Source of the DNA: Escherichia coli
GTDB taxonomy: Bacteria > Pseudomonadota > Gammaproteobacteria > Enterobacterales > Enterobacteriaceae
Length of the DNA: 64,000 nucleotides
Assembly (NCBI RefSeq): GCF_009931435.1
Contig: NZ_CP043414.1
Reading direction: 5' to 3' (one strand)
Part shown: positions 1-64,000 of the stretch, one piece after another
How positions within the stretch are numbered: the first letter of the stretch is position 1
Layout: every line of letters begins with the position of its first letter
Made by a program: the position numbers and the translations under genes
Notes under the pieces: generated by a model
Seen by the model: only the letters and a program-made list of their open reading frames with translations
Database searches by the model: none
What the model was told of the DNA's origin: nothing

Positions 1-1811
1 GCGCTTTGTGGCGCCGGAATTTTTTCGTAGATTTTTTCTCCGCTTTCCCGCCATTTTTCAAAACCAAGATGCCACAGTATTTGTTGCTCCGGTGTAAGCG
101 GTATTAAGTGTTTCTCCCAGCTTGCTTTTTTTATCGGCGGCAGGTCGGTAAACAATGTTTGTTTTGTCGCCTGCTGTTGGGCTATTTGCTGGAAGCGGGT
201 GACAAGGTAAGTACGGGTTAGTCTTTTGGCAATCTCGGGAGTGACATCAGAAACAGAAGGAACTGGAAGCACTGGAAGATCAAACACAGGCGTATTTTTC
301 TTTTTCTCTTTGGTCATCCAGGGCGGCGAAACAAACAGCTCCGGCAACATATCCACAGTGGCATATTCACATTCTTCAGCTACTGGCTGCGGACGACATT
401 CAGATAAGATGCCTGCCGCTTTAGCATTAACCCAGGGAATGACGTCACATACCAACTCTGGCCTGATGGTAATCAGTTTGATAAGTGCGTTACGCCACTG
501 TGCATCTTCGTGTATTGCAAGCAAAGTAGCATAAGCGGCAATAGCTGCAGCGGGATGTTTTTGACAGGCTTTGCTTAAGTATTCCAGGTGCTTTTTCTTG
601 CCAATCACAGCGAGGATCAGAATTTGAATCGCATCCGGGTGATTCGTTTTCCATAGCCATTTGACAAGATTTTCAGTCTCGCTGTTGCGCTCGAAAAGAT
701 AAGTGGGATTGTCAGAATGCTCTTCCGTAAACTCAAGAAGGATCTGGCTTACACCCCGAATTCCATTATTCGCCAGCAACATTGCCAGATAAGCGCGAAA
801 ATTACGAAAATCACGATACAACGGTGGGAAGTCGTATTTTTCCACTGTACTCAGAGCAGTATCATCGGTTATCACCAGTCTTAACCAGGTCATCGCCGGA
901 ACGTTTTGGTCTGCATAGCGTAGAGCCATAGCATTGGCAATATCCGGGCGTTCAGGGAGCAGTAACGCGGCAAAAGGTTGCCGTGCTGGAGATAGCGAGG
1001 GAATAGCCGCGAGTACTTTATCTACACAGCGTTGCCACTCATCTTCTGAAGTGAGTGAAAGATGATGACATAGACGTTGATGCCAACTAGGTAGCGATTC
1101 TGCTTCGTGATTAGGTGGAATGATGGTGGTTACTGCGCCTTTTACTGGTTTATATTTGAGTTGAATAGCGAGAAGGGCAATTTCAACGGCACTTTCCAGA
1201 CCACAGCGAATGACTAAGTCATCGACCAATTCATCTGCAGAGTAAGAGTTCCAAAAACTCCAAAGCAATGCTGCATCAGATTGCGCACTTCCTGTCTGTT
1301 GACTACCCAGAATTCGCATTTGTAACTCAGCAAACGCCTGCTGCCAGTTTTCTGGATAAGAACGGTAATTGTTGTCGGGATCATATGCCCTGGTGTTATC
1401 TGCAATACGCTTCCATATCTCACCGTCTTTGCGCAGATAATTGATCTCTCTGGGGCGAGAGCGATGTGGAAAAGCAAATCGGTTAATATCGTCGGTTAGC
1501 GGAATGGCTGCATCATCAGCCAGCCATGGGCGTTTGTTTTTACTCTCAGGTGAAGTTTCAACTTCAGGAGTGACTTTGGTGACGGGGGGGATATGCACGT
1601 TTGCCGAAGCGTCTTCCACATAGCCTTTTTTCGTTTTCTCAGCGATAAGCTTCAGTTCCGCTTTTTCCGCCGCCGCAGCATCCGCAAAGCTTTTTATCTG
1701 GCTTTGCCCTTGGGTGCCAACTTTTCCCCAACTGATATGCAACTCGTTACCTTGCTGCCCCACCGCCCAGAATTTATGCGATTTTTCGTCCTGATAGATA
1801 TAACTCTTCAT
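1..1811 (-). CDS. molR: WGR-domain protein, MolR-like; N-terminal ~603 codons, gene continues beyond window start
   Basis: ATG at 1811 on minus strand gives MKSYIYQDEKSHKFWAVGQQGNELHISWGKVGTQG (WGR-like N-terminus). Frame hand-checked at 1-360, 1020-1080, 1440-1480 and 1800-1811 with no stop or frame change; not every codon checked. Lies downstream of metG on the same strand as in K-12. Confidence 0.65.
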   Translation of the reverse strand, partial: MKSYIYQDEKSHKFWAVGQQGNELHISWGKVGTQGQSQIKSFADAAAAEKAELKLIAEKTKKGYVEDASANVHIPPVTKVTPEVETSPESKNKRPWLADDAAIPLTDDINRFAFPHRSRPREINYLRKDGEIWKRIADNTRAYDPDNNYRSYPENWQQAFAELQMRILGSQQTGSAQSDAALLWSFWNSYSADELVDDLVIRCGLESAVEIALLAIQLKYKPVKGAVTTIIPPNHEAESLPSWHQRLCHHLSLTSEDEWQRCVDKVLAAIPSLSPARQPFAALLLPERPDIANAMALRYADQNVPAMTWLRLVITDDTALSTVEKYDFPPLYRDFRNFRAYLAMLLANNGIRGVSQILLEFTEEHSDNPTYLFERNSETENLVKWLWKTNHPDAIQILILAVIGKKKHLEYLSKACQKHPAAAIAAYATLLAIHEDAQWRNALIKLITIRPELVCDVIPWVNAKAAGILSECRPQPVAEECEYATVDMLPELFVSPPWMTKEKKKNTPVFDLPVLPVPSVSDVTPEIAKRLTRTYLVTRFQQIAQQQATKQTLFTDLPPIKKASWEKHLIPLTPEQQILWHLGFEKWRESGEKIYEKIPAPQS

Positions 1812-1910
1812 CCGCGTTCCCTGTATTTATATCCAGTTATAAGCGGATGCTAGCAGTTAATGAAAAAAATTAAGAGCGTTGAACAAACAAGAAAACAACT
1901 TTAGGAATTC

Positions 1911-1940
1911 ATAAAGAAAAGGCGCTGTCGATGCAGCGCC
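1911..1940 (-). terminator. Probable rho-independent terminator of metG
   Basis: Inverted repeat ggcgctg/cagcgcc (about 1921-1940) followed on the minus-strand transcript by a U-rich run, directly after the metG stop. Confidence 0.5.
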
Positions 1941-1951
1941 TTGAAGGGGGA

Positions 1952-3985
1952 TTATTTCACCTGATGGCCCGGTTTAGCACCGGCATCCGGGCTTAGCAGG
2001 AAAATATCTTTCCCGCCAGGACCGGCAGCCATCACCATGCCTTCAGAGATACCGAAGCGCATTTTACGTGGTGCCAGGTTAGCCACCATAATGGTGTGAC
2101 GACCAATAAGTGCCTGCGGATCCGGGTAAGCAGAACGAATGCCGGAGAAGACATTGCGTTTTTCACCGCCGAGATCCAGTGTCAGGCGCAGCAGTTTGTC
2201 AGAACCTTCAACAAACTCTGCGTTTTCAATCAGCGCCACGCGCAGGTCAACTTTAGCGAAGTCGTCAAAGGTGATGGTTTCCTGAATCGGATCATCTGCC
2301 AGCGGGCCAGTCACGGGGGCGGCAGTGGCTTTCACTTCTTCTTTAGACGCTTCCACCAGTGCTTCAACCTGCTTCATATCGATGCGGTTATACAGCGCCT
2401 TGAACGGATTCACTTTGTGGCCCAGCAGCGGTTGCTGGATGCCATCCCAGGTCAGTTCCGTATTGAGGAATGCTTCTGCACGCTCGGTCAGTTTTGGCAG
2501 TACCGGCTTCAGGTAAGTCATCAGTACGCGGAACAGGTTAATGCCCATAGAGCAAATCGCCTGCAGGTCAGCATCGCGACCTTCCTGCTTCGCCACCACC
2601 CACGGAGCCTGTTCATCGACATAGCGGTTAGCCAGGTCAGCCAGTGCCATGATTTCGCGCACTGCTTTACCAAATTCACGGCTTTCCCATGCTTCACCAA
2701 TCACTTCAGCGGCATCCGTGAAGGTTTTGTACAACTGCGGGTCAGCCAGTTCGCTTGCCAGCACGCCGTCAAAACGTTTGTTGATAAAGCCTGCGTTACG
2801 GGACGCCAGATTAACCACTTTGTTGACGATATCGGCATTCACACGCTGAACGAAATCTTCCAGGTTGAGATCGATATCATCAATGCGCGAAGAGAGTTTC
2901 GCAGTGTAGTAGTAACGCAGGCTGTCAGCGTCAAAATGATTCAGCCAGGTGCTGGCTTTAATAAAGGTGCCGCGAGACTTGGACATCTTCGCGCCGTTCA
3001 CCGTTACATAGCCGTGAACAAACAGGTTGGTCGGCTTGCGGAAGTTGCTACCTTCCAACATGGCAGGCCAGAACAGGCTGTGGAAGTAAACAATATCTTT
3101 ACCGATGAAGTGGTACAGCTCGGCGGTGGAGTCTTTCTTCCAGTATTCATCGAAGCTTACGCTGTCGCCGCGCTTGTCACACAGATTCTTGAAAGAACCC
3201 ATGTAGCCAATCGGTGCGTCCAGCCAGACGTAGAAATATTTGCCCGGCGCGTTCGGAATTTCAAAACCGAAGTACGGTGCATCGCGGGAGATATCCCATT
3301 GTTGCAGGCCAGATTCAAACCACTCCTGCATTTTGTTTGCCACCTGCTCCTGCAACGCACCGCTGCGGGTCCATGCCTGCAGCATTTCGCTGAAAGAGGG
3401 CAGATCAAAGAAGAAGTGTTCAGAATCACGCATTACCGGGGTAGCGCCAGAAACCACCGATTTCGGCTCGATCAGTTCAGTCGGGCTATATGTTGCGCCG
3501 CAGACTTCACAGTTATCGCCGTATTGATCCGGTGATTTACATTTCGGGCAGGTGCCTTTCACAAAACGGTCCGGCAGGAACATGCCTTTTTCCGGATCGT
3601 ACAGTTGAGAGATGGTGCGGTTTTTAATAAAACCGTTTTCCTTCAGGCGAGTATAGATAAGCTCAGACAACTGACGGTTCTCTTCACTGTGCGTCGAGTG
3701 ATAGTTGTCATAGCTGATGTTAAAGCCTGCGAAATCAGTCTGATGCTCCTGACTCATTTCGCCAATCATCTGCTCCGGAGTGATACCAAGCTGCTGAGCT
3801 TTCAGCATGATTGGTGTACCGTGGGCATCGTCGGCGCAGATGAAGTTGACCTCGTGGCCGCGCATTCGCTGGTAACGGACCCAGACATCAGCCTGGATGT
3901 GCTCCAGCATATGGCCGAGGTGGATTGAGCCGTTAGCGTACGGCAGTGCGCACGTCACCAGAATTTTCTTCGCGACTTGAGTCAT
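1952..3985 (-). CDS. metG: Methionine--tRNA ligase
   Basis: 680-aa ORF with HIGH-type motif ([11 protein letters not shown]) and KMSKS motif. Start set at the internal ATG giving [10 protein letters not shown] (677 aa) from memory of K-12 MetG; the ORF could begin 3 codons upstream (MPTMTQ). Confidence 0.95.
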
Positions 3986-4152
3986 AGTAGGCATTACTTC
4001 TTTGTAGTGAAAAGGGCTTAGATAGTACCAAATGGGGCATGGTTACGTAAGTCCTGTGCAAGCATCTTATGATGCATTATTAGGTAAGTACTTAGCTGTT
4101 AACTTCAGGTAAACTAATAGCGATAAGTTATCTTTATAAATAAGGAGTCGGG

Positions 4153-5262
4153 ATGAACGAACAATCCCAGGCCAAATCACCAGAAGCCCTGCGCGCAATG
4201 GTCGCCGGGACACTGGCCAATTTTCAGCACCCAACCCTCAAGCATAACCTCACCACGCTGAAAGCGTTGCACCATGTCGCCTGGATGGACGACACGCTGC
4301 ATGTGGAACTGGTTATGCCGTTCGTATGGCATAGCGCGTTCGAAGAGTTAAAAGAGCAATGTAGCGCCGAACTGCTGCGCATTACCGGGGCGAAAGCTAT
4401 CGACTGGAAACTGTCGCACAATATCGCCACCTTAAAACGCGTGAAGAATCAGCCGGGAATTAACGGCGTGAAGAACATCATTGCGGTCAGCTCCGGTAAA
4501 GGCGGCGTGGGTAAATCCTCCACGGCGGTAAATCTGGCGCTGGCACTGGCGGCGGAAGGGGCGAAAGTCGGCATTCTGGACGCCGATATCTACGGCCCAT
4601 CAATACCCACCATGCTGGGCGCAGAAAATCAGCGTCCAACTTCGCCGGACGGTACCCATATGGCACCGATTATGTCTCATGGACTGGCAACCAATTCAAT
4701 TGGTTATCTGGTCACTGACGACAATGCGATGGTGTGGCGTGGTCCGATGGCGAGCAAGGCGTTAATGCAGATGTTGCAGGAAACCTTGTGGCCGGATCTC
4801 GACTATCTGGTGCTTGATATGCCGCCAGGCACCGGTGACATTCAATTGACACTGGCACAAAACATTCCAGTAACTGGCGCGGTAGTGGTCACCACCCCGC
4901 AGGACATTGCGTTGATCGATGCGAAAAAAGGCATTGTGATGTTCGAGAAAGTCGAGGTTCCGGTGCTCGGTATTGTCGAGAACATGAGTGTGCATATTTG
5001 CAGTAACTGTGGTCACCATGAACCGATTTTCGGTACCGGTGGTGCAGAGAAACTGGCCGAGAAATACCACACGCAGTTGCTGGGGCAGATGCCGTTACAC
5101 ATTTCCTTACGTGAAGATCTCGATAAAGGCACGCCAACAGTTATCAGCCGTCCGGAGAGCGAATTTACTGCTATCTACCGCCAGCTGGCTGACCGCGTTG
5201 CAGCCCAGCTTTATTGGCAGGGAGAAGTCATTCCTGGCGAGATTTCCTTCCGCGCGGTCTGA
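4153..5262 (+). CDS. mrp: Fe-S cluster carrier ATPase Mrp/ApbC
   Basis: 369-aa ORF with deviant Walker A (SSGKGGVGKSS) and CxxC (CSNCGHH); divergent from metG as in K-12. Confidence 0.95.
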   Translation: MNEQSQAKSPEALRAMVAGTLANFQHPTLKHNLTTLKALHHVAWMDDTLHVELVMPFVWHSAFEELKEQCSAELLRITGAKAIDWKLSHNIATLKRVKNQPGINGVKNIIAVSSGKGGVGKSSTAVNLALALAAEGAKVGILDADIYGPSIPTMLGAENQRPTSPDGTHMAPIMSHGLATNSIGYLVTDDNAMVWRGPMASKALMQMLQETLWPDLDYLVLDMPPGTGDIQLTLAQNIPVTGAVVVTTPQDIALIDAKKGIVMFEKVEVPVLGIVENMSVHICSNCGHHEPIFGTGGAEKLAEKYHTQLLGQMPLHISLREDLDKGTPTVISRPESEFTAIYRQLADRVAAQLYWQGEVIPGEISFRAV

Positions 5263-5290
5263 CGCGCATTAACCTTTTTGGTTGTTTTTT

Positions 5291-5335
5291 ATACACCGCA
5301 GAGATGTTACATTGATGCGGTGTATTTGTTTTTGC
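5291..5335 (+). terminator. Probable rho-independent terminator after mrp
   Basis: Hairpin acaccgca...tgcggtgt followed by atttgttttt. Confidence 0.5.
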
Positions 5336-5524
5336 CGCATTAATGAACACTTATTTAATGCTGCGAATATTCTGCGGACCTTCGTCCGAAACTCTATAAA
5401 GTCGATTGATCGTACAGGCAATGCATCATTATCATCCTTCGTGGCTGTGTAGTGGATGTACAGCTATAGTTTGTTATGCACTCATTCTATCCAGGCATAA
5501 CCTTTACTACAGGGATAACGTTCA

Positions 5525-5806
5525 ATGAATAAGTACTGGCTGTCAGGAATTATTTTTCTTGCCTATGGAATGGCTTCTCCCGCGTTCTCTTCACAGACTG
5601 CCACATTAACGATTAATGGCAGGATCAGTCCCCCAACATGCAGTATGGCTATGGTTAATGGTCAACCTCAACAGCATTGTGGTCAGTTAACGTATGATGT
5701 TGATACCCGTCATCAGGTTTCTTCGCCAGTCAAAGGTGTGACGACAGAAGTGGTTGTTGCAGGTAGCGATAGCAAACGTCGAATCGTGTTAAATCGCTAC
5801 GATTAA
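5525..5806 (+). CDS. yehE: Small secreted protein YehE
   Basis: 93-aa ORF with N-terminal signal peptide (MNKYWLSGIIFLAYGMASPAFS); position upstream of the yeh fimbrial genes. Confidence 0.75.
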   Translation: MNKYWLSGIIFLAYGMASPAFSSQTATLTINGRISPPTCSMAMVNGQPQQHCGQLTYDVDTRHQVSSPVKGVTTEVVVAGSDSKRRIVLNRYD

Positions 5807-6101
5807 TTTGCCACCCTGGTTTTTTAAGCGGATTTAGAAAGCTGAAATCATTCGTGTGAATGATTTCAGCTTTTTTATTGATATTAATAATACCATTTAA
5901 AAAAATCTGCATTAATTAATAGATGTGATAAATATTTAATATGCTTAAGTATTTGTTGTATTTATATTGCAATAGTTAATTTGTTTTAAATCAATAAAAC
6001 AATATGTTTACATTGCGGCAACTTTTTTGATGTGAGAAATTTGTTTCCAAGAGATACAGACTCTTAACAACCAAAAAATAAATTTTATTAAGGGACATAT
6101 T

Positions 6102-6644
6102 ATGAAACGTTCAATTATTGCTGCCGCTGTCTTTTCTTCTTTTTTTATGAGCGCTGGGGTATTTGCCGCAGACGTTGATACCGGAACATTAACCATTAAA
6201 GGGAATATTGCAGAATCTCCGTGTAAATTCGAAGCGGGTGGCGATTCAGTAAGTATTAATATGCCAACTGTACCAACCACTGTCTTTGAAGGTAAAGCTA
6301 AATACTCGACCTATGATGATGCAGTCGGTGTAACCAGCAGCATGTTAAAAATTAGCTGTCCGAAAGAAGTTGCTGGTGTAAAACTCTCGTTGATTACCAA
6401 CGATAAAATAACCGGAAACGATAAGGCGATAGCCAGTAGCAACGATACCGTGGGGTACTATCTCTATTTAGGTGATAACAGCGATGTCCTGGATGTTTCT
6501 GCACCTTTTAACATTGAAAGTTATAAAACAGCGGAAGGTCAATATGCTATTCCGTTTAAAGCAAAATACCTGAAGCTGACAGATAATTCAGTGCAATCAG
6601 GTGATGTGTTATCTTCTCTGGTTATGCGTGTGGCGCAGGATTAA
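6102..6644 (+). CDS. yehD: Fimbrial major subunit-like protein
   Basis: 180-aa ORF with signal peptide and conserved fimbrial Cys pair; first gene of a subunit-chaperone-usher-adhesin array. Confidence 0.85.
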   Translation: MKRSIIAAAVFSSFFMSAGVFAADVDTGTLTIKGNIAESPCKFEAGGDSVSINMPTVPTTVFEGKAKYSTYDDAVGVTSSMLKISCPKEVAGVKLSLITNDKITGNDKAIASSNDTVGYYLYLGDNSDVLDVSAPFNIESYKTAEGQYAIPFKAKYLKLTDNSVQSGDVLSSLVMRVAQD

Positions 6645-6724
6645 TAAATAAAATTTCAAATTTCTCCAGGTAATAAACATGGCCGCTATCCCCATGGCGG
6701 CCTTTTAATTTAAGAGGCATTAAG

Positions 6725-7399
6725 ATGAAAGGATTATTAGCTTTACTCATTTCTTCTATGGTCCTTCCTGCACATGCCGGTATTGTCATCTACGGGACGC
6801 GTATTATTTACCCGGCAGAAAACAAAGAAGTGACGGTGCAGTTGATGAATCAGGGAAACCGTTCTTCGCTGCTGCAGGCGTGGATTGATGATGGCGATAC
6901 GTCGTTACCACCAGAAAAAATTCAGGTTCCTTTCATGTTAACGCCACCAGTGGCAAAAATAGGGGCAAATTCCGGGCAGCAAGTAAAAATCAAAATTATG
7001 TCGAATAAACTGCCCACTAATAAAGAGAGCATTTTTTATCTGAATGTTCTGGATATTCCACCAAATAGTCCAGAGCAAGAGGGCAAGAATGCACTGAAAT
7101 TTGCAATGCAAAACAGAATCAAATTGTTTTACCGGCCTGCGGGTATTGCACCGGTAAATAAAGCGACATTTAAAAAGTTACTGGTAAATCGCAGTGGCAA
7201 TGGATTGGTGATAAAAAATGACTCAGCAAATTGGGTAACGATTTCGGATGTCAAAGCTAATAATGTCAAAGTCAATTATGAAACTATTATGATTGCCCCC
7301 TTAGAAAGTCAGAGTATTAATGTCAAAAGTAATAATGCGAATAACTGGTATCTGACCATTATCGATGACCATGGCAACTATATTAGTGACAAAATTTAA
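6725..7399 (+). CDS. yehC: Periplasmic fimbrial chaperone (PapD-like)
   Basis: 224-aa ORF with signal peptide; chaperone-like N-terminal region (IVIYGTRIIYPAENKEVTVQLMNQG). Confidence 0.85.
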   Translation: MKGLLALLISSMVLPAHAGIVIYGTRIIYPAENKEVTVQLMNQGNRSSLLQAWIDDGDTSLPPEKIQVPFMLTPPVAKIGANSGQQVKIKIMSNKLPTNKESIFYLNVLDIPPNSPEQEGKNALKFAMQNRIKLFYRPAGIAPVNKATFKKLLVNRSGNGLVIKNDSANWVTISDVKANNVKVNYETIMIAPLESQSINVKSNNANNWYLTIIDDHGNYISDKI

Positions 7400-7414
7400 T
7401 TGCAGGAGCTGCCT

Positions 7415-9895
7415 ATGTTGAGAATGACCCCACTTGCATCAGCAATCGTAGCGTTATTGCTCGGCATTGAAGCTTATGCAGCTGAAGAAACCTTTGATAC
7501 CCATTTTATGATAGGTGGAATGAAAGACCAGCAGGTTGCAAATATTCGTCTTGATGATAATCAACCCTTGCCGGGGCAGTATGACATCGATATTTATGTC
7601 AATAAGCAATGGCGCGGGAAATATGAGATTATTGTTAAAGACAACCCGCAAGAAACATGTTTATCAAGGGAAATTATCAAGCGGTTAGGCATTAATACCG
7701 ATAACTTTGCCAGCGGTAAGCAATGTTTAACATTTGAGCAACTTGTTCACGGTGGGAGATATACCTGGGATATCGGAGTTTTTCGTCTCGATTTCAGTGT
7801 ACCGCAGGCGTGGGTGGAGGAACTGGAAAGTGGCTATGTTCCACCGGAAAACTGGGAGCGGGGTATTAATGCGTTTTATACCTCTTATTATGTGAGTCAG
7901 TATTACAGCGACTATAAAGCGTCGGGTAATAGCAAGAGTACATATGTACGTTTTAACAGCGGGTTAAATTTACTGGGGTGGCAACTGCATTCTGATGCCA
8001 GTTTCAGTAAAACAAATAGCAATCCAGGGGTGTGGAAAAGCAATACCCTGTATCTGGAACGTGGATTTGCCCAACTTCTCGGCACGCTTCGCGTGGGTGA
8101 TATGTACACATCAAGCGATATTTTCGATTCTGTTCGCTTCAGCGGTGTGCGGTTGTTTCGTGATATGCAGATGTTGCCTAACTCGAAACAAAATTTTACT
8201 CCACGGGTGCAGGGGATTGCTCAGAGTAACGCGCTGGTAACGATTGAACAGAACGGTTTTGTGGTTTATCAGAAAGAGGTTCCTCCTGGCCCGTTTGCGA
8301 TTACAGATTTGCAGTTGGCCGGTGGTGGAGCAGATCTTGATGTCAGCGTGAAAGAGGCGGACGGTTCGGTAACCACCTATCTGGTGCCTTATGCAGCAGT
8401 GCCGAATATGCTGCAACCCGGCGTGTCGAAATATGATTTTGCGGCAGGTCGTAGCCATATTGAAGGGGCGAGCAAACAAAGTGATTTTGTTCAGGCGGGT
8501 TATCAGTATGGTTTTAATAACTTATTGACGCTGTATGGCGGATCGATGGTCGCGAATAATTATTACGCGTTCACTTTGGGCACAGGCTGGAATACACGCA
8601 TTGGTGCCATTTCCGTCGATGCCACGAAGTCGCATAGTAAACAAGACAACGGCGATGTGTTTGACGGGCAAAGTTATCAAATTGCCTACAACAAATTTGT
8701 GAGCCAAACGTCGACGCGTTTTGGTCTGGCGGCCTGGCGTTATTCGTCGCGTGATTACCGGACATTTAACGATCACGTTTGGGCAAACAATAAAGATAAT
8801 TATCGCCGTGATGAAAACGATATCTATGACATTGCCGATTATTACCAGAACGATTTTGGCCGTAAAAATAGCTTTTCTGCCAATATGAGCCAGTCATTGC
8901 CAGAAGGCTGGGGTTCTGTGTCCTTAAGTACGTTATGGCGAGATTACTGGGGGCGTAGCGGCAGCAGTAAGGATTATCAGTTGAGTTATTCCAACAACCT
9001 GCGACGGATAAGCTATACCCTCGCGGCAAGCCAGGCTTATGACGAGAATCATCATGAAGAGAAACGTTTTAATATTTTTATATCGATTCCCTTTGATTGG
9101 GGTGATGACGTTACGACGCCTCGTCGGCAAATATATATGTCTAACTCAACGACGTTTGATGATCAGGGTTTTGCCTCAAATAATACGGGATTATCGGGAA
9201 CCGTTGGAAGCCGGGATCAATTTAACTATGGGGTCAACCTGAGTCATCAGCATCAGGGAAATGAAACGACAGCTGGAGCGAATTTAACCTGGAACGCGCC
9301 GGTGGCAACGGTGAATGGCAGTTATAGTCAGTCGAGTACTTATCGACAGGCTGGAGCCAGTCTTTCAGGGGGCATTGTCGCCTGGTCGGGTGGCGTTAAT
9401 CTGGCGAACCGTCTTTCCGAAACGTTTGCTGTGATGAATGCGCCAGGAATTAAAGATGCTTATGTCAATGGGCAAAAATATCGCACAACAAACCGTAATG
9501 GAGTGGTGGTATACGACGGAATGACACCTTATCGGGAAAATCACCTGATGCTGGATGTGTCGCAAAGCGATAGCGAAGCAGAATTACGTGGCAACCGGAA
9601 CATTGCCGTCCCTTTTCGCGGCGCGGTTGTACTGGTTAATTTTGATACCGATCAGCGCAAGCCCTGGTTTATAAAAGCGTTAAGAGCGGATGGGCAACCA
9701 TTAACGTTTGGTTATGAAGTCAATGATATCCACGGTCACAATATTGGTGTTGTCGGTCAGGGAAGCCAGTTATTTATCCGCACTAATGATGTACCGCCAT
9801 CGGTTAATGTGGCAATTGATAAACAACAAGGGCTCTCATGCACAATCACCTTCGGTAAAGAGATTGATGAAAATAGGAATTATATTTGCCAGTAA
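7415..9895 (+). CDS. yehB: Outer-membrane fimbrial usher
   Basis: About 826 aa, usher-sized. Track ORF begins at a TTG at 7400; ATG at 7415 is preceded by aggag and gives MLRMTPLASA with a signal peptide. Confidence 0.9.
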   Translation: MLRMTPLASAIVALLLGIEAYAAEETFDTHFMIGGMKDQQVANIRLDDNQPLPGQYDIDIYVNKQWRGKYEIIVKDNPQETCLSREIIKRLGINTDNFASGKQCLTFEQLVHGGRYTWDIGVFRLDFSVPQAWVEELESGYVPPENWERGINAFYTSYYVSQYYSDYKASGNSKSTYVRFNSGLNLLGWQLHSDASFSKTNSNPGVWKSNTLYLERGFAQLLGTLRVGDMYTSSDIFDSVRFSGVRLFRDMQMLPNSKQNFTPRVQGIAQSNALVTIEQNGFVVYQKEVPPGPFAITDLQLAGGGADLDVSVKEADGSVTTYLVPYAAVPNMLQPGVSKYDFAAGRSHIEGASKQSDFVQAGYQYGFNNLLTLYGGSMVANNYYAFTLGTGWNTRIGAISVDATKSHSKQDNGDVFDGQSYQIAYNKFVSQTSTRFGLAAWRYSSRDYRTFNDHVWANNKDNYRRDENDIYDIADYYQNDFGRKNSFSANMSQSLPEGWGSVSLSTLWRDYWGRSGSSKDYQLSYSNNLRRISYTLAASQAYDENHHEEKRFNIFISIPFDWGDDVTTPRRQIYMSNSTTFDDQGFASNNTGLSGTVGSRDQFNYGVNLSHQHQGNETTAGANLTWNAPVATVNGSYSQSSTYRQAGASLSGGIVAWSGGVNLANRLSETFAVMNAPGIKDAYVNGQKYRTTNRNGVVVYDGMTPYRENHLMLDVSQSDSEAELRGNRNIAVPFRGAVVLVNFDTDQRKPWFIKALRADGQPLTFGYEVNDIHGHNIGVVGQGSQLFIRTNDVPPSVNVAIDKQQGLSCTITFGKEIDENRNYICQ

Positions 9896-9910
9896 TAATC
9901 GGGTGGCTCT

Positions 9911-10945
9911 ATGAAAATTCGCATAATGTTATTTATATTAATTATGATGGTAATGCCTGTGAGTTATGCAGCATGTTATGGAGAGTTATCTGCTCAGCAT
10001 AATTTGGCTGTTCAGGGGGATTTTGCACTGACTCAAACACAAACGGCGACATATGAGCATAATTTCAACGATTCATCATGTGTGAGTACAAATACCATCA
10101 TTCCCATGAATTCATCGGATATTATTGTTGGGCTGTATAACGATACTATTAAATTAAATTTACATTTTGAATGGATCAATAAAAACAACATCACGTTGTC
10201 AAATAATCAGACCAGTTTCACCAGTGGTTATTCGATAACGGTAACACCTGCGGCTAGTAATGCAAAAGTAAATGTTTCTGCGGGGGGCAGCGGTTCAGTG
10301 ATGATTAATGGTGTTGCGACATTATCCAGTGCTTCATCATCGACACGCGGGAGTGCTGCAGTACAATTTTTACTGTGTTTATTCGGTGGCAAGTCATGGG
10401 ATGCATGTGTAAATAGCTACAGAAATGCATTGGCACAAAATGCAGGTGTCTATTCCTTTAATCTGACATTGTCATACAACCCGATAACCACAACCTGCAA
10501 ACCGGACGATTTATTAATTACTTTAGAGAGTATTCCCATTTCACAATTACCAGCTACAGGTAACAAAGCAACAATAAATAGTAACAAAGGGGATATTGTT
10601 CTGCGTTGTAAAAACTTATTAGGTCAACAAAATCAAACATCACGGAAAATGCAGGTGTATTTATCAAGTTCTGATTTGTTAACCAACAGCAACACAATAC
10701 TGAAAGGTGCGGAAGATAATGGCGTAGGATTTATTCTTGAAAGTAATGGTTCTCCAGTCACACTTTTAAATATCACTAACAGCAGTAAAGAATACACAAA
10801 TTTAAAAGAAATTGCGGCAAAGTCAAAACTTACAGATACAACGGTTTCAATTCCGGTAACTGCCAGTTACTACGTCTACGATACAAATAAAGTTAAATCT
10901 GGCGCTCTGGAGGCTACCGCCTTAATCAACGTGAAATATGATTAA
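9911..10945 (+). CDS. yehA: Fimbrial adhesin-like tip protein
   Basis: 344-aa ORF with signal peptide, last gene of the yehDCBA array. Confidence 0.8.
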   Translation: MKIRIMLFILIMMVMPVSYAACYGELSAQHNLAVQGDFALTQTQTATYEHNFNDSSCVSTNTIIPMNSSDIIVGLYNDTIKLNLHFEWINKNNITLSNNQTSFTSGYSITVTPAASNAKVNVSAGGSGSVMINGVATLSSASSSTRGSAAVQFLLCLFGGKSWDACVNSYRNALAQNAGVYSFNLTLSYNPITTTCKPDDLLITLESIPISQLPATGNKATINSNKGDIVLRCKNLLGQQNQTSRKMQVYLSSSDLLTNSNTILKGAEDNGVGFILESNGSPVTLLNITNSSKEYTNLKEIAAKSKLTDTTVSIPVTASYYVYDTNKVKSGALEATALINVKYD

Positions 10946-10999
10946 TAACAAGTAAGACGAGCAAGTGGCTAATAATAAAAAATAACAAGGTGTCTGCAT

Positions 11000-11029
11000 T
11001 TCCCCCTCATGATGAGGGGGCTTTTTTTA
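11000..11029 (+). terminator. Probable rho-independent terminator after yehA
   Basis: Hairpin tccccctcat/gatgaggggg followed by a run of seven T. Confidence 0.55.
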
Positions 11030-11365
11030 GCGATGATAAAAAATCTCACCGTCGTAGGCTTTAATGATTTTACCGTCGGCATCGTTGATCAACACGTATG
11101 CGCCACCCATATAGGTCCAGTGCGTTCCGGCATCAGGAGCGGGCAGGTTACGTAACTGCCACTGCTTAATGTTGTACTCATCGGTGCGGTACATCTCTGG
11201 GACGGTATCGCCTGGTTTGAAATGCTTAAAGTCAGCAATGAAACTGCTTAACTCATACTTAGAAATTCCCGAGGTATTGGTCGAACCCGCGGTGGCTGGT
11301 GCGGCCCAGGCGGCACTGGTAACCAGCAATAGCGCACCCAGCAACATCTTATTTTTAATGGTCAT
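11027..11365 (-). CDS. rcnB: Periplasmic Ni/Co homeostasis protein RcnB
   Basis: Track ORF is 172 aa; internal ATG giving MTIKNKMLLGALLLVTSAAWA (signal peptide, 112 aa) matches my memory of RcnB; downstream of rcnA on the same strand. Confidence 0.85.
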   Translation of the reverse strand: MTIKNKMLLGALLLVTSAAWAAPATAGSTNTSGISKYELSSFIADFKHFKPGDTVPEMYRTDEYNIKQWQLRNLPAPDAGTHWTYMGGAYVLINDADGKIIKAYDGEIFYHR

Positions 11366-11569
11366 ATACTCTCCACTTTGGGGATCTGTAATATCAGTCG
11401 CATATCTTTCCTGCCATACAATATAACTGACAAGCGATATTTTGTTAGTGATCCCATGATTTCGTAAAAAGTGTAAATGAAAGGATGCCCTAAAAGCATC
11501 CTTAGCGAGCAGAGAGCCAGCGGAAATAGCTGATTTAAGAATCATCCTGGGCTGAAGATAACATGCAGC

Positions 11570-12391
11570 CTATCGCATAATGCCCATAAAGCCATGCACG
11601 CCCATATACACCCCAACTAAGCCAATCAACAGACTGGAAAAATAGGGCGCACGTTTAGCGAGAGTGTTAAATCCGCTCCAGCGTTTTGCGACCTGCTGAA
11701 CGCTGATTGCTGCGCCAACGCCTACGGTGACCAGCGTTAACGCCAGGCCAATGCTGAAACTGACGACCAGTGTTGCGCCCAGTGTCAGGGCTTTCAACTG
11801 AATACAAATCAACAGCACGGTAATTGCTGCCGGGCAGGGGATCAGTCCACCTGTTAACCCAAACAATAAAATTTGCCAGTTGGTCACTTCTCTGCCATTG
11901 AAGCGTCGTTTGATGTCATTGGCATGGGCTCGTGCATGAGCATCCTGATACTCCCCATGTTCGTGATGGTGATGATGTCCATGGTCGTGGTGATCTTCGT
12001 GATCGTGATGATACTCATGATCATGCCCGTGCATATTCTCCAGCCAGTTGCGTTCGCCGCGCCAGGTACGCCAGAACATCCAGAACGCGGTGCCAATAAT
12101 GATCACCGCGGAAATCAACTGGAGCCACGGTTCTGCAGATTGAGCAGTAAAACGTTTGCTGATCACCATCCCGCCAAAGGCAATCAACCAGACCACCGCG
12201 GTATGCGAAAGGGTTGCTGCCAGTCCGAGCATCACCGCCTGTTTAATGGTGCCTTTGATGGCGATGATAAACGCCGCCATCATCGTTTTTGAGTGCCCTG
12301 GTTCCAGGCCATGAAGCGCACCAAGTAAGATGGCGCTGGGAATGAAGAACCAGGCGTTTCCTTGCTGAAGAAGAGTGGTAAATTCGGTCAT
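11570..12391 (-). CDS. rcnA: Nickel/cobalt efflux permease RcnA
   Basis: 273-aa membrane protein with a His-rich loop (HGHDHEYHHDHEDHHDHGHHHHHEHGE). Confidence 0.9.
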   Translation of the reverse strand: MTEFTTLLQQGNAWFFIPSAILLGALHGLEPGHSKTMMAAFIIAIKGTIKQAVMLGLAATLSHTAVVWLIAFGGMVISKRFTAQSAEPWLQLISAVIIIGTAFWMFWRTWRGERNWLENMHGHDHEYHHDHEDHHDHGHHHHHEHGEYQDAHARAHANDIKRRFNGREVTNWQILLFGLTGGLIPCPAAITVLLICIQLKALTLGATLVVSFSIGLALTLVTVGVGAAISVQQVAKRWSGFNTLAKRAPYFSSLLIGLVGVYMGVHGFMGIMR

Positions 12392-12428
12392 GATAATAAT
12401 TCTTAGTATTAATTCGGCAATCCGATTC

Positions 12429-12463
12429 TACTCCCCCCCAGTACCTGATACTACCCCCCAGTA
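12429..12463. promoter_or_regulatory. Two tandem RcnR operator-like sites in the rcnA/rcnR divergent promoter region
   Basis: tactcccccccagta and tactaccccccagta seen directly, 5 nt apart; they fit the TACT-G-tract-AGTA operator form I recall for RcnR. Confidence 0.8.
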
Positions 12464-12511
12464 GAATAATAGTGCTATGATTTTTCATGTTCTTGTTAAC
12501 CAGGTGTTGCC

Positions 12512-12784
12512 ATGTCTCATACAATCCGTGATAAACAGAAACTGAAAGCGCGTGCCAGTAAGATTCAGGGTCAGGTCGTGGCGCTCAAGAAAATGCTCGA
12601 CGAGCCGCACGAATGCGCAGCTGTTCTACAACAGATTGCTGCTATCCGTGGCGCGGTAAACGGTCTGATGCGGGAAGTGATTAAAGGTCATCTGACGGAA
12701 CACATCGTTCACCAGGGGGATGAGCTAAAACGTGAAGAAGATCTGGATGTCGTTCTGAAGGTGCTGGATTCATATATCAAATAA
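12512..12784 (+). CDS. rcnR: Ni/Co-responsive repressor RcnR (CsoR/RcnR family)
   Basis: 90-aa [41 protein letters not shown]; divergent from rcnA. Confidence 0.9.
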
Positions 12785-12874
12785 TTTCACAACGTTATTG
12801 TAATCCCGCCGTTTTTCCTCGTTTACAACGTGTGCGCGGGACATTACCATCCATCTCTGCGATTCATCATCGCA

Positions 12875-12990
12875 ACCAAACGACTCGGGGTGCCCTTCTG
12901 CGTGAAGGCTGAGAAATACCCGTATCACCTGATCTGGATAATGCCAGCGTAGGGAAGTCACAGACCACCAGGTCATTGCTTCTTCACGTT
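12875..12990 (+). promoter_or_regulatory. TPP riboswitch (thi box) in the thiM leader
   Basis: ggggtgcccttctgcgtgaaggctgagaaatacccgtatcacctgatctggataatgccagcgtagggaa immediately upstream of thiM; conserved THI-element core (ctgaga, cctgatctggataatgccagcg). Boundaries approximate. Confidence 0.9.
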
Positions 12991-13006
12991 ATGGCAGGAG
13001 CAAACT

Positions 13007-13795
13007 ATGCAAGTCGACCTGCTGAGTTCCGCGCAATCAGCGCACGCGTTAAACCTCTTTTACCAACACTCTCCTCTTGTGCATTGCATGACCAATGATG
13101 TGGTGCAAACCTTTACTGCCAATACTTTACTGGTGCTCGGTGCATCGCCAGCGATGGTTATCGAAGCAGAAGAGGCCAGTCAATTTGCGGCTATCGCCAG
13201 TGCCTTGCTAATTAACGTCGGCACGCTGACGCAGCCACGCGCACAGGCAATGCGTGCTGCCGTTGAACAGGCAACACACTCCCAAACGCCCTGGACGCTT
13301 GATCCGGTCGCGGTTGGCGCACTCGATTATCGTCGCCGTTTTTGTCATGAACTTTTATCTTTTAAACCGACAGCGATACGTGGTAATGCTTCGGAAATCA
13401 TGGCATTAGCTGGCGTTGCTAATGGTGGACGGGGAGTGGACACCACTGACGCCGCGGCTAACGCGATACCTGCTGCACAAACACTGGCACGGGAAACTGG
13501 CGCAATCGTCGTGGTCACTGGCGAGGTGGATTATATTACCGATGGTCGTCGCACCGTTGGCATTCACGGCGGCAATTCGTTAATGACCAAAGTGGTAGGA
13601 ACTGGCTGTGCATTATCGGCAGTTGTCGCTGCCTGTTGTGCATTACCAGGCGATATGCTGGAAAATATCGCATCTGCCTGTCACTGGATGAAACAAGCCG
13701 GAGAACGCGCCGTCGCCAGAAGTGAAGGGCCTGGCAGTTTTGTTCCCCATTTTCTTGATGCGCTCTGGCAATTGACGCAGGAGGTGCAGGCATGA
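13007..13795 (+). CDS. thiM: Hydroxyethylthiazole kinase
   Basis: 262-aa ORF directly downstream of the thi box; 4-nt overlap with thiD. Confidence 0.95.
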
Positions 13796-14592
13796 AACGG
13801 ATTAACGCTCTGACAATTGCAGGCACTGATCCCAGTGGTGGCGCAGGAATTCAGGCAGATCTCAAAACGTTCTCTGCACTTGGTGCTTATGGTTGTTCAG
13901 TAATAACCGCCCTGGTAGCGCAAAACACCCGAGGCGTGCAATCGGTGTATCGCATAGATCCTGATTTTGTCGCCGCGCAGTTGGATTCGGTGTTCACTGA
14001 TGTGCGAATCGACACCACTAAAATCGGTATGTTGGCGGAAACCGATATTGTTGAAGCGGTGGCAGAACGGTTGCAACGTTATCAGATCCAAAACGTGGTA
14101 CTCGACACCGTTATGCTGGCAAAAAGCGGCGACCCTCTGCTTTCACCTTCGGCGGTTGCCACGCTGCGCAGTCGATTATTGCCACAGGTTTCATTAATAA
14201 CGCCAAACTTGCCCGAAGCTGCCGCCTTGCTCGACGCGCCACACGCGCGCAACGAACAGGAAATGCTGGAACAAGGGCGATCGCTGTTGGCGATGGGCTG
14301 TGGCGCAGTGCTAATGAAAGGTGGTCATCTGGATGATGAGCAAAGCCCGGACTGGCTGTTTACTCGCGAGGGGGAACAACGGTTTACTGCACCGCGCATT
14401 ATGACCAAAAACACCCACGGCACTGGTTGTACGCTCTCTGCGGCGTTGGCTGCACTGCGCCCGCGCCATACAAACTGGGCTGACACCGTCCAGGAGGCAA
14501 AAAGCTGGCTTTCATCGGCGTTAGCCCAGGCCGACACGCTGGAAGTTGGTCACGGTATTGGTCCGGTTCACCACTTCCACGCCTGGTGGTGA
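13792..14592 (+). CDS. thiD: Hydroxymethylpyrimidine/phosphomethylpyrimidine kinase
   Basis: 266-aa [30 protein letters not shown] (ribokinase-like HMP-P kinase). Confidence 0.95.
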
Positions 14593-14656
14593 GCACCTTA
14601 CTATAGCTGCTTTGGTTATTGTCAGTATTTAGCGCTGACATTCAGGGATGAAACCA

Positions 14657-15475
14657 ATGCAGCTGAGAATCACCAGTCGAAAAAAATTCACCGCTTTATT
14701 ATGCGCTCTTGGGCTAATTTCCATCGTTGCAATTTATCCGCGTCAGACGGTGAATTTTTTCTATTCGACAGCAATTCAGATTAAAGACTACATCCACTTC
14801 TACGGTTATCGTCCGGTTAAATCTTTCGCTATTCGCATTCCTGCCAGTTACACCATTCACGGAATAGATGTTTCGCGCTGGCAGGAGCGGATCGACTGGC
14901 AGCGGGTGGCAAAAATGCGCGATAACGGTATTCGCTTGCAATTTGCCTTTATCAAGGCGACGGAAGGCGAAAAACTGGTGGACCCGTATTTTTCGCGTAA
15001 CTGGCAACTAAGCCGCGAAAATGGCCTGTTGCGTGGGGCGTATCATTATTTTTCCCCGTCGGTATCCGCCTCAGTTCAGGCGCGATTATTTCTGCAAACG
15101 GTGGATTTTGCCCACGGTGATCTCCCTGCTGTGCTGGACGTAGAAGAGCGCGGAAAATTATCGGCGAAGGAATTACGCAAGCAGGTAAGTCAGTGGCTAA
15201 AAATGGTCGAAAAAAGCACAGGAAAAAAGCCGATTATTTATGCAGGCGCGACGTTTTATCACACGAATCTGGCGGGGTATTTCAATGAATATCCGTGGTG
15301 GGTGGCTCACTATTATCAACGTCGTCCGGACAATGACGGCATGGCCTGGCGCTTCTGGCAGCATTCCGACCGTGGACAGGTAGATGGCATTAATGGTCTG
15401 GTGGATTTTAATGTGTTTAATGGCACGGTGGAGGAGCTGCAGGGATTCGTTGATGGGATTAAAGAAACGCCTTAA
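14657..15475 (+). CDS. yegX: Glycoside hydrolase family 25 (lysozyme-like) protein
   Basis: Track ORF starts 14648; ATG at 14657 has better Shine-Dalgarno spacing and gives 272 aa. GH25-like motifs (GIDVSRWQ, FAFIKATEG). Confidence 0.8.
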   Translation: MQLRITSRKKFTALLCALGLISIVAIYPRQTVNFFYSTAIQIKDYIHFYGYRPVKSFAIRIPASYTIHGIDVSRWQERIDWQRVAKMRDNGIRLQFAFIKATEGEKLVDPYFSRNWQLSRENGLLRGAYHYFSPSVSASVQARLFLQTVDFAHGDLPAVLDVEERGKLSAKELRKQVSQWLKMVEKSTGKKPIIYAGATFYHTNLAGYFNEYPWWVAHYYQRRPDNDGMAWRFWQHSDRGQVDGINGLVDFNVFNGTVEELQGFVDGIKETP

Positions 15476-15526
15476 ATAAGAAGCAGTGATATACTCCCAC
15501 CAGACTCCCTGGCAGGAAAAAGACAA

Positions 15527-16273
15527 ATGGAACAAGCGCATACCCAGCTGATTGCCCAACTGAACGAACGTATTTTAGCGGCGGATAACACGCCGCTTTA
15601 TATTAAGTTTGCCGAAACGGTGAAAAATGCCGTGCGCAGCGGGGTGCTGGAACATGGCAATATTTTACCCGGCGAGCGCGATTTAAGTCAGTTAACCGGC
15701 GTTTCGCGCATTACGGTGCGCAAGGCGATGCAGGCGCTGGAAGAAGAGGGCGTGGTGACACGTTCGCGCGGCTACGGCACGCAGATTAATAACATCTTTG
15801 AATACTCGTTAAAAGAAGCGCGAGGATTTTCTCAGCAGGTGGTGTTGCGCGGGAAAAAGCCCGATACGCTATGGGTTAACAAGCGAGTGGTTAAATGCCC
15901 TGAAGAGGTGGCGCAGCAATTGGCGGTCGAAGCGGGTAGTGATGTCTTTTTGCTTAAGCGTATTCGCTATGTTGATGAAGAAGCGGTCTCTATTGAGGAG
16001 TCGTGGGTTCCGGCGCATTTAATTCATGATGTTGATGCCATCGGAATCTCTCTTTATGACTACTTCCGCAGTCAGCATATTTTTCCAAAGCGTACCCGTT
16101 CCCGCGTTAGCGCCCGGATGCCGGATGCCGAGTTTCAGTCACATATTCAATTAGATAGTAAAATACCGGTGCTGGTGATCAAGCAAGTGGCGCTTGACCA
16201 ACAGCAACGGCCTATTGAGTACAGCATCAGCCACTGTCGCAGTGATCTATACGTTTTTGTGTGTGAGGAGTAG
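15527..16273 (+). CDS. yegW: GntR-family transcriptional regulator
   Basis: 248-aa ORF with N-terminal GntR-type helix-turn-helix (LPGERDLSQLTGVSRITVRKAMQAL) and UTRA-like C-terminus. Confidence 0.85.
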   Translation: MEQAHTQLIAQLNERILAADNTPLYIKFAETVKNAVRSGVLEHGNILPGERDLSQLTGVSRITVRKAMQALEEEGVVTRSRGYGTQINNIFEYSLKEARGFSQQVVLRGKKPDTLWVNKRVVKCPEEVAQQLAVEAGSDVFLLKRIRYVDEEAVSIEESWVPAHLIHDVDAIGISLYDYFRSQHIFPKRTRSRVSARMPDAEFQSHIQLDSKIPVLVIKQVALDQQQRPIEYSISHCRSDLYVFVCEE

Positions 16274-17212
16274 TTCCTCGCGGGTTGGCGCGCAATCACC
16301 GCCGCGATGCCCGACAACCCACGACGCCACTGCATTGCCCAGCAATACGGCATCCGCCAGTGGCAAACCAGAGGCCAGTCCAGCTAATACGCCACCTGCA
16401 TGACTGTCGCCCGCCCCAATGGTGTCTACAACTTGCGTTGGAAATGCCGGGATGCAGCCAGAAGCGTTATTGCTGAAATACCATGCGCCTTCTTTATCGA
16501 GACGAACGATCAACGGCGCGGCAAATTTCTCCTGCCATTGCTTGCCAAGTGTTGTTATCTCTGCTGATAAAGCAAAACGTTCGGCGGCAATCTCACCCTC
16601 CTGACGATTGAGTGACACTAAAGGTCGACAGGCCATGATTCGCGCCAGTAATGCATCCGGGATATCGCCAATACGTGGGCCAAAATCGATGAACGGCGTC
16701 ACGTCTTGCAGACTCTCCAGCCATTCCACTAACAATTCACCGCAGGGCGAGGCCAGTTGATAACCAGAAAAATAGAGCAGGCTGCCAGGCGCAACGGTTA
16801 ATCGCGCCAACCATTCGCGATTCCACTGATTTTCCACACCACTGAACGACATAAACGTGCGTTCACCATCAGGCTCAACCAGCGCCAGACACCAGCCGTT
16901 ATCGCCTTCGGCGTTATCGATGAGGCTGATTAATCCTTCTTTCGCCATCCGGTTACGAATAATTTCCGCCCACACACCCTGGCCGAGCGGCAGGGCATTA
17001 CCCGCTTCGATACCGAGGCGCTTTAACGCCACGGCAATATTCAGTGCGCAGCCGCCAACGTTAACGCTCTGCTGTTTCAGTTCGATATCGCACCCACGCC
17101 AGGGGAGGGCATAAGCGTCGGCGATCACATCAATGACTGCCGCGCCGACGACCATCACCGGCTGACGCGTGGTTAATTCAGGCAGCAGCGTGTGTAATCG
17201 AGCGCCGCTCAT
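16247..17212 (-). CDS. yegV: PfkB-family sugar/nucleoside kinase
   Basis: 321-aa ORF with ribokinase-family signatures (GGCALNIAVALKRLG; DTIGAGDSHAGG). 3' end overlaps the convergent yegW by 27 nt. Confidence 0.85.
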   Translation of the reverse strand: MSGARLHTLLPELTTRQPVMVVGAAVIDVIADAYALPWRGCDIELKQQSVNVGGCALNIAVALKRLGIEAGNALPLGQGVWAEIIRNRMAKEGLISLIDNAEGDNGWCLALVEPDGERTFMSFSGVENQWNREWLARLTVAPGSLLYFSGYQLASPCGELLVEWLESLQDVTPFIDFGPRIGDIPDALLARIMACRPLVSLNRQEGEIAAERFALSAEITTLGKQWQEKFAAPLIVRLDKEGAWYFSNNASGCIPAFPTQVVDTIGAGDSHAGGVLAGLASGLPLADAVLLGNAVASWVVGHRGGDCAPTREELLLTHKNV

Positions 17213-18213
17213 GCCGCCTCCCGTTGTTGGCGATACTTTGCCAGCGCCGTGGCATAATGATTAAAATCAAGCTGATTTACCGCATCCAGCTCCGTCTTAA
17301 ACGCAGGATCGATAGCGTTAACGCCATGCAATGCGCCGCAAATCGCCGTCGCCATAGCGCCGATGGTGTCTGTGTCGCCGCCAAGGTTAGCGCACAGGAT
17401 GGCGCAACGGTTCGGGTCGGTTTGTGCCAGTTCAACCAGCGCAATGGCGCACGGAACGGACTCAATAGTACTGGTACCTGCCCCAACCACCTGATACAGC
17501 TGTTCGCTGGCGGATTCGGTGCCGTCGGCATTGCGCACAATTTTCAGCGCAATCTCCAGACGTGCTGCCAGTGAGGCGCTGAAGGTAGTGATGCGTTTTT
17601 GCTGTGCATGTCGCGCAATCGAGGGTAGAGAATCAACAATCGCTGACCAGCTTTCTCCGTCAATGGCACGGGAAATCGCCCATGCGATGACTACCGCACC
17701 TGCCACCGCCAGATCGGATTTATGGGTCGGGCTGGACGCCAGCGCCACATCATCAATAAAGGAATCAACATTGCGCGCCGGAAGCAAACAACCTAATGGC
17801 GAGACGCGCATCGCTGCGCCGTTGGTCACGCCATTGTTTTCCAGTTCAGCAACGGGTTTACCGTCGCGAATGGCGTTAAGCGCAATCTTCGAGGTCGGAC
17901 CTAGTACGTTTTTGTTAAAGGCGTCGAAACGCAGCGCCCAGTCGAGAATATTACGCCCAATCAGATCCGGATCGATCTTGCCTTCACGTTCCAGTAACGC
18001 ATCCGCCAGACACAGCGCCATCGAGGTATCGTCGGTGAATTCGGCGCGGTTAAAATAACAGGCCGCGTTATTCTCCTTTGGTCCAGGAAGAAAACGGTCA
18101 ATCCAGCCAAAGTGTGCTTTAACGCGGCTGCGTGGCCAAAGCTCGGAGGGCATCCCCATCGCATCCCCTAACGCCTGCCCATAAAGAGCACCGAGAATAC
18201 GTTCTGTTTTCAT
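17209..18213 (-). CDS. yegU: ADP-ribosylglycohydrolase-family protein
   Basis: 334-aa ORF MKTERILGALYGQALGDAMGMPSE; 4-nt overlaps with yegT upstream and yegV downstream. Confidence 0.85.
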   Translation of the reverse strand: MKTERILGALYGQALGDAMGMPSELWPRSRVKAHFGWIDRFLPGPKENNAACYFNRAEFTDDTSMALCLADALLEREGKIDPDLIGRNILDWALRFDAFNKNVLGPTSKIALNAIRDGKPVAELENNGVTNGAAMRVSPLGCLLPARNVDSFIDDVALASSPTHKSDLAVAGAVVIAWAISRAIDGESWSAIVDSLPSIARHAQQKRITTFSASLAARLEIALKIVRNADGTESASEQLYQVVGAGTSTIESVPCAIALVELAQTDPNRCAILCANLGGDTDTIGAMATAICGALHGVNAIDPAFKTELDAVNQLDFNHYATALAKYRQQREAA

Positions 18214-19487
18214 TTAACTTCCCCTTGTGTCAACGCAATATCGCGATCATCGACCTTGATAGCCGTAATTTCGTTGTCGGATTCGCGGAAAAAAATCATG
18301 AACAGCACGGCGATAATGGCAATCATCACCGCGCCGAAAGTCCACATCCCGGACCAGTTGAAAGTCAGTCCGTTTACCGGTTCCGGATAAGCGAACATCT
18401 TTTCCATCATCACACCGCCAAGACGATAGCCGAGCAAACTGCCGAATCCCTGGCAGCAGAGCGTGATCAGCCCCTGCGCAGCGGTACGCATATGCACGGG
18501 GGCTTTTTTATCGACATAGATGTAAGCGGTAACGTAGTAAAAATCGTAACTTACGCCATGCAGCAAAATGCCGAGGAACAGTAACGCGTAGGTGAAATAT
18601 TCATCCGCACTACCGTAAATAAAGAAGCCATAGCGGATCGCTGCGGTGACCAGACCAAGTAATAATACCTTTTTGATACCAAAGCGTTTAGTGAAAAACG
18701 GTAATGCCAGCATAAAGAATATTTCAGAGAACTGGCCGAGCGTCATCCAGCCGGTGGCATTTTTCATGCCGACTTCGGTCAGATAACCGTTGGCAAAGAT
18801 GTAATAGAACGCCAGTGGCATCGCAAACAGGAATGAACAGAAGAAAAAGACGAGGAAGTTTTTATCGCGCAGCAGGATCAGCGCATCCAGGCCGAGCATG
18901 ACTTTAATATCCATTTTGCCGGTGCTTTTTGGTGGCGTGTCGGGCAGGAAAAACGCAAACACACCGAGCAGAGCAGAACTTCCGGCGGTAATCAGCAGCG
19001 GGATGTTAGTCGGTGAGATATCGGCATACCCCAGTATTTGCGGCAAGAAACCACATGCCAGACCGGAGGCAATCCAGCCGATAGTGCCCATCACACGAAT
19101 GCGCGGGAAATCACGCTCAACATCCGGCACGTTGGCAAAAGCGATGCTGTTAGTCAGCGCAATGGTCGGCATATAGGTTAGCGAGTAGGCCAGCAGTAAC
19201 GGGAAGAACCCGGCAAAAGTGGTCTGTTGCGCAGCGAAATACATCAGCAGCGCGCCTGCGAACATCAATACCGCCAGCACTTTCTGCGCCGAGAAAAAGC
19301 GGTCAGTGATGGAGCCAACCAGAATTGGCGACAGGATCGCCGCAATGGCGGTACAGGCATACGACCAGCCAATTTCTCCGGCACTAAAACCGCTTTTACT
19401 TAACCACAACCACAATGGCACAAACCACGCGCCCCAGATAAACCATTCAACAAACATCATGAACGACAGCTTTGCTGTTGTTTTCAT
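18210..19487 (-). CDS. yegT: MFS nucleoside transporter-like protein
   Basis: 425-aa polytopic membrane protein; first gene of the yegT-yegU-yegV array. Confidence 0.85.
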   Translation of the reverse strand: MKTTAKLSFMMFVEWFIWGAWFVPLWLWLSKSGFSAGEIGWSYACTAIAAILSPILVGSITDRFFSAQKVLAVLMFAGALLMYFAAQQTTFAGFFPLLLAYSLTYMPTIALTNSIAFANVPDVERDFPRIRVMGTIGWIASGLACGFLPQILGYADISPTNIPLLITAGSSALLGVFAFFLPDTPPKSTGKMDIKVMLGLDALILLRDKNFLVFFFCSFLFAMPLAFYYIFANGYLTEVGMKNATGWMTLGQFSEIFFMLALPFFTKRFGIKKVLLLGLVTAAIRYGFFIYGSADEYFTYALLFLGILLHGVSYDFYYVTAYIYVDKKAPVHMRTAAQGLITLCCQGFGSLLGYRLGGVMMEKMFAYPEPVNGLTFNWSGMWTFGAVMIAIIAVLFMIFFRESDNEITAIKVDDRDIALTQGEVK

Positions 19488-19743
19488 CTTTTAATTCCTT
19501 CATGACAGGTAATGTAAGGTACACGATGACAATACCACTTAATAATACCTTTTAAATACCTTTGCGGTGAAAACTTGACCGCGCTAACATTTTTTCTGAT
19601 GAATCGAGCCAACAGAAAACGCTGAAAAAACATCCAAAAGATGGAAAAACTCGCCCGTAACGACCAGGATTATGATTGCCCGCAAAAGGCGGGCCAGGAC
19701 AATCCATAGCCGATATCCAATCGGAATTTACGGGAGCATAGTA

Positions 19744-20796
19744 ATGACAGATATTGCGCAGTTGCTTGGCAAAGACGCCGACAACCTTTTACAGCACCGT
19801 TGTATGACAATTCCTTCTGACCAGCTTTATCTCCCCGGACATGACTACGTAGACCGCGTAATGATTGACAATAATCGCCCGCCAGCGGTGTTACGTAATA
19901 TGCAGACGTTGTACAACACCGGGCGTCTGGCTGGCACAGGATATCTTTCTATTCTGCCGGTTGACCAGGGCGTTGAGCACTCTGCCGGAGCTTCATTTGC
20001 CGCTAACCCGCTCTACTTTGACCCGAAAAACATTGTTGAACTGGCGATCGAAGCGGGCTGTAACTGTGTGGCGTCAACCTACGGCGTGCTGGCATCGGTA
20101 TCGCGGCGTTACGCGCATCGCATTCCATTCCTTGTCAAACTTAATCACAACGAGACGCTAAGTTACCCGAACACTTACGATCAAACGCTGTATGCCAGCG
20201 TGGAGCAGGCGTTCAACATGGGCGCGGTGGCGGTTGGCGCGACCATCTATTTTGGCTCGGAAGAGTCACGTCGCCAGATTGAAGAAATTTCTGCGGCTTT
20301 TGAACGTGCGCACGAGCTGGGCATGGTGACCGTGCTGTGGGCCTATTTGCGTAACTCCGCCTTTAAGAAAGATGGCGTCGATTATCACGTTTCGGCTGAC
20401 CTGACCGGCCAGGCTAACCATCTGGCGGCAACCATAGGCGCAGATATCGTCAAACAAAAAATGGCGGAAAATAACGGCGGCTATAAAGCGATTAATTACG
20501 GTTATACCGACGATCGCGTGTACAGCAAGTTGACCAGCGAAAACCCGATTGATCTGGTGCGTTATCAGTTAGCTAACTGCTATATGGGTCGGGCTGGGTT
20601 GATAAACTCCGGCGGTGCTGCGGGCGGTGAAACTGACCTCAGCGATGCAGTGCGTACTGCGGTTATCAACAAACGCGCTGGCGGAATGGGGCTGATTCTT
20701 GGACGTAAGGCGTTCAAGAAATCGATGGCTGACGGCGTGAAACTGATTAATGCCGTGCAGGACGTTTATCTCGATAGCAAAATTACTATTGCCTGA
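19744..20796 (+). CDS. fbaB: Fructose-bisphosphate aldolase class I
   Basis: Track ORF 19672 has a 24-codon extension; ATG at 19744 gives [20 protein letters not shown] (350 aa). Confidence 0.95.
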
Positions 20797-20823
20797 TACG
20801 CCTCATACGAACAGCACCACCCC

Positions 20824-20937
20824 GTAGGACGGATAAGGCGTTTACACTGCATCCGGCAACCTATGCCTGATGCGACGCGGAAGCGTCTTATCATGCCTAC
20901 ATAGCACTGCCACGTATGTTTACACCGCATCCGGCAT
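20824..20937. repeat. REP/BIME cluster (about three REP units)
   Basis: Imperfect palindromic units of the gccggatgcggcgtaaacgccttatccggcctac type in alternating orientation. Confidence 0.7.
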
Positions 20938-20956
20938 AAAAACACGCGCACTTTGC

Positions 20957-20990
20957 TACGGCTTCCCTATCGGGAGGCCGTTTTTTTTTG
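20957..20990 (+). terminator. Probable rho-independent terminator of fbaB
   Basis: Hairpin cggcttccc...gggaggccg followed by a run of nine T. Confidence 0.6.
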
Positions 20991-21051
20991 CCTTTTACTC
21001 CTCGAACAATTTTCACATTGTCGTTTTTGTGATCGTTATCTCGACATTTAA

Positions 21052-21976
<925 letters not shown>

Positions 21977-21977
21977 T

Positions 21978-23251
<1,274 letters not shown>

Positions 23252-23260
23252 GGACGGTAT

Positions 23261-23713
23261 ATGACTAACCTGTTTGTTCGTAGCGGAATTTCTTTTGTCG
23301 ATCGTAGCGAAGTTTTAACCCATATCGGTAATGAGATGCTCGCCAAAGGTGTGGTTCATGATACCTGGCCACAGGCATTAATTGCCAGAGAAGCAGAATT
23401 CCCTACCGGGATAATGCTTGAGCAGCACGCCATTGCAATACCGCATTGTGAGGCGATTCATGCTAAGTCGTCAGCCATTTATCTGTTAAGGCCAACAAAT
23501 AAAGTTCATTTTCAGCAAGCGGATGATGATAACGACGTGGAGGTATCGTTGGTTATTGCGTTGATTGTGGAAAATCCGCAGCAGCAATTGAAACTTTTAC
23601 GCTGTTTATTTGGCAAGTTACAACAGCCCGATATCGTCGAGACACTAATCACTCTTCCTGAAACCCAGTTAAAGGAATACTTCACAAAGTATGTTTTAGA
23701 TTCAGACGAATAA
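23261..23713 (+). CDS. gatA: Galactitol PTS enzyme IIA
   Basis: 150-aa ORF, position in gat operon. Confidence 0.9.
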   Translation: MTNLFVRSGISFVDRSEVLTHIGNEMLAKGVVHDTWPQALIAREAEFPTGIMLEQHAIAIPHCEAIHAKSSAIYLLRPTNKVHFQQADDDNDVEVSLVIALIVENPQQQLKLLRCLFGKLQQPDIVETLITLPETQLKEYFTKYVLDSDE

Positions 23714-23743
23714 ATCCCTCTGTAACAATAAAAAGGACTATTT

Positions 23744-24028
23744 ATGAAACGCAAGATTATTGTCGCTTGCGGAGGCGCGGTTGCGACCTCTACGATGGCG
23801 GCGGAAGAAATTAAAGAGTTGTGTCAGAATCATAATATTCCTGTTGAATTAATCCAGTGTCGGGTTAATGAAATAGAAACCTATATGGATGGTGTGCATT
23901 TGATATGCACCATTGCCAAAGTGGATCGTAGTTTTGGCGATATTCCGTTAGTTCACGGCATGCCTTTTATTTCTGGTGTCGGTATCGAAGCATTACAAAA
24001 TAAAATTCTGACTATCTTACAGGGGTGA
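23744..24028 (+). CDS. gatB: Galactitol PTS enzyme IIB
   Basis: 94-aa ORF with N-terminal Cys motif ([12 protein letters not shown]). Confidence 0.9.
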
Positions 24029-24031
24029 CCT

Positions 24032-25387
24032 ATGTTTTCAGAAGTCATGCGTTATATTCTCGACCTCGGCCCTACAGTGATGCTGCCGGTTGTCATCATT
24101 ATTTTTTCTAAAATATTAGGCATGAAGGCAGGCGATTGCTTTAAAGCGGGTCTGCATATCGGGATTGGCTTTGTTGGCATTGGCCTTGTGATTGGCTTAA
24201 TGCTGGATTCCATTGGTCCGGCGGCGAAAGCGATGGCGGAAAATTTCGACCTGAATCTGCATGTGGTCGATGTCGGCTGGCCGGGCTCTTCACCAATGAC
24301 CTGGGCGTCGCAAATTGCGCTGGTGGCGATTCCGATTGCGATATTGGTTAACGTGGCGATGTTACTGACCCGTATGACGCGGGTGGTAAATGTTGATATC
24401 TGGAATATCTGGCATATGACCTTCACCGGCGCGTTGCTGCACCTGGCAACCGGTTCATGGATGATAGGGATGGCAGGTGTGGTAATTCACGCGGCGTTTG
24501 TTTATAAGCTCGGCGACTGGTTTGCCCGCGATACCCGAAATTTCTTTGAGCTGGAAGGTATTGCTATTCCGCACGGTACGTCGGCGTATATGGGGCCGAT
24601 TGCGGTGCTGGTCGATGCTATCATCGAGAAAATCCCAGGCGTTAACCGAATTAAATTTAGCGCCGACGATATTCAGCGCAAATTTGGCCCTTTTGGCGAA
24701 CCTGTCACCGTGGGTTTTGTGATGGGGCTGATTATCGGCATCCTCGCGGGTTACGATGTCAAAGGTGTATTGCAGCTGGCGGTAAAAACGGCGGCAGTTA
24801 TGCTGCTGATGCCACGGGTGATTAAACCCATCATGGATGGTTTAACGCCCATCGCTAAGCAGGCCCGTAGTCGTTTACAGGCGAAGTTCGGCGGTCAGGA
24901 GTTCCTGATTGGCCTGGATCCCGCATTACTGCTGGGGCATACGGCGGTGGTATCGGCAAGCCTGATTTTTATCCCACTCACCATTTTAATTGCTGTTTGT
25001 GTGCCGGGTAATCAGGTGCTGCCGTTTGGCGATCTTGCCACTATCGGCTTCTTTGTGGCGATGGCGGTCGCGGTGCATCGTGGAAATCTGTTCCGCACCT
25101 TAATCTCGGGTGTCATCATTATGAGCATCACCCTGTGGATCGCGACGCAAACTATTGGTTTGCACACCCAACTGGCGGCTAATGCTGGGGCGTTAAAAGC
25201 CGGGGGTATGGTGGCTTCAATGGATCAGGGCGGTTCTCCCATTACCTGGTTACTGATTCAGGTTTTCTCCCCGCAAAATATTCCCGGTTTCATTATTATC
25301 GGTGCAATTTATCTGACCGGTATTTTCATGACCTGGCGTAGAGCGCGTGGCTTTATTAAACAAGAGAAAGTCGTTCTCGCAGAATAA
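24032..25387 (+). CDS. gatC: Galactitol PTS enzyme IIC
   Basis: 451-aa polytopic membrane protein. Confidence 0.9.
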   Translation: MFSEVMRYILDLGPTVMLPVVIIIFSKILGMKAGDCFKAGLHIGIGFVGIGLVIGLMLDSIGPAAKAMAENFDLNLHVVDVGWPGSSPMTWASQIALVAIPIAILVNVAMLLTRMTRVVNVDIWNIWHMTFTGALLHLATGSWMIGMAGVVIHAAFVYKLGDWFARDTRNFFELEGIAIPHGTSAYMGPIAVLVDAIIEKIPGVNRIKFSADDIQRKFGPFGEPVTVGFVMGLIIGILAGYDVKGVLQLAVKTAAVMLLMPRVIKPIMDGLTPIAKQARSRLQAKFGGQEFLIGLDPALLLGHTAVVSASLIFIPLTILIAVCVPGNQVLPFGDLATIGFFVAMAVAVHRGNLFRTLISGVIIMSITLWIATQTIGLHTQLAANAGALKAGGMVASMDQGGSPITWLLIQVFSPQNIPGFIIIGAIYLTGIFMTWRRARGFIKQEKVVLAE

Positions 25388-25434
25388 TTTTTACCTGAGG
25401 GGGAGGTTATCCCCCTTAACAATCAGGAGTTTTT

Positions 25435-26475
25435 ATGAAATCAGTGGTGAATGATACTGATGGTATCGTGCGCGTTGCAGAAAGCGTCATTCCTGAAATT
25501 AAACATCAGGATGAGGTGCGGGTAAAAATTGCCAGCTCGGGCTTATGTGGTTCCGATTTACCCAGGATATTTAAAAATGGTGCACATTATTATCCAATAA
25601 CGTTAGGCCATGAATTTAGCGGCTATATTGATGCGGTGGGATCCGGTGTTGATGATTTACACCCTGGCGATGCGGTTGCCTGTGTGCCGTTATTACCCTG
25701 TTTTACTTGTCCAGAGTGTCTGAAAGGGTTTTATTCCCAGTGCGCAAAATATGATTTTATTGGCTCGCGGCGTGATGGTGGATTTGCTGAATATATTGTC
25801 GTTAAGCGAAAAAATGTCTTTGCTCTACCCACGGATATGCCTATTGAGGATGGGGCTTTTATTGAGCCGATTACCGTTGGTCTGCATGCTTTTCATTTAG
25901 CGCAAGGTTGTGAGAATAAAAACGTTATTATTATTGGTGCCGGAACCATTGGCCTGCTGGCTATTCAGTGCGCTGTCGCGCTGGGAGCAAAGAGTGTGAC
26001 GGCTATCGACATTAGCTCAGAAAAACTGGCACTGGCAAAATCTTTCGGTGCGATGCAAACATTTAACAGTAGCGAAATGAGCGCGCCGCAAATGCAGAGC
26101 GTTTTACGCGAACTGCGTTTTAATCAGCTTATCCTCGAGACGGCTGGCGTACCGCAAACTGTCGAACTGGCGGTAGAGATTGCCGGTCCTCATGCCCAAC
26201 TGGCGCTGGTGGGCACGTTGCATCAGGATCTGCATTTAACATCGGCAACGTTTGGCAAAATATTGCGTAAAGAGCTGACGGTTATCGGCAGTTGGATGAA
26301 CTATTCCAGCCCTTGGCCGGGGCAGGAGTGGGAAACGGCGAGCCGGTTGCTGACAGAACGTAAGTTAAGCCTGGAGCCATTAATCGCTCACCGTGGAAGC
26401 TTTGAAAGCTTCACCCAGGCGGTGCGTGACATCGCTCGTAATGCCATGCCGGGCAAAGTGTTGCTCATTCCATGA
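25435..26475 (+). CDS. gatD: Galactitol-1-phosphate 5-dehydrogenase (Zn-dependent MDR family)
   Basis: 346-aa ORF with zinc-ADH signatures (GHEFSGYI; CxxCxxC; GAGTIG). Confidence 0.95.
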   Translation: MKSVVNDTDGIVRVAESVIPEIKHQDEVRVKIASSGLCGSDLPRIFKNGAHYYPITLGHEFSGYIDAVGSGVDDLHPGDAVACVPLLPCFTCPECLKGFYSQCAKYDFIGSRRDGGFAEYIVVKRKNVFALPTDMPIEDGAFIEPITVGLHAFHLAQGCENKNVIIIGAGTIGLLAIQCAVALGAKSVTAIDISSEKLALAKSFGAMQTFNSSEMSAPQMQSVLRELRFNQLILETAGVPQTVELAVEIAGPHAQLALVGTLHQDLHLTSATFGKILRKELTVIGSWMNYSSPWPGQEWETASRLLTERKLSLEPLIAHRGSFESFTQAVRDIARNAMPGKVLLIP

Positions 26476-26574
26476 AACCGCGGGCCAGCGTGATGCTGGC
26501 CCGGTATTGTGCAAAACAGATCATTCACCAATGGTCCCCCTTCGTTTACACTAGCCACAATTGAATATGGGTAA

Positions 26575-27354
26575 ATGACGATGAATTCATTCGAGCGAAG
26601 GAATAAGATCATCCAATTAGTGAATGAACAGGGAACCGTGCTTGTTCAGGATCTGGCGGGAGTATTTGCTGCCTCGGAAGCGACAATCCGTGCCGATTTG
26701 CGCTTTCTCGAACAAAAAGGCGTGGTTACGCGCTTTCATGGCGGTGCGGCGAAAATAATGTCCGGTAATAGTGAAACCGAGACCCAGGAAGTCGGGTTTA
26801 AAGAGCGATTTCAGCTCGCCAGCGCGCCCAAAAACAGAATAGCGCAGGCGGCAGTCAAAATGATCCATGAAGGGATGACCGTTATTCTCGACAGCGGAAG
26901 TACCACAATGCTTATCGCCGAAGGATTAATGACCGCTAAAAATATCACGGTGATTACCAACAGTCTCCCGGCTGCGTTTGCCCTTTCCGAAAATAAAGAC
27001 ATTACTCTGGTCGTCTGCGGTGGCACGGTCCGCCATAAAACGCGCTCGATGCATGGTTCCATTGCCGAGCGTTCATTGCAGGATATTAATGCCGATTTAA
27101 TGTTTGTCGGTGCTGATGGTATTGATGCGGTTAATGGTATTACGACCTTTAATGAAGGTTATTCGATTAGCGGGGCGATGGTCACCGCCGCTAATAAAGT
27201 GATTGCCGTTCTCGATTCATCGAAATTTAACCGTCGCGGTTTTAATCAGGTACTGCCAATCGAAAAAATTGACATTATTATTACCGATGATGCTGTGTCT
27301 GAGGTGGATAAACTGGCATTGCAGAAGACACGGGTAAAATTAATTACGGTGTAG
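26575..27354 (+). CDS. gatR: DeoR-family repressor of the gat operon (uninterrupted)
   Basis: 259-aa continuous ORF with N-terminal DeoR helix-turn-helix and C-terminal sugar-phosphate-binding domain; no insertion element present. Confidence 0.9.
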   Translation: MTMNSFERRNKIIQLVNEQGTVLVQDLAGVFAASEATIRADLRFLEQKGVVTRFHGGAAKIMSGNSETETQEVGFKERFQLASAPKNRIAQAAVKMIHEGMTVILDSGSTTMLIAEGLMTAKNITVITNSLPAAFALSENKDITLVVCGGTVRHKTRSMHGSIAERSLQDINADLMFVGADGIDAVNGITTFNEGYSISGAMVTAANKVIAVLDSSKFNRRGFNQVLPIEKIDIIITDDAVSEVDKLALQKTRVKLITV

Positions 27355-27365
27355 TATTGTTCTGT

Positions 27366-27399
27366 ATGCCGGATAAGGTATTTACACTGCATCCGGCAT
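27366..27399. repeat. REP element
   Basis: atgccggataaggtatttacactgcatccggcat palindromic unit between gatR and yegS. Confidence 0.6.
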
Positions 27400-27435
27400 T
27401 TCGGATTCTCCCTGGTTCAAGAGAGAATAGTTTGA

Positions 27436-28335
27436 TTAACGCAATAATGGACAATCTGGTGGTAATCGACAACGCAACGCCGCCGGAAGTATTTCAATAT
27501 GAAAGTTTTGTCCGCTCAACGGTTCGCCATCAAGATTAAAAGTGATTTCGTGTGGGGCTTGTATATCAAACCACGACGAAGCGCCTTCGATAATATTCGG
27601 GTTATCTTCGTCAGATTTTAAGGTTGATACGAGAGCCGGAAGAATTTCATCGCCGGTAAAAATGCGCAGTTGCAGCAAGCCATCGTTAATTAACGCGTTC
27701 GGACACAATTGCTGACCGCCACCGGCCTGACGCCCGTTACCAATACCAATGACCAGGGCGTCACCTTGCCAGTGAAAGTTTTCACCGCGGATTTCACAAC
27801 GGTCCGGTTGCAGAGTATCCATGCGCATTAAGCCATGAATGATGTAAGAGACGCCACCCAGCGCGGCTTTTAATTTTTCCGGCGTTTCTGTGGTAATACG
27901 CGTCCCAAATCCGCCTGTCGCCATATTAATAAAACAGGTTTGTTTGTTGACCTGCGCCATATCTATCGCAATGGCGTTACCGGCAATTGCCAGTTTCAGC
28001 GCCTTATCCAGTGCCTCAGGAATCCCTACACTGGTGGCAAAATCATTGGCGGTTCCTAATGGCAAAATTCCCAGCGCGGGTATGTCATCCCCCTCACACT
28101 GAATCAACGCCGTAGAAACTTCATTAATGGTGCCATCGCCACCACCGGCAATCACCGTTGCGACGCCCAACTTCCGGGCCTCCTCTACATATCGTGCGGC
28201 ATCGCCTTTCTCCCAGGTGACCCGCACATGGATCGTCATTCCTTCCTCACGCAACAGCATAATTGCTTCGCGCAAGGGTAGATTGTCAGTACTTTTGCCA
28301 TTAAGAATCAGTAAGCTGGCGGGAAATTCTGCCAT
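27436..28335 (-). CDS. yegS: Lipid kinase YegS (DAGK/sphingosine-kinase-like fold)
   Basis: 299-aa ORF with GGDGT motif ([13 protein letters not shown]). Confidence 0.9.
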
Positions 28336-28741
28336 GATCGTATGTGCCTTTATGATTGGTCTGTAGATAGTGTAGAGCAGAAAACAAAAGGTGGAGTCAG
28401 AACAGGATGAAAGTCGGAGGATAAAAAGTCAGTTCAAGTATGGAGGATTCAGTGGTTACCACCAGGAGCTTGCAATGGGGGACAGCGAATACTAACGGCT
28501 GCCACCGATAAATTTCAAAAAAGAGCATATACCTAATATTCAACTAAACAGTGGCATCTTCAATATAATATATTAAAGCCCCCATGGAGTTACCCTGAAG
28601 GGCCTCAATGTCCGTAATTCCTACTTATGTAGGAAATGTTGTACAGAACATTTATTATAATCCTATTCAATTATAATAATCATGCCATTATTATATTTAA
28701 ACACTAGAGAGTGTCGTTGGTATTTAATGGGGGAAGGTGAG

Positions 28742-29059
28742 ATGAAAAAGATAGCTGCTATATCATTAATTAGTATTTTTATTGTGTCTGGTTGTGCTGT
28801 GCATAATGATGAGACAAGTATCGGTAAATTTGGTCTTGCATATAAAAGTAATATTCAGCGTAAACTCGATAACCAATACTACACCGAAGCCGAAGCTTCT
28901 TTAGCCAGGGGCAGAATATCTGGTGCAGAAAATATAGTAAAAAATGATGCAGCCCATTTCTGTGTTACTCAGGGCAAAAAAATGCAGATAGTTGACCTGA
29001 AGACAGAAGGTGCAGGATTACATGGCGTCGCTCGTCTGACATTCAAATGTGGAGAGTGA
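28742..29059 (+). CDS. yegR: Small lipoprotein
   Basis: ATG at 28742 preceded by ggggaaggtgag; MKKIAAISLISIFIVSGCAVH has a lipobox (VSGC); 105 aa. Track ORF carries an unlikely 20-codon extension. Gene symbol from position and size, from memory. Confidence 0.65.
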   Translation: MKKIAAISLISIFIVSGCAVHNDETSIGKFGLAYKSNIQRKLDNQYYTEAEASLARGRISGAENIVKNDAAHFCVTQGKKMQIVDLKTEGAGLHGVARLTFKCGE

Positions 29060-29217
29060 GAATATTTTTTGGTAAGCGTCAAACATGCGCGTTCTGGTTG
29101 TGCTTAGCCGGAACCTGTGCGAGCACGATGCCGTTACGTGAAAGGCATCGTGCTATGAAGGGAGATTCTATCGATGTGGTCAATGGAAGACGGTGACCAG
29201 GGATAGGGCTTATGCAT

Positions 29218-29304
29218 AAAAAATAAGCCCGTGTAAGGGAGATTACACAGGCTAAGGAGGTGGTTCCTGGTACAGCTAGCATTTTATGGGTTATGTTTTT
29301 CAGC
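29218..29304 (-). ncRNA. cyaR: CyaR (RyeE) Hfq-dependent small RNA
   Basis: Minus-strand sequence GCUGAAAAACAUAACCCAUAAAAUGCUAGCUGUACCAGGAACCACCUCCUUAGCCUGUGUAAUCUCCCUUACACGGGCUUAUUUUUU matches the CyaR sequence as I recall it, including the terminator hairpin and U-tail. Confidence 0.85.
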
Positions 29305-29388
29305 GAAACGGATGATAACCTTAATAAATGCAGCTGTATGTGATCGGTTTCTAAGAATTTTCCATCCGGGAAAAATAATCGAAATTAA

Positions 29389-30750
29389 TCACTTACCGTG
29401 GGGGTTACGCGTGGTTTCCCCGGAGAAATGACGCATCAGCAGCGCGTAATTTAGCTCAAGATCCTGCGGCACCGGGAGCCACACAGTATAACCATCGCCT
29501 GGTGCTACCGGCATAGCTTCGCCTTTGGCGTTTTCCATGTGCTCAAGGGTAAAGTTAATGTTGCCTTGCGGCGTCATCAGCTCAAGGCTGTCGCCAACGG
29601 AGAATTTATTTTTCACCGCTACCGCCGCGAGGTCCCCCTTGCGCTCACCGGTAAACTCACCAACAAACTGCTGGCGGTCAGAAACCGAATAACCGTATTC
29701 GTAGTTCTGATAATCGTCGTGAGTATGACGACGCAGGAAACCTTCGGTATAGCCACGATGCGCCAGACCTTCCAGAGTTTCCAGCAGGCTGGTATCGAAC
29801 GGTTTGCCCGCAGCGGCATCATCGATAGCTTTACGATAAACCTGTGCGGTGCGTGCGCAATAGTAGAAAGATTTAGTACGGCCTTCGATCTTCAGCGAAT
29901 GCACGCCCATTTTGGTCAGGCGTTCTACATGGGCGATGGCGCGCAGATCTTTCGAGTTCATGATGTAAGTGCCGTGCTTATCTTCAAACGCGGTCATATA
30001 CTCGCCCGGACGCTGGGCCTCTTCGATCATAAACACTTTGTCGGTTGGTGCGCCGATACCCAGCGTCGGCTCAACATTTTGCACCGGAATCGGCTCGTAC
30101 TTGTGTACGATGTTGCCAACATCATCTTCTTTCCCTTCCTGGACGTTGTACTCCCAGCGGCAGGCGTTGGTGCAGGTGCCCTGGTTCGGGTCGCGCTTGT
30201 TGATATAGCCAGAGAGCAGGCAGCGACCGGAGTAGGCCATGCACAGCGCGCCGTGAACGAAGATCTCGATCTCCATATCCGGCACCTGATTGCGGATCTC
30301 TTCAATCTCTTCCAGCGACAGCTCGCGAGAGAGGATCACGCGGGTCAGGCCCATTTGCTGCCAGAATTTCACCGTCGCCCAGTTCACGGCGTTAGCCTGC
30401 ACCGAAAGGTGGATCGGCATTTCAGGGAAGTGCTCACGCACCAGCATAATCAGCCCTGGATCGGACATAATCAGCGCATCCGGCCCCATTTCCACCACCG
30501 GTTTCAGGTCACGGATAAAGGTTTTCAGCTTGGCGTTGTGCGGTGCAATGTTGACCACGACATAAAACTTTTTCCCCAGCGCGTGGGCTTCATTGATGCC
30601 GAGCTGAAGATTTTCGTGGTTGAATTCGTTGTTGCGCACACGCAGGGAATAACGCGGCTGGCCCGCATAAACAGCATCTGCGCCATAAGCGAAAGCGTAA
30701 CGCATATTTTTCAGCGTTCCCGCCGGGGAAAGGAGTTCCGGTTTAAACAT
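29389..30750 (-). CDS. yegQ: Peptidase U32-family protein
   Basis: 453-aa ORF MFKPELLSPAGTLKNMRYAFAYGADAVYAG, U32 collagenase-like family. Confidence 0.9.
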   Translation of the reverse strand: MFKPELLSPAGTLKNMRYAFAYGADAVYAGQPRYSLRVRNNEFNHENLQLGINEAHALGKKFYVVVNIAPHNAKLKTFIRDLKPVVEMGPDALIMSDPGLIMLVREHFPEMPIHLSVQANAVNWATVKFWQQMGLTRVILSRELSLEEIEEIRNQVPDMEIEIFVHGALCMAYSGRCLLSGYINKRDPNQGTCTNACRWEYNVQEGKEDDVGNIVHKYEPIPVQNVEPTLGIGAPTDKVFMIEEAQRPGEYMTAFEDKHGTYIMNSKDLRAIAHVERLTKMGVHSLKIEGRTKSFYYCARTAQVYRKAIDDAAAGKPFDTSLLETLEGLAHRGYTEGFLRRHTHDDYQNYEYGYSVSDRQQFVGEFTGERKGDLAAVAVKNKFSVGDSLELMTPQGNINFTLEHMENAKGEAMPVAPGDGYTVWLPVPQDLELNYALLMRHFSGETTRNPHGK

Positions 30751-30852
30751 AATTCTCTCGTTCTGATGACAGGTCAGATCCGCTTCACCTGATGAAGCGG
30801 TTAGGGGAGTGCCCCCACTTTAAGGGCGGGCATTGTAGCGCAATCGGCGGGT

Positions 30853-31149
30853 TTAGCTCCAGTGTAAATGTCTGGTGGCGTCCTGGTTTTGGTTAAGGAT
30901 ACGAATGACGATAATTTCCCCTGGTGATTGCAGGAAATAAATGACGTGGCGTTCAAAAGAAAGAACAAAAATACCTTCGCCTAATTCAGGTCTGGGCGTA
31001 CCTATATTATTGTTACTCAGAATCTGGAGAACGTCTGAAAGATGTTCCACATATCTGTCGGCTTGTGGTTCGCCGAAATGGTGATAGCTGTAATACCAGA
31101 TGCCTTCTAAATCCTCATTGGCTTTTGGCATGAGTTTAATAATACGCAC
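30853..31149 (-). CDS. ParE/RelE-superfamily type II toxin
   Basis: 98-aa ORF MRIIKLMPKANEDLEGIWYYSYHHFGEPQADRYVEHLSDVLQILSNN, ParE-like; starts 1 nt after the stop of the upstream antitoxin ORF. Confidence 0.8.
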   Translation of the reverse strand: MRIIKLMPKANEDLEGIWYYSYHHFGEPQADRYVEHLSDVLQILSNNNIGTPRPELGEGIFVLSFERHVIYFLQSPGEIIVIRILNQNQDATRHLHWS

Positions 31150-31150
31150 A

Positions 31151-31402
31151 TTATTTCCTTATCCCTGCTTTCACCTTCCGTAAGAACGCGTCCTTTTCCC
31201 ACGGCTGAGCTTCACCACTACTCAACCCTTCTGCGAGCATGTCACGTAACGCTTGCAGGCGAGACTCTGCTTGCTTTTCTCGAAGTAATCGCAGTGACTC
31301 ACGGATCACTTCGCTTTGGGTGCGATAGTCGCCGGATTCAATTAAGGACTCGATAAATTCACGCAACTCATCGCCGAGATCAACCGTCATCGTTCTGGCC
31401 AT
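31151..31402 (-). CDS. ParD-family type II antitoxin (RHH)
   Basis: MARTMTVDLGDELREFIESLIESGDYRTQSEVIRESLRLLREKQ resembles ParD antitoxins; start chosen at ATG 31402 (83 aa) over the track start at 31447. Confidence 0.8.
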   Translation of the reverse strand: MARTMTVDLGDELREFIESLIESGDYRTQSEVIRESLRLLREKQAESRLQALRDMLAEGLSSGEAQPWEKDAFLRKVKAGIRK

Positions 31403-31617
31403 TTTACGCCCGCCTGTAAGTAAAAATCTTACATCAGTGTATGTCATAAACCGGATAGCGTCACGAAAGTATTAGAAGATATTTTGGCACATGAACATGT
31501 TCAGGAGGATAAGTATGGGATGGTAAACAAAGAAAGCACAACGAGTGCTCGTCAGTGCCCACTATTTTAATGGCGGCGGTTACTCTTAATTATTAATAAC
31601 TAAGCGTTATTTGGATA

Positions 31618-31652
31618 TAAAGCCGGACGCCAACAACCCACGCCCGGCATCG
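31618..31652 (-). terminator. Probable rho-independent terminator of yegP
   Basis: Hairpin gccgggcgtgg...cgtccggc followed by UUUAUAU on the minus-strand transcript, just downstream of the yegP stop. Confidence 0.5.
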
Positions 31653-31655
31653 TAA

Positions 31656-31988
31656 TTACGTATTGTCTTTCACCGTCTGGCTTGTGCCATTGGCTTTAAC
31701 GGAGGCAATTCCGGTTTCACGAGATTGCGCGGTGGCGTACATCTGGCTGGAGCCGATAATTTGATGATTAGCGGCTTTCAGATTGAAATAGAATTTGCCG
31801 TTACTTGCCGTTTTTTTCTCATAGCGTTCTTCTTGCGGGCTGTTGCTACGCACCGACGCGATGCCCTTTTCCGCAGAGGCTTTTGAGGTATACAGCTCGC
31901 TGGTGAGGATAGTCTCACCATTGCCCGCTTTTAGCACAAACCGGAACTGATTATCACTGCTCTTACTGAGTTCAAACCAACCAGCCAT
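31656..31988 (-). CDS. yegP: UPF0339/DUF1508 tandem-repeat protein YegP
   Basis: Internal ATG gives MAGWFELSKSSDNQFRFVLKAGNGETILTSELYTSKASAEKGIASV (110 aa) with two DUF1508-like repeats. Confidence 0.85.
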   Translation of the reverse strand: MAGWFELSKSSDNQFRFVLKAGNGETILTSELYTSKASAEKGIASVRSNSPQEERYEKKTASNGKFYFNLKAANHQIIGSSQMYATAQSRETGIASVKANGTSQTVKDNT

Positions 31989-32178
31989 AATGACTCCTTG
32001 ATTGAAATTGCGTATCGAAAACAGCATCTAAAGGTGCTGTTTACCGATTAAAGTATGAGCGATTTTCTGATGCCTGCCAGGGCGGAGAGATAATGTCAGT
32101 TTGCTGACCATGCGTGGGATAATGTTGCCGGATCTGGTCTGAACGCCATCTCCGGCTAACAAAGTCATGTCGCTAAAA

Positions 32179-32901
32179 CTAAACGATGCGGCAGGCGTCG
32201 GCTTCCCAGCGGTAACCGACGCCGTAAACGGCGCGGATAAATGACTGTTCGGCGTCGAGAGATTCCAGCTTGCGGCGCAGGTTTTTAATGTGGCTGTCGA
32301 TGGTGCGGTCGGTTACTACGCGGTAGTCGTCATAAAGATGATTGAGCAAATGCTCGCGGGAGAACACTTTTCCTGGTTCATGAGAGAGCGTTTTCAGCAG
32401 ACGAAATTCCGCAGGTGTCAGGTCAAGCATTTTACCGCGCCATGAAGCCTGAAAACGACCTTCGTCGATAATCAACGGGCTTTCAGCATCCTGTTGCTGC
32501 AACTCGCGCTGCGGTTTGCAACGGCGCAAAATGGTTTTGACGCGCGCTACCACTTCCCGTGGGCTGTACGGCTTGCAGATGTAGTCATCTGCGCCAATCT
32601 CCAGTCCGAGCAGGCGGTCGATCTCTTCGATTTTTGCCGTCACCATCACGATAGGAATGTCAGAAAAACGACGAATTTCCCGGCACAGCGTCAAGCCATC
32701 GATGCCAGGGAGCATCAGATCCAACAGGATCAGATCCGGTGGTGTCTGGCGCACATACGGCAGTACCTGATCGCCGTGGCTGATAAGCGTCGGCGCATAG
32801 CTCGCAGCACGCAGATAATCAATGAGCAACTGCCCCAGCTTCGGTTCATCTTCCACGATCAAAATACGCGGTGTGTTTTCGTCGATTGGTAACTCGGTCA
32901 T
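32179..32901 (-). CDS. baeR: Envelope-stress response regulator (OmpR family)
   Basis: 240-aa ORF with receiver domain ([11 protein letters not shown]; [14 protein letters not shown]) and winged-helix C-terminus. Confidence 0.95.
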
Positions 32902-34301
32902 ACTTCTCTCTGTAAATCCCGTTCCAGCGGTAACTCTACTGTAATGCTTACCCCGCCAAAAGGCGAATGGGCAGCAATAATGCGACCATTATGTGCTTCA
33001 ACAATGTTCAGGCAAATCGCCAGCCCCAGCCCGGAACCGCCGCTGGCACGGTTGCGGGAACCGTCGGTGCGATAAAAACGTTCAAACAATTTTTGTAGCT
33101 GATCGTCACTGACACCTGGCGCACTGTCGGCAAAGGTCAGGCGCACCGTTTTGTCGCGCTGCCCGGCAGAGATTTGCAGGCTGCCGCCGCTGTCAGTGTA
33201 GCGCAGGCTGTTTTCCAGTAAGTTATTGAATAACTGCATTAAACGGTCGCGATCGCCAAATACGGTAATACTGTCTGGCAGGGAAAATTGCAGTTTCAGG
33301 CCACGACTGGCGAATCGTTCGCGAAATGCGCCGCCCGCCACTTCCAGCAGTGGGATCAAATCTACCGGTGCTTTTTGATAGGCGAGAGCGCCTTCATCAG
33401 ACATCGACAACTGATGGAGATCGTCAACCAGTTTGGTCAGTGTACCGACCTCCGCCTGTAAAGACGCCACCGTCTCCGGCGTGAATTTACGCACGCCATC
33501 CTGAATGGCTTCCAGTTCACCGCGCAGCACCGCTAATGGCGTACGCAGTTCGTGAGAAATATCGGCCATAAAATCGCGCCGCATTTGCTGGTTTTTCTCC
33601 AGTGTGCTGGCAAGCTGGTTGAAGTCTTGCGCCAGTTTGCCCAGTTCATCTTCACTGGTGGGCGTTACGCGGGTAGTGAAATCGCCCGCCGCCAGTTTGT
33701 GCGTGCCATCGACAAGTCGTTTTACCGGTGCCAGTAAACCGCGCGCCAGCAGAAAAGTGGCAAGTGCCGCGAGTAACGTTGCCAGGGCGACAATCAACCA
33801 GCTGGTTTGCCGCTGTTGTTTATCGAAATTGATATCAGTATTGCGCGTTAACCGCTCAACGGGGGAGGCGATCACCGCGCCAACTTCCGCACCGTTGACC
33901 AGAATGGGTCGCCGTGTACCGTCAGGTGGAATCGGCGCTCGCGGACCAACCAGCACTTTGTTGTTTTGATCAACCACCCAGAACTGGGTACGCCAGCCGT
34001 GCGGTGGCATACCCGGGCCGGGTTTATCTTCCGAATTATCGTGTTCAAATGAACGCAGGATCTGAAAGACAAAGCGATCATTGTTGCGCAGGAAGCGCCA
34101 GTTGCCATGCTGCGCATACTGCTCGCCAAGCGCATCACTTAACAGTTGTAATCGCTGTTCATTACCATGCTTGATGTAATCAATAAAGCCACGCTCAAAA
34201 CTGATACGCACCGCCCAGTGCATACTGATCAGCAAGACAATGCAGGTGGCGAAAATCGCCAGAAACAGTTTGCCGGTAATACCAGGTCGCCAGAACTTCA
34301 T
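32898..34301 (-). CDS. baeS: Envelope-stress sensor histidine kinase
   Basis: 467-aa ORF with H-box ([11 protein letters not shown]) and ATP-binding G-boxes; 4-nt overlap with baeR. Confidence 0.95.
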
Positions 34302-35713
34302 TGCGCGCTCCTTTTTCGCCGCGAAATAGCTACATTTTGATGCGTATCGTTCGGCACTCTGGCAAAGATGAACGCCGGAAGGGCGATGATAAACGCCATG
34401 CTAAGCCAGGTGTACATAAAGACGGTTTGTGTGGTGCCGCTGTCGACGCTGACATGCTGCGAACCAAAAAGTCCCAGCAACAGCCCGGCGATGGTGACGC
34501 CGATACTCATCGACAATTGCATAATCATCGACAGCAGGCTGTTTCCGCTGCTCGCCAGATTGTCCGGGAGATCTTTCAGCGTCAGGGTGTTCATGGAGGA
34601 GAAACGCGTCGAGTTGACCATCCCTTGTAAAAACAGGACGAACGGCAAAACGTAGTACCAGCCCAGCAGAGCGGTAGTCATAAACAACAGGGTGACCAGC
34701 GACAGACCCAGCGTGGTCGCTACCAGTACCCGACGATAACCAAAGCGATTCACCACCTGTACAACAATTCGCTTCATTCCCATGCTGCCAAGCACCATCG
34801 GGATCATCATCAGTCCGGCATGAAACGGCGAGAAACCGAGGCCAATTTGCAGGAAAACCGGTGTCATAAAGGGCAACATGCCACTGCCAATACGTCCGGC
34901 AAAGCTCCCCGCCAGGCCCAGCGAAAAGGTACGAGTGCGGAACAGTTTCAGACTGAAAAGAGCGCGGTTGTTATTTCTGGCGTGCAGCAAATAAAGCACC
35001 AGTGCCACCACGCCAACTGCGACCAGGCCATCAATCGTCAGCGGCGATAAACCTGTACCTTTACTGCCGTCCAGCGCCAGGGTTAATACCGCCATGCCAA
35101 CCGCTAGCAATAAAAAGCCGGAGAGATCGAAGCGCCGCGTCTGCATGGTATAGTTCGGCATTAACATCAATGTGGCGATCGCACCGATAATCCCCACCGG
35201 AATGTTGATCAAAAAGATCCAGTGCCACGACGCGTACTCCACCAGCAGACCGCCGAGCGCCGGACCGAGCAGCGGACCGACCTGACCGGGTAACGTGACA
35301 AAGGTCATCGCCGCCATATATTGCTCGCGCGGTACGATTTTCATCACCGTCAATCTGCCGACCGGCACCATCATCGCGCCGCCAACGCCCTGTAACGCGC
35401 GTGCCAGCAACAGTTCGTTCAGCGTGCCGGAAAGCGCGCAAAACAGTGAACCGAGAGTAAACAGCACGATGGCGGTAAAGAAAATATTGCGCACGCCGAC
35501 TTTGTCCGCCAGCCAGCCGCTGGCGGGCAGCATCACCGCCACGGTCAGCACATAAGAGACAATGACCATGTGCATATGCAACGGACTTTCCCCGAGGCTT
35601 TGCGCCATTGAGGGAAGGGCGGTGTTTACGATGGTGGTGTCCAGCGACTGCATAAAGAAGCCGAAAGCCACAATCCACAATTGCCAACGGGTGCTGTCGG
35701 GAAGATCTGTCAT
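34298..35713 (-). CDS. mdtD: MFS transporter MdtD
   Basis: 471-aa membrane protein; 4-nt overlap with baeS. Confidence 0.95.
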
Positions 35714-38700
35714 TTACTCGGTTACCGTTTGTTTAGGTTTACGCGAAAAACGCAGCCGCAGACGGTCGAAAAAGAGATACACCACCGGCGTGGTATACAG
35801 CGTAAGGAGCTGGCTCATTACCAGTCCGCCGACAATGGTGATCCCCAGGGGTTGCCGCAGCTCCGAGCCGTCGCCGCCCGACAATACCAGCGGCAGCGCA
35901 CCAAACAGCGCCGCCAGGGTGGTCATCATAATCGGGCGAAAACGCAGCAGACAGGCCTGGAAAATAGCTTCCTGCGGCGTCAGGTTACCGTGCCGTTGGG
36001 CTTCAAGCGCAAAATCGACCATCATAATGGCGTTTTTCTTCACGATGCCGATTAATAGCATGATCCCTATCAGGGCGATTAGGCTGAACGGGGCATTGAA
36101 CAGCTCCAGCGCCAACAGCGCTCCAACGCCCGCCGAGGGCAGGGTGGAGAGAATCGTCAGCGGATGTACGTAACTCTCGTAAAGGATACCCAGCACGATA
36201 TACACCGTGGCGATGGCGGCGATAATCAGGATCACCTGCGAGTTCATCGTCTCCTGGAACACCTGCGCCGTGCCGGCAAAACTGCCGCGCACCGTCGAAG
36301 GCACCCCAAGCTGGGTCATTGCGCGATCGATCGCCGCACTGGCGTCCGAGAGCGATTTTCCGGTCGGCAGGTTAAACGAAATGGTCGAGGCCGCCGATAA
36401 TCCCTGATGATTCACCGATAGTGGGGCATTCGCCGGTTGCCATTTAGCGAAATACGACAGCGGGATCGCTTTGCCTTCGTTATTGATAACGAACATTTTT
36501 TCCAGCGCACTGATGTCCTGGGTATAGCGCGGATCCACTTCCATCACCACTTTATACTGGTTCATCGGCTGGTAAATGGTCGAGATTTGCCGCTGACCGA
36601 AGGCGTTATTTAACAGACTGTTGGCGGCTTGTACGTCGATTCCCAGCCGTGCCATGGTGTCGCGGTCGTAAACCAGATTCATCTCCGCGCCGTTATCCTG
36701 CTGATCGGAGTTCACGTCCGCCAGTTCCGGCAACGTCGCCAGTTTTTTGCGGATTTTCGGCTCCCATTCTCGCAGTGCCGCCAGGTCGTCGGATAACAAC
36801 GTGTACTGGTAGCTGGCGTTCGACTGACGCCCACCAACGCGAATATCCTGTACCGCCATCAGGAACAGATTCGCCCCCGGTTCTTTCGCCAGTTTTACGC
36901 GCAGACGGTCGATAATTTGCTGCGCCGTTTCGCTGCGTTCGTCGCGTGGCTTGAGGGTGATAAACATCATCCCACTGTTAACTCGTGAACCGCCGGTAAA
37001 GCCGGTGACATTATCCACTGCCGGATCGTCACGGATAATTTTCATGAAATCCTGCAATTTGCCGCGCATCGCCTGAAACGAAATGCTCTGATCCGCCTGT
37101 ATCCCGCCCATCAGCACGCCGGTGTCCTGCTCCGGGAAGAAGGTTTTCGGGATCGAGATATACAGCCAGATATTCAGCGCAATGGTGCCAAGCAGCACCA
37201 CACCCACCAGACGGGTATGATTGAGCACCCATTTCAGCGACTTGCCGTAGCCTTGTTGCAGGGCTACCAACATGCGGCCAAAACCACGCAGTCGCTTTTG
37301 CTCACGCGGCTTGCTGGCTTTCAGCATCCAGCCACACATCATTGGCGTTAATGTCAGAGAAACCAGCAACGATATAACAATGGCGACAGAAAGCGTCACG
37401 GCAAATTCGCGTAACAGTCGGCCCGGCAATCCGCCCATCAACAGCAGCGGCAGGAACACCGCCACCAGTGACAGACTCATCGACAGCACCGTAAAGCCGA
37501 CTTCGCGAGTACCTTGTAGCGCGGCCTGTAGCGGTTTCATCCCCGCTTCCAGATGACGGGCAATGTTTTCCAGCACCACGATGGCGTCATCCACCACGAA
37601 ACCAGTAGCGATGGTGAGCGCCATTAACGAAAGGTTATTGAGACTGAATCCGCACAGGTACATCGCTGCAAACGTACCAATCAGCGAAACCGGCACCGCA
37701 ACGGCGGGAATAATAGTGGCGCGACCCGAGCGCAGGAATAAAAACACCACCAGAATCACCAGCGCCACCGAGATAATCAGCGTTTGCTCGACTTCTTCCA
37801 GCGAGGCGCGAATGGTGGGGGAGCGATCCTGAGCAATTTGCAGATCAATCGCCGCCGGAATGGTTTCCTGCAACTCCGGTAATTTTGCCCGGATGCTGTC
37901 TACCGTCTGGATAATATTGGCTTCCGGCAGCTTGCGGATCATCAGCAAAATAGCCGGTTTGGCGTTGGTCATCCCGGCGTTGCGCACATCCTGCACCGAG
38001 TCGGTCACCGTCGCCACATCGCCCAGACGAACCGCGCCGCCGTTGTTGTAATGAATAATCAACGGCTGATATTCGGCGGCGGTTTTTAGCTCATCATTGG
38101 TCTGGATCTGCCAGCGGTGAGTGCCATCTTCCAGCGCCCCCTGCGGTTTACGCACGTTGGCATTGCTGATGGCGGTGCGTACGTCGTCCAGAGAGACGCC
38201 CTGATTAAACAGCGCCTGCGGATTCAGCCCGACGCGTACGGCGGGCAGCGAGCTGCCGCCAACATCGACATCACCGACACCGTCGATTTGCGAAATCGTC
38301 GGAGCCAGCTGCGTCGAGGCGAAATCGTACAGTTCACCCTGCGAATAAGTATCGGATGTCAGCGTGAGGATCATAATTGGCGCATCCGACGGGTTCGCTT
38401 TGCGATAGGTCGGGCGGCTGGGCATCCCACTGGGCAGCAAACTTTGTGCAGCGTTGATCGCCGCCTGCACATCACGCGCTGCGCCGTTGATATCCCGGTC
38501 AAAATCAAACTGCAAAATAATACGCGTGCTGCCGAGCGAACTGCTGGAGGTCATTTCACTGACTCCGGCAATGCGCCCAAGTGAGCGCTCCAGCGGCGTG
38601 GCAACGGAAGACGCCATTGTTTCTGGTGACGCACCGGGCAGCGAGGCGCTGACCATAATCACCGGAAAATCGACCTGCGGCAGCGGGGCGACCGGCAGCA

Positions 38701-38791
38701 TACGGAAGCCCAGTATGCCGCACAGGGTAATGGCAACCGACAGTAAAATCGTCGCCACCGGACGGTAAATGAAGAGGGCAAAAAACTTCAC
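35714..38791 (-). CDS. mdtC: RND multidrug efflux pump subunit MdtC
   Basis: 1025-aa RND transporter; immediately follows mdtB. Confidence 0.95.
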
Positions 38792-41700
38792 TTACGCCTC
38801 CTCTTCATGACGGGCAAAGCGGCTTTTGGTCCACAATGCCAGGCGGTCGAACAGCAAATAAATCACCGGCGTGGTAAACAGCGTCAGCACCTGGCTGACA
38901 ATCAGGCCGCCGACCATGCCGATACCTAACGGACGACGCAGTTCCGCGCCGACCCCGGTACTCAACATCAGCGGCAGCGCGCCAAGCAGAGCCGCCAGAG
39001 TGGTCATCAGGATCGGACGAAAACGCAACAGACAAGCCTGGTAGATGGCATCGCGCGGCGACATGCCTTGCTCGCGCTCAGCAGCCAGCGCGAAGTCGAT
39101 CATCATGATGGCGTTCTTCTTCACGATACCGATCAGCAAAATAATGCCGATAATCGCAATCACATCCAGCTCACTTCCGGCAATCATTAATGCCAGCAGT
39201 GCGCCGACCCCTGCGGTGGGTAGCGTCGAGAGAATGGTGATCGGGTGAATAAAGCTCTCGTACAGAATGCCGAGCACGATATACATCGCCACCACCGCCG
39301 CGACAATCAGCCAGACAGTGCTGCCCAGTGCCGACTGGAAGGCGAGGGTGCTGCCCTGGAACTGCGTGGTGATATCCACCGGCAGATTCAGCGTCTTCTC
39401 GGTGTCCATAATCGCCTGCACCGCATCGCCCAGCGAATAGTTATCCGGCACGTTAAAGGAGATGGTCGTTACCGGGAACTGATCCAGATGGTTAATGGAA
39501 AGCGGCGCAAAACGCTGTTCAACTTTGGCAATTGAGCTTAACGGCACCACGCCGCCGTCGCTACTGGTCAGGCGAATGGTATCCAGCGCCGCGAGGCCCG
39601 GGGTAATTTCGGTGTTGTGCTCCAGCACTACGCGATACTGGTTAGCCTGAGTATAAATAGTGGAAATCAGCCGCTGACCAAACGCGTTGTACAGGGCGTT
39701 ATCGACATCCGCCATGCTGATCCCCAGACGGCTGGCGCTGTCGCGATCAACATTGACATACGCAACCAGCCCTTTGTCCTGCCAGTCGCTGGAGACATCA
39801 GAAAGCTGTGGCAGTTGCTGGAGTTTTTCCATCAACTGTGGCACCCAGGTACTGAGCGCATCCAGTGAGGTGGCCTGCAAGGTAAACTGGTACTGGGTGC
39901 GGCTGACCTGAGTATCGATGGTCAGGTCCTGCGTTGGTTGCAGGAAGAGATCGACGCCCGGCACTTTATCCACCGCCGTTTGCAGACGGGCGATGACTTT
40001 TTGCACCCGATCATCACGTTCCTCCAACGGTTTGAGGTTGATCTGCAAACGCGCACTGTTCAGCGACGGGTTAGTGCCATCAACGCCAACAAATGAGGTC
40101 AAACTTTGCACCGCTGGATCCTGCAAAATCACGTCCGCGACCTGGCGTTGCCGCTGGGCCATATTGGCAAAGGAGCTGGATTGCGGTGCCTGCAAAGTGC
40201 CCTGAATAATGCCGTTGTCCTGTACCGGGAAGAAACCTTTCGGAATGAACACCCACAGCAGCACGCTAAGCAGCAGCGTGCTGAGTGCCACGCTTAAGGT
40301 CAGCCACGGATGATTCAGCACTTTCGCAAGTCCCTGACCATAGGCGGCGATTATCCTGTCGAACATTTTTTCCGAGGCACGGGAGAAGCGGTTCTGTTTA
40401 CGCAACGACTCCTGGCTGAGCATCCGCGCGCACATCATCGGTGTCAGGGTCAGCGACACCACCGCTGAGATCAAAATCGCTACCGCCAGCGTAATAGCAA
40501 ATTCGCGGAACAGTCGCCCGACGATATCGCCCATAAACAGCAGTGGGATCAACACCGCAATCAGTGAGAAGGTCAGCGAGATAATGGTAAAGCCGATTTC
40601 ACCTGCGCCCTTGAGCGCCGCCGCCAACGGTTTTTCGCCTTTTTCGATATAGCGGGAAATGTTTTCGATCACCACGATGGCGTCATCGACCACGAATCCG
40701 GTGGCGATAGTTAACGCCATCAGTGTCAGGTTATTGATTGAAAAATCGAGAAACACCATAACCGCGAAAGTGCCGATTAACGACAGCGGTACAGCAACAC
40801 CGGGAATGATGGTCGCCGGAATATTGCGCAAAAACAGGTAGATAATCATGACTACCAGCGCGATAGCCATCATCAATTCAAACTGAGTATCATCGACGGA
40901 TGCGCGGATATTGGTGGTGCGATCGGAAAGCACTGTCACCTTCACCGATTTCGGCAGACTCTCAGTGAGCTGTGGCAGCATCTGCCGAATGCTGTCGGCG
41001 GTGGAGATAATGTTAGCACCGGGCTGGCGCTGAACATTCATCACAATGGCCTGTTCTTTGTTCGCCCACGCGCCGAGCCAGCTGTTTTCTGCACCTTGCT
41101 CTACAGTTGCGACATCGCCCAGACGAATTGGCGCGCCGTTCTGGTAGGCGATGATTAGCTGGCGATACTCTTCGGCGGATTGCATCTGGTCGTTCGCGGA
41201 AAGCGTGACCGCACGGGAAGGGCCGTCGAGGCTACCTTTTGCCGAGTTAACGTTAGCGCCGGTAATGGCGGTGCGCACGGTTTCGCTGGTCAGGCCGAGG
41301 GCGGCAATCGCCTGAGCGTTAAGTTTGACGCGAACAGCCGGACGCTGACCGCCGGAAAGCGTCACCAGGCCGACGCCGGAAATCTGCGAGATTTTCTGCG
41401 CGACGCGGGTTTCCACCATATCTTCCACTTGCGTCATCGGCATGGCGGTTGAGGTGACGGCGAGCGTCATGATCGGCGGATCTGCCGGGTTCACTTTGCT
41501 GTAAACCGGCGGGTTAGGCAGATCGCTCGGCAACAAGTTGGTCGCAGCGTTAATCGCGGCCTGCACTTCCTGCTCGGCGACATCGAGCGGTAATGTTAGC
41601 TGGAACTGCAAAGTGATAACTGACGCACCGCCGGAACTTTGCGACGACATCTGTTTCAGGCCAGACATCTGCCCGAACTGGCGTTCGAGCGGCGCGGTAA

Positions 41701-41914
41701 CGGCAGAGGTCATGACATCCGGGCTGGCACCTGGGTAGAGCGTGACCACCTGAATGGTCGGATAGTCCACTTCCGGCAGCGCCGAAACGGGCAGGGCGCG
41801 ATAACCGATAATCCCGGCGAGTAAGATCGCCACCATCAGCAGCGTGGTGGCGACAGGACGCATAATAAACAGGCGCGACGGGCCGCCTGTGCTGCTCGGG
41901 GGTAACACCTGCAT
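38792..41914 (-). CDS. mdtB: RND multidrug efflux pump subunit MdtB
   Basis: 1040-aa RND transporter. Confidence 0.95.
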
Positions 41915-43161
41915 CAGGAGCGTGCTCCTTTTTTCGCGTATTCGCGGCTGGTGGCTTTCTCTTCCGGAGTGGTGGCGCTCTGGGCTTCCACCACTTCCAC
42001 TTTCGCCCCTTCGGTCAGGCGATCAATGCCGTCTGTCACCACGCGATCGCCCGCAGAAATACCTGCACGGATCACCACTTTCTGACTGTCCTGAATGCCC
42101 GGCGTCACCAGATGTTTGCTGACCTTGTTTTCGCTATTCAGCACCCAGACAAAATGGCCTTCATTGCCCATTTGCAGGGCGGCTGTTGGGATCACTACGG
42201 CGTTTTGTTCGGTGTCGACTAACATGCGCGCGTTAACAAACTGATTGGGAAACAGCGCATCATCCTGATTATTAAAGCGTGCTTTCACTTTAATCGTACC
42301 GGTTGTGGCATCGATTTGGTTATCGAGGCTTAACAGCGTGCCTTCACTTAATTTCTTCGAATTGGTGCGATCCCAGGCTTCTACCACCAGCGGTTTTCCG
42401 GCTTTTTGCGCCTGCACTACAGTAGCGATATCGCTTTCCGGCAGGGTAAAGACTAAATCGATAGGATGCGTCTGGGTGATCACCACAATTCCGGTGGTAT
42501 CACCACTGGAGATTTGGTTACCAACATCAACCTGCTTGAGACCAACGCGACCATCGACTGGTGCGGTGATGCGGCTCCAGTCGAGTTGCAGCTGCGCGCT
42601 GGCGACGCTTGCTTCATCAGCCTTAATGGTGCCTTCGGTTTCACTGACCAGCGCCTGTTGGGCATCCAGCTCCTGACGGGAGACGAGATTGGTTTTTGCC
42701 AGTTGCTGATAACGCGCCAGATCACGGCGGGCGTTAGCAAGCGTGGCTTTATCTTTTGCCAGTTGGCCCTGGGCTTGTGCTAATGCAACTTTGAACTGGC
42801 TGGGGTCAATTTCTGCCAGTAAATCGCCTGCTTTGACCTGCTGGCCTTCCTGGAAATGTAACGCCATCAGTTGACCGTCCACGCGGCTGCGCACCGTAAC
42901 AGTATTAGCGGCGGTAATGGTGCCAAGCCCGGTGAGGTAACGCGGAACTGCCTGTTCTACGGCGGTCGCCGCCTGAACCGGGGCTAATGGGCCGGAACGC
43001 ATACCACGGCGACCACCCGCTGGCGATTGCTGCGCTTGTTTCGTCGCCCCTGGGGCTGCACTCTGGGAGTCATTGCGGCCTTGCCAGAACCAGAATGCGG
43101 CGATGGCGGCGATAACCACCACGATTACGATTACCCAACGGGATTTATAACTGCCTTTCAT
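41914..43161 (-). CDS. mdtA: RND efflux membrane-fusion protein MdtA
   Basis: Track ORF starts with GTG at 43308; internal ATG at 43161 gives [27 protein letters not shown] (415 aa) as I recall for MdtA. Stop overlaps the mdtB start. Confidence 0.9.
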
Positions 43162-43214
43162 CGTTAAGAGTTTCTCTTCCTGAAACGTTTCGCGGAATGA
43201 TACTAGTGTAGCCA

Positions 43215-43232
43215 GCCAATAAGGGAGAAAAA
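43215..43232 (-). promoter_or_regulatory. BaeR-box-like sequence upstream of mdtA
   Basis: Minus-strand TTTTTCTCCCTTATTGGC, close to the BaeR binding consensus as I recall it (TTTTTCTCCATDATTGGC). Confidence 0.55.
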
Positions 43233-43389
43233 TGGAGGAATTATGAAACACTATCGGGAATCGTCTGAATGGCGGGCACATTTGCGAGCACGCATCCAGT
43301 AATAACACAGGAAACTATTTTATCTACGCGTTAGCGATGGACTGCATACAGGGCGAAAGGAGGTAAGCCGCAGATTTCAGCCGGATGCT

Positions 43390-43531
43390 GAAACGGGAAA
43401 GCCCCTCCCGAGGAAGGGGCCTTAAATAAGGAAAGGGTCATGATGAAGCTACTCATCATCGTGGTGCTCTTAGTGATTAGCTACCCAGCATACTAAGACT
43501 ACCAGGGCGGGGGAAACCCCGCTCTACCCTC
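43390..43531 (-). ncRNA. sibB: Sib antisense RNA covering ibsB
   Basis: Minus-strand promoter: -35 TTGACA (revcomp of about 43562-43567), 17-nt spacer, -10 TACTTT (revcomp of about 43539-43544); terminator-like hairpin gcccctcc...ggaagggg near 43401-43420. Ends approximate. Confidence 0.6.
43440..43496 (+). CDS. ibsB: Type I toxin Ibs (18 aa, hydrophobic)
   Basis: ATGATGAAGCTACTC... encodes MMKLLIIVVLLVISYPAY, preceded by aaggaaaggg. A/B assignment by position (copy nearer mdtA), from memory. Confidence 0.8.
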   Translation: MMKLLIIVVLLVISYPAY

Positions 43532-43717
43532 ACTCCTGAAAGTATGCCTTCACGATAAGATTGTCAATCCGCAGGATTTGCCGTCTGCGATCCTGCCAGC
43601 AAATATTCTTTGCGAGTCGTTACGCAATAATCACAGAGGAAACTATTTTATTCACGCGTTAGCGATAGACTGCATTCAGGGCGAAAGGAGGTAAGCCGAT
43701 GATTTCAGCGGGACGCT

Positions 43718-43866
43718 GAAACGGGAAAGCCTCTCCCGGAGAAGAGGGCTTTTAATAAGGAAAGGGTTATGATGAAGCACGTCATCATACTGGTGATACT
43801 CTTAGTGATTAGCTTCCAGGCTTACTAAGAACACCAGGGGGAGGGGGAAACCTCTCCCTAACCCTC
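43718..43866 (-). ncRNA. sibA: Sib antisense RNA covering ibsA
   Basis: Minus-strand promoter: -35 TTGACA (revcomp of about 43897-43902), 17-nt spacer, -10 TAATTT (revcomp of about 43874-43879); hairpin gcctctcccggagaagagggc near 43730-43750. Ends approximate. Confidence 0.6.
43769..43828 (+). CDS. ibsA: Type I toxin Ibs (19 aa, hydrophobic)
   Basis: ATGATGAAGCACGTC... encodes MMKHVIILVILLVISFQAY; second copy of the repeat unit, nearer yegL. Confidence 0.8.
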   Translation: MMKHVIILVILLVISFQAY

Positions 43867-44048
43867 ACTCCTGAAATTATGTCACTCCGCACTTAGTGTC
43901 AATCGACGGCTCTCCGTTCTTGCGAGGCGAATAGCAAAATTTTCTGCGCCGCCGGGCCTAATTCTGAAAGTTTCTTCGTTTGCTCTTATTTCATTATTGC
44001 AGTCGGTATGATACCGGACCTCGATAATTCTCTAAGAAAGGATTTCTT

Positions 44049-44708
44049 ATGAGCGAACAAATCACGTTTGCCACCAGCGATTTTGCCAGTAACCCGGAAC
44101 CACGTTGCCCCTGCATTTTGCTGCTGGATGTTTCTGGCTCGATGAGCGGCAGACCTATTAATGAACTTAACGCCGGATTGGTGACCTTTCGTGATGAACT
44201 GCTTGCCGATCCGCTGGCTTTAAAAAGAGTGGAACTCGGCATTGTGACGTTCGGCCCGGTGCATGTGGAACAACCCTTTACCAGCGCCGCTAATTTTTTT
44301 CCGCCCATCCTGTTTGCCCAGGGCGATACACCAATGGGTGCGGCCATTACCAAAGCCCTGGATATGGTAGAGGAGCGGAAACGTGAGTATCGTGCAAATG
44401 GTATTTCGTATTATCGCCCGTGGATTTTCCTGATTACCGATGGTGCACCAACCGATGAGTGGCAGGCTGCAGCCAACAAAGTGTTTCGGGGGGAAGAAGA
44501 TAAAAGGTTTGCTTTCTTTTCCATCGGTGTTCAGGGGGCGGATATGAAGACGCTGGCCCAAATCAGCGTTCGTCAGCCTTTGCCTCTGCAAGGATTACAA
44601 TTCCGTGAACTGTTTAGCTGGTTATCCAGTTCGCTGCGTTCGGTTTCCCGCTCCACGCCGGGAACGGAAGTTGTGCTGGAAGCGCCAAAAGGCTGGACGT
44701 CAGTGTGA
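44049..44708 (+). CDS. yegL: von Willebrand factor A domain protein (TerY-like)
   Basis: 219-aa ORF with MIDAS-type DxSxS motif ([11 protein letters not shown]) and downstream acidic residues ([12 protein letters not shown]). Confidence 0.9.
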
Positions 44709-45466
44709 GCTGGCGTCTGGTTTATGCATCCGCTGTTGGAACATCGCACATCAGCGCGGACTTGCCTTGCCAGGATGCCTGCCAGATGCAGGTTGCCTGG
44801 CTAAATGACCAGCAGCCATTACTGGTGATGTTCCTTGCTGATGGCGCAGGTAGCGTTTCGCAGGGAGGAGAAGGCGCGACGCTCGCCGTCAATGAAGCGA
44901 TGGCTTATATGTCGCAAAAAGTGCAGGGTGGGGAATTGGGGCTTAATGATATCCTCGCCACGGATATTGTGCTGACCGTTTGTCAGCGACTTTTTGCCGA
45001 GGCGGAAGCCAAAGAATTAGCAGTTCGCGATTTTGCCTGCACGTTTCTGGGATTGATTTCATCGCCTGACGGCACCTTGATTATGCAGATTGGCGATGGC
45101 GGCGTGGTGGTGGATTTTGGTCACGGTCTGCAATTGCCGCTTACGCCGATGGTGGGTGAATATGCCAATATGACGCACTTCATTACCGATGAAGATGCCG
45201 TTTCCAGACTGGAAACTTTCACCAGCACTGAGCGTGTGCATAAAGTTGCAGCATTTACGGATGGTATCCAGCGACTGGCGTTAAATATGCTGGATAATTC
45301 TCCTCATGTACCTTTCTTTACCCCGTTTTTCAATGGACTGGCGTCAGCAACGCAGGAACAACTCGATTTATTACCTGAATTGTTAAAGCAGTTTTTGTCC
45401 AGCCCGGCGGTAAACGAGCGTACGGATGATGATAAAACGTTGGCACTGGCGCTGTGGTTACCATGA
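44705..45466 (+). CDS. yegK: PP2C-like Ser/Thr protein phosphatase
   Basis: 253-aa ORF starting with GTG that overlaps the yegL stop (GTGA); metal-binding Asp motifs ([10 protein letters not shown]; [11 protein letters not shown]; AFTDG). Confidence 0.88.
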
Positions 45467-47403
45467 AACCCACTTTATATACTGCTACTGGTGAGTGCGT
45501 TACGCCAGGCCGTGAACTGGGCAAAGGCGGTGAAGGCGCGGTTTATGATATCAATGAGTTTGTCGATAGCGTCGCCAAGATTTATCACACGCCGCCACCC
45601 GCCTTAAAACAGGACAAACTTGCCTTTATGGCTGCGACAGCTGACGCGCAATTGTTGAATTATGTCGCCTGGCCGCAGGCAACGCTTCACGGTGGACGAG
45701 GCGGAAAAGTTATCGGTTTTATGATGCCAAAAGTTTCTGGTAAAGAACCGATTCATATGATCTATAGCCCGGCACATCGTCGTCAACGTTACCCTCATTG
45801 TGCGTGGGATTTTCTACTCTATGTTGCGCGCAATATTGCTTCATCTTTTGCTACGGTTCACGAGCACGGGCACGTCGTGGGTGACGTAAACCAGAACAGT
45901 TTTATGGTAGGTCGCGACAGCAAAGTGGTATTGATTGATAGCGACTCCTTTCAGATTAACGCTAATGGCACGTTGCATTTATGCGAAGTCGGTGTGTCGC
46001 ATTTTACGCCGCCAGAGCTACAAACCTTGTCGTCATTTGTCGGCTTTGAACGCACCGCGAATCACGATAATTTTGGCCTTGCCTTGCTGATATTTCACGT
46101 CTTGTTTGGTGGTCGGCATCCTTATTCCGGTGTACCGCTTATCTCTGAAGCGGGTAATGCACTGGAGACGGATATTGCCCATTTCCGTTATGCCTACGCG
46201 TCAGACAACCAGCTACGTGGTTTAAAACCGCCGCCACGATCGATTCCGCTGGCGATGTTACCGGGCCATGTTGAAGCCATGTTTCAGCAGGCATTCACGG
46301 AAAGTGGCGTGGCAACCGGGCGTCCGACGGCTAAAGCGTGGGTAGCGGCACTGGACTCTCTACGCCAACATTTAAAGAAATGTACCGTTTCAGCAATGCA
46401 TGTTTACCCCGCTCATTTGACTGACTGCCCGTGGTGTGCGCTGGATAATCAAGGCGTTATCTATTTTATTGATCTCGGCGAAGAGGTCATTACCACCAGC
46501 GGTGATTTTGTGCTGGCGAAATTCTGGGCGATGGTGATGGCGTCAGTAGCACCGCCAGCATTGCAATTGCCATTACCCGATCATTTCCAACCGACTGGCC
46601 GGCCGCTTCCTTTAGGCCTGTTACGGCGCGAATACATCATTCTGATTGAGATCGCACTGTCAGCGTTATCGCTGTTGCTTTGCGGCCTTCAGGCAGAACC
46701 GCGTTATATTATTTTGGTTCCTGTGCTGGCGGCTATCTGGATTATTGGCAGTCTGACAAGCAAAGCTTATAAAGCAGAAATCCAGCAACGCCGTGAGGCA
46801 TTTAATCGCGCGAAAATGGACTATGACCATTTAGTCAACCAGATCCAACAGTTGGGCGGGCTGGAAGGTTTTATCGCCAAACGGGCGATGCTCGAAAAAA
46901 TGAAAGACGAAATTCTCGGGTTACCGGAAGAAGAGAAACGCGCTCTGGCAGCACTTCACGACACCGCAAGGGAACGGCAGAAGCAGAAGTTTCTGGAGGG
47001 ATTTTTTATTGATGTTGCCTCTATTCCCGGCGTTGGCCCTGCGCGTAAAGCGGCGTTACGGTCCTTTGGTATTGAAACAGCGGCAGATGTTACCCGTCGT
47101 GGTGTTAAGCAAGTGAAAGGGTTTGGCGACCATCTGACCCAGGCAGTTATCGACTGGAAAGCAAGTTGCGAACGCCGTTTTGTGTTCAGGCCGAACGAAG
47201 CGGTAACGCCAGCAGACAGACAAGCGGTAATGGCGAAAATGACCGCCAAACGACATCGGCTGGAATCGACGTTGACTGTCGGCGCGACAGAGTTGCAGCG
47301 ATTTCGCCTTCATGCTCCAGCACGGACCATGCCGTTGATGGAACCTTTACGTCAGGCGGCAGAAAAACTGGCTCAGGCGCAGGCAGATTTAAGCCGCTGC
47401 TGA
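45463..47403 (+). CDS. yegI: Ser/Thr protein kinase-like protein with C-terminal helical/TM region
   Basis: ATG overlapping the yegK stop (ATGA); Gly-rich loop (GKGGEGAVYD), catalytic-loop-like (HGHVVGDVNQNSF), DFG-like (IDSDSF); predicted TM segment around residues 380-420. Confidence 0.88.
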   Translation: MKPTLYTATGECVTPGRELGKGGEGAVYDINEFVDSVAKIYHTPPPALKQDKLAFMAATADAQLLNYVAWPQATLHGGRGGKVIGFMMPKVSGKEPIHMIYSPAHRRQRYPHCAWDFLLYVARNIASSFATVHEHGHVVGDVNQNSFMVGRDSKVVLIDSDSFQINANGTLHLCEVGVSHFTPPELQTLSSFVGFERTANHDNFGLALLIFHVLFGGRHPYSGVPLISEAGNALETDIAHFRYAYASDNQLRGLKPPPRSIPLAMLPGHVEAMFQQAFTESGVATGRPTAKAWVAALDSLRQHLKKCTVSAMHVYPAHLTDCPWCALDNQGVIYFIDLGEEVITTSGDFVLAKFWAMVMASVAPPALQLPLPDHFQPTGRPLPLGLLRREYIILIEIALSALSLLLCGLQAEPRYIILVPVLAAIWIIGSLTSKAYKAEIQQRREAFNRAKMDYDHLVNQIQQLGGLEGFIAKRAMLEKMKDEILGLPEEEKRALAALHDTARERQKQKFLEGFFIDVASIPGVGPARKAALRSFGIETAADVTRRGVKQVKGFGDHLTQAVIDWKASCERRFVFRPNEAVTPADRQAVMAKMTAKRHRLESTLTVGATELQRFRLHAPARTMPLMEPLRQAAEKLAQAQADLSRC

Positions 47404-47414
47404 GCCATTTTCTT

Positions 47415-48767
47415 TTAACGAAATACCACTTCCGCCCAGCGTGCCAGCCCGGCGGTGACGGAGCCAAAGTCATCGCCGCCTGCAATCGGAATGCCCGGCA
47501 ACTGTTCTGCCAGCGCTTTTTTAATCAGCGGCGAACGGGCGCTACCGCCGGTCAGGTAGATGACATCCGGTTTTTCCTGGGCGTTATCCAGGGCCAGTTG
47601 CACCTGTTCCAGAATCCGCGCCAGTGGCTGGCTGAGGGCGCTTTCCAGCCCTTGCTGGCTAATCAGCGTAGCCAGTTCATTGCTGATAAACGGCAGTGAG
47701 GCGCGGGTTTCCGTTACGCTTGAAAGAGCAATTTTGCACTCTTCTGCGCTACGCACCAGGCGATAGCTTAAACGCTGACGCCAGACTTTCTGTAGCAGGG
47801 CCACTTTTTCCGGTTCGCGGGCATCGCGTACCAGATCGTTAAGCAGACGACCGTTGGCACTACTGTAGAAATCACTCTGCGCAGGTACGTCGTTGATGGC
47901 AACCGCATTCCACCACGGCAGGATCGGCAGGGCGATGCCTTTTTCGGTTTCGCCACCCATACCCAGCAGTGGCATCAGGTTTTTAAACGCCAGGGCGATA
48001 TCCAGATCGTTACCGCCAATACGACAACCACTGTGACCCAGCAGACTGGCTTCACGATCGAGACGCGAACGCCACTGCGGCCCCATCAGCAGCAATGAAC
48101 AGTCAGTCGTACCACCGCCGATATCCACCACCAGCACCCGTTTTTCTTCCTGCAAGGTGGCTTCGTAATCCAGCCCAGCCGCGACCGGCTCGTACTGGAA
48201 TACCACGTCCCTGAATCCGGCACGCTTCGCCGCGCGTTCCAGAATCCCTTGCGCCTGGGCGTTTGCTTCATCGCCGCCCAGCCCCTGGAAGTTGATCGGG
48301 CGACCAATCACCGCCTGAGTAATCGCTTCTGGCAGCTGCGCCTGCGCCTGCTGGCGAATGTGCAACATCATTGCGCAGACCAGATCCTCAAACAGCGCTA
48401 CCTGCTGCGGTTTTAAGCCGCTGGCACCGAGGAACGATTTTGGTGATTTCACAAACCACACTTCTTCTGGATCATCAATGTACTGTGCCAGTGAGGAAAG
48501 ACCGAACTGCACGCTTTTCGCCGTAACATCGATATCTTCTTCGCGGTTATAACGAATCGCCCGACGTAACAGCGCCTGCGTTTCATCGTCGTCTGCCGGA
48601 ACATCATGATGGCGGTACAGCCATTCGCTTACCGATTCACGCGTTGGCGCGCAAAGCATTGAAGGCAGCAGCGTGCTGTCGTTTTCCATTTTCAGTAATT
48701 GCGGTTTACCGTCACGCATGACCGCCACTGAACAGTTTGCTGTACCGTAATCAAAACCAATAAACAC
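47415..48767 (-). CDS. yegD: Hsp70/actin-fold ATPase (DnaK-like nucleotide-binding domain only)
   Basis: 450-aa ORF with Hsp70 signatures (IGFDYGTANCSVAV; VVDIGGGTTDCSLL); convergent with yegI, 11-nt gap. Confidence 0.9.
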   Translation of the reverse strand: MFIGFDYGTANCSVAVMRDGKPQLLKMENDSTLLPSMLCAPTRESVSEWLYRHHDVPADDDETQALLRRAIRYNREEDIDVTAKSVQFGLSSLAQYIDDPEEVWFVKSPKSFLGASGLKPQQVALFEDLVCAMMLHIRQQAQAQLPEAITQAVIGRPINFQGLGGDEANAQAQGILERAAKRAGFRDVVFQYEPVAAGLDYEATLQEEKRVLVVDIGGGTTDCSLLLMGPQWRSRLDREASLLGHSGCRIGGNDLDIALAFKNLMPLLGMGGETEKGIALPILPWWNAVAINDVPAQSDFYSSANGRLLNDLVRDAREPEKVALLQKVWRQRLSYRLVRSAEECKIALSSVTETRASLPFISNELATLISQQGLESALSQPLARILEQVQLALDNAQEKPDVIYLTGGSARSPLIKKALAEQLPGIPIAGGDDFGSVTAGLARWAEVVFR

Positions 48768-48900
48768 GAATTAATCCCCATGCCGGTGAAGAAGGGGCGT
48801 GACTTTAGCGAAATGTTGCTGTCGCGACAACCGGAATATGAAAGCAAAGCGTAGCGTCTGAATAACGTTTATGCTGAAAGCGGATGAATAAGGAGATGCG

Positions 48901-49758
48901 ATGTATACCCTGAACTGGCAGCCGCCGTATGACTGGTCGTGGATGTTGGGATTTCTCGCCGCCCGTGCAGTGAGTGGTGTGGAAACGGTCGCGGACAGTT
49001 ATTATGCCCGTAGTCTGGCGGTGGGCGAATATCGCGGCGTGGTGACTGCTATTCCGGATATAGCCCGCCATACTCTGCACATAAATTTAAGTGCAGGTTT
49101 AGAACCCGTTGCCGCTGAGTGTCTGGCGAAAATGAGCCGCCTGTTTGATCTGCAATGTAACCCGCAGATTGTTAACGGTGCGTTGGGCAAGTTAGGCGCG
49201 GCGCGGCCCGGATTGCGTTTACCCGGCTGTATTGATGCTTTTGAGCAGGGTGTGCGGGCGATTTTAGGCCAACTGGTGAGCGTGGCGATGGCGGCAAAAT
49301 TGACTGCCAAAGTTGTACAGCTTTATGGCGAACGGCTGGATGATTTTCCGGAGTATATCTGCTTCCCCACGCCTCAGCGGCTGGCAGCAGCCGACCCGCA
49401 GGCATTAAAAGCGTTAGGCATGCCGTTGAAACGGGCAGAGGCACTGATTCATCTGGCAAATGCGGCGCTGGAGGGCAGCTTACCAATGACAATTCCGGGC
49501 GATGTGGAGCAGGCGATGAAAACGCTGCAAACTTTTCCGGGTATCGGGCGCTGGACGGCGAATTATTTCGCTTTGCGTGGCTGGCAGGCGAAAGATGTTT
49601 TTCTGCCGGATGATTATCTGATTAAACAGCGATTTCCGGGGATGACACCGGCACAAATCCGCCGTTATGCCGAGCGCTGGAAGCCCTGGCGTTCTTATGC
49701 GCTGTTGCATATCTGGTATACGGAAGGCTGGCAACCAGACGGAACGGACGAATTGTAG
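48901..49758 (+). CDS. alkA: DNA-3-methyladenine glycosylase II
   Basis: 285-aa ORF MYTLNWQPPYDWSWMLGFLAARAVSGVE with helix-hairpin-helix region (FPGIGRWTANYFALRG). Confidence 0.95.
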   Translation: MYTLNWQPPYDWSWMLGFLAARAVSGVETVADSYYARSLAVGEYRGVVTAIPDIARHTLHINLSAGLEPVAAECLAKMSRLFDLQCNPQIVNGALGKLGAARPGLRLPGCIDAFEQGVRAILGQLVSVAMAAKLTAKVVQLYGERLDDFPEYICFPTPQRLAAADPQALKALGMPLKRAEALIHLANAALEGSLPMTIPGDVEQAMKTLQTFPGIGRWTANYFALRGWQAKDVFLPDDYLIKQRFPGMTPAQIRRYAERWKPWRSYALLHIWYTEGWQPDGTDEL

Positions 49759-49779
49759 GCCTGATGCGTCGCATCAGGC
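49759..49779. repeat. REP-like palindrome between convergent alkA and dgcE
   Basis: Perfect inverted repeat gcctgatgcg-t-cgcatcaggc directly after the alkA stop. Confidence 0.5.
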
Positions 49780-49796
49780 AATGGGCAAACGCTCCC

Positions 49797-52700
49797 TCAG
49801 TTAATCGCGAAATAACTGCTATTCACCAGCAAATCCAGCGGTTGGGCATCGGCAATCACATCACCATAAATCAGATCGACGCCGATGCCAGAAAGCGTAT
49901 CCATCACTAAGGGTAAAACGACTGGCCCGGCGATGGTTTTCATCCCGAGTCGCTGAGCGTGCCCCTGAATAATCGTAATCAGCATCTCATCCATCAAATT
50001 ACCCTGCACGTTGGCGCATAACTCACCATCAAGTAGCAGGTAATCTGCCATATTCGCTTTCAGCGAGTTGAAGATTTGCAGATCGCGGCCCACCTGGCTG
50101 AGCACTATCCGACATCCCGCCAGCCGCAGTTTTTGCACGCTTTCTGCGTGATCTAAAATCGCGTCTGCCGGAATAATCAGATGTAATAACCGTGGTGGTA
50201 GAGGGCTATTTTCCAGCTGCTCAAGCAGATCATTCACCAGCGTGGCGCTACTCAAACCGGCAACGGAAAGGGGGAGGGCGATGCTTATGCCTTTACTGGC
50301 AACCGCTTTTGCGGCCAGCTGGAAAAATTCGTGGAATACCCGTCGGTCAAGAGCATGGCTAAGTGCCGGATCGCTGAAGCTACGACGAAATTTTTGTTCA
50401 TCAATAATCTCGCCTTCGCAACTCCAGAGTTTAAGCGAAATCAGCCACAAATTACGCGCTTCCGGGATCCGCGGCGAAGCGACACCGTGGGCCATCATCA
50501 TCAACTGATTCTCTTTAATCATCCGCCACTGTTCATCAAGCGACATCGCCGCCCGTTCGCTATGTGCGGCAGCTTGCTGTGGTTCGTAAACCGTCACCCG
50601 GCCACGGCCACCATTTTTGGAGGCATAACAGGCGATATCAGCCTGCGACATCACTTCAGCCGCCTGATGATTGTTGTCATCAATCAAGGTAATCCCGGCA
50701 CTGGCACCTACCCGATGTACACGTCCTTCCCAGATAAAGTGATAGTCATTCACAGCACTGATAATACGTGTAGCGATAAAACGAGCGCTTTCGACATTGC
50801 AGTCTGGCAGCAGCAGACCAAATTCATCACCGCCGAGCCGCGCCAGCACGTCGCTGGAGCGCAGCATGCTCAGCATCAACGACGCCAGTTCGCGCAGTAA
50901 AGCGTCGCCAGCGGCGTGCCCGGCGCTGTCATTCACCGCTTTAAAGCGATCAAGATCGATAAACACCAGGGCATGTCGCTGATGTGTACTGTTTACCGTT
51001 TGCAGCAGGATACGCAGTTGCTTCTCAAAACTGGCGCGATTGGCGAGATGCGTTAGTGCATCATGGGAGGCGCTGTAGCTCAGCTGGCGTAGCATTTTGC
51101 GTGATTCGGTGACGTCCTGAATCACCAGAACCGAACCAATATTGCTGCCGTCCAGAGTACTTAACGGCGTAATACTGTAATGCACGTCGTAGCTGCCGCC
51201 GCTCCGGCAGTGCAACACCACATCTTGTTCAATCGCGGAACGTGAGGTGTCGGCACTGTAAATGTTCTCCATCAGGGGACCATTGTCGCCAAAGGTAATA
51301 TGCAACACCGTCAGGAGCGGAACACCTAATGCTTCTTCCTGCGTCCAGCCGCTCATCTTCTCCGCCACTGGATTCATAAAGGTAATTTTCATTGCCATAT
51401 CAATACAGACCACGGCTTCGCCGATGGAGTCCAGCGTTATGTGCAGGCGCTCTTTTTCCTGAAACAATGCCTCGTTAAGCTGTTTAACCTCAGTCATATC
51501 CATATTAATGCCGAGCAGGCGTTCGACTTCGCCTTCTTTATTCAGTACCCGGTTGGCGAGGGCGCGGATATGGCGAATACCGTCTTTTACGGTAATGCGA
51601 AATTCCAGTTTAAAGGGCGAGCGTGATTGCAACGAATCACGAATCACTTTTTCGGCATGCTGGCGATCTTCCGGCAGCACGCACTCGTACCACACCTGCC
51701 AGTTCGGTTTGATATGTGGAGGAATTTCATACAGCTCGAACATCCGCTTATCCCAGCTAAAAATATTCGGCTTCAACTCCCACTCCCAGATGCCAATCCC
51801 GCCCGCTTCGTTAGCCAGCGTGATGCGCTCCATCAGTTGCTGATTCACCTGTTCGGTGCGTTTTAGCTCGTTAATGTCTTCAATCTGAGCGATAAAATAG
51901 AGCGGCGTGCCATCCGTGTGGCGCACCAGTGAGACGGCAAGCAACGCCCAGACAACATCGCCATTGCGGTTGTAGTAGCGTTTTTCCATTGAATAGGTGT
52001 TTATTTCACCGCTTATCAGCTTTTCAACCTGTTGGAGATCTTTATTGAGATCCTCCGGCCAGGTCAGTTGCTGAAAGGTGAGTCCGCGCAGCTCTTCCTG
52101 ACTGTACCCGAGAAACTGGCAGAGCGCTTTGTTGGTTTGCAGCCATTGTCCCTCGGTGCCCACTAACGCCATACCGATAGCGGAATATTCCATGGCGTTC
52201 CGAAAACGGGTTTCGCTTTCGGAAATGTGTTTGCGTTCCGCACGAAAGGCATACATCACCATCGTCATGATGTTGGCGGGCAGCAGGATCAGCAAAAACG
52301 GTAGCCACGGCATATGGCTCATCAGGTATGTACGCGGCGTAGCAAGCAGGGAGGGATCCGCGGCCATCATCAGCGACACCATCATCACCGTGGTAAGGAA
52401 GATCAAAAAGGCTTCCATTCGTGGCAGGCGCACGGCGCTCCACATCAACAGCACAATAATGAAAGTAAAAGGCCACGGCAGATACAGCATCGAAAGCCAG
52501 CTTAACGTCAGTGTGATGGCTAACGTGAGCAGCGACTCAAAAAGCAACCGTGGGTTGCGATGGCGCAGCAGATAGTGTGGTTTAAATAACAATCCCAGCG
52601 GCACCAGTGCCAGAGCGCCGATGGATTCTGACAGTACCCATATCAAAAATGCCCTGAGAGGATCGTCTCCGGCCGTCAGCAGGACAACCAGACCCCCCCC

Positions 52701-53114
52701 CAACAGAGGCGGAACAATGGCGCTGCCGAGTGCCAGACGCAGCCAGTCAGCCAGATTTTGCAAGGGGTTATACCACGGCAGCAATTTACGTAGCAGCACT
52801 GCCCCGACCACGGCTTCAACAATATTGATGGTCGTCCAGGTCATGTTCAGCGAGCTGGTGGAAAAAAGCAGGATGGATGCGGCGATATTTCCCAGCGAGC
52901 AGCTCAGCGCAATTCCCGGCCACATGCGCCCGGCATGGCGATAAAACGCCACCATCATGATGGACGTCGGGAACCACAGTGGGGCGAGTTGGGTGCCAAA
53001 CTGCGAAAGCTCAAGCGAGAAAAGGGTAAAGATAAACGAGACTAAACCTAAACTGACCAGGTGAAGCAGCGGGTGGGGCAGGGCAATTAATACATGCTGT
53101 GATTGTTTGCTCAT
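49797..53114 (-). CDS. dgcE: Diguanylate cyclase/phosphodiesterase with MASE1, PAS, GGDEF and EAL domains
   Basis: 1105-aa ORF; membrane N-terminus, PAS-like regions, GGDEF motif (RLGGDEFGLLL), EAL-type C-terminus. Confidence 0.95.
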   Translation of the reverse strand: MSKQSQHVLIALPHPLLHLVSLGLVSFIFTLFSLELSQFGTQLAPLWFPTSIMMVAFYRHAGRMWPGIALSCSLGNIAASILLFSTSSLNMTWTTINIVEAVVGAVLLRKLLPWYNPLQNLADWLRLALGSAIVPPLLGGGLVVLLTAGDDPLRAFLIWVLSESIGALALVPLGLLFKPHYLLRHRNPRLLFESLLTLAITLTLSWLSMLYLPWPFTFIIVLLMWSAVRLPRMEAFLIFLTTVMMVSLMMAADPSLLATPRTYLMSHMPWLPFLLILLPANIMTMVMYAFRAERKHISESETRFRNAMEYSAIGMALVGTEGQWLQTNKALCQFLGYSQEELRGLTFQQLTWPEDLNKDLQQVEKLISGEINTYSMEKRYYNRNGDVVWALLAVSLVRHTDGTPLYFIAQIEDINELKRTEQVNQQLMERITLANEAGGIGIWEWELKPNIFSWDKRMFELYEIPPHIKPNWQVWYECVLPEDRQHAEKVIRDSLQSRSPFKLEFRITVKDGIRHIRALANRVLNKEGEVERLLGINMDMTEVKQLNEALFQEKERLHITLDSIGEAVVCIDMAMKITFMNPVAEKMSGWTQEEALGVPLLTVLHITFGDNGPLMENIYSADTSRSAIEQDVVLHCRSGGSYDVHYSITPLSTLDGSNIGSVLVIQDVTESRKMLRQLSYSASHDALTHLANRASFEKQLRILLQTVNSTHQRHALVFIDLDRFKAVNDSAGHAAGDALLRELASLMLSMLRSSDVLARLGGDEFGLLLPDCNVESARFIATRIISAVNDYHFIWEGRVHRVGASAGITLIDDNNHQAAEVMSQADIACYASKNGGRGRVTVYEPQQAAAHSERAAMSLDEQWRMIKENQLMMMAHGVASPRIPEARNLWLISLKLWSCEGEIIDEQKFRRSFSDPALSHALDRRVFHEFFQLAAKAVASKGISIALPLSVAGLSSATLVNDLLEQLENSPLPPRLLHLIIPADAILDHAESVQKLRLAGCRIVLSQVGRDLQIFNSLKANMADYLLLDGELCANVQGNLMDEMLITIIQGHAQRLGMKTIAGPVVLPLVMDTLSGIGVDLIYGDVIADAQPLDLLVNSSYFAIN

Positions 53115-53431
53115 TACCGCTTTATCCGCAAGACCAGGTCGCCAGTATTCGTTTCTGTGTTTATGCTAGTACAAAAGTTTTACATTTTATATGCGAATTG
53201 CTCATAAAGTGACGTAAAGGCGGATAATTTGCGCAACTGCGTATAACATTTTTTACCTTGTATAAAACTGATCAACGTAATTTGCCACCGGGAATTCTTC
53301 GTCAACAATTAACTCTGAGCGCGCGGCAGCGCTATTCGACTGGTATCAGGCGGATGAAATCCCTATAATTGCCGCGTTTGGCGCTTCGTCGCCCCCTTCC
53401 TAACATCCAGGTTAATCAGGTCGCTAAATAT

Positions 53432-54073
53432 ATGACTGATCAGTCTCATCAGTGCGTCATTATCGGTATCGCTGGCGCATCGGCTTCCGGCAAGAGTCTT
53501 ATTGCCAGTACCCTTTATCGTGAATTACGTGAGCAAGTCGGTGATGAACACATCGGCGTAATTCCCGAAGACTGCTATTACAAAGATCAAAGCCATCTGT
53601 CGATGGAAGAACGCGTTAAGACCAACTACGACCATCCCAGCGCGATGGATCACAGCCTGTTGCTTGAGCATTTACAAGCGTTGAAACGCGGCTCGGCAAT
53701 TGACCTGCCGGTTTACAGCTATGTTGAACATACGCGTATGAAAGAAACGGTGACGGTTGAGCCGAAGAAGGTCATCATTCTCGAAGGCATTTTGTTGCTG
53801 ACGGATGCGCGTTTGCGTGACGAACTTAACTTCTCCATTTTCGTTGATACCCCGCTGGATATCTGCCTGATGCGCCGCATCAAGCGTGACGTTAACGAGC
53901 GTGGGCGTTCAATGGATTCCGTGATGGCGCAATATCAAAAAACCGTGCGCCCGATGTTCCTGCAATTCATTGAGCCTTCTAAACAATATGCGGACATTAT
54001 CGTGCCGCGCGGCGGGAAAAACCGCATCGCGATCGATATATTGAAAGCGAAAATAAGTCAGTTCTTTGAATAA
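53432..54073 (+). CDS. udk: Uridine/cytidine kinase
   Basis: Internal ATG gives [22 protein letters not shown] (P-loop), 213 aa; track ORF has a 21-codon extension. Confidence 0.95.
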
Positions 54074-54164
54074 GCTTGATAAATTGTGTACCGTTCAGTG
54101 ATAACCTGGTATGCCCTTGACGTAATTGGCGTTAAGGGAGTGATGCGCGAAAGGAGAAAATGCC

Positions 54165-54746
54165 ATGCGTCTGTGTGACCGAGATATTGAAGCCTGGCTT
54201 GATGAAGGCCGTTTGTCGATCAACCCACGTCCGCCAGTGGAGCGTATTAACGGCGCGACGGTGGATGTACGCCTGGGCAATAAATTTCGTACCTTCCGTG
54301 GTCACACGGCAGCGTTTATCGATCTGAGCGGTCCCAAAGATGAAGTGAGCGCCGCGCTTGACCGCGTGATGAGCGATGAGATCGTTCTCGACGAGGGCGA
54401 GGCGTTCTATCTTCACCCAGGAGAGCTGGCGCTGGCGGTGACGCTGGAGTCGGTGACGCTGCCAGCCGATCTGGTGGGCTGGCTGGACGGGCGTTCCTCT
54501 TTGGCGCGTCTGGGGCTGATGGTGCACGTCACCGCGCACCGTATCGATCCGGGCTGGTCTGGTTGCATTGTGCTGGAGTTCTACAACTCCGGTAAGCTGC
54601 CGCTGGCGCTGCGTCCGGGCATGTTAATTGGTGCGCTGAGCTTTGAGCCGCTTTCCGGCCCGGCGGCGCGACCTTACAACCGCCGTGAAGATGCGAAATA
54701 TCGCAACCAGCAGGGCGCGGTAGCCAGCCGAATCGATAAAGACTAA
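54165..54746 (+). CDS. dcd: dCTP deaminase
   Basis: 193-aa [26 protein letters not shown]. Confidence 0.95.
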
Positions 54747-54767
54747 TTCAGGCCCATTGAGGATACC

Positions 54768-56621
54768 ATGAGACGATTTCTGACGACGCTGATGATACTC
54801 CTGGTCGTGCTGGTGGCCGGGTTATCTGCGTTAGTGTTGCTGGTGAATCCGAATGATTTCCGCGACTATATGGTCAAGCAAGTTGCTGCACGTAGCGGTT
54901 ATCAATTGCAGCTCGACGGGCCACTGCGTTGGCACGTCTGGCCGCAGCTTAGTATCCTCTCCGGGCGAATGTCTCTCACCGCCCAGGGCGCAAGCCAGCC
55001 ACTGGTTCGCGCCGACAACATGCGTCTGGACGTGGCGCTTTTACCACTACTGAGTCATCAACTGAGCGTTAAGCAGGTGATGCTAAAAGGGGCAGTGATC
55101 CAACTGACGCCGCAGACGGAAGCGGTGCGCAGTGAAGACGCTCCGGTTGCACCGCGCGACAATACCTTGCCGGATCTGTCAGACGATCGCGGATGGTCGT
55201 TTGATATATCCAGTCTTAAGGTGGCGGACAGCGTGCTGGTGTTCCAGCATGAAGATGACGAGCAGGTGACAATCCGCAATATTCGCCTGCAAATGGAACA
55301 AGATCCCCAACATCGTGGTTCATTTGAGTTCTCCGGGCGGGTTAATCGCGATCAGCGCGATCTCACGATATCCCTTAACGGTACGGTAGATGCTTCTGAT
55401 TATCCGCATGATTTAACGGCGGCTATTGAACAAATTAACTGGCAGTTGCAGGGTGCAGATTTACCAAAACAAGGTATTCAGGGGCAGGGGAGTTTCCAGG
55501 CCCAGTGGCAGGAGTCACATAAACGCCTTTCATTTAACCAAATCAGCTTGACCGCCAATGACAGCACGCTGAGCGGGCAAGCACAGGTCACGCTGACAGA
55601 GAAACCTGAATGGCAGCTGAGACTGCAATTCCCGCAACTGAATCTTGACAACCTCATCCCGCTTAATGAAACAGCGAATGGTGAAAACGGTGCCGCGCAG
55701 CAGGGGCAGAGCCAATCAACATTGCCGCGCCCGGTCATTTCTTCGCGTATTGATGAACCGGCATATCAGGGACTGCAAGGCTTTACGGCTGATATTTTGT
55801 TGCAGGCCAGTAACGTGCGCTGGCGCGGAATGAATTTTACAGATGTTGCCACGCAAATGACCAACAAGTCGGGTTTGCTGGAGATTATCCAGTTGCAGGG
55901 CAAACTTAACGGTGGACAGGTTTCACTGCCGGGCACGCTGGACGCGACATCAGTAAATCCGCGGATAAACTTCCAGCCACGGCTGGAAAACGTTGAGATT
56001 GGTACCATTCTGAAGGCGTTTAACTATCCGATTTCGTTGACCGGAAAAATGTCACTGGCTGGTGATTTCTCCGGTGCTGACATAGATGCCGACGCATTCC
56101 GCCACAACTGGCAAGGACAGGCACATGTCAAAATGACCGACACGCGCATGGAAGGGATGAACTTCCAGCAGATGATTCAGCAAGCGGTAGAGCGTAATGG
56201 CGGTGATGTGAAGGCCGCTGAAAACTTTGATAACGTGACGCGGCTTGACCGCTTTACCACCGATTTGACGTTGAAGGATGGCGTCGTGACGTTAAACGAC
56301 ATGCAAGGTCAATCGCCTGTGCTGGCGCTGACAGGGGAAGGCATGTTGAATCTGGCAGATCAAACCTGCGACACCCAGTTTGATATTCGGGTCGTGGGTG
56401 GCTGGAACGGGGAAAGCAAACTGATTGATTTCCTCAAAGAAACGCCAGTACCGCTGCGGGTTTATGGCAACTGGCAGCAACTCAATTACAGTCTGCAAGT
56501 GGATCAGTTACTGCGCAAACATCTACAGGACGAAGCGAAACGTCGCCTGAATGACTGGGCCGAGCGGAATAAAGATTCCCGCAATGGCAAAGATGTGAAG
56601 AAGTTGCTGGAGAAGATGTAG
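54768..56621 (+). CDS. asmA: Outer-membrane assembly protein AsmA
   Basis: 617-aa ORF with N-terminal membrane anchor (MRRFLTTLMILLVVLVAGLSALVLLV). Confidence 0.9.
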   Translation: MRRFLTTLMILLVVLVAGLSALVLLVNPNDFRDYMVKQVAARSGYQLQLDGPLRWHVWPQLSILSGRMSLTAQGASQPLVRADNMRLDVALLPLLSHQLSVKQVMLKGAVIQLTPQTEAVRSEDAPVAPRDNTLPDLSDDRGWSFDISSLKVADSVLVFQHEDDEQVTIRNIRLQMEQDPQHRGSFEFSGRVNRDQRDLTISLNGTVDASDYPHDLTAAIEQINWQLQGADLPKQGIQGQGSFQAQWQESHKRLSFNQISLTANDSTLSGQAQVTLTEKPEWQLRLQFPQLNLDNLIPLNETANGENGAAQQGQSQSTLPRPVISSRIDEPAYQGLQGFTADILLQASNVRWRGMNFTDVATQMTNKSGLLEIIQLQGKLNGGQVSLPGTLDATSVNPRINFQPRLENVEIGTILKAFNYPISLTGKMSLAGDFSGADIDADAFRHNWQGQAHVKMTDTRMEGMNFQQMIQQAVERNGGDVKAAENFDNVTRLDRFTTDLTLKDGVVTLNDMQGQSPVLALTGEGMLNLADQTCDTQFDIRVVGGWNGESKLIDFLKETPVPLRVYGNWQQLNYSLQVDQLLRKHLQDEAKRRLNDWAERNKDSRNGKDVKKLLEKM

Positions 56622-56641
56622 GTTACCAGGTGACCTGTCCT

Positions 56642-56679
56642 GTAGGCCTGATAAGACGCGTAAAGCGTCGCATCAGGCG
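56642..56679. repeat. REP element
   Basis: gtaggcctgataagacgcgtaaagcgtcgcatcaggcg after the asmA stop. Confidence 0.6.
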
Positions 56680-56894
56680 TTCGCGGCGGCACCATTATAT
56701 TCTGAATATGTAAGATCGAAGGCTGTTCCGTTCACTTGATGTTCCTCACTACTATGGAACGCTCAAGCCGGTGAACGTGCCAGGGTGGCTCAATCGCCAC
56801 CACCCTGGCAACCCGGGCTCCCGGCGGTAAATCGCCGCTGGCGCGGTTCCCTCATCTTATTCCTTTCGGCTATCGGGTAAAATGACCGATACCA

Positions 56895-58478
56895 TCACAC
56901 CTCGTACTCCAACTCGCCATCCTTATGCAGCGGAATAATCTGCACCTTCTGCACGCGATGGCTTTCCACCTGCAACGTTTTAAGCAAATAATCCCCCACC
57001 TGAACTTCTTCGCCAGGTTTTGGAATACGCTGTAAATATTCCATCAACAGCCCGGCAATGGTGTGATATTCACGTTTTTCATCCAGCGGCAGCGGCACAT
57101 ATTGCACCAGATCTTCCAGCGGCATATGACCATTCGCCGTCCAGGAACCGTCCGCATTCTTCTGAATATCATGGCGGGCGTCGATCTCTTCCACTTCGTT
57201 CGGTAAGTTACCGGCAATGGTTTCAGTGACGTCACTTAATGTCACAATCCCTTCCACCGAGCCAAACTCATCCACCACAAAAGCAAAGTGCGTGCGGGCA
57301 TTACGGAACTGCTCCAGGGCAGGTAACAACGGCAAGGTTTCCGGGAACACCAGCGGCTGGCGAATCAACACCCGCAGGTTGAGCGGTTCGCCACGCAGTG
57401 ACTGTTGTAGCAGGTCGATAACGTGAACAACACCGAGCAAATCTTCTGCGTCATCACCGTCGGTAACCACCAGCCGCGTATGCTGATTTCGCTCCAGCAA
57501 CTGGCGGATCTCGTCTTCCGGCGCGTTGAGATCGATATGCTCAATATCGTGGCGCGACGTCATAATGCTGCTGACAGTACGCTGGTTAAGATTAAGTACC
57601 CGCTCAATCATCCGCCGTTCCTGCGGATTAAAGATCTGCTGGTTACCATGATCCACCAGCATGGACGCGGTTTCGGCGTCCAGTTCCGCATCTTCTTTTT
57701 GCCCGCTAAGCAGGCGCATTACCGCTTCGGTAGTCCGCTGGCGTAGCGTCTGGTTAGCGGAAAGAAAACGTCGCCGGTTAAAGATAGCCAACTGATTGAG
57801 CGCCTCGATCATCACCGAGAAACCAATGGCAGCGTACAGGTAGCCTTTCGGAATGACGAAGCCGAAACCTTCTGCCACCAGGCTAAAGCCAATCATCAAC
57901 AGGAAGCTTAAGCAGAGAATAACGATGGTCGGGTGACTGTTAACAAATTGCGTTAACGGCTTGCTGGCCATCAACATCAGGCTGATAGCGATAACCACGG
58001 CGGCCATCATGACCAGTAAATGGTCGACCATCCCGACGGCGGTAATCACTGAGTCGAGTGAGAAGATGGCGTCCAGTACCACAATTTGTGTCACCACCCC
58101 CCAGAACTTCGCACCTTTGCGTTGTGTGGGATTATTGCTGTCTTTCCCTTCCAGCCGTTCGTTCAGCTCCATCGTGGCTTTGAACAACAGGAAGAAACCA
58201 CCAAACAGCATGATTAAGTCGCGGGCGCTAAAGGTAAACGAGCGGAAGCTGAACAGCGGTTGCGTCAGGGTGACCAGCCAGGAGATTGACGCCAGCAGTA
58301 ACAGGCGCATTAACATCGCCAGCAGCAGCCCGGTAACCCGTGCGCGGTCGCGCTGCTTCGGCGGTAGTTTTTCGGCGAGGATGGCAATAAAGACCAGGTT
58401 ATCAATGCCGAGGACCAGTTCGATCACAATCAGCGTGATTAACCCGGCCCAGATAGACGGATCGGCAATCCATTCCAT
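56895..58478 (-). CDS. yegH: TerC-family membrane protein with CBS and CorC/HlyC domains
   Basis: Internal ATG gives [34 protein letters not shown] (527 aa); track ORF has a 22-codon extension. Confidence 0.9.
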
Positions 58479-58946
58479 AGTAAGTACAAAACCTATTCGT
58501 TGTATGACAAATGTCACAATTCGATCATGGATAAATCGGGGCAAAAATGCAATGTTGCAGCACTATTTATCTCATATTATTTGAGGGTAATAACCTCACA
58601 TTATCCCTGAATTAAAAGTGGTAATAATAAAACATTATTTAAGAAATATCGCATGTGGAGGCGCAATATTAAATATTGTCAACCTAAAGAAACTCCTAAA
58701 AACCATATTGAATGACACTTAATATAATTCTTAAAAATAGCCAATTGCCGAATTGTTACCTTGCCTGCTATTCCGTTAGCTGTAACACTTCCTCCTGCAT
58801 TATTGGAGAGCCAATATTCAATTACCATAATGTCACCTTATATTCGGAAGTTAATTTCCGCAATAACCCTTTCTCATCAACGATTGTATGCAGAGAGGGT
58901 TTGAAAAATTAAGCTAAATCAGTGTATTGGTAGCTAAAAAGCCAGG

Positions 58947-58958
58947 GGCGGTAGCGTG
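58947..58958 (+). promoter_or_regulatory. ops (operon polarity suppressor) element in the wza 5' leader
   Basis: ggcggtagcgtg seen directly, about 180 nt upstream of the wza ATG; matches the RfaH-recruiting ops consensus GGCGGTAGnnTG. Confidence 0.7.
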
Positions 58959-59136
58959 TCTGGATGCCTGAAAGACCAGTCTGAATTATTCTGTCAATAG
59001 CCTGCGGATGAAATCAATTTTTTTAGGACTGATGCCAGTTAAATTTGTATTCAATTAACTGCAAGGTAAATGTGCATGGCGACATTGCTATTAATAGTGC
59101 ACAGGATAATTACTCTGCCAAAGTGATAAATAAACA

Positions 59137-60276
59137 ATGATGAAATCCAAAATGAAATTGATGCCATTATTGGTGTCAGTAACCTTGATAAGCGGTTGCA
59201 CAGTACTTCCGGGCAGCAATATGTCGACGATGGGCAAAGACGTCATCAAACAGCAGGACGCTGATTTCGATCTCGACAAAATGGTGAATGTTTATCCGTT
59301 GACCCCGCGCCTGATTGACCAATTACGTCCACGACCCAACGTAGCGCGCCCCAATATGACGCTGGAAAGCGAGATCGCGAATTACCAGTATCGCGTCGGG
59401 CCGGGGGACGTTCTTAATGTCACCGTCTGGGATCACCCGGAACTCACCACGCCAGCCGGTCAGTACCGCAGCTCCAGTGACACCGGCAACTGGGTACAGC
59501 CTGACGGCACCATGTTCTACCCGTATATCGGCAAGGTTCACGTAGTCGGGAAAACGCTCGCTGAAATCCGCAGTGATATTACCGGGCGCTTAGCGACGTA
59601 CATCGCTGACCCGCAGGTGGACGTTAATATCGCCGCCTTCCGCTCACAAAAGGCCTATATCTCAGGTCAGGTGAATAAATCCGGTCAACAGGCGATCACC
59701 AACGTACCACTGACTATTCTCGACGCCATCAACGCCGCAGGTGGCCTGACCGACACCGCTGACTGGCGCAACGTGGTGCTAACACACAATGGTCGTGAAG
59801 AACGCATTTCTTTGCAGGCGCTGATGCAAAACGGCGACCTCAATCAGAACCGACTGCTTTATCCCGGCGATATTCTCTACGTGCCGCGTAATGATGATCT
59901 GAAAGTATTTGTGATGGGTGAAGTGAAGAAACAGAGCACCCTGAAAATGGACTTTAGCGGCATGACCCTGACTGAAGCCCTGGGTAATGCTGAAGGCATC
60001 GACATGACCACCTCCAACGCCAGCGGCATCTTTGTCATTCGTCCGCTGAAAGGCGAGGGCGGGCGTAATGGCAAGATTGCCAATATCTACCAGCTGGATA
60101 TGTCCGATGCGACGTCGCTGGTGATGGCGACAGAATTCCGCCTGCAACCTTATGACGTGGTGTATGTCACCACCGCCCCGGTTTCCCGCTGGAACCGTCT
60201 GATCAATCAGTTGCTGCCAACTATTAGCGGTGTCCGTTACATGACGGATACAGCCAGCGACATTCATAACTGGTAA
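59137..60276 (+). CDS. wza: Outer-membrane polysaccharide export lipoprotein
   Basis: 379-aa [24 protein letters not shown] with lipobox; first gene of the colanic-acid cluster. Confidence 0.95.
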
Positions 60277-60281
60277 TCGTC

Positions 60282-60725
60282 ATGTTTAACAACATCTTAG
60301 TTGTCTGTGTCGGCAATATTTGCCGTTCCCCGACGGCGGAACGCTTACTGCAACGTTATCACCCGGAGCTGAAAGTGGAGTCCGCTGGACTCGGCGCGCT
60401 GGTCGGTAAGGGCGCTGATCCTACCGCTATCAGCGTCGCCGCAGAACATCAACTGTCTCTGGAAGGTCACTGTGCCCGTCAAATCAGCCGCCGTCTGTGT
60501 CGCAACTACGACCTGATTTTGACCATGGAAAAGCGCCATATCGAACGCTTATGCGAGATGGCACCGGAGATGCGCGGCAAAGTGATGCTGTTTGGTCACT
60601 GGGATAACGAATGTGAAATCCCCGATCCGTATCGCAAAAGCCGGGAAACGTTTGCAGCGGTGTACACATTACTTGAACGGTCTGCCCGCCAGTGGGCGCA
60701 GGCATTGAACGCAGAGCAGGTATAA
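60282..60725 (+). CDS. wzb: Low-molecular-weight protein-tyrosine phosphatase
   Basis: 147-aa ORF with CX5R P-loop (VCVGNICRSP). Confidence 0.95.
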   Translation: MFNNILVVCVGNICRSPTAERLLQRYHPELKVESAGLGALVGKGADPTAISVAAEHQLSLEGHCARQISRRLCRNYDLILTMEKRHIERLCEMAPEMRGKVMLFGHWDNECEIPDPYRKSRETFAAVYTLLERSARQWAQALNAEQV

Positions 60726-60727
60726 GA

Positions 60728-62890
60728 ATGACAGAAAAAGTAAAACAACATGCCGCTCCGGTAACGGGCAGTGATGAAATCGATATTGGTCGCCTGGTCG
60801 GCACCGTCATTGAAGCGCGCTGGTGGGTGATTGGCATCACCACCGTATTTGCCCTCTGTGCCGTGGTTTACACCTTCTTCGCCACGCCGATTTATAGTGC
60901 CGACGCACTGGTACAAATCGAGCAAAACAGCGGCAATTCGTTAGTGCAGGACATTGGTTCGGCATTAGCCAACAAACCGCCTGCATCGGACGCCGAGATC
61001 CAGTTGATTCGTTCGCGTCTGGTGCTTGGTAAAACGGTGGACGATCTCGACCTCGATATTGCGGTGAGCAAAAACACGTTCCCGATTTTCGGTGCGGGCT
61101 GGGATCGTTTGATGGGACGTCAGAACGAGACGGTGAAAGTGACCACCTTTAACCGCCCGAAAGAGATGGCGGATCAGGTGTTTACGCTTAATGTGCTGGA
61201 CGATAAAAACTACACCCTGAGCAGTGATGGCGGCTTTAGCGCCCGTGGACAAGCGGGCCAGATGCTGAAAAAAGAAGGCGTCACGCTGATGGTTGAAGCC
61301 ATTCACGCCCGCCCGGGCAGTGAGTTTACCGTCACCAAATACTCCACGCTGGGGATGATCAATCAACTGCAAAACAGCCTGACGGTAACGGAGAACGGCA
61401 AAGACGCAGGCGTACTGAGCCTGACTTATACCGGTGAAGATCGCGAACAGATCCGCGACATTCTTAACAGCATCGCCCGTAACTATCAGGAACAAAATAT
61501 TGAGCGCAAATCGGCGGAAGCGTCGAAAAGCCTCGCTTTCCTCGCGCAACAGTTACCGGAAGTACGTAGCCGCCTTGATGTTGCCGAAAACAAACTGAAT
61601 GCCTTCCGTCAGGATAAAGATTCTGTTGATCTGCCGCTGGAAGCGAAAGCGGTGCTCGATTCGATGGTGAACATCGACGCCCAGTTGAACGAACTGACCT
61701 TTAAAGAGGCGGAAATCTCCAAGCTGTACACCAAAGTTCACCCGGCGTACCGCACGCTGCTGGAGAAACGTCAGGCGCTGGAAGACGAAAAAGCCAAACT
61801 TAACGGTCGCGTAACGGCGATGCCGAAAACCCAGCAGGAGATTGTCCGTCTGACCCGCGATGTCGAGTCTGGTCAGCAGGTCTATATGCAACTGCTGAAT
61901 AAAGAGCAGGAGCTGAAAATCACCGAAGCCAGCACCGTCGGCGATGTGCGCATTGTTGACCCGGCAATCACTCAGCCTGGTGTGCTAAAACCGAAGAAAG
62001 GGCTGATTATCCTTGGGGCGATTATTCTTGGCCTGATGCTCTCTATCGTGGGTGTGCTGCTGCGCTCGTTGTTTAATCGCGGCATCGAAAGCCCGCAGGT
62101 GCTGGAAGAACACGGTATCAGCGTCTATGCCAGCATCCCGTTGTCGGAATGGCAGAAAGCGCGCGATAGCGTCAAAACCATCAAAGGGATTAAACGCTAT
62201 AAACAGAGCCAGCTACTGGCGGTGGGGAATCCAACCGATCTGGCGATTGAAGCCATCCGCAGTCTGCGTACCAGTCTGCACTTCGCGATGATGCAGGCGC
62301 AGAACAATGTGTTGATGATGACCGGGGTTAGCCCGTCAATCGGTAAAACCTTTGTCTGCGCCAACCTGGCGGCGGTGATCAGCCAGACCAATAAACGCGT
62401 GTTGTTGATCGACTGCGATATGCGCAAAGGCTACACCCACGAGCTGTTGGGCACCAATAACGTCAATGGCCTGTCGGAAATTCTGATTGGTCAGGGCGAT
62501 ATTACTACCGCTGCTAAACCGACCTCTATTGCCAAATTTGACCTCATCCCGCGCGGTCAGGTGCCGCCAAATCCTTCTGAACTGTTGATGAGCGAACGCT
62601 TTGCCGAACTGGTGAACTGGGCGAGTAAAAACTATGACCTGGTGTTGATTGATACGCCGCCGATTCTGGCAGTGACCGATGCGGCAATTGTTGGTCGTCA
62701 TGTCGGAACCACGTTAATGGTGGCGCGTTATGCGGTCAACACCTTGAAAGAAGTGGAAACCAGTCTGAGCCGCTTTGAGCAAAACGGTATTCCGGTGAAA
62801 GGGGTGATTCTGAACTCCATCTTCCGCCGCGCCAGCGCGTATCAGGATTATGGCTATTACGAATACGAATATAAGTCGGATGCGAAATAA
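60728..62890 (+). CDS. wzc: Tyrosine autokinase / polysaccharide co-polymerase
   Basis: ATG giving MTEKVKQHAAPVTGSDEIDIG (720 aa); Walker A (GVSPSIGKT); C-terminal Tyr cluster (YQDYGYYEYEYKSDAK). Confidence 0.95.
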   Translation: MTEKVKQHAAPVTGSDEIDIGRLVGTVIEARWWVIGITTVFALCAVVYTFFATPIYSADALVQIEQNSGNSLVQDIGSALANKPPASDAEIQLIRSRLVLGKTVDDLDLDIAVSKNTFPIFGAGWDRLMGRQNETVKVTTFNRPKEMADQVFTLNVLDDKNYTLSSDGGFSARGQAGQMLKKEGVTLMVEAIHARPGSEFTVTKYSTLGMINQLQNSLTVTENGKDAGVLSLTYTGEDREQIRDILNSIARNYQEQNIERKSAEASKSLAFLAQQLPEVRSRLDVAENKLNAFRQDKDSVDLPLEAKAVLDSMVNIDAQLNELTFKEAEISKLYTKVHPAYRTLLEKRQALEDEKAKLNGRVTAMPKTQQEIVRLTRDVESGQQVYMQLLNKEQELKITEASTVGDVRIVDPAITQPGVLKPKKGLIILGAIILGLMLSIVGVLLRSLFNRGIESPQVLEEHGISVYASIPLSEWQKARDSVKTIKGIKRYKQSQLLAVGNPTDLAIEAIRSLRTSLHFAMMQAQNNVLMMTGVSPSIGKTFVCANLAAVISQTNKRVLLIDCDMRKGYTHELLGTNNVNGLSEILIGQGDITTAAKPTSIAKFDLIPRGQVPPNPSELLMSERFAELVNWASKNYDLVLIDTPPILAVTDAAIVGRHVGTTLMVARYAVNTLKEVETSLSRFEQNGIPVKGVILNSIFRRASAYQDYGYYEYEYKSDAK

Positions 62891-62892
62891 CG

Positions 62893-63010
62893 ACATCCGC
62901 TGTCGGATGCGATGCTGACGCATCTTATCCGACCTACCTTCACGCCGCATCCGGCAAGCAAACCAGCTCCGTAGGCCGGATAAGGCGCTCACGCCGCATC
63001 CGGCAACAGA
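62893..63010. repeat. REP/BIME cluster
   Basis: Several palindromic units (gacatccgctgtcggatgcg..., ccgcatccggcaa..., gtaggccggataaggcgc...) between wzc and wcaA. Confidence 0.7.
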
Positions 63011-63067
63011 ACCCGTAAACAAGCTTATAAACCGGCAGAACATCTCGACACTCCGGGAGAACAACCT

Positions 63068-63907
63068 ATGAAAGACAATCCGCTGATTTCAATCTATATG
63101 CCGACCTGGAACCGCCAACAACTGGCGATTCGGGCGATAAAATCGGTCCTGCGCCAGGACTACAGCAACTGGGAGATGATCATCGTGGATGATTGCTCCA
63201 CCTCCTGGGAACAACTGCAACAGTACGTCACTGCCCTCAACGATCCGCGTATTACCTACATTCACAACGACATTAACAGCGGGGCGTGCGCGGTACGTAA
63301 CCAGGCGATTATGCTGGCGCAAGGGGAATACATTACCGGGATCGATGACGATGATGAATGGACGCCCAACCGCCTGAGCGTCTTCCTCGCCCATAAACAG
63401 CAACTGGTCACTCACGCCTTTTTGTACGCTAACGACTACGTATGCCAGGGAGAAGTTTATTCCCAACCAGCAAGCTTACCACTGTATCCCAAATCGCCGT
63501 ACTCACGCCGCCTGTTCTATAAACGCAATATCATTGGCAATCAGGTTTTTACCTGGGCGTGGCGTTTCAAAGAGTGCTTGTTCGATACCGAACTGAAAGC
63601 AGCACAGGATTACGACATCTTCCTGCGGATGGTGGTGGAGTATGGCGAACCGTGGAAAGTGGAAGAGGCGACGCAGATCCTGCATATCAATCACGGTGAA
63701 ATGCAGATCACCTCGTCACCGAAAAAATTCTCCGGGTACTTCCACTTTTACCGCAAGCACAAAGACAAATTCGACCGTGCCAGTAAAAAATATCAGCTGT
63801 TTACCCTCTACCAGATCCGCAATAAACGTATGACCTGGCGCACCTTGTTGACGCTGCTGTCGGTGCGTAACGGCAAACGTCTGGCTGATGGTATTCGGGG
63901 GCGCTAA
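63068..63907 (+). CDS. wcaA: Colanic-acid glycosyltransferase (GT2 family)
   Basis: 279-aa ORF with GT2 signatures (ISIYMPTWNR; IIVDDCS; GIDDDDEW). Confidence 0.9.
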   Translation: MKDNPLISIYMPTWNRQQLAIRAIKSVLRQDYSNWEMIIVDDCSTSWEQLQQYVTALNDPRITYIHNDINSGACAVRNQAIMLAQGEYITGIDDDDEWTPNRLSVFLAHKQQLVTHAFLYANDYVCQGEVYSQPASLPLYPKSPYSRRLFYKRNIIGNQVFTWAWRFKECLFDTELKAAQDYDIFLRMVVEYGEPWKVEEATQILHINHGEMQITSSPKKFSGYFHFYRKHKDKFDRASKKYQLFTLYQIRNKRMTWRTLLTLLSVRNGKRLADGIRGR

Positions 63908-63909
63908 AG

Positions 63910-64000
63910 ATGCTGGAAGATCTGCGCGCCAACAGCTGGAGTTTACGCCCGTGCTGCATGGTACTTGCCTATCGTATTGCTCATTTTTGTTCGGTGTGGC
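63910..64000 (+). CDS. wcaB: Colanic-acid acetyltransferase, first ~30 codons only (runs off window end)
   Basis: ATG 3 nt after the wcaA stop; MLEDLRANSWSLRPCCMVLAYRIAHFCSVW. Confidence 0.7.
   Translation, partial: MLEDLRANSWSLRPCCMVLAYRIAHFCSVW

Follow-up and report, generated by a model that had tools for sequence, protein, structure and literature searches.

The stretch of Escherichia coli DNA analyzed here (64 kb, called the window below) begins, on the minus strand of positions 1-1811, with the N-terminal half, intact, of the first gene of an array of DUF4132 genes adjacent to metG. The gene is a new allele of a known and routinely annotated class. On sequence comparison, it is a class-A paralogue and not the orthologue of the K-12 gene molR; class A is absent from K-12. 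We find it reasonably probable that this array gene encodes an SOS-gated sensor of DNA ends, or an adaptor, for a midasin-like remodeller. This damage-induced sensor or adaptor is the best of the readings that we considered, ahead of anti-phage defence, gene decay, and molybdate regulation. We are highly confident of its part on identity and regulation, and propose only tentatively the part on mechanism, i.e., DNA binding, coupling to YehLMPQ, and remodelling, all of which we infer. The features of the region are as follows, in window coordinates.

1..1811, minus strand: class-A WGR-HEAT-DUF4132 gene, first 603 codons; open frame, with an expected full length of ~1,266 aa
1605..1790, minus strand: WGR domain, aa 8-69 (Pfam PF05406)
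1542..1601, minus strand: predicted disordered linker, aa 71-90 (pLDDT <50), which varies among alleles
312..1541, minus strand: all-alpha HEAT/ARM-like solenoid of the structural model, aa 91-500; the loop at aa 221-236 is of low confidence
1..311, minus strand: low-confidence, allele-variable segment toward a second solenoid, aa 501-603 (pLDDT 40-65)
1819..1838, no strand assigned: LexA (SOS) operator, AACTGGATATAAATACAGGG on the gene strand, 21.2 bits, ending 7 nt before the ATG
1847..1856, minus strand: CTGnTAGCAT block, a candidate extended -10 element, conserved and ~10 nt upstream of the LexA box
1919..1942, minus strand: intrinsic terminator of metG, the upstream boundary of the unit, with a 9-bp stem (6 G-C pairs) and a T-run
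1952-3994, minus strand: metG, the upstream neighbour

The first-pass annotation had proposed that an open, molR-like frame with a WGR domain starts at position 1811. Translation of the minus strand from 1811 to 3 gave 603 codons up to the window edge with no stops and no frame changes, i.e., there is no in-frame stop or frameshift in 1-1811. The chance of 603 open codons in random sequence is about (61/64)^603 = 3e-13. The protein begins with MKSYIYQDEKSHKFW..., and this start agrees with those annotated for orthologues (MRRFIYQDEK... in GF4-3). The Pfam WGR model (PF05406) matches aa 8-69 with 65.9 bits (cut-off 22), and both the WGR fold and the W-G-[RK] signature are present. Since the frame is open, the start matches those of orthologues, and the WGR domain is found, the observation was correct.

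The gene runs past the first base of the window, and ~665 more codons, including DUF4132, are expected outside the 64 kb. Its GF4-3 counterpart (WP_171460641, 1,268 aa) is 95% identical to it in amino acids and 95.9% in nucleotides, and has a DUF4132 domain at aa 1002-1185 (E=7e-51); the corresponding codons of the gene are not within the window. Residues 1-530 are collinear with dozens of full-length family members of 1,200-1,300 aa, at 27-52% identity. A match to the NCBIfam model LIC_11051 was set aside, as it scored 57.9 bits for a cut-off of 1000 and covered the WGR region only. RefSeq names the gene at this locus "DUF4132 domain-containing protein". The GC content of the gene is 46.8%, vs 52.3% for metG.

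Structure prediction gave two half-models (pLDDT 77 and 88) with the WGR fold and HEAT-like solenoids. The C-terminal half, taken from the GF4-3 orthologue (pLDDT 88), consists of more HEAT-like repeats and an alpha/beta module that covers DUF4132. No enzymatic fold was recognizable in this C-terminal half-model, and a fold search of the alpha/beta module against the PDB gave no match, only the helical repeats being matched. Since the DUF4132 module has no fold match, it may still have a catalytic role. Segment aa 501-603 has the highest share of variable columns among class-A alleles (0.43-0.53). The WGR signature is kept throughout the family, except that some members, YehI among them, have no WGR domain. 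A PDB sequence search with the family profile found only the WGR domain of 2ra8 (Bacteroides fragilis Q64V53). This domain and those of PARP1/2/3 resemble the WGR domain of the window protein in fold and signature motif. Unlike the PARP proteins, the window protein has no PARP catalytic domain, and its WGR domain is fused to a ~900-aa solenoid and DUF4132.

The assignment to class A comes from comparisons at the DNA and protein levels. With blastn, the gene is closest to the first gene after metG (class A) in GF4-3 (95.9%), O157 (94.1%), ST131 (91.1%), and ECO_2_R (87.2%), and its alignment with K-12 yehF/yehH, as with every class-B gene, is limited to the first ~190 nt (the WGR region). The protein is 95% identical to the first paralogue of GF4-3, 35% to K-12 yehF/yehH, and 27.5% to YehI. 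K-12 yehF/yehH itself pairs with the second gene (class B) of GF4-3, O157, ST131, and ECO_2_R; strain GB089 has a single, intact gene that is 98.8% identical to it. The gene had been taken for the orthologue of K-12 molR, which does not hold given the 35% amino acid identity and ~190 alignable nucleotides: K-12 molR is class B. The statement that the K-12 gene is a pseudogene in several fragments was accurate, as it is annotated as the yehF CDS and the yehH pseudogene and is split into pieces of 274, 682, and ~315 aa. Its alignment to the GB089 gene located two point lesions, a TTA->TGA change at codon 275 (NC_000913 2,197,296-98) and an extra G (+1) in a G-run near NC_000913 2,199,319, which together account for the three fragments. 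Hence, K-12 molR (yehF/yehH, b2115/b4499) and the window gene share the locus and regulatory region (first after the metG terminator, with a LexA operator at the same offset, 7 nt before the ATG) and a WGR...DUF4132 architecture, but the former is a class-B paralogue broken by two lesions and the latter a class-A gene with an open frame.

In K-12, the gene order is metG, yehF (a ~275-aa WGR CDS), yehH (pseudogene), yehI, yehK, yehL, yehM, yehP, and yehQ. YehI has DUF4132 and no WGR domain, YehL is a MoxR AAA_5 ATPase, YehM has DUF5682, YehP belongs to VWA_CoxE, and YehQ is a SWIM protein. YehI (b2118), the last paralogue of the array, resembles the window protein in its solenoid and DUF4132 body and differs from it by the missing WGR domain and the low identity given above. 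Between metG and yehK, other genomes have the following arrays.

ST131: A (1,266 aa), B (1,253 aa), and yehI, all intact
ECO_2_R: A intact, B interrupted, and yehI
GF4-3: three intact copies and fragments

The intactness of the gene had been put forward as worth noting. In fact, of 11 genomes that we sampled from the BLAST ranking, 10 have a first gene annotated as intact, and wild E. coli usually has an intact copy at this locus, so the finding as it was posed is ordinary. What matters more is a correction: the textbook SOS gene "molR" is the broken class-B copy of K-12, and in natural strains the same LexA operator precedes intact, diverged paralogues, from one to several in number. The allele itself is distinct. 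Among 5,426 complete genomes, the best identity to the first 2 kb of the window is 94.6%; at least 80% of these 2 kb are covered in 1,636 genomes, and the others align over 1615-2000 only. The allele is thus at least 4% diverged in DNA from all 5,426 genomes (best 94.6-95.9%). For the rest of the window, identity to complete genomes reaches 99.3% at the far end and 98.3% in the metG-yehB flank. The class-A genes elsewhere (GF4-3 WP_171460641, ST131 WP_001215662) are orthologues with 83-95% amino acid identity and the same position and length class, and they differ from the window gene in the promoter spacer and in the LexA box (21.2 bits in the window vs 17.7).

We searched for LexA operators with a matrix of 18 E. 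coli SOS boxes known from the literature. The box upstream of the gene, of the form CTG-N10-CAG, scores 21.2 bits, for a median of 20.9 in the training set, and is the only site of at least 10 bits in the window. A box occurs at the same offset in seven Escherichia loci (K-12, GF4-3, O157, ST131, ECO_2_R, E. whittamii, and Escherichia sp. E1V33) and in two Klebsiella loci (K. oxytoca and K. grimontii), with scores of 14.4-20 bits, all below that of the window. In the alignment of the Escherichia and Klebsiella upstream regions, the metG terminator is conserved, and only two islands are conserved between it and the ATG, namely the LexA box and the CTGnTAGCAT block; the box is kept while the surrounding spacer diverges. 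A scan of the gene strand for the sigma-70 consensus found no promoter and did not pick up the CTGnTAGCAT block. The gene molR is tabulated among the LexA-regulated genes of E. coli with a known SOS box (PMC6590174). If the LexA operator gates transcription, as we propose, the gene would be off in undamaged cells and switched on by DNA damage. The gaps between A, B, and yehI are of 9-12 nt, which suggests from their spacing that the three form an operon, and therefore that the LexA operator probably governs the whole array. Further downstream, K-12 yehL and yehM are repressed by H-NS/StpA from their own intergenic region (PMC3686432) and may not be co-regulated with the array. The interval between yehI and yehL contains, in many strains, the type I toxin-antitoxin pair zor/orz (PMC2887945).

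The visible half of the gene evolves under constraint. Its dN/dS relative to four class-A alleles is 0.17-0.27 (dS 0.13-0.36), which indicates a relaxed but real purifying selection. The dS of metG is similar (0.14-0.23), with a dN/dS of 0.003-0.03, and yehI evolves like gene A. Since dS is comparable in metG, much of the apparent hypervariability is regional synonymous diversity. Positive selection across the gene was ruled out on these values. The segments in which the protein varies most, aa 211-240 and 481-600, coincide with loops that the model predicts with low pLDDT.

To place the gene in its family, we searched 1.8 billion representative proteins, among which it has many relatives (27-52% identity) with lengths of 1,200-1,300 aa. 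We then used an alignment of 21 full-length sequences to scan one genome per species. This resulted in 437 confirmed loci, of which 74 were retrieved. The latter are from Escherichia, Klebsiella, Erwinia, and Serratia, and from Variovorax, Burkholderia, Massilia, Lysobacter, Stenotrophomonas, Trichlorobacter, and Mycolicibacterium. The family loci hence span Enterobacterales, Burkholderiales, Xanthomonadales, Trichlorobacter, and Mycolicibacterium. The WGR-DUF4132 gene often occurs in several copies, its tandem arrays having 2-5 copies in Escherichia and, in Massilia, as many as 7 within 25 kb. Partner genes were sought in the 74 loci by tblastn with the K-12 proteins, with the following results.

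YehL: homologue in 56 of 74 loci, 70-76% identity to K-12 across phyla
YehM: homologue in 54 of 74 loci, ~45% identity
YehP: homologue in 51 of 74 loci, 65-70% identity
YehQ: homologue in 50 of 74 loci, ~35% identity
WGR-DUF4132 protein: the query family, 36-40% identity

The genes yehL, yehM, yehP, and yehQ are adjacent, co-oriented, and in the same order in most of the 74 loci. Where these partners are missing, the locus is a short contig or an additional Massilia array. All E. coli loci that were retrieved far enough (K-12, O157, ST131, and ECO_2_R) have yehLMPQ. The first-pass annotation had expected a vWA/MoxR module downstream, and related genomes do have yehL and yehP there; as the partners adjoin the gene in most loci, this expectation is strongly confirmed for the family. 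The paralogues are thus tied across phyla to a highly conserved, unstudied MoxR-DUF5682-vWA-SWIM operon. The MoxR proteins fall into seven subfamilies, of which YehL defines an uncharacterized one (PMC3893208); the nearest solved relative of YehL in the PDB is the AAA ring of Midasin. PDB sequence searches with YehM, YehP, and YehQ found no solved relatives, and we found no paper describing a MoxR-DUF5682-vWA-SWIM module together with WGR-DUF4132 proteins.

These data can be assembled into a model of the damage-induced sensor or adaptor. The array consists of tandem paralogues of ~1,260 aa, each with WGR at the N-terminus, DUF4132 at the C-terminus, and a long HEAT-like alpha-solenoid in between. 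Transcription would begin past the metG terminator, with the LexA operator overlapping the transcription start and the ribosome-binding region, and would probably also drive the closely packed downstream paralogues. Upon SOS induction, the WGR domain may bind DNA ends, nicks, or other nucleic-acid termini, as in PARP1-3, whose WGR domains contact DNA breaks (PMC6294510). The solenoid and the DUF4132 body would act as a scaffold or adaptor that couples to YehL (MoxR AAA+), YehM (DUF5682), YehP (vWA/MIDAS), and YehQ (SWIM), and these four might be the equivalent of a split midasin, which would use ATP to pull on protein complexes and thereby remodel or remove them. The pairing of YehL (AAA_5) with YehP (vWA/MIDAS) is that of MoxR-vWA chaperone pairs and of Midasin/Rea1, and the Yeh module differs from these in adding DUF5682, a SWIM protein, and at least one WGR-DUF4132 protein. 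A parallel exists in Deinococcus radiodurans, where DR2173 (WGR) and DRA0166 (DUF4132) have RDRM sites and are derepressed upon depletion of DdrO, and mitomycin C raises the levels of their proteins in a manner that depends on IrrE (PMC8533742). DR2173 and DRA0165-DRA0166 share with the array the domains and an induction by damage under a local damage repressor, but they depend on DdrO/IrrE, not LexA, and have WGR and DUF4132 on separate proteins.

The array might instead belong to an anti-phage or other conflict system and be its variable sensor (or specificity arm): diversified WGR-DUF4132 paralogues would recognize foreign nucleic acid or phage proteins and trigger a MoxR-vWA-SWIM effector, and SOS control would reflect prophage induction or phage-inflicted DNA damage. 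Several traits would fit: the tandem multi-copy arrays of Escherichia and Massilia, paralogues that are only 27-46% identical (alleles 83-95%) beside a conserved ATPase, the frequent pseudogenes in some lineages (K-12, O157), the AT-richness of the gene relative to metG, the silencing of yehLM by H-NS, and the toxin-antitoxin pair between yehI and yehL. Yet 0 of 7 proteins (the window fragment, two other array proteins, YehL, YehM, YehP, and YehQ) matched in PADLOC-DB v2, the PADLOC models giving no match to the window protein, the full-length orthologue, YehI, or YehL/M/P/Q. Moreover, 120 flanking proteins from 23 genera are mostly of housekeeping families with sporadic defence-type matches. 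The pattern of diversity also speaks against defence: dN/dS is ~0.2 across the gene, the most variable segments are predicted disordered loops and not structured surface, and synonymous divergence is equally high in metG, so that much of the 'hypervariability' is regional. We therefore regard defence as unlikely. A little less credible still is that the gene is a decaying remnant, disrupted past the window or with partners broken as in O157:H7. The visible part is 603 of ~1,266 codons, two point lesions suffice to break the K-12 gene, and ECO_2_R and GF4-3 have interrupted copies; but the visible half is under purifying selection (dN/dS 0.17-0.27 against four alleles), the first gene is intact in 10 of the 11 sampled genomes, and the operator and start region are intact, the operator scoring above those of other strains.

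The historical label might also be right, the protein being a 'molybdate metabolism regulator' or a factor for the maturation of metallo- or molybdo-enzymes together with a MoxR/CoxE-like vWA pair. Some relatives are still called 'molybdate metabolism regulator' by some sources. The MoxR-vWA pairs CoxD/CoxE, NorQ/NorD, and CbbQ/CbbO mature metalloenzymes, which counts in favour of such a maturation role. YehP is in the VWA_CoxE family, and YehL is among the seven MoxR subfamilies (PMC3893208). On the other hand, the only domains detected are WGR and DUF4132, with no DNA-binding regulator or molybdate-binding domain, and the gene is broken in K-12. Genes of molybdoenzymes or their cofactor do not recur in the flanks across the 23 genera, the molybdate genes of Deinococcus did not change together with the WGR/DUF4132 genes, and control by LexA fits cofactor metabolism poorly. 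This makes the historical label very improbable.

Beyond the damage-induced sensor or adaptor, one can speculate, with considerable doubt, that the array and YehLMPQ form a DNA-damage-response machine overlooked because its SOS gene is a pseudogene in K-12. The WGR paralogues would each recognize a different DNA end or lesion, or foreign DNA, and recruit a midasin-like MoxR-vWA-SWIM remodeller to strip or reorganize proteins at that site, and the link to LexA in Escherichia and Klebsiella would have arisen separately from that to DdrO in Deinococcus. Damage tests in a wild strain, not in K-12, could give a role to an orphan member of the SOS regulon, and the same work could give one to one of the seven MoxR subfamilies. 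A search for lineage-specific motifs upstream of ~40 loci in other genera found no LexA-type motifs, and control by damage is therefore not universal in the family. High-scoring boxes near the Massilia arrays were discarded as array operators, since lexA and uvrA are the genes to which they belong. In favour of a damage response, three Massilia species have lexA ~1 kb upstream of the array.

The gene at the left end of the window (1-1811, minus strand), a class-A member of the WGR-HEAT-DUF4132 family and the first paralogue after metG, is preceded by a predicted operator.

window 1819-1838: predicted LexA (SOS) box, strong at 21.2 bits, 7 nt upstream of the ATG of the WGR-DUF4132 gene

When scanned with a matrix built from 18 E. 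coli SOS boxes of the literature, the whole 64-kb window gave no other LexA site of at least 10 bits. The box scores higher in the window than in other E. coli strains, where it reaches 17.7 bits.

Upstream of this gene lies metG.

window 1952-3994: metG

Compared with five E. coli strains, the window copy of metG has an unusually high dS (0.14-0.23). Among 5,426 complete genomes, the best identity to any one of them is at most 98.3% at the left end (1-12000 flank) and 99.3% at the right end. Together, the high dS and the lower identity of the left end suggest either that the lineage is rare or that this region, close to the genes for colanic acid and O antigen, is prone to recombination.

The last paralogue of the array differs in its domain content.

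L001 (retrieved yehI locus) 8280-11912: yehI, no WGR domain

The WGR domain is wholly absent from YehI and from some distant relatives (proteins P0095, P0134, P0173, and P0191), so that WGR-plus and WGR-less forms of the family coexist inside one array.

Massilia species carry up to seven WGR/DUF4132 copies per 25 kb, together with further loci (L021, L054, and L055, labeled Massilia; L035, L036, and L052; L076). In three species an array has a co-oriented lexA around 1 kb upstream of it; at one locus the neighboring gene is uvrA. The Burkholderia loci (L019, L032, L044, L069, and L075) have a permuted order: yehL-M-P-Q, co-oriented with the WGR-DUF4132 gene, precede it instead of following it. 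A 2.8-kb contig (L008) assigned to an actinobacterial 'Collinsella sp.' MAG bears a gene fragment with 86% identity to the Escherichia class-A protein, which is probably a contamination of the bin.

Outside the window, the yehK-yehL spacer varies in length, from 0.3 kb in K-12 to around 1.2 kb in O157.

L003 (a retrieved locus) 9746-10985: yehK-yehL spacer

This spacer is reported to contain the type I toxin genes z3289/z3290 together with their antisense sRNAs (PMC2887945), and in K-12 it is an H-NS binding region (PMC3686432).

Five Rfam matches at gathering score were identified in the window, all expected in this E. coli region.

window 43425-43567, 43754-43902, 29221-29306, 12876-12972, and 58920-58958 (listed jointly): two Sib antitoxin RNAs, CyaR, the thiM TPP riboswitch, and a JUMPstart element

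Follow-up and report, generated by a model that had tools for sequence, protein, structure and literature searches.

An intact Yeh chaperone-usher pilus operon behind an AT-rich, partly conserved control region in Escherichia coli

The window, a 64-kb stretch of Escherichia coli DNA, very probably holds at positions 6102-10945 an intact Yeh pilus operon, yehDCBA, that is transcribed from a promoter associated with a conserved upstream core and is kept under H-NS-type silencing. The Yeh operon and its AT-rich control region are already known and well studied, and the observation is correct but ordinary. The chaperone, usher, major subunit, two-domain adhesin and chromosomal position are those of a classical chaperone-usher pilus operon of the Yeh/Stc type. 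Yeh is a classical chaperone-usher pilus orthologous to Salmonella Stc, and the literature places it in the gamma-4 clade (PMC12778044, PMC7098969). Published work treats the four genes as a complete operon (PMC12778044). Surface filaments have been shown for other Yeh alleles after forced expression (PMC5797941, PMC7098969, PMC12778044), under which electron microscopy makes them visible (PMC7098969).

Exact translation of 6102-10945 gave four uninterrupted open reading frames, whose lengths and order agree with how RefSeq annotates E. coli genomes. A sequence-only reading of this DNA had named the operon yehDCBA and described a complete subunit-chaperone-usher-adhesin set with intact signal peptides. 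The reading frames, Pfam domains and RefSeq annotation bear out the name, the gene identities, their order and the completeness of the set. Each of the four proteins starts with what reads as a Sec signal peptide; these end VFA/A, AHA/G, AYA/A and SYA/A in YehD, YehC, YehB and YehA, respectively (the first three read by eye), and the YehA cleavage site coincides with the first residue of the adhesin domain that was crystallised. The translation also revealed no frameshift in the usher or the chaperone, which upholds the structural integrity claimed for the operon.

The genes all lie on the plus strand. The first, yehD (6102-6644), encodes the major pilus subunit of 180 residues, with a Fimbrial domain (PF00419, 31.2 bits, cut-off 25.6), the donor-strand motif TLTIKGNI, a Cys41-Cys86 disulfide pair and a Gly at position -14. 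The product of yehC (6725-7399) is a periplasmic PapD-like chaperone of 224 residues (PapD_N 143.1 bits, PapD_C 34.4 bits). Such chaperones were recognised by both Ig-like domains and by two conserved residues of the cleft, Arg8 and Lys112 (PapD numbering); the YehC cleft residues are mature Arg8 and Lys115, the latter within the motif IKLFYRP. The outer-membrane usher gene yehB (7415-9895) encodes 826 residues from its ATG, is preceded by the ribosome-binding site CAGGAG at 7403-7408, and has a mechanical reading-frame start at TTG 7400. YehB comprises PapC_N, Usher (1-549 of 549, 653 bits) and PapC_C domains, scores 1750 bits against NCBIfam NF011763 (cut-off 933) and, unlike the O157 allele, has no internal stop. 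The last gene, yehA (9911-10945), encodes a two-domain tip adhesin of 344 residues (NF011788, 663 bits, cut-off 395). Its receptor-binding domain (9971-10489, plus strand; residues 21-193) matches PDB 9N4G with E 5.9e-102, and its pilin domain (10490-10942, plus strand) matches PF00419 on residues 184-344. Nomenclature is reversed in UTI89, where the yehD product is called YehA and the yehA product YehD.

As in E. coli K-12, the operon lies between apbC/yehE and rcnB, as judged from the reading frames of the window and the RefSeq annotation of matching genomes. This position, apbC (mrp)/yehE to rcnB (yohN), is also found in Citrobacter and Salmonella and is the ancestral position of the Yeh operon. 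Of 5426 complete E. coli genomes, 5370 carry the locus, and 4562 carry it as a single piece with at least 80% query coverage. K-12 yehDCBA has the same locus, gene order, gene lengths and spacer architecture, and protein identities between the window and a K-12-like strain are 99.4% for YehD, 97.3% for YehC, 97.6% for YehB and 93.6% for YehA. The window carries an allele distinct from that of K-12, with the YehA adhesin as its most divergent gene. The best DNA identity among complete RefSeq genomes is at most 98.9%.

The receptor-binding domain of the UTI89 Yeh adhesin has been solved (PDB 9N4G), binds pectin and carries an alpha-helical flap (Tamadonfar et al. 2026, PMC12778044). The copy in the window is 94% identical to it (162/173), the 11 differences being S4G, V8A, V13A, M25T, T44I, S47N, P48S, T69I, V89I, G107S and L138F. 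S47N and P48S abut S49 at the pocket lip and L138F lies five residues before W143; S49, W143, Y150, R151 and both disulfides are kept. The window adhesin is of the Yeh type and, because of this identity and the retention of the key residues, presumably binds pectin and has the alpha-helical flap. By established chaperone-usher biology, the four proteins would be exported by Sec and YehC would finish the fold of each subunit, with Arg8 and Lys115 anchoring the subunit C-terminus. The YehB usher would recruit the two-domain adhesin YehA first and, through donor-strand exchange, would then build a polymer of YehD under it.

The boundary of the functional unit deserves discussion. Just upstream of the operon, outside the flagged 5807-10945, lies yehE (5525-5806, plus strand), which encodes a secreted protein of 93 residues (DUF2574; PF10836 matched in full, 1-93 of 93, with 172.7 bits). 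Its place directly upstream of yeh-type operons is conserved. The unit could instead be five genes, yehEDCBA, with YehE a mini pilin-like protein in Yeh biogenesis, for example a chaperone-bound cap, a terminator or a modulator of assembly that provides a donor strand. We think this unlikely, although it is the alternative to which we give the most weight. YehE has the signal peptide, N-terminal donor strand and C-terminal chaperone-recognition motif of a pilin. Residues 1-42 are homologous to the signal peptide and donor strand of YehD, residues 1-44 (hhalign 95.7%, E 9.7e-9). YehD itself matches DUF2574 (E 7.9e-4), and the best solved-structure match of YehE, a weak one, is the corresponding part of FimG (E 0.13). 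The C-terminus has the pilin hallmarks of Gly at -14 and Tyr at -2 in an invariant IVLNRYD-like end; across 13 family members the Tyr is invariant and the final Asp nearly so. YehE is conserved in length, with a dN/dS of 0.28 against the O157 allele. All the loci examined from Escherichia, Citrobacter and Salmonella have yehE beside a yeh-type operon. Loci L009 and L010 keep this adjacency in another genomic context and in divergent orientation, and one group's Yeh expression clone started at the yehE ATG (PMC7098969). However, yehE has its own covariation-supported terminator. YehE also has no match to PF00419, the Ig-like pilin domain of about 150 residues, and its mature length of about 70 residues is half a pilin fold. 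Its predicted structure was poor (pLDDT 58.7), and a chaperone-YehE fusion model failed. Klebsiella-type genomes have a lone yehE beside an rRNA operon with no adjoining pilus operon, and the published count of a complete operon is the four genes noted above. We therefore prefer a four-gene operon, yehDCBA, with yehE upstream insulated by its terminator.

The yehE-yehD spacer (5807-6101, 295 bp) has 24.7% G+C, compared with 50.8% for the window, and contains nine A/T-only runs of 8-19 bp, which matches the earlier description of a strongly AT-rich region with long A/T tracts. Of about 63,700 windows of 295 bp scanned across the 64 kb, the 67 that are this low in G+C all fall within the valley of the spacer, and 5807-6101 has the lowest G+C of any stretch of this length and is the sole one below 30%. 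The operon is also G+C-poor, at 37-46% overall and 33-45% at third codon positions, compared with 58-62% in apbC, rcnB and rcnA. G+C far under the genome average combined with A/T tracts is the composition of an H-NS (xenogeneic) silenced promoter. The most AT-rich segment, 5881-5962, has 16% G+C and is less conserved; going by the K-12 literature on H-NS binding, it is where H-NS filaments would most likely form.

The whole of 5807-6101 had been read as promoter region, a description that needs correcting at 5836-5880. The terminator scan places an intrinsic terminator at 5836-5880 (plus strand), a hairpin of 13-18 bp followed by a T-run. In 12 orthologues 95.5% of alignment cells pair and 7 of the 13 pairs change on both sides; none of 500 shuffles matched this, and slid controls reached at most 44%. 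The first 75 bp or so of the spacer, its 5' quarter, is, on the evidence of covariation, taken up by the terminator of yehE.

Further downstream lies a conserved core of 60 bp (5963-6022, plus strand; TATATTGC..TTTAAATCAATAAAACA..TTTACATTGCGGCAAC), with a mean column identity of 88% over 14 orthologues. It overlaps the -35 element of an extended -10 promoter for yehD that a weight-matrix scan predicts at 6013-6041 (plus strand). The predicted parts are -35 TTGCGG (6013-6018), a 17-bp spacer, TG (6033-6034) and -10 GAAATT (6036-6041), with a transcription start at about 6048. The hexamers are weak, and the position is a prediction. At alignment columns 242-244, the weight-matrix promoter is the top match in 11 of 14 orthologues and among the top three in all 14, with the seven Escherichia sequences nearly identical there. 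A separate simple consensus scan gave one promoter site in the spacer, elsewhere, at 5878-5906. The yehD ribosome-binding site is AAGGGA in the window, compared with AGGAA in the other 13 aligned sequences (AAGGAA in twelve).

The spacer might alternatively be a compositional residue of foreign-type DNA without specific control, subject to generic silencing and holding many overlapping weak promoters. Such 'promoter islands' are defined (Panyukov and Ozoline) as at least 8 PlatProm-predicted starts per 100 bp over at least 300 bp, and the K-12 yehD/yehE spacer is among 78 of them scored as H-NS-bound, with suppressed output (PMC3661553). The low G+C of the operon throughout and the coincidence of greatest AT-richness and lower conservation at 5881-5962 agree with this explanation. 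However, the core is 86% identical between the window and seven loci that include other genera, whereas YehD protein identity in these loci is 29-36% in six and 60% in L009. Unconstrained spacers could not be aligned at such a distance, and the block therefore counts against a mere residue, as does the conservation of one promoter position. On balance we consider this explanation improbable and retain a specific, predicted promoter at the core, around 6013-6041, from which the operon would be transcribed.

We infer that in the present strain H-NS-type proteins would coat the body of the operon, itself G+C-poor, as well as the DNA of 16-25% G+C around the promoter, and would hold the operon off in standard culture. 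The silencing by nucleoid proteins proposed earlier agrees in this respect with published K-12 data. In the summary of Korea et al. 2010 given in PMC5797941, K-12 yehDCBA is H-NS-regulated and cryptic, and over-production of SlyA raises it 3.6-fold. The published H-NS consensus TCGATAAATT, a high-affinity motif, is not enriched in the spacer, where it has two matches with two mismatches each. The locus lies within a static extended protein occupancy domain, and in one study loss of protein occupancy alone did not induce yehDCBA (bioRxiv 10.1101/2024.06.20.599902), so that induction may further require a specific activator. Over-production of BolA induces yehD and yehC (PMC4337573). Crypticity under laboratory conditions, also proposed earlier, fits the K-12 listing but depends on conditions, and reports on the O157 allele contradict it: PMC7098969 cites Low 2006 for promoter fusions of that allele that showed activity in static LB and greater activity at 28 C. 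In published work expression rises when SlyA or BolA is high and when the temperature is lower, and Yeh contributes to gut colonisation (PMC12778044).

Between yehD and yehC, a G+C-rich hairpin (6681-6702, plus strand) is followed by TTTTAATTT. Even the O157 allele, at 85% identity, has an unchanged stem. All 13 sequences that were folded have a strong hairpin at this position, formed by stems of unrelated sequence. It is likely a partial terminator or an mRNA-stabilising element, and would probably raise the ratio of subunit message to assembly-protein message. The terminator scan places the end of the operon at a hairpin between the convergent yehA and rcnB (11002-11020; CCCCCTCAT/ATGAGGGGG), with T-runs on both strands; across four alleles its stem is invariant and its loop variable.

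It is highly unlikely that the operon is decaying and just looks intact. Broken copies do occur elsewhere, namely the O157:H7 usher with its internal stop, several genomes with IS1 insertions, and strain E69, in which yehA is interrupted. However, the copy in the window lacks stops and frameshifts and retains the catalytic residues of the chaperone and the structural residues of the adhesin. Against the O157 allele, each of its genes has a dN/dS well under 1 (0.06-0.08 for yehD, yehC and yehB; 0.24 for yehA), values that indicate purifying selection.

Phase variability is common among chaperone-usher operons, as in the fim and pap systems. Despite this general precedent, a phase-variation switch in place of simple silencing, whether a fim-like invertible element (fimS) or pap-like Dam/Lrp methylation, is very improbable here, as 5807-6101 has no GATC (about 1.2 expected), no flanking inverted repeats fit for an invertible segment were found, and no recombinase or local regulator gene was found nearby. 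Yeh shares with type 1 (fim) and P (pap) pili the chaperone-usher assembly logic, the two-domain tip adhesin and a hairpin after the major-subunit gene, but it has a minimal set of four genes without adaptor or terminator subunits, dedicated regulator genes, an invertible switch or Dam sites.

The Salmonella Stc locus (stcABCD) of S. enterica subsp. arizonae has the orthologous position and order: apbC, a yehE homologue, subunit, chaperone, usher, a fourth gene and rcnB. The equivalence of Stc and Yeh has been stated before (PMC3559732). Identity to the window is 81% for the usher, 71% for the chaperone and 34% for the major subunit. The Salmonella locus also keeps the promoter core and both hairpin positions. 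Similarity of the fourth gene to the Yeh or Yhl adhesin was not detectable.

The Yhl (Yeh-like) pilus of phylogroup E and O157:H7, whose adhesin domain is PDB 8V9V, occupies the apbC-yehE...rcnB locus of O157:H7 strain Z570 in the same five-gene layout as the window. Its usher is 92% identical to that of the window but is a pseudogene in Z570, whereas the window usher is intact; the promoter core and hairpins are common to both. The adhesins are only 35% identical overall and 21% in the receptor-binding domain, and the Yhl adhesin has been reported to bind colonic mucosa, not luminal plant material (PMC12778044). At this one locus, the adhesin is either of two alternative alleles, Yeh or Yhl.

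The four genes of the yeh operon (6102-10945), encoding the pilus subunit (yehD), chaperone (yehC), usher (yehB) and tip adhesin (yehA), all translate without stop or frameshift, confirming the complete gene set described in the sequence-only reading. The gene order over 4153-12784 is apbC(+), yehE(+), yehD(+), yehC(+), yehB(+), yehA(+), rcnB(-), rcnA(-) and rcnR(+). Domain analysis identified a Fimbrial domain in YehD, PapD_N and PapD_C in YehC, and PapC_N, a full-length Usher domain and PapC_C in YehB, with the Fimbrial domain of YehA restricted to residues 184-344. YehB and YehA also exceed the curated cut-offs of Yeh-specific NCBIfam models. The true start of yehB is the ATG at 7415, which is preceded by a CAGGAG ribosome-binding site, and not the TTG at 7400 called mechanically. 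The yehC/yehB and yehB/yehA gaps are 15 nt each, and third-position G+C is 0.33-0.45 in the operon genes as against 0.58-0.62 in flanking genes.

A megablast search with 5200-11100 matched 5,423 of 5,426 complete E. coli genomes, and the features annotated under the matches carry the same yeh gene names as those in the window. Gene lengths in three representative RefSeq strains (282, 543, 675, 2481 and 1035 bp) equal those found here. Around 4,900 genomes of the collection are 95-99% identical to the window over the operon and around 330 are 80-90% identical; the O157 genomes among the matches listed belong to the 80-90% band. A natural knock-out occurs in E. coli E69, in which an insertion of about 0.76 kb interrupts yehA (L015 11388-13024), and IS1 transposase genes are annotated inside the matched yeh locus of several other genomes.

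The operon, its silencing in K-12, the structure of the adhesin and a ligand are all already published. Because the operon and its mode of silencing are known, the finding as such is also known; the original observation of the operon is confirmed and its interpretation supported. Our analysis adds a division of the spacer between yehE and yehD into terminator, variable AT-rich DNA, conserved core and predicted promoter, together with a universal intercistronic hairpin, the typing of the allele as Yeh type and intact, and leads on YehE and on Yeh/Yhl allelism. YehE, the promoter core and the allelism are relevant to the activation of 'cryptic' pili and to the maintenance of adhesin diversity.

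Among fimbrial types, Yeh is core-associated, and its Salmonella orthologue is Stc (PMC3559732). The receptor-binding domain of the Yeh adhesin was solved in 2026, revealing an alpha-helical flap and pectin binding, and the pilus has been linked to gut colonisation (PMC12778044). The K-12 and UTI89 nomenclatures assign the gene letters in opposite order, such that the K-12 adhesin YehA is the YehD of the UTI89 paper. Residues 21-193 of the window YehA match the UTI89 domain structure (PDB 9N4G; E 5.9e-102), differing from it at 11 of 173 positions, and S49, W143, Y150 and R151 of 9N4G are all retained. The domain is encoded by 9971-10489. Of these substitutions, S47N and P48S adjoin S49 at the pocket lip, and L138F is found five residues ahead of W143. 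For annotation, the useful points are that the allele is complete and of Yeh type and that its receptor-binding domain has eleven substitutions, two of them beside the proposed pocket lip. Relative to the nearest genome, yehA is the most divergent gene, with 96.8% protein identity and a dN/dS of 0.13.

The adhesin of the O157:H7 strain Z570 (L005 6309-7343) is by contrast only 35% identical to the window YehA overall and 21% identical in the receptor-binding domain. It corresponds to the crystallised Yeh-like adhesin 'YhlD' (8V9V, E 2.4e-111). YhlD is thus encoded at the apbC-rcnB locus in Z570, which makes Yeh and Yhl alternative alleles in that strain. The 2026 paper treats Yeh and Yhl as two pili, both of which are present in some strains. 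Yeh-type adhesins also occur in E. albertii and E. whittamii, and Yhl-type adhesins in Escherichia sp. MOD1-EC7003 and sp. E1V33. The Z570 usher (L005 3818-6298) is annotated as a pseudogene, and translation confirms one internal stop; a published study reports that the cloned ECs2914-2918 cluster of O157 Sakai produces Yeh filaments. The window allele is the complete Yeh type (the pectin-binding type), and is neither the Yhl type nor a broken copy. Comparison with the O157:H7 allele of this locus gives a dN/dS of 0.075 for yehD, 0.084 for yehC, 0.057 for yehB, 0.24 for yehA and 0.28 for yehE, which shows that all five genes are under purifying selection. The protein of the neighbouring apbC is 100% identical to that of O157:H7.

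The AT-rich spacer at 5807-6101 contains 24.7% G+C and is the deepest single composition valley in the 64 kb, in agreement with its initial description. That description had taken the whole spacer as promoter region, which holds only in part: the first quarter is the terminator of yehE (5525-5806), and a predicted promoter lies further on. The terminator (5836-5880) consists of a long hairpin with a T-run after it. Across 12 orthologues from Escherichia, Citrobacter, Salmonella and two further enterobacterial sources, 95.5% of cells pair, with changes on both sides at 7 of 13 pairs; none of 500 shuffles reached this pairing, and shifted registers gave at most 44%. The combination of a covariation-supported hairpin with a T-run indicates that yehE is terminated independently.

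Beyond the terminator lies a variable segment (5881-5962) with the lowest G+C of the spacer (16%) and with lower conservation than the neighbouring terminator and core. The core is a non-coding 60-bp element upstream of yehD (5963-6022; TATATTGC...TTTAAATCAATAAAACA...TTTACATTGCGGCAAC) that shows 86-88% column identity across genera, amid AT-rich DNA that otherwise evolves fast. It is kept even relative to loci whose YehD proteins are only 29-36% identical, and all 14 orthologues carry TTTAAATCAA and ACATTG in it unchanged. The core may hold the site of a specific regulator that adds to the action of H-NS, or a UP-like element. Overlapping its end is the predicted yehD promoter, with a -35 element TTGCGG at 6013-6018, a 17-bp spacer, a TG at 6033-6034 and a -10 element GAAATT at 6036-6041. 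The hexamers are weak. In a weight-matrix scan carried out orthologue by orthologue the same alignment position gave the top match in 11 of 14 sequences and one of the top three in all 14, seven of these being non-independent Escherichia sequences. We place the yehD promoter at 6013-6041 as a sequence-based prediction. A consensus promoter scan returned a sole match in the spacer, at 5878-5906, away from this position. The yehD ribosome-binding site (6090-6095) reads AAGGGA in the window, whereas the other 13 aligned sequences have AGGAA (AAGGAA in twelve).

The suggestion that nucleoid proteins silence the operon agrees with published K-12 H-NS data. As summarised in PMC5797941 from Korea et al. 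2010, K-12 yehDCBA counts among the cryptic chaperone-usher operons of the H-NS regulon, is increased 3.6-fold by SlyA over-production and functions under a constitutive promoter. The K-12 yehD/yehE spacer is among 78 "promoter islands" and was scored as H-NS-bound and within predicted genomic islands (PMC3661553). The yeh locus is also a static extended-protein-occupancy domain, and losing the occupancy did not by itself induce it (bioRxiv 10.1101/2024.06.20.599902). Over-production of BolA induces yehD and yehC (PMC4337573), and promoter fusions of the O157 allele are described as active in static LB, more so at 28 C (Low 2006, as cited in PMC7098969). The spacer shows no enrichment of the H-NS consensus motif. 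A phase switch of the fim or pap type is disfavoured by the lack of GATC sites in the spacer, of fitting inverted repeats and of a recombinase. A conserved 5'-leader RNA structure was likewise rejected, as RNAalifold gave no consensus over 14 orthologues, among which a leader AAGAG/CTCTT hairpin is kept inconsistently. Searching 5000-11600 against Rfam at permissive E-values gave chance-level matches only, on two terminator hairpins.

Between yehD and yehC lies a G+C-rich hairpin (6681-6702). Its stem is the same even in the O157 allele, which is 85% identical, and the differences fall in the loop and flanks. A strong G+C-rich hairpin is present at this position in all 13 sequences folded (the window and the compared loci L002, L004, L005, L007, L009, L013, L014, L016, L017 and L019-L021), although the stems are completely different and usually lack a U-tract. 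By analogy with other pilus operons, the 6681-6702 hairpin most likely acts as a partial terminator or as a stabiliser, which would raise the subunit message relative to that of the assembly genes. A second hairpin at the operon end (11002-11020) separates the convergent yehA and rcnB.

YehE is a 93-residue protein of family DUF2574 with a mature form of about 70 residues. Profile comparison shows homology of residues 1-42 to the YehD segment that holds the signal peptide, donor strand and first cysteine (hhalign 95.7%, E 9.7e-9), and YehD reciprocally matches DUF2574; direct BLASTP of the two proteins is not significant (E 0.51). The C terminus bears the pilin hallmarks Gly(-14) and penultimate Tyr within a nearly invariant IVLNRYD. 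Short DNA repeats also tie the 5' part of yehE to yehD (ACATTAACGATTAA at 5603 and ACATTAACCATTAA at 6186). The gene accompanies yeh-type operons in Escherichia, Citrobacter and Salmonella, and in a rearranged locus (L009/L010) it lies beside a yeh-type operon but is divergent and in a different neighbourhood. YehE could be a miniature pilin derivative acting as a fifth component of the Yeh/Stc pilus, although we regard this as rather unlikely. Such a protein would lack the main body of the pilin fold, keeping the signal peptide, the donor strand and the motif at the C terminus that the chaperone recognises, and might serve, for example, as a cap, a terminator or a modulator that titrates the chaperone; if so, the published account of a 'minimal four-gene' operon would be missing a component. 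Against this, yehE has its own terminator, the protein lacks a pilin domain, and the gene stands alone in Klebsiella spallanzanii-like genomes. There, a homologue 37-42% identical (L011/L012 7001-7276, L023 459-734) closely follows a complete rRNA operon, and no pilus operon is close by.

The YehE family is small, with 31 cluster representatives among 1.8 billion proteins in an exhaustive HMMER search, none of them a recognisable full-length pilin; several short stretches account for the matches of five far longer proteins (849-3155 aa). We found no mention of the YehE/DUF2574 family in the literature searched. AlphaFold modelled YehE alone with a pLDDT of 58.7, too weak for a fold search, and a YehC-linker-YehE fusion (14-row paired alignment) with a mean pLDDT of 50 and about 30 in the chaperone N-domain, which is uninformative on binding.

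No complete RefSeq E. coli genome is at least 99% identical to the window over the operon or its flanks. Most genomes are only 90-95% identical over 1-5200 and 11000-17000, and 95-99% identical over 40000-46000. The best-matching strain differs between 1-5200, 5200-11100, 11000-17000 and 40000-46000, and the yeh neighbourhood looks mosaic.

What the first reader, a model, noticed from the sequence alone, without database searches (positions are those of the whole stretch)
12392..12511. Tandem TACT-C7/C6-AGTA operator-like sites between rcnA and rcnR
Two near-identical sites (tactcccccccagta and tactaccccccagta) sit 5 nt apart in the 120-bp divergent promoter region, consistent with the G/C-tract operators bound by RcnR. 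The adjacent rcnA encodes a His-rich loop (HDHEYHHDHEDHHDHGHHHHHEHGE) typical of Ni/Co handling. The sequence argues for an intact metal-responsive switch.
Basis: partly seen in the sequence, partly recalled or inferred. Interest (0 to 1): 0.3.

Follow-up and report, generated by a model that had tools for sequence, protein, structure and literature searches.

The report
Known RcnR nickel/cobalt operator pair
The two repeated sites are the already characterised binding sites of the E. coli nickel/cobalt repressor RcnR, which lie between rcnA and rcnR, so the finding is correct but ordinary.

Summary
TACTCCCCCCCAGTA (12429-12443) and TACTACCCCCCAGTA (12449-12463) lie 5 nt apart in the 120-bp gap between rcnA (minus strand) and rcnR (plus strand). 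About 0.01 such matches are expected by chance in the window.

The window is E. coli chromosome. Both sites and the spacer are identical to K-12 MG1655, and RcnR is 100% identical to the K-12 protein. RcnA and RcnB are intact at 98% identity.

[quoted passage not shown] 2011, as cited in PMC7055735, PMC3902906 and PMC5146963). [quoted passage not shown] Ni(II) or Co(II) releases the repressor.

A scan of 100,044 species genomes found the tandem architecture 90 times, and 89 of these were in an rcnA/rcnR context. The positions that the search pattern left free were still conserved, while the spacer sequence varied.

Minor extras are rare E. coli alleles with one or three sites and a rare flank allele in this window.

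The parts
12429..12443 (+). RcnR operator site 1 (rcnA-proximal): TACT-C7-AGTA, which is TACT-G6-G-AGTA on the minus strand
   Evidence: Identical to K-12. Fits the published TACT-G6-N-AGTA motif.
12444..12448 (.). 5-nt spacer CCTGA. It sets a 20-bp centre-to-centre distance, about two helical turns.
   Evidence: Across species the spacer is 5 nt (73 loci) or 6 nt (16 loci), with 38 different sequences, and its last base is always A.
12449..12463 (+). RcnR operator site 2 (rcnR-proximal): TACT-A-C6-AGTA, which is TACT-G6-T-AGTA on the minus strand
   Evidence: Identical to K-12. The inner 7 bases, which the cross-species search left free, are ACCCCCC in 77 of 89 loci.
12425..12467 (.). Extended perfect 8-nt inverted repeat ATTCTACT / AGTAGAAT that brackets the whole tandem operator
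   Evidence: I1, 100% complementary. ATTC (12425-12428) and GAA (12464-12466) are conserved across species. K-12 has AGTAGATT, one mismatch.
12473..12481 (+). Inferred extended -10 element of the rcnR promoter (TGcTATGAT). The inferred start of transcription is near 12488.
   Evidence: flags TATGAT with an upstream TG. In 84 aligned intergenic regions the conserved positions are T12473, G12474, T12476, A12477 and T12481, about 90% each. The start site was not mapped here.
12425..12430 (-). Candidate -10 element of the rcnA promoter (TAGAAT on the minus strand), overlapping the outer half of site 1. The inferred start of transcription is near 12418.
   Evidence: A12425, which is the final T of the hexamer, is about 90% conserved. 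This is an inference only.
12512..12784 (+). rcnR, the Ni(II)/Co(II)-responsive repressor of the CsoR/RcnR family (90 aa)
11570..12391 (-). rcnA, the Ni/Co efflux permease (273 aa).
11027..11365 (-). rcnB, the periplasmic accessory protein of the efflux system (112 aa)

Best explanation
This is the shared operator of the divergent rcnA(B) and rcnR promoters of E. coli.

Without metal, one apo-RcnR tetramer binds each TACT-G6-N-AGTA site. The published model has it contacting the TACT/AGTA inverted repeats and recognising the A-form-like shape of the G/C tract.

[quoted passage not shown] The published model also has the flanking DNA wrapped.

The bound repressor covers the core promoter elements of both genes, so it represses the efflux operon and its own gene.

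Ni(II) or Co(II) binding to RcnR (N-terminal amine, His3, Glu34, Cys35, Glu63, His64) lowers its DNA affinity. Both promoters are then derepressed and RcnAB exports the excess metal.

Shown here: the sequence is identical to the characterised K-12 operator, the repressor is identical, and the architecture is conserved across species. Taken from the literature: binding, stoichiometry and the metal response. Inferred here: the promoter positions.
For: - Sites and chance expectation.
- Sites and spacer are identical to K-12 MG1655; the three SNPs in the 120-bp region all lie outside them.
- RcnR is 100% identical to K-12.
- Family assignments. RefSeq annotation.
- Literature: a tandem type 1 operator, 1:1 stoichiometry, minor-groove contacts at TACT/AGTA and an A-form G-tract (PMC3902906).
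- The operator has been reused as a cobalt-inducible part (PMC7105576).
- The intergenic region is present at 95% identity or more in 5,316 of 5,426 complete E. coli genomes.
- Of 90 genome hits to the tandem pattern (about 0.3 expected by chance, my calculation), 89 lie in an rcnA/rcnR context: 79 show both genes, 7 are cut at a locus end and 3 have rcnR with another divergent gene.
- Positions the pattern left free are conserved (ACCCCCC in 77 of 89), while the spacer sequence is free but its length is 5 or 6 nt.
- An IncHI2 plasmid copy with diverged flanks keeps both 15-mers exactly.
Against: I found nothing that contradicts it. The limits are these.

- Binding and the metal response were not tested here, and cannot be tested with these tools.
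- The primary papers (Iwig & Chivers 2009; Blaha et al. 2011) were not held in the library. Their content is cited through later papers (searches failed).
- The promoter positions are inferred from conservation, not from mapped transcription start sites.
- The cross-species set was found by a pattern that fixes site 1 and the TACT/AGTA arms of site 2, so it cannot show how many RcnR orthologues lack the tandem arrangement. A Ralstonia homologue at 62% identity has a degenerate second site.
Confidence: 0.95

Rival explanations
1. The two 15-mers are a chance or low-complexity coincidence (poly-C runs in an AT-rich intergenic region) with no function.
For: The arms are only 4 nt long and the core is a homopolymer, so each site taken alone is simple sequence.
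Against: About 0.01 matches are expected in the window and 2 are observed. The sites are identical in 5,300 or more E. coli genomes. The same tandem arrangement lies in an rcnA/rcnR context in 89 of 90 hits across Enterobacterales, Vibrio, Shewanella and two betaproteobacteria, while the surrounding sequence diverges.
Confidence: 0.005
2. The element acts at the RNA level. The inverted repeats would form a hairpin in the rcnA leader, as an attenuator or a stability element, rather than a protein-binding DNA site.
For: The minus-strand transcript can pair UUCUACU with AGUAGAA and GUAGUA with UACUGG, giving a minimum free energy of -15.2 kcal/mol.
Against: The fold is no better than shuffles (z = -0.63; 54 of 200 shuffles fold at least as well). 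If the inferred rcnA -10 element at 12430-12425 is right, most of the element lies upstream of the transcript. No Rfam family matches here. Published footprints show that protein binds this DNA.
Confidence: 0.02
3. The C7 and C6 homopolymer tracts are slipped-strand contingency tracts that phase-vary rcnA/rcnR expression.
For: One E. coli genome (APEC37) carries C10 in site 1. Rare alleles with one or three 20-bp units also exist.
Against: Tract lengths are constant in nearly all of about 5,300 E. coli genomes (5,316 at 95% identity or more over 120 bp). They are also constant across genera. The C10 case is a single assembly and could be a homopolymer sequencing error.
Confidence: 0.02
4. The sites are bound mainly by another regulator, either the paralogue FrmR or Fur, rather than RcnR.
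For: FrmR is the nearest paralogue (76 bits, below its 133-bit cutoff). A Fur-box-like 14/19 match lies at 12386-12410. Koch et al. 2007, known to me by title only, linked RcnRA to iron.
Against: FrmR sites are described as 9-bp GC tracts flanked by ATAC/GTAT, which is a different motif. The Fur-like match lies outside the two sites, over the rcnA start codon. It would be an additional input, not an alternative reading of the sites.
Confidence: 0.01

Closest known systems
E. coli K-12 rcnA-rcnR tandem type 1 RcnR operator (TACT-G6-N-AGTA x2; Iwig & Chivers 2009 J Mol Biol 393:514; Blaha et al. 2011 Biochimie 93:434)
   Same: It has the same locus, the same gene order, and identical 15-mers and 5-nt spacer. 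The repressor is 100% identical.
   Different: There are three SNPs in the 120-bp region, all outside the sites: 12423 is C (K-12 T), 12466 is A (K-12 T) and 12489 is G (K-12 A). The 12466 change makes the outer 8-nt inverted repeat perfect. The RcnA His-rich loop differs by a 1-aa deletion and three substitutions.
E. coli FrmR operator in Pfrm (tandem type 1 sites, CsoR/RcnR family)
   Same: It has tandem type 1 architecture: a GC tract flanked by short AT-rich inverted repeats, bound by a tetrameric DUF156 repressor.
   Different: It has 9-bp GC tracts with ATAC/GTAT arms, its effector is formaldehyde, and it lies at a different locus.
CsoR type 2 operators (for example Streptomyces lividans or B. 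subtilis CsoR)
   Same: It belongs to the same repressor family, and the GTA dyads act as high-affinity anchors.
   Different: The G/C tracts are interrupted with about 11 bp between the arms, two tetramers bind each site, and the effector is Cu(I).

Membership tests
RcnR tandem type 1 operator (rcnA-rcnR) | Sequence motif TACT-G6-N-AGTA (either strand) | tested here: met
   Both sites match TACTNCCCCCCAGTA with 0 mismatches. The motif is as quoted.
RcnR tandem type 1 operator (rcnA-rcnR) | Two copies in the intergenic region between divergent rcnA and rcnR | tested here: met
   The same arrangement is seen in an rcnA/rcnR context in 89 of 90 cross-species hits.
RcnR tandem type 1 operator (rcnA-rcnR) | Identity with the experimentally characterised K-12 sequence | tested here: met
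   The alignment with NC_000913.3 shows sites and spacer identical.
RcnR tandem type 1 operator (rcnA-rcnR) | Spacing that puts both sites on the same helical face | tested here: met
   The start-to-start spacing is 20 bp. It is 20 or 21 bp in all 89 related loci.
RcnR tandem type 1 operator (rcnA-rcnR) | Binding by apo-RcnR and release by Ni(II)/Co(II) | not testable with these tools
   Published for the identical K-12 sequence. Not measured for this allele.
CsoR/RcnR (DUF156) repressors, RcnR equivalog | Profile match above the curated cutoff, with the metal ligands His3, Glu34, Cys35, Glu63 and His64 present | tested here: met
   PF02583 at 75.8 bits against a cutoff of 22.8. NF011613 at 197.3 bits against a cutoff of 138. 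The residues are listed as invariant with K-12, and the ligand list is.
NicO / RcnA nickel-cobalt efflux permease | Full-length profile match with a His-rich cytoplasmic loop | tested here: met
   PF03824 at 234.5 bits. NF007454 at 554.5 bits against a cutoff of 195. The loop is seen.
Fur box (considered for 12386-12410) | Close match to GATAATGATAATCATTATC | tested here: inconclusive
   The match is 14 of 19, among the top 9 of about 128,000 positions in the window. It overlaps the rcnA start codon, and no binding data were found.
Phase-variable homopolymer tract (considered) | Tract length varies among closely related genomes | tested here: not met
   5,316 of 5,319 matching E. coli genomes are 95% identical or more over the 120 bp. 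Only one C10 variant was seen.

The most novel reading that the evidence does not exclude
The operator is known, but its natural allelic series is not described in anything I could read.

This window carries a rare flank allele, found in 20 of 5,319 genomes. Its A at 12466 restores a perfect 8-nt outer palindrome (ATTCTACT/AGTAGAAT) and matches the cross-species consensus. Other E. coli strains carry one or three 20-bp operator units.

These variants might shift the Ni/Co set-point of rcnA/rcnR expression, by changing repressor occupancy, DNA wrapping or the overlapping -10 elements.
Probability: 0.1. Interest if true: 0.25.

Novelty: already known. Interest (0 to 1): 0.06.

Why it matters
It matters little as a discovery, because this is the textbook RcnR operator of E. 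coli, already footprinted, measured thermodynamically and reused as a synthetic cobalt-inducible part.

The result is useful as a positive control. The first-stage reader recognised a real regulatory element correctly from sequence alone.

The cross-species data also give an independent computational confirmation that the tandem 20/21-bp-phased architecture is maintained wherever rcnR is found.

The rare one-site and three-site alleles offer ready-made natural mutants for anyone studying cooperative binding or wrapping by RcnR.

Tried and rejected
- **Primary papers not available.** I tried to read the primary and related papers directly: Iwig & Chivers 2009 by PubMed id, Bleriot 2011 (PMC3147525), Huang 2018 (PMC5766909), Iwig 2008 (PMC2435081) and Li 2020 (PMC6957110). 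None is held, so literature claims rest on later open-access papers that quote them.
- **Generic promoter scan rejected.** It gave two hits. The minus-strand -10 element at 12398-12393 abuts the rcnA start codon, and the plus-strand hit has its -10 element (12520-12525) inside rcnR coding sequence. The conservation-based assignment is preferred but still unproven.
- **RNA structure rejected.** The z-score is -0.63 and there is no Rfam hit in the region.
- **Fur-box lead left inconclusive.**
- **No solved structure.** There is no RcnR or RcnR-DNA structure in the PDB copy, and the nearest entry is FrmR 5lcy.
- **Scan choice.** I ran no further search on a protein-based search. I used a cheaper DNA pattern instead, so the fraction of RcnR orthologues without the tandem site is unknown.

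Full report
**Observation**

The sequence between 12392 and 12511 is the 120-bp gap between two divergent ORFs. One is 273 aa on the minus strand (11570-12391). The other is 90 aa on the plus strand (12512-12784).

Within the gap, TACTCCCCCCCAGTA lies at 12429-12443 and TACTACCCCCCAGTA at 12449-12463. They are separated by CCTGA, so the start-to-start spacing is 20 bp.

A search for TACTNCCCCCCAGTA with up to one mismatch finds only these two places in the 64-kb window. The expected count by chance is 0.01, and none of 100 shuffles gave two matches.

**What the locus is**

The 120-bp region matches 5,319 of 5,426 complete E. coli genomes, and 5,316 of these are 95% identical or more. In the identical RefSeq locus the genes are annotated yehA, rcnB, rcnA, rcnR, a TPP riboswitch, thiM and thiD. 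This is the same order as in K-12 MG1655.

- Pfam assigns NicO to the 273-aa protein, Trns_repr_metal (the CsoR/RcnR family) to the 90-aa protein, and RcnB to the 112-aa protein.
- NCBIfam places the 90-aa protein in the RcnR equivalog, at 197 bits against a cutoff of 138. It places the permease in the nickel/cobalt efflux subfamily, at 554 bits against a cutoff of 195.
- RcnR is 100% identical to the K-12 protein.
- RcnA is 98% identical, with one deleted residue and three substitutions in the His-rich loop, plus three substitutions elsewhere.
- RcnB is 98% identical.

**Comparison with the characterised operator**

Aligned with K-12 MG1655, both 15-mers and the spacer are identical. The three differences in the 120 bp lie outside them: 12423 is C where K-12 has T, 12466 is A where K-12 has T, and 12489 is G where K-12 has A.

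Read on the minus strand, the sites are TACT-GGGGGG-G-AGTA and TACT-GGGGGG-T-AGTA. That is exactly the published motif.

The literature I could read says the following:
[quoted passage not shown] 2011 and Iwig & Chivers 2009).
- The operator is a tandem of two type 1 sites, bound 1:1. Contacts are in the minor groove at the TACT/AGTA repeats, and the unbroken G/C tract gives A-form character (PMC3902906).
- The operator has been transplanted behind a heterologous promoter to build a cobalt-inducible expression system (PMC7105576).
- The title of Blaha et al. 2011 states that RcnR represses both rcnA and rcnR through a shared operator.

**Independent evidence from related sequences**

I scanned one genome from each of 100,044 species for TACTNCCCCCCAGTA, then 1-10 free bases, then TACT-N7-AGTA. 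The scan gave 90 loci. By my own calculation about 0.3 are expected by chance: 22 specified bases, 10 allowed spacings and 6x10^11 positions.

After orienting all loci alike, tblastn placed an rcnA homologue to the left on the minus strand and an rcnR homologue to the right on the plus strand in 79 of the 90. Seven more show one of the two genes and end too close to the site to hold the other. Three have rcnR but a different divergent gene. That gives 89 of 90 in an rcnA/rcnR context. The hosts are many Enterobacterales genera, Vibrio, Shewanella, Rhodocyclus and Chromobacterium.

The positions that the search pattern left free are informative:
- The inner seven bases of site 2 are ACCCCCC in 77 of 89 loci, and the rest differ by one or two bases.
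- The N of site 1 is C in 86 of 89.
- The spacer takes 38 different sequences, but its length is only 5 nt (73 loci) or 6 nt (16 loci), and its last base is always A.

A constant 20/21-bp phasing with free spacer sequence is what same-face binding of two tetramers predicts.

An IncHI2 plasmid of Enterobacter hormaechei carries an rcnR at 92% identity. Its intergenic flanks have diverged, yet both 15-mers are exact.

A Ralstonia homologue at 62% identity keeps one good site (TACTCCCCCCTAGTA) and a degenerate second one.

One caveat applies. The pattern fixes site 1 and the arms of site 2, so this set cannot tell how many RcnR orthologues lack the tandem arrangement.

**Anatomy around the sites (inference)**

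The tandem operator sits inside a perfect 8-nt inverted repeat, ATTCTACT (12425-12432) and AGTAGAAT (12460-12467).

In a MAFFT alignment of 84 distinct intergenic regions, several blocks outside the sites are conserved:
- ATTC at 12425-12428.
- GAA at 12464-12466.
- The pattern TGnTAnnnT at 12473-12481.
- AATTCTT at 12399-12404.
- Both start codons.

TGcTATGAT is an extended -10 element. The positions conserved in it are the ones that matter for sigma-70 recognition. I therefore infer that the rcnR promoter starts transcription near 12488. That places site 2 over its -35 region.

On the minus strand, TAGAAT (12430-12425) is a 5/6 match to a -10 element, and its final T is about 90% conserved. 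I infer that it is the rcnA -10 element, with transcription starting near 12418. That places site 1 and site 2 across the -10 to -45 region of the rcnA promoter.

Both inferences fit the published "shared operator", but no transcription start site was mapped here.

I rejected the two hits of the generic promoter scan. One abuts the rcnA start codon, and the other has its -10 element inside rcnR coding sequence.

**Rivals**

- **Chance** is excluded.
- **An RNA-level hairpin** is not supported. The minus-strand leader folds no better than shuffles (z = -0.63), and no Rfam family matches the region.
- **Phase variation of the C tracts** is not supported. Tract lengths are constant in essentially all E. 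coli genomes and across genera. A single C10 variant was seen.
- **FrmR** recognises a different motif.
- **A Fur-box-like 14/19 match** at 12386-12410 lies outside the sites. At most it would be an extra input.

**Natural variants seen in passing**

- About nine E. coli genomes carry an exact 20-bp deletion that fuses the two sites into one TACT-C7-AGTA. Strain 97-3250 shows it in two independent assemblies.
- Strains EC26 and WW2 carry 20-bp and 23-bp duplications that give three sites, and APEC37 has a C10 tract.
- The allele in this window is 99% identical or more in only 20 of 5,319 genomes.
- Its A at 12466 matches the cross-species consensus and completes the outer palindrome, which K-12 lacks.

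Whether any of these changes regulation is untested.

**Verdict**

The element is the known RcnR tandem operator of the rcnA-rcnR divergent promoter region, and it appears intact together with its repressor and efflux genes. Novelty is "already known" and interest is low.

Noticed in passing
L005 3001-3100 (E. coli 97_3250); also H51-H57, H59, H60: About nine complete E. coli genomes have an exact 20-bp deletion, one operator unit of 15-bp site plus 5-bp spacer. It leaves a single TACT-C7-AGTA site in a 100-bp rcnA-rcnR gap. Two independent assemblies of strain 97-3250 both show it.
   Followed up: partly
L096 (EC26), L097 (WW2), L098 (APEC37); alignment: Rare E. coli alleles carry three operator sites (a 20-bp duplication in EC26, a 23-bp duplication in WW2). 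One allele has site 1 expanded to TACT-C10-AGTA (APEC37), which could be a homopolymer sequencing error.
   Followed up: partly
window 12423, 12466, 12489: The intergenic allele of this window differs from K-12 at three positions and is rare: 20 of 5,319 genomes are 99% identical or more. The A at 12466 makes the outer inverted repeat ATTCTACT/AGTAGAAT perfect and matches the cross-species consensus GAA.
   Followed up: partly
window 12386-12410: A Fur-box-like sequence matches GATAATGATAATCATTATC at 14 of 19 positions on either strand. It overlaps the rcnA start codon and is among the nine best of about 128,000 positions in the window. The block AATTCTT (12399-12404) is conserved across species. 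A link between RcnRA and iron is suggested only by the title of Koch et al. 2007.
   Followed up: partly
window 11951-12031 (RcnA residues 121-147): The His-rich loop of RcnA differs from K-12 by a one-residue deletion and three substitutions (HDHE-YHHDHEDHH versus HDYEHHHHDHEHHH). RcnA also has L61I, G100S and N165D relative to K-12.
   Followed up: no
L003 1743-2773 (Enterobacter hormaechei IncHI2 plasmid pC309-VIM4): A plasmid-borne rcnR at 92% identity keeps both operator 15-mers exactly, with spacer AAATA. Its rcnA is cut short next to an IS26 copy, leaving a 214-aa ORF. In one search, 411 plasmids carry an RcnR of 90-95% identity.
   Followed up: partly
L008 302-1137; also L080 and L090: In Shewanella (L008, read in detail) rcnR and the tandem operator are present, but the divergent gene encodes a 116-aa membrane protein with no Pfam match above cutoff instead of RcnA. 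L080 (Shewanella) and L090 also have rcnR and the tandem site but no RcnA hit; their divergent gene was not examined.
   Followed up: partly
L088 2702-3191: The single hit outside an rcnR context lies in a contig whose ORF translations suggest a high-GC genome. It reads TACT-C7-AGTA, 7 nt, TACT-G7-AGTA (the two sites in opposite orientation), immediately upstream of a DUF4396 membrane protein (145 bits). It could be an operator for another regulator, but this was not tested.
   Followed up: partly
L004 1272-2773 (Ralstonia pseudosolanacearum megaplasmid): An RcnR homologue at 62% identity lies next to a 386-aa RcnA with a much longer His/Asp-rich loop. The operator has one good site, TACTCCCCCCTAGTA, with the odd base on the other side of the C tract, and a degenerate second site.
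   Followed up: no
window 12876-12972 (+), 29221-29306 (-), 43425-43567 (-), 43754-43902 (-), 58920-58958 (+): Rfam matches above gathering score elsewhere in the window: a TPP riboswitch before thiM, CyaR sRNA, two SIB antitoxin RNAs and a JUMPstart element. I expect all of these in this part of the E. coli chromosome (from memory; only the TPP riboswitch was seen in an annotation).
   Followed up: no

Follow-up and report, generated by a model that had tools for sequence, protein, structure and literature searches.

A TPP riboswitch in the thiM leader of an Escherichia coli chromosome region: identity, modelled switching and conservation

What is the element that precedes thiM in this stretch of Escherichia coli DNA, how far does it reach, and by which route would it act on the genes behind it? 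The window (the whole stretch that was analysed, 64,000 nt in length) carries a recognisable thi-box at this locus, and our analyses indicate that the thiM leader element is almost certainly the known Escherichia thiM TPP riboswitch, an OFF switch working mainly on thiMD translation initiation. In E. coli K-12, the first description of this riboswitch is that of Winkler, Nahvi and Breaker 2002, and crystals of the aptamer were obtained by Serganov et al. 2006 as well as by Edwards and Ferre-D'Amare 2006 (all as listed in PMC2018614 and PMC1920254). The K-12 thiM expression domain has been probed (PMC1920254), and a Rho layer has been added to the picture (PMC5499598). All positions below are those of the window, and all parts of the leader and operon lie on the plus strand. 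To relate them to the two published numbering schemes, that of Rentmeister et al. (PMC1920254) was fixed through A84, A85, G86, U87 and G100-G101 as the window position minus 12871, and that of Bastet et al. (PMC5499598) was fixed through the CUGC primer and residue 151, which set the transcription start at 12857.

Identity of the element and the parts of the leader

Scanned in full against Rfam 15 at its gathering thresholds, the 64-kb window yielded five matches, among them RF00059 (TPP riboswitch, THI element) at 12876-12972 (+), with 71.5 bits compared to a gathering score of 54.3 and an E-value of 4.2e-12 for the 64-kb window. The alignment spans model positions 1-105 of 105, and the match, which covers the aptamer and its flanks, is therefore full-length. 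A preliminary description made from the letters had already called a TPP riboswitch in the thiM leader from 12875 onward and had named the lack of any covariance-model hit as the outcome that would overturn the call; the match is well above threshold, and the 5' end had been placed within a base of it, the thi-box being recognisable by eye. Its core is legible as CUGAGA at 12909-12914 and as ACCUGAUCUGGAUAAUGCCAGCGUAGGGAAG at 12927-12957. The Rfam match ends 35 nt before the thiM start, and 47 nt separate the end of the aptamer from the start codon.

The aptamer proper (12882-12959), with helices taken from the cmscan alignment, is a three-way junction in which P1 (12882-12885/12956-12959) carries two arms, one made of P2 (12886-12891/12916-12922) and P3 (12892-12896/12905-12909), and the other of P4 (12928-12931/12950-12953) and P5 (12934-12937/12944-12947); all 21 of the assigned pairs are standard. 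The pyrimidine-sensing junction J3-2 is present as UGAGAA at 12910-12915, is invariant in our alignment of relatives (alignment A2, described below), and forms the pocket in which the pyrimidine ring of TPP is contacted by G40, G42 and A43 (PMC2018614), here 12911, 12913 and 12914. The pyrophosphate-sensing P4/P5 arm carries the thi-box ACCUGAUCUGGAUAAUGCCAGCG at 12927-12949, identical to that of K-12. Given the identity of the 80-nt aptamer to that of K-12 thiM, specific and high-affinity binding of TPP would be expected of the window aptamer as well.

Upstream of the aptamer, the transcription start of the leader is placed at 12857 by homology to K-12, where in vitro transcription of thiM was initiated with a CUGC primer and the ORF starts at residue 151 (Bastet et al., PMC5499598). 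The placement follows from the letters CTGC at 12857-12860, which correspond to the primer, and from the distance to the start codon (13007 - 12857 + 1 = 151), which equals the residue of the ORF start. A consensus scan (9 of 12 matches) points to a candidate sigma-70 promoter of thiMD with a -35 hexamer TTTACA at 12822-12827, a 17-nt spacer, and a -10 hexamer TACCAT at 12845-12850; both hexamers also occur in K-12, and the -10 ends 7 nt before the inferred start, so that the prediction draws its support from position only. The RNA would begin with a predicted 5'-terminal hairpin of 6 bp (UGCGAU/AUCGCA, 12858-12874), which is seen in all folds of the window's leader and of that of K-12.

Downstream of the aptamer lie the parts of the expression platform. 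A linker hairpin (GACC-ACCA-GGUC, 12963-12974), seen in the minimum free energy structure of the free RNA, is the apical part of the predicted ON-state anti-sequestering hairpin, and nuclease cleavages in K-12 agree with its loop at A96-A99 (PMC1920254). The anti-Shine-Dalgarno (anti-SD) strand UGCUUCUUCA at 12977-12986, with the core CUUC at 12979-12982, was assigned by folding and complementarity. The thiM Shine-Dalgarno (SD) sequence GGAG at 12997-13000 is invariant in the 46 leaders of our alignment and is numbered nt 126-129 in the probing work on K-12 (PMC1920254). In K-12, the platform includes the first ~23 nt of the thiM ORF, residues 151-172 (Bastet et al., PMC5499598), and on the basis of that work and of our enforced folds, the start codon and the first ~8 codons of the window's thiM (13007-13031) are assigned to the OFF-state expression platform.

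The location is that of a 5' leader of a thiamine gene, as both genes behind it are confirmed by NCBIfam equivalog models. The first, thiM (13007-13795), encodes a hydroxyethylthiazole kinase of 262 aa (TIGR00694, 328.2 bits, cut-off 256.4), and the second, thiD (13792-14592), an HMP/HMP-P kinase of 266 aa (TIGR00097, 361.5 bits, cut-off 204.95). The two genes share the letters ATGA at 13792-13795, and the 4-nt overlap that had been proposed for them is thus correct. A GGAGG at 13780-13784 lies 7 nt ahead of the thiD ATG.

Modelled folds and the proposed switch

We folded the leader from the transcription start to nt 185, either free or with the 21 aptamer pairs enforced to mimic bound TPP, in an energy model that leaves out ligand binding, tertiary contacts and co-transcriptional kinetics. 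In the free fold, nt 86-140 from the start form one long anti-sequestering hairpin in which the 3' half of the aptamer (12942-12960) is paired with 12977-12996, and the four SD bases G141, G142, A143 and G144 have probabilities of being unpaired of 0.74, 0.72, 0.69 and 0.17. With the aptamer enforced, the anti-SD strand pairs with 12992-13002 instead and all four SD bases are 0.00 unpaired, while 12961-12967 is paired with 13021-13031. The anti-SD strand therefore has two partners in the thermodynamic model, the 3' half of the aptamer or the SD, and the two pairings are mutually exclusive. The authentic K-12 leader folds like that of the window in both conditions, and the modelled free and aptamer-closed folds agree with the structures that chemical probing gave for K-12 thiM without and with TPP (PMC1920254). 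Compared to shuffled sequence, 12870-13030 has no lower minimum free energy (z = -0.36), as is common for an RNA with two alternative folds; this value does not bear on the aptamer.

These folds bear on how the ribosome-binding site would be reached. The preliminary description had the aptamer positioned to sequester the thiM ribosome-binding site; ligand-dependent sequestration of that site holds up in the models, but the aptamer itself is not the strand that pairs with it, as the separate anti-SD core CUUC does so. In the modelled folds, what the aptamer sequesters is the anti-SD rather than the ribosome-binding site, and ligand binding would free the anti-SD to pair with the SD.

On this basis, we propose the following course of events. 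Transcription of the leader would begin at about 12857. At low TPP, the 3' half of the aptamer (12942-12960), with GAAG of the P1 3' strand among its bases, would pair with the anti-SD strand at 12977-12996, the SD GGAG at 12997-13000 would be left free, and thiM would be translated, with translation of thiD following via the ATGA overlap. With TPP bound, the aptamer (12882-12959) would close P1 and release the anti-SD CUUC, and the released CUUC would pair with the SD in the hairpin 12977-12986/12992-13002, blocking ribosome loading. By homology to K-12, the untranslated thiM RNA would then expose a C-rich Rho loading site around codons 17-20, and transcription would end within thiM codons 20-34, leaving less thiMD mRNA.

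The Rho layer has been worked out in K-12, where a Rho loading site near nt 201-210 becomes accessible once translation is blocked, transcripts end at nt 231, 237 and 262, and thiMD mRNA drops with TPP in a manner that is Rho-dependent and secondary to the inhibition of translation (PMC5499598). Mapped from that study, the homologous region of the window covers 13057-13118, with loading at 13057-13066 and termination at 13087, 13093 and 13118. Its composition is 36% C and 4-8% G (25-nt windows from nt 191 and 201), equal to that of K-12 despite 6 substitutions. By analogy with the K-12 ortholog, Rho-dependent termination would be expected early in the window's thiM, at codons 20-34. More generally, the TPP binding, SD protection and Rho dependence shown in K-12 probably carry over to the window allele, judging from the sequence.

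The other TPP riboswitches of E. coli, those of thiC and tbpA (thiB), share the aptamer family and a translational OFF mode with a Rho-dependent or mRNA-level component (PMC10450168, PMC11487190, PMC5499598), but they lie at other loci and have other expression platforms.

Conservation, rival readings and a rare allele in the linker

The locus is orthologous to that of K-12 (rcnR-thiM-thiD-yegX), and the riboswitch element is far more conserved than its surroundings. Between the window and K-12, there are 0 differences over the 80 nt of the aptamer (12881-12960) and 2 over the 150 nt of the 5' untranslated region, a T-to-C change in the 5' hairpin loop (12865) and a G-to-A change in the linker (12962). 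The anti-SD, the SD, the spacing, the start codon, the modelled ON and OFF folds, and the 4-nt thiM/thiD overlap are likewise the same. In contrast, 12 of the 72 nt from the rcnR stop to the transcription start differ (16.7%), and thiM differs at 65 of 789 nt (8.2%, and 16.7% of third-codon positions), including the 6 substitutions in the Rho-equivalent region. At a rate of 16.7%, the binomial probability of finding two or fewer differences in 150 nt is 6e-10. We also observed that thiM (91.8% nucleotide identity to K-12, 19 of 262 aa different) is more divergent than its neighbours, with rcnR at 98.5% and 0 aa different, and thiD at 94.9% and 3 aa different.

To place the element among its relatives, the 30-mer 12928-12957 was used as a plain-DNA query against species-representative genomes and found at least 120 loci. 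Among the matches listed, 69 loci have a ThiM homologue directly downstream, and these gave 46 distinct leaders that were aligned on the start codon (alignment A2); the query itself fixed P4, P5 and the 3' strand of P1, and invariance at those positions is therefore partly built in. All aptamer stems can form in 46 of these 46 Enterobacterales leaders among the matches listed. In 45-46 of the 46, the anti-SD CUUC is complementary to GAAG in the 3' strand of P1, and in 45-46 of the 46 likewise to the SD GGAG, the rest being G-U variants. Thus, the thiM leaders of Citrobacter, Enterobacter, Cedecea, Kluyvera, Erwinia and others have the aptamer stems, the SD GGAG and the dual-pairing CUUC in common with the window, whereas the linker between P1 and the anti-SD varies in sequence and length by genus. 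Covariation in these 46 leaders gave essentially no signal, as the pairs are almost invariant and the measures stand barely above controls. The core of the two-partner switch is conserved across the order among the leaders listed, and the support for this is conserved complementarity rather than covariation.

Folded without reference to the alignment, with the aptamer enforced or not, the 46 leaders listed gave mean SD accessibilities of 0.27 vs 0.21 in the two conditions, over many genera with different linkers. In this simple thermodynamic comparison, ON and OFF separate cleanly only in leaders of the Escherichia type, as in the window and in L087, L114 and L052, weakly in L008 (0.13 vs 0.0), and with no clear separation in many other genera. 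In columns 88-112 of the alignment, which hold the linker between P1 and the anti-SD, many of the non-Escherichia leaders have a different hairpin, and these linkers contain a complement of the bases that lie directly upstream of the SD and run into it (CCUGUCCGG with CCGGGCAGG in L014 being one case). With such differences among genera, the architecture of the expression platform is not uniform across the order, despite the invariant aptamer and anti-SD.

Could the leader act by another route, or be no riboswitch at all? Many Firmicute TPP riboswitches work through intrinsic transcription terminators, so that a terminator-type element is a known form of this family. In K-12, thiMD mRNA does drop with TPP (PMC5499598). 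However, we found 0 sites with a terminator-like hairpin and a U-run in 12500-13300, the expression platform holds an SD/anti-SD pair in place of a terminator, and the mRNA effect in K-12 is the Rho-dependent, secondary one described above; we reject an intrinsic-terminator mechanism for this leader, and consider it very improbable. The thought that the thi-box is a chance or decayed and functionless resemblance, or that the DNA instead encodes a 68-aa antisense ORF at 12770-12976, is just as improbable. The antisense frame is indeed open both in the window and in K-12. Outside the aptamer, however, its 12 nucleotide differences lead to 9 amino-acid changes, which is unlike a coding sequence, and we rejected the ORF as a gene on this substitution pattern. 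A chance thi-box match is ruled out by the covariance-model E-value of 4e-12 together with the conservation, as the aptamer is 100% conserved amid 8-17% divergence nearby. We therefore keep to a TPP riboswitch acting mainly on translation initiation.

Within that reading, the one feature out of the ordinary is the A at 12962 (nt 91 in the numbering of Rentmeister et al., nt 106 from the transcription start), a position at which K-12, like almost every E. coli, has G. Only 7 of 5,424 E. coli genomes match the 60-mer 12932-12991 exactly, and among the matches listed, A at this position is also found in one other Escherichia species-representative genome; the Escherichia-labelled leaders listed have G, A or C there. 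Through this A, the same riboswitch might be weakened in the helix that connects its linker to the first codons of thiM, so that in this lineage repression would be leakier or the TPP set-point higher. We regard this as unlikely, though it deserves more weight than the two readings above. The rarity of the allele speaks for it, as do the modelled folds, in which A costs the outer helix of the OFF state about 0.9-2.8 kcal/mol, according to the background, and the aptamer-closed and free ensembles lie 12.2 kcal/mol apart with A and 9.4 with G restored in the window, or 11.0 vs 10.05 kcal/mol in the reciprocal swap in K-12, all in the energy model that ignores ligand binding, tertiary contacts and co-transcriptional kinetics. 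On the other hand, position 12962 is unpaired in the ON model, the SD-sequestering hairpin is unaffected by the allele, with the SD 0% unpaired in the OFF model with either base, and the occurrence of G, A or C among Escherichia-labelled leaders suggests weak constraint. The G-to-A change is thus probably near-neutral. If the set-point reading were true, A at 12962 would represent natural variation in the set-point of a model riboswitch.

Genomic surroundings and meaning for annotation

The thiM TPP riboswitch at this locus is already known, ordinary, and already annotated in public genomes. The 226 nt of 12785-13010 match in 5,424 of 5,426 complete E. coli genomes. In K-12 MG1655, RefSeq also carries a 'TPP riboswitch', and the order yehA-rcnB-rcnA-rcnR-riboswitch-thiM-thiD-yegX is as in the window. 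In E. coli 2013C-4282, the leader is 100% identical and the RefSeq 'TPP riboswitch' lies exactly at the equivalent of 12876-12972. Despite this identical leader, we rejected the idea that the window is that strain, as it is only 93-97.6% identical elsewhere. Over 4000-24000 of the window, the best identity among the 5,426 complete E. coli genomes is 97.5%. This divergence may reflect an Escherichia lineage on the margin of the sampled E. coli or outside it, a cryptic clade, or a region beside the colanic-acid cluster that is unusually divergent.

Two O157 genomes differ at the riboswitch itself. In E. coli O157:H7 NE122 (L004, 840-3003), rcnR and the riboswitch are separated by an insert of ~2.2 kb that carries three small genes, and homology resumes only at window position 12873. 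The insert replaces the K-12-type promoter, the transcription start and the 5' hairpin (12822-12872), so that thiMD must use a different start there. In E. coli O157 Al Ain (L003, about 2990-3010, equivalent to window 12912), sequence from the side of phage terminase genes runs up to the riboswitch and meets it midway through J3-2, so that the aptamer lacks its 5' half (the 5' strands of P1 and P2, and P3) at this junction, and RefSeq has no riboswitch at the site; a second partial match lies elsewhere in that genome.

Other features of the window are listed here as observations on the region. Two 98-aa ORFs at 30853-31447 (-) are a ParE toxin (PF05016, E 3.5e-13) and a ParD antitoxin (PF03693, E 7e-19), located between yegQ and yegP; 2013C-4282 has a HEAT-repeat gene at that place, which marks it as a variable spot. 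Two SIB RNA antitoxin genes (RF00113) at 43425-43567 and 43754-43902 (-), with 141.6 and 149.1 bits, represent two Sib/Ibs type I toxin-antitoxin repeats, and three annotated Ibs toxin genes at the equivalent site in 2013C-4282 imply that the Sib/Ibs copy number varies. The CyaR small RNA (RF00112) at 29221-29306 (-), 100.7 bits, adjoins yegQ, and a JUMPstart element (RF01707) at 58920-58958 (+), 57.3 bits, lies upstream of the colanic-acid genes wza-wzb-wzc; both are ordinary for this chromosome region.

The thiM TPP riboswitch is among the best-characterised, with crystal structures, folding kinetics and a Rho-coupled mechanism to its name, and finding it here has little significance beyond correct annotation. 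For this purpose, its extent is what matters. The interval 12875-12990 of the preliminary description does take in the aptamer and the anti-SD, but it stops short of the SD at 12997-13000 and of the AUG at 13007. The functional unit reaches past that end, running from about 12857, the inferred transcription start, to about 13031, and annotators may take the regulatory unit as these limits plus the Rho region to about 13118.

Follow-up and report, generated by a model that had tools for sequence, protein, structure and literature searches.

The question raised by this locus is what the products of yegT, yegU and yegV do together, how the regulator encoded by yegW controls them, and whether the overlap between the 3' ends of yegV and yegW has a part in that control. 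The locus was analysed within a 64-kb stretch of E. coli DNA, here called the window, and its coding sequences (from the ORF listing) and their overlaps are as follows.

15527-16273, plus strand: yegW (ggaR), 248 aa
16247-17212, minus strand: yegV, 321 aa
17209-18213, minus strand: yegU, 334 aa
18210-19487, minus strand: yegT, 425 aa
18210-18213, minus strand: ATGA shared by the yegT stop and the yegU start, with 4 nt of overlap at 69 of 79 species loci
17209-17212, minus strand: ATGA shared by the yegU stop and the yegV start, of the translational-coupling type, with 4 nt of overlap at 64 of 80 species loci
16247-16273, both strands: convergent overlap of the yegV and yegW coding sequences, 27 nt, CTATACGTTTTTGTGTGTGAGGAGTAG

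These four coding sequences recur at identical offsets in the RefSeq annotation of the E. coli chromosome that matched best, and the locus is core Escherichia DNA, with 5424 of the 5426 complete E. coli genomes carrying it at 95-99% DNA identity. It is the already described yegT-yegU-yegV operon with the convergent repressor gene yegW (GgaR), identical in gene order, lengths and overlaps to the E. coli K-12 locus of Saito et al. (2024, PMC10819704), and as a finding it is ordinary and known in the literature. There are no structural differences from the published operon; what differs here is the reading of its function, as riboside catabolism instead of a direct role in ADP-glucose or glycogen metabolism, and the addition of an operator motif to the published account of GgaR. 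The order T-U-V with a convergent W was observed in 76 of 80 species loci, and the arrangement is conserved, not an accident. The earlier note had described minus-strand chaining with two 4-nt overlaps and a 27-nt overlap with yegW, and all three proved exact, while the "divergent" regulator of its title was wrong: yegW is convergent with yegV, as the note's own text has it, and the gene divergent from yegT is fbaB. The gene identities and domain families that it had proposed were borne out by the ORF listing, profile searches and RefSeq annotation, with matches to GntR/UTRA, PfkB, ADP_ribosyl_GH and Nuc_H_symport. At both ATGA junctions the start is ATG and the stop TGA, and Shine-Dalgarno-like GGGGAAG and GGGAGG lie inside the upstream gene at the yegT/yegU and yegU/yegV junctions; the overlaps would couple translation of YegT, YegU and YegV.

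YegW matched Pfam GntR (3.1e-16) and UTRA (6.1e-36), with YvoA/NagR as its closest solved relative (4.8e-22), and on these profiles it is a GntR repressor of the HutC subfamily, with a winged helix and a UTRA effector domain. In the published work it is GgaR, a single-target repressor that has one binding site in the fbaB/yegT spacer and another within yegT, and that represses one yegTUV mRNA of ~3.3 kb by ~30-fold (PMC10819704). Two operator-like sequences and a candidate terminator were located in the window.

19518-19563, minus strand: predicted primary GgaR operator, reading AAAGGTATTTAAAAGGTATTATTAAGTGGTATTGTCATCGTGTACC in the yegT orientation
18644-18680, minus strand: weaker second copy of the operator-like sequence, inside yegT (ORF nt 808-844)
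16147-16211, minus strand: candidate yegTUV terminator within the coding part of yegW, consisting of a strong hairpin and then UAUUUUACUAU

The primary candidate is composed of three direct GGTAT repeats and an inverted GTACC, and it overlaps the -10-like TATTAT (19547-19542) of a promoter-like TTCACC-18-TATTAT upstream of yegT (19571-19542). It lies inside the 190-bp probe for which the published gel shift showed GgaR binding (PMC10819704), and its core is near-invariant across 79 species, while the flanks vary. The intragenic copy is a 37-nt direct repeat, 81% identical to 19524-19560, and falls inside the published low-affinity probe-5 (yegT nt 571-869; PMC10819704); its synonymous sites showed no extra conservation across genera. 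When the motif GGTATNNAAAAGGTATTATT was searched with up to 3 mismatches, only these two yegT sites were found in the 64 kb, against 0.03 expected. We infer that 19518-19563 is the GgaR operator, in which case GgaR would recognise GGTAT repeats lying across the yegT promoter's -10 region, and the weaker copy 880 bp downstream may help by cooperative binding or looping. Concerning the 3' end of the operon, the minus-strand RNA from 16130 to 16275 folded with z = -4.25 (none of 200 shuffles as good), and the position of the hairpin agrees with the published 3.3-kb mRNA. Among 36 species, the outer stem alone of this poorly conserved hairpin was kept (covariation term -0.2), and we assign 16147-16211 as the yegTUV terminator only tentatively.

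Because the coding sequences of yegV and yegW overlap, overlap of their transcripts is unavoidable, and the 3' ends of full-length yegTUV and yegW mRNAs must be complementary to each other; transcripts ending before the overlap, which the earlier note had named as counter-evidence, cannot hold for translatable full-length mRNAs of either unit. The overlap is dual-coding in the same codon register, and opposite each TAG stop the other gene has a CTA codon for Leu. One explanation is that selection has kept it as a regulatory device, a true excludon, in which yegTUV transcription collides or pairs with the yegW mRNA, resulting in less repressor and a switch-like induction. Consistent with this, 72 of 77 enterobacterial species retain the overlap at exactly 27 nt, together with the rare Leu codon CTA from which the yegV stop arises, and nucleotide conservation is 0.93 in the overlap compared to 0.74 in yegV-only blocks; however, this conservation is accounted for by the near-invariant C-terminus of YegW (CRSDLYVFVCEE). 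Likewise, no intrinsic terminator was found between yegV and yegW, and the pair appears as a convergent excludon in the core "excludome" of E. coli, for which detection in half or more of 58 transcriptomes was required (ExcludonFinder, 2025, PMC12288877), but at yegV/yegW, in contrast to other convergent excludons, the coding sequences themselves overlap, so that the RNA-seq call follows trivially. In addition, four species carry insertions of 56-111 nt that split yegV from yegW, leaving both genes intact with unrelated YegV tails, and since these species lost the overlap yet keep both genes, it is not indispensable. GgaR protein was also steady, at about 20-30 molecules per cell, under the conditions tested, with no sign of antisense feedback (PMC10819704). 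We therefore regard a selected device as unlikely, and the overlap as mostly an old, tolerated by-product in which yegV ends at the first stop antisense to the constrained yegW C-terminus. The antisense coupling proposed in the earlier note is plausible and catalogued from RNA-seq; induction of yegTUV could in principle reduce repressor synthesis through the overlap, as a minor and unproven effect.

YegT matched Pfam Nuc_H_symport (1.4e-183) and NCBIfam TIGR00889 (652.8 bits; cutoff 446.1), and it carries the GxxxD motif of the TM10 proton site (G311-D315); judged from its sequence, it is an MFS permease belonging to the NHS family of nucleoside:H+ symporters. A crystal structure of YegT at 3.1 Å was reported in 2025, with no ITC signal for uridine, adenosine, cytidine or guanosine (PMC11979927).

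YegV matched Pfam PfkB (1.6e-54) and has the motif residues D28, G53-G54, N58, N202-x-x-E205 and G266-A-G-D269. In E. coli ribokinase, Lys43 and Glu143 occupy the nucleobase space and are strictly conserved in ribokinases (PMC7797080); in YegV they are replaced by Cys55 and Ala154. Across 27 YegV family members, 24 have Cys and 3 have Ser at the Lys43 position, and a Glu at the Glu143 position is possibly present in three distant members, where the alignment is uncertain, while D28, G53-G54, N58 and D269, which are the ligands of the ribose 2'/3'-OH and 5'-OH, are invariant. The AlphaFold model (pLDDT 92.6) has ribokinases and nucleoside kinases as its nearest folds, and since ribokinases are among these, a pentose kinase role is possible by fold. 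Nevertheless, YegV is predicted to be a riboside 5'-kinase rather than a ribokinase.

YegU matched Pfam ADP_ribosyl_GH (3.3e-66), and its model (pLDDT 97.2) matched the fold of MJ1187 best (TM 0.82/0.90), followed by ARH3 and DraG. The metal and catalytic motifs of ARH3 are retained (GDAMGMPSE, FTDDT and GGDTDT), and the ribose/di-metal site of ARH3 is present in YegU, though not ARH3's two adenine-stacking residues. For the ARH enzymes that have been characterised, the bond cleaved is at C1'' of a ribose that bears a 5''-phosphate ester, and the conserved part of the fold is the recognition of pyrophosphate and distal ribose (PMC6309922, PMC9738213), the residues for which are retained in YegU. 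YegU is thus predicted to hydrolyse a glycosidic bond in a derivative of ribose 5-phosphate. Since the adenine-stacking residues are absent and a dedicated kinase would make little sense, an ADP-ribosyl substrate is less likely.

Across bacteria, YegU-like hydrolases adjoin or are fused with YegV-like kinases and are accompanied by five different transporter types. ARH-PfkB fusions, in both domain orders, made up nine of ten long YegU homologues tested, and in seven of nine distant neighbourhoods the ARH gene adjoins or is fused with a PfkB gene, together with a transporter (NCS1, ECF or sugar-type ABC; NHS-MFS in the window). The PfkB genes of these neighbourhoods are YegV-like (32-39% identity, E 1e-48 to 1e-73); YegV matched solved ribokinases at 1e-14. 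A HutC-type GntR gene was present in two of the distant neighbourhoods, PNP_UDP_1 in one, and DeoC with a phosphopentomutase-like gene in another. As such pairs travel with nucleoside/nucleobase-type transporters, the nucleoside half of the earlier note's "nucleoside/ADP-ribosyl-type" module stands and the ADP-ribosyl half is the less likely one; "salvage" is not established, and the gene content reads as catabolism. Its remark that the substrate is not evident from sequence was upheld, none being assigned in the literature found.

Overall, we give about an even chance to the reading that yegTUV serves the import, phosphorylation and cleavage of a non-canonical riboside, under GGTAT-repeat repression and with a minor role for the overlap. 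YegT would import the riboside with a proton, YegV would phosphorylate its 5'-OH, and YegU, through the di-metal ribose site of the ARH fold, would hydrolyse the C1 glycosidic bond to yield ribose 5-phosphate and the free aglycone. This order, kinase and then hydrolase, is most likely from the comparison of active sites and the chemistry of the families. The reverse order, in which YegU is an unorthodox nucleoside hydrolase of an unphosphorylated riboside and YegV a ribokinase paralogue acting on the freed ribose, fits the fusions and synteny equally, and Bacteroidetes ribose-utilisation loci do pair ribokinases with ADP-ribosylglycohydrolases or nucleoside hydrolases (bioRxiv 10.1101/574913). 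We consider it quite improbable: although YegV finds its best matches, in NCBIfam and by fold, among ribokinases, it scored 80 bits against the ribokinase equivalog cutoff of 299.65, E. coli already has RbsK, and the characterised ARH substrates in the reviews (PMC6309922, PMC9738213) are all phosphate-esterified on the cleaved ribose.

In the published reading, YegTUV takes up, makes or converts ADP-glucose, which GgaR senses to set glycogen storage. ADP-glucose at 10-100 µM freed GgaR from DNA in vitro, while ADP and glucose did not; deletion of ggaR resulted in 2-3 fold more glycogen; more glucose raised yegTUV mRNA ~3-fold; and a yegV deletion had earlier been listed among low-glycogen mutants (all in or via PMC10819704). 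The effector and the glycogen phenotypes, which are the only functional data published, point away from a riboside reading. However, the authors themselves left YegT, YegU and YegV without an assigned function, and since their effector set excluded ADP-ribose, nucleosides and nucleoside monophosphates (PMC10819704), ADP-glucose may stand in for a ligand with a 5'-phosphoribosyl group. Cleavage of ADP-glucose by a glycohydrolase would destroy the precursor of glycogen and run counter to the phenotype, and elsewhere the ARH-PfkB pair sits with NCS1, ECF and ABC importers and with genes of nucleoside/pentose catabolism, with no glg genes beside it in the neighbourhoods examined. We hold a direct ADP-glucose role to be quite improbable as well. 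Finally, that YegU reverses ADP-ribosylation of protein or nucleic acid like DraG, ARH1/3 and Tri1, in a regulatory or immunity system and not a catabolic one, is highly improbable, for despite its ARH fold, complete di-metal site and weak matches to the DraG and Tri1 models, it falls far under their cutoffs (80.3 vs 337 and 71.6 vs 490) without conserving the adenine-stacking residues of ARH3, no ADP-ribosyltransferase is encoded nearby in the ORF listing or RefSeq annotation, defence-system models gave no match, and yegU shares its transcript with genes for a permease and a kinase, controlled by a repressor of catabolic type (PMC10819704).

Compared with known systems, YegW shares the winged-helix and UTRA architecture and the local catabolic target of HutC-subfamily repressors such as NagR/YvoA. 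Operators of the NagR/DasR type have a GGT-type half-site, which the GGTAT repeats at yegT resemble, but the GgaR repeats are mainly direct (three GGTAT and one inverted GTACC) and do not form a simple palindrome. YegU shares with the ARH family (human ARH1/ARH3, DraG, Tri1 and MJ1187, its nearest solved relative) the all-helical fold and the motifs of the di-metal and distal-ribose site, at an identity of only 20-27%; it differs in the missing adenine clamp of ARH3 and in having a kinase and a permease, not an ADP-ribosyltransferase, as genomic partners. YegT resembles NupG and XapB in exceeding the NHS subfamily cutoff and in having GxxxD, and its structure superposes on NupG, but identity is ~27%, and the NupG base-contact residues Phe143, Asn228, Tyr318 and Phe322 are not conserved (PMC11979927). 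The proposed pathway has its parallel in logic in the E. coli pseudouridine operon psuK-psuG-psuT (yeiC-yeiN-yeiM), which likewise combines a dedicated permease, a PfkB-family nucleoside 5'-kinase and a glycosidase that splits the 5'-monophosphate into ribose 5-phosphate and base (PMC7797080), and YegV, like pseudouridine kinase, is without the ribokinase residues that block the base pocket. The two operons differ in regulator, transporter family and substrate, and their glycosidase folds are unrelated (ARH in yegU; PsuG/IndA-like family in psu), and the likeness is an analogy of mechanism, not family membership.

The yegT-yegU-yegV operon (yegTUV) and the gene yegW (ggaR), which encodes the GntR-family repressor GgaR, were placed exactly to the base in the earlier note, as judged by the ORF list and by RefSeq, which annotates the same boundaries:

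15527-16273 (+), yegW
16247-17212 (-), yegV
17209-18213 (-), yegU
18210-19487 (-), yegT

Domain searches likewise bore out the families assigned to the four products, namely GntR plus UTRA domains in YegW, a PfkB kinase in YegV, an ADP-ribosylglycohydrolase (ARH) in YegU and a permease from the NHS (nucleoside:H+ symporter) family in YegT. The 4-nt overlaps of yegT/yegU and yegU/yegV both read ATGA, with Shine-Dalgarno-like sequences within the upstream gene, and the coding ends of yegV and yegW have 27 nt (16247-16273) in common, read in the same codon register. The regulator had been titled divergent; yegW is in fact convergent with the operon, and the divergent gene beside yegT is fbaB. The mechanical fbaB ORF runs 19672-20796 (+) and the RefSeq start corresponds to 19744; the longer frame would extend into the common fbaB/yegT control region. 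Of 5426 complete E. coli genomes, 5424 contain the 5.5-kb stretch, at 95-99% identity (98.3% in the best match).

A YegU scan with one genome per species yielded 80 loci, spanning Escherichia, Citrobacter, Salmonella, Klebsiella/Raoultella, Enterobacter, Lelliottia, Buttiauxella, Cedecea, Pectobacterium and others, in which the architecture was kept as follows.

Conservation of the yegTUV-yegW architecture among species loci
yegT-yegU-yegV order with convergent yegW: 76 of 80 loci
4-nt yegT/yegU overlap: 69 of 79 loci
4-nt yegU/yegV overlap: 64 of 80 loci
yegV/yegW overlap of exactly 27 nt: 72 of 77 loci
yegT with divergent fbaB: 72 of 76 loci
yegX upstream of yegW: 3 of 77 loci, Escherichia only

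In the window, the GH25 family gene yegX (14648-15475, +) lies on the same strand 51 nt upstream of yegW, and the promoter scan found no promoter-like site between the two. Since yegX adjoins yegW in so few loci, the yegW promoter is unlikely to be common across genera.

Within the yegV/yegW overlap, the TAG stop of each gene stands opposite a CTA Leu codon of the other, and a protein losing its stop would grow by 31 or 37 residues. Nucleotide conservation was 0.93 in the overlap compared to 0.74 in yegV just before it, and the YegW C-terminus (CRSDLYVFVCEE) was near-invariant while the YegV tail was variable; this is most simply read as yegV ending at the first available stop in the antisense of a strongly constrained yegW end. 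An insertion of 56-111 nt parts intact yegV and yegW genes in Citrobacter amalonaticus, C. sedlakii and two Buttiauxella agrestis assemblies, at these locus-internal positions:

L025, 6991-7048
L041, 6964-7034
L090, 6966-7078
L092, 6966-7077

These insertions are short, hairpin-containing or repeat-like, and replace the C-terminal tail of YegV, which is unrelated in the four loci. As 4 of the 77 species loci lack the overlap with both genes intact, the overlap appears to be old and tolerated and not indispensable. Yokenella (L061) has a longer yegW frame of 324 codons, so that the overlap reaches 271 nt.

The overlap of convergent transcripts suggested in the earlier note is present in published RNA-seq data, where yegV-yegW belongs to the core excludome, being one of 165 convergent "excludons" detected in no fewer than half of the 58 E. 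coli transcriptomes (ExcludonFinder, PMC12288877). Since the coding sequences themselves overlap, full-length mRNAs from opposite strands are complementary over at least 27 nt, and such a listing is nearly automatic. No intrinsic terminator was picked up between the two genes in the terminator scan. A strong hairpin with a U-rich tract after it occurs on the yegTUV strand within yegW, at about 16147-16211 (z = -4.25), a position that agrees with a 3.3-kb mRNA. This hairpin is a tentative candidate for the yegTUV terminator because of its poor conservation across genera, and as a conserved RNA element it was rejected (in RNAalifold on 36 species, nothing but the outer stem was kept and the covariation term was -0.2). 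If it is the terminator, the transcripts would probably overlap by ~100 nt or more. It is possible that induced yegTUV transcription lowers yegW expression in an antisense feedback, but the GgaR level is constant under the published conditions, and the overlap on which such feedback would act is missing from the four insertion-bearing loci. The scan totals were not above those of shuffled sequence for promoters (5 vs 4.2) or terminators (8 vs 6.1), and the sole promoter-like site used here is the one coinciding with the conserved operator described below. A terminator-like GC-rich hairpin followed by TTATATT also occurs at 15577-15597 (+), ~50 nt into the yegW 5' end on the sense strand; given the terminator total, it may be a chance match.

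At a permissive setting, Rfam gave no RNA family in 15000-20000, and no tRNA genes were found in the 64-kb window. Elsewhere in the window, the following RNA elements were detected, the last four above their Rfam gathering scores:

12876-12972 (+), TPP riboswitch (71.5 bits) upstream of thiM-thiD, as in the E. coli annotation
29221-29306 (-), CyaR sRNA
43425-43567 (-), Sib antitoxin RNA, first of two in tandem
43754-43902 (-), Sib antitoxin RNA, second of the two
58920-58958 (+), JUMPstart element

GgaR has a single genomic target, as determined by ChIP-chip, gel shift, Northern blot and RT-qPCR (Saito et al. 2024, PMC10819704). Present at ~20-30 molecules per cell, it binds strongly at the fbaB/yegT spacer and weakly at a fragment within yegT (nt 571-869), and represses one ~3.3-kb yegTUV mRNA ~30-fold, fbaB not being under its control; neither a consensus nor a footprint is given (PMC10819704). 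The protein has the N-terminal GntR winged helix (residues 29-87, 59.2 bits) and C-terminal UTRA domain (residues 108-242, 123.8 bits) of the HutC subfamily, with YvoA/NagR as its closest solved relative, and it scored under every named equivalog cutoff (for example PhnF, 128.4 vs 156.8). A strict HutC-type GTnTAnAC palindrome was absent from 15000-20000. The strongest direct repeat in 18600-19700 was one of 37 nt with 81% identity, whose copies lie in exactly the two published GgaR-bound fragments:

19524-19560, copy upstream of yegT
18644-18680, copy within yegT (nt 808-844)

With up to 3 mismatches, the 20-mer GGTATNNAAAAGGTATTATT occurred in the 64-kb window only at both repeat copies (expected 0.03). 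Aligned across 79 species, the core of the promoter, AAAGGTATTTAAAAGGTATTATT...TGGTAT...GTACC, was near-invariant between drifting flanks, and a -10-like TATTAT, with a -35-like TTCACC as its partner, overlaps this core. Because both bound fragments carry the repeat and the near-invariant core overlaps the -10-like element, we propose that the GGTAT-repeat array is the GgaR operator and that repression would occur by occlusion of the -10 region. The array's three GGTAT repeats span 19531-19560, and the counterpart within yegT spans 18661-18680. No extra synonymous-site constraint was detected on the intragenic copy, and this ordinary conservation fits a putative weak auxiliary site.

With regard to the substrate, YegT scored above the NHS subfamily cutoff (TIGR00889, 652.8 vs 446.1; Pfam Nuc_H_symport, 1.4e-183) and retains the TM10 GxxxD proton site (G311-V-S-Y-D315) and E255 of this 12-TM MFS family (TC 2.A.1.10). 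Its structure at 3.1 Å shows a NupG-like fold in which the base-contact residues of NupG are not conserved, and no significant ITC signal was obtained with uridine, adenosine, cytidine or guanosine (PMC11979927). According to these published ITC data, the substrate of YegT and the operon is not among the four canonical nucleosides.

YegU matched PF03747 over residues 8-302 (224.3 bits vs cutoff 26.2, E 3.3e-66), and its AlphaFold model (pLDDT 97.2) has the all-helical ARH fold, with MJ1187 (TM 0.82/0.90), ARH3 (~0.77) and DraG (~0.76/0.86) found by Foldseek at probability 1.00. The motifs GDAMGMPSE (E24), FTDDT (59-63) and GGDTDT (278-283) align to the binuclear metal and catalytic residues of ARH3, which we take to be Glu41, Thr76-Asp77-Asp78, Asp314, Asp316 and Thr317, a numbering backed by the structure mutant names E41A, D77A and D314A. 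Among 36 homologues, D61 and D282 were invariant and T60, D62, D280 and T283 were at least 90% conserved; judged from these motifs, the ARH catalytic apparatus of YegU is complete. The aromatic pair that clamps adenine in ARH3 is replaced by Asn and Val in YegU, across a 3-residue deletion, and the loss of this stacking pair argues weakly against ADP-ribose as the substrate. Assignment of YegU to the NCBIfam equivalogs DraG (80.3 vs cutoff 337.05) and Tri1 (71.6 vs cutoff 490) was rejected, and defence-system models gave no match, leaving the picture uncomplicated by defence or RNA-family matches.

YegV far exceeded the PfkB cutoff (185.7 vs 25.8 bits) and carries the signature motifs G53-G54, N202-R-Q-E205 and D263-T-I-G-A-G-D269 with the catalytic Asp. 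Its fold matched ribokinase-family structures at TM 0.75-0.81, the neighbours all being 17-24% identical; such searches confirm the folds of YegU and YegV, and substrate discrimination is beyond their power. In ribokinase, Lys43 and Glu143 are strictly conserved and occupy the space of the nucleobase (PMC7797080). YegV has Cys55 and Ala154 at these positions, and among 27 YegV family members the Lys43 position was Cys in 24, Ser in 3 and never Lys, while the residues that bind the ribose 2'/3'-OH were invariant, as was the catalytic Asp. By sequence, YegV fell outside the ribokinases (RbsK equivalog TIGR02152, 80 bits vs cutoff 299.65), with Lys43 and Glu143 replaced, and on account of these pocket residues it looks like a kinase for C1-substituted ribose and not for ribose itself.

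The YegU search of 1.84 billion representative proteins gave 232 relatives below 1e-30. Nine of the ten long relatives tested were ARH-PfkB fusions, in both domain orders, and in seven of nine distant neighbourhoods the ARH gene adjoined or was fused with a PfkB gene and was accompanied by a transporter gene. The PfkB partners were YegV-like (32-39% identity, E down to 1e-73, compared to ~1e-14 for solved ribokinases). The transporter varied in class, being NCS1, ECF or sugar-type ABC in the distant loci and NHS-MFS in the window. A HutC-type GntR regulator was present in two of the neighbourhoods, a PNP_UDP_1 phosphorylase in one, and DeoC with a phosphopentomutase-like gene in one. From this recurrence, the conserved unit, by gene content, is an importer, a YegV-type kinase and a YegU-type hydrolase in a nucleoside/pentose context. 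The earlier label of a nucleoside/ADP-ribosyl-type module was supported by context for nucleosides and weakened for ADP-ribose, leaving that interpretation partly supported as a whole. In one 6.4-Mb genome (L097, 2795-4933), a 712-residue protein combining an ARH domain with a faint 3-keto-disaccharide-hydrolase-like match has as its neighbours a PfkB gene, another ARH gene and an ABC transporter of the sugar type, an arrangement that suggests cassette diversification. No riboswitch that might serve as a ligand clue was found upstream of the distant ARH operons; a few kb from two ARH-PfkB operons, and unrelated to them, are a guanidine-I riboswitch by SMR efflux genes (L008, 12918-13023, -) and a TPP riboswitch preceding tenA, a gene of the TenA family (L010, 11315-11405, +).

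The sole functional proposal for the operon is a direct role in ADP-glucose/glycogen metabolism, and it fits poorly with the comparative genomics of yegTUV. In its favor, GgaR is released from DNA by 10-100 µM ADP-glucose and not by ADP or glucose, and cells deleted for ggaR had more glycogen and grew more slowly in minimal glucose medium (PMC10819704). However, any activity on ADP-glucose is so far hypothetical, the effector set lacked ADP-ribose and nucleoside 5'-phosphates, and a hydrolase acting on ADP-glucose would reduce glycogen instead of increasing it, so that we regard a direct role as unlikely. ADP-glucose, with its 5'-phosphoribosyl moiety, may instead mimic the true GgaR ligand.

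We tentatively propose, as a possibility well short of certainty, that yegTUV represents, in E. coli, a widespread cassette in which the ARH enzyme would cleave a riboside 5'-phosphate and not an ADP-ribosylated macromolecule, the link to glycogen being indirect. Characterised ARH enzymes cut the C1'' bond on a ribose bearing a 5'' phosphate ester, and the corresponding portion of the site is conserved (PMC6309922, PMC9738213). A non-canonical riboside would be imported by YegT first, then 5'-phosphorylated by YegV, and then hydrolysed by YegU to ribose 5-phosphate and the aglycone; we favor this order, inferring it from the YegV pocket residues and from ARH chemistry on 5''-phosphorylated ribose. 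As the characterised enzymes ARH1 and ARH3 act specifically on alpha-linked ribose, an alpha-riboside is a possible substrate. One candidate would be the cobamide lower-ligand nucleosides released in the gut, such as alpha-ribazole.

The literature already covers the genes, the operon, its repressor, the structure of the transporter and the overlap of the convergent transcripts, and with each element previously published, the sequence finding adds little. Our literature search found no biochemical assignment for YegU, YegV, MJ1187 or ARH-PfkB pairs; YegV was still treated as an uncharacterised sugar kinase in a 2025 paper, and in a study of the Prc protease it appeared only as a cytoplasmic protein cleavable in vitro, judged non-physiological. 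What value remains lies in the substrate of yegTUV, a conserved E. coli operon. If the proposal is true, the ARH fold would gain a metabolic role outside ADP-ribosylation, and hundreds of homologous cassettes in Proteobacteria, Firmicutes-like genomes and metagenomes, fused enzymes included, would gain an annotation. The steps proposed for yegTUV would follow the same logic as the pseudouridine pathway, although the glycosidase of that pathway has an unrelated fold.
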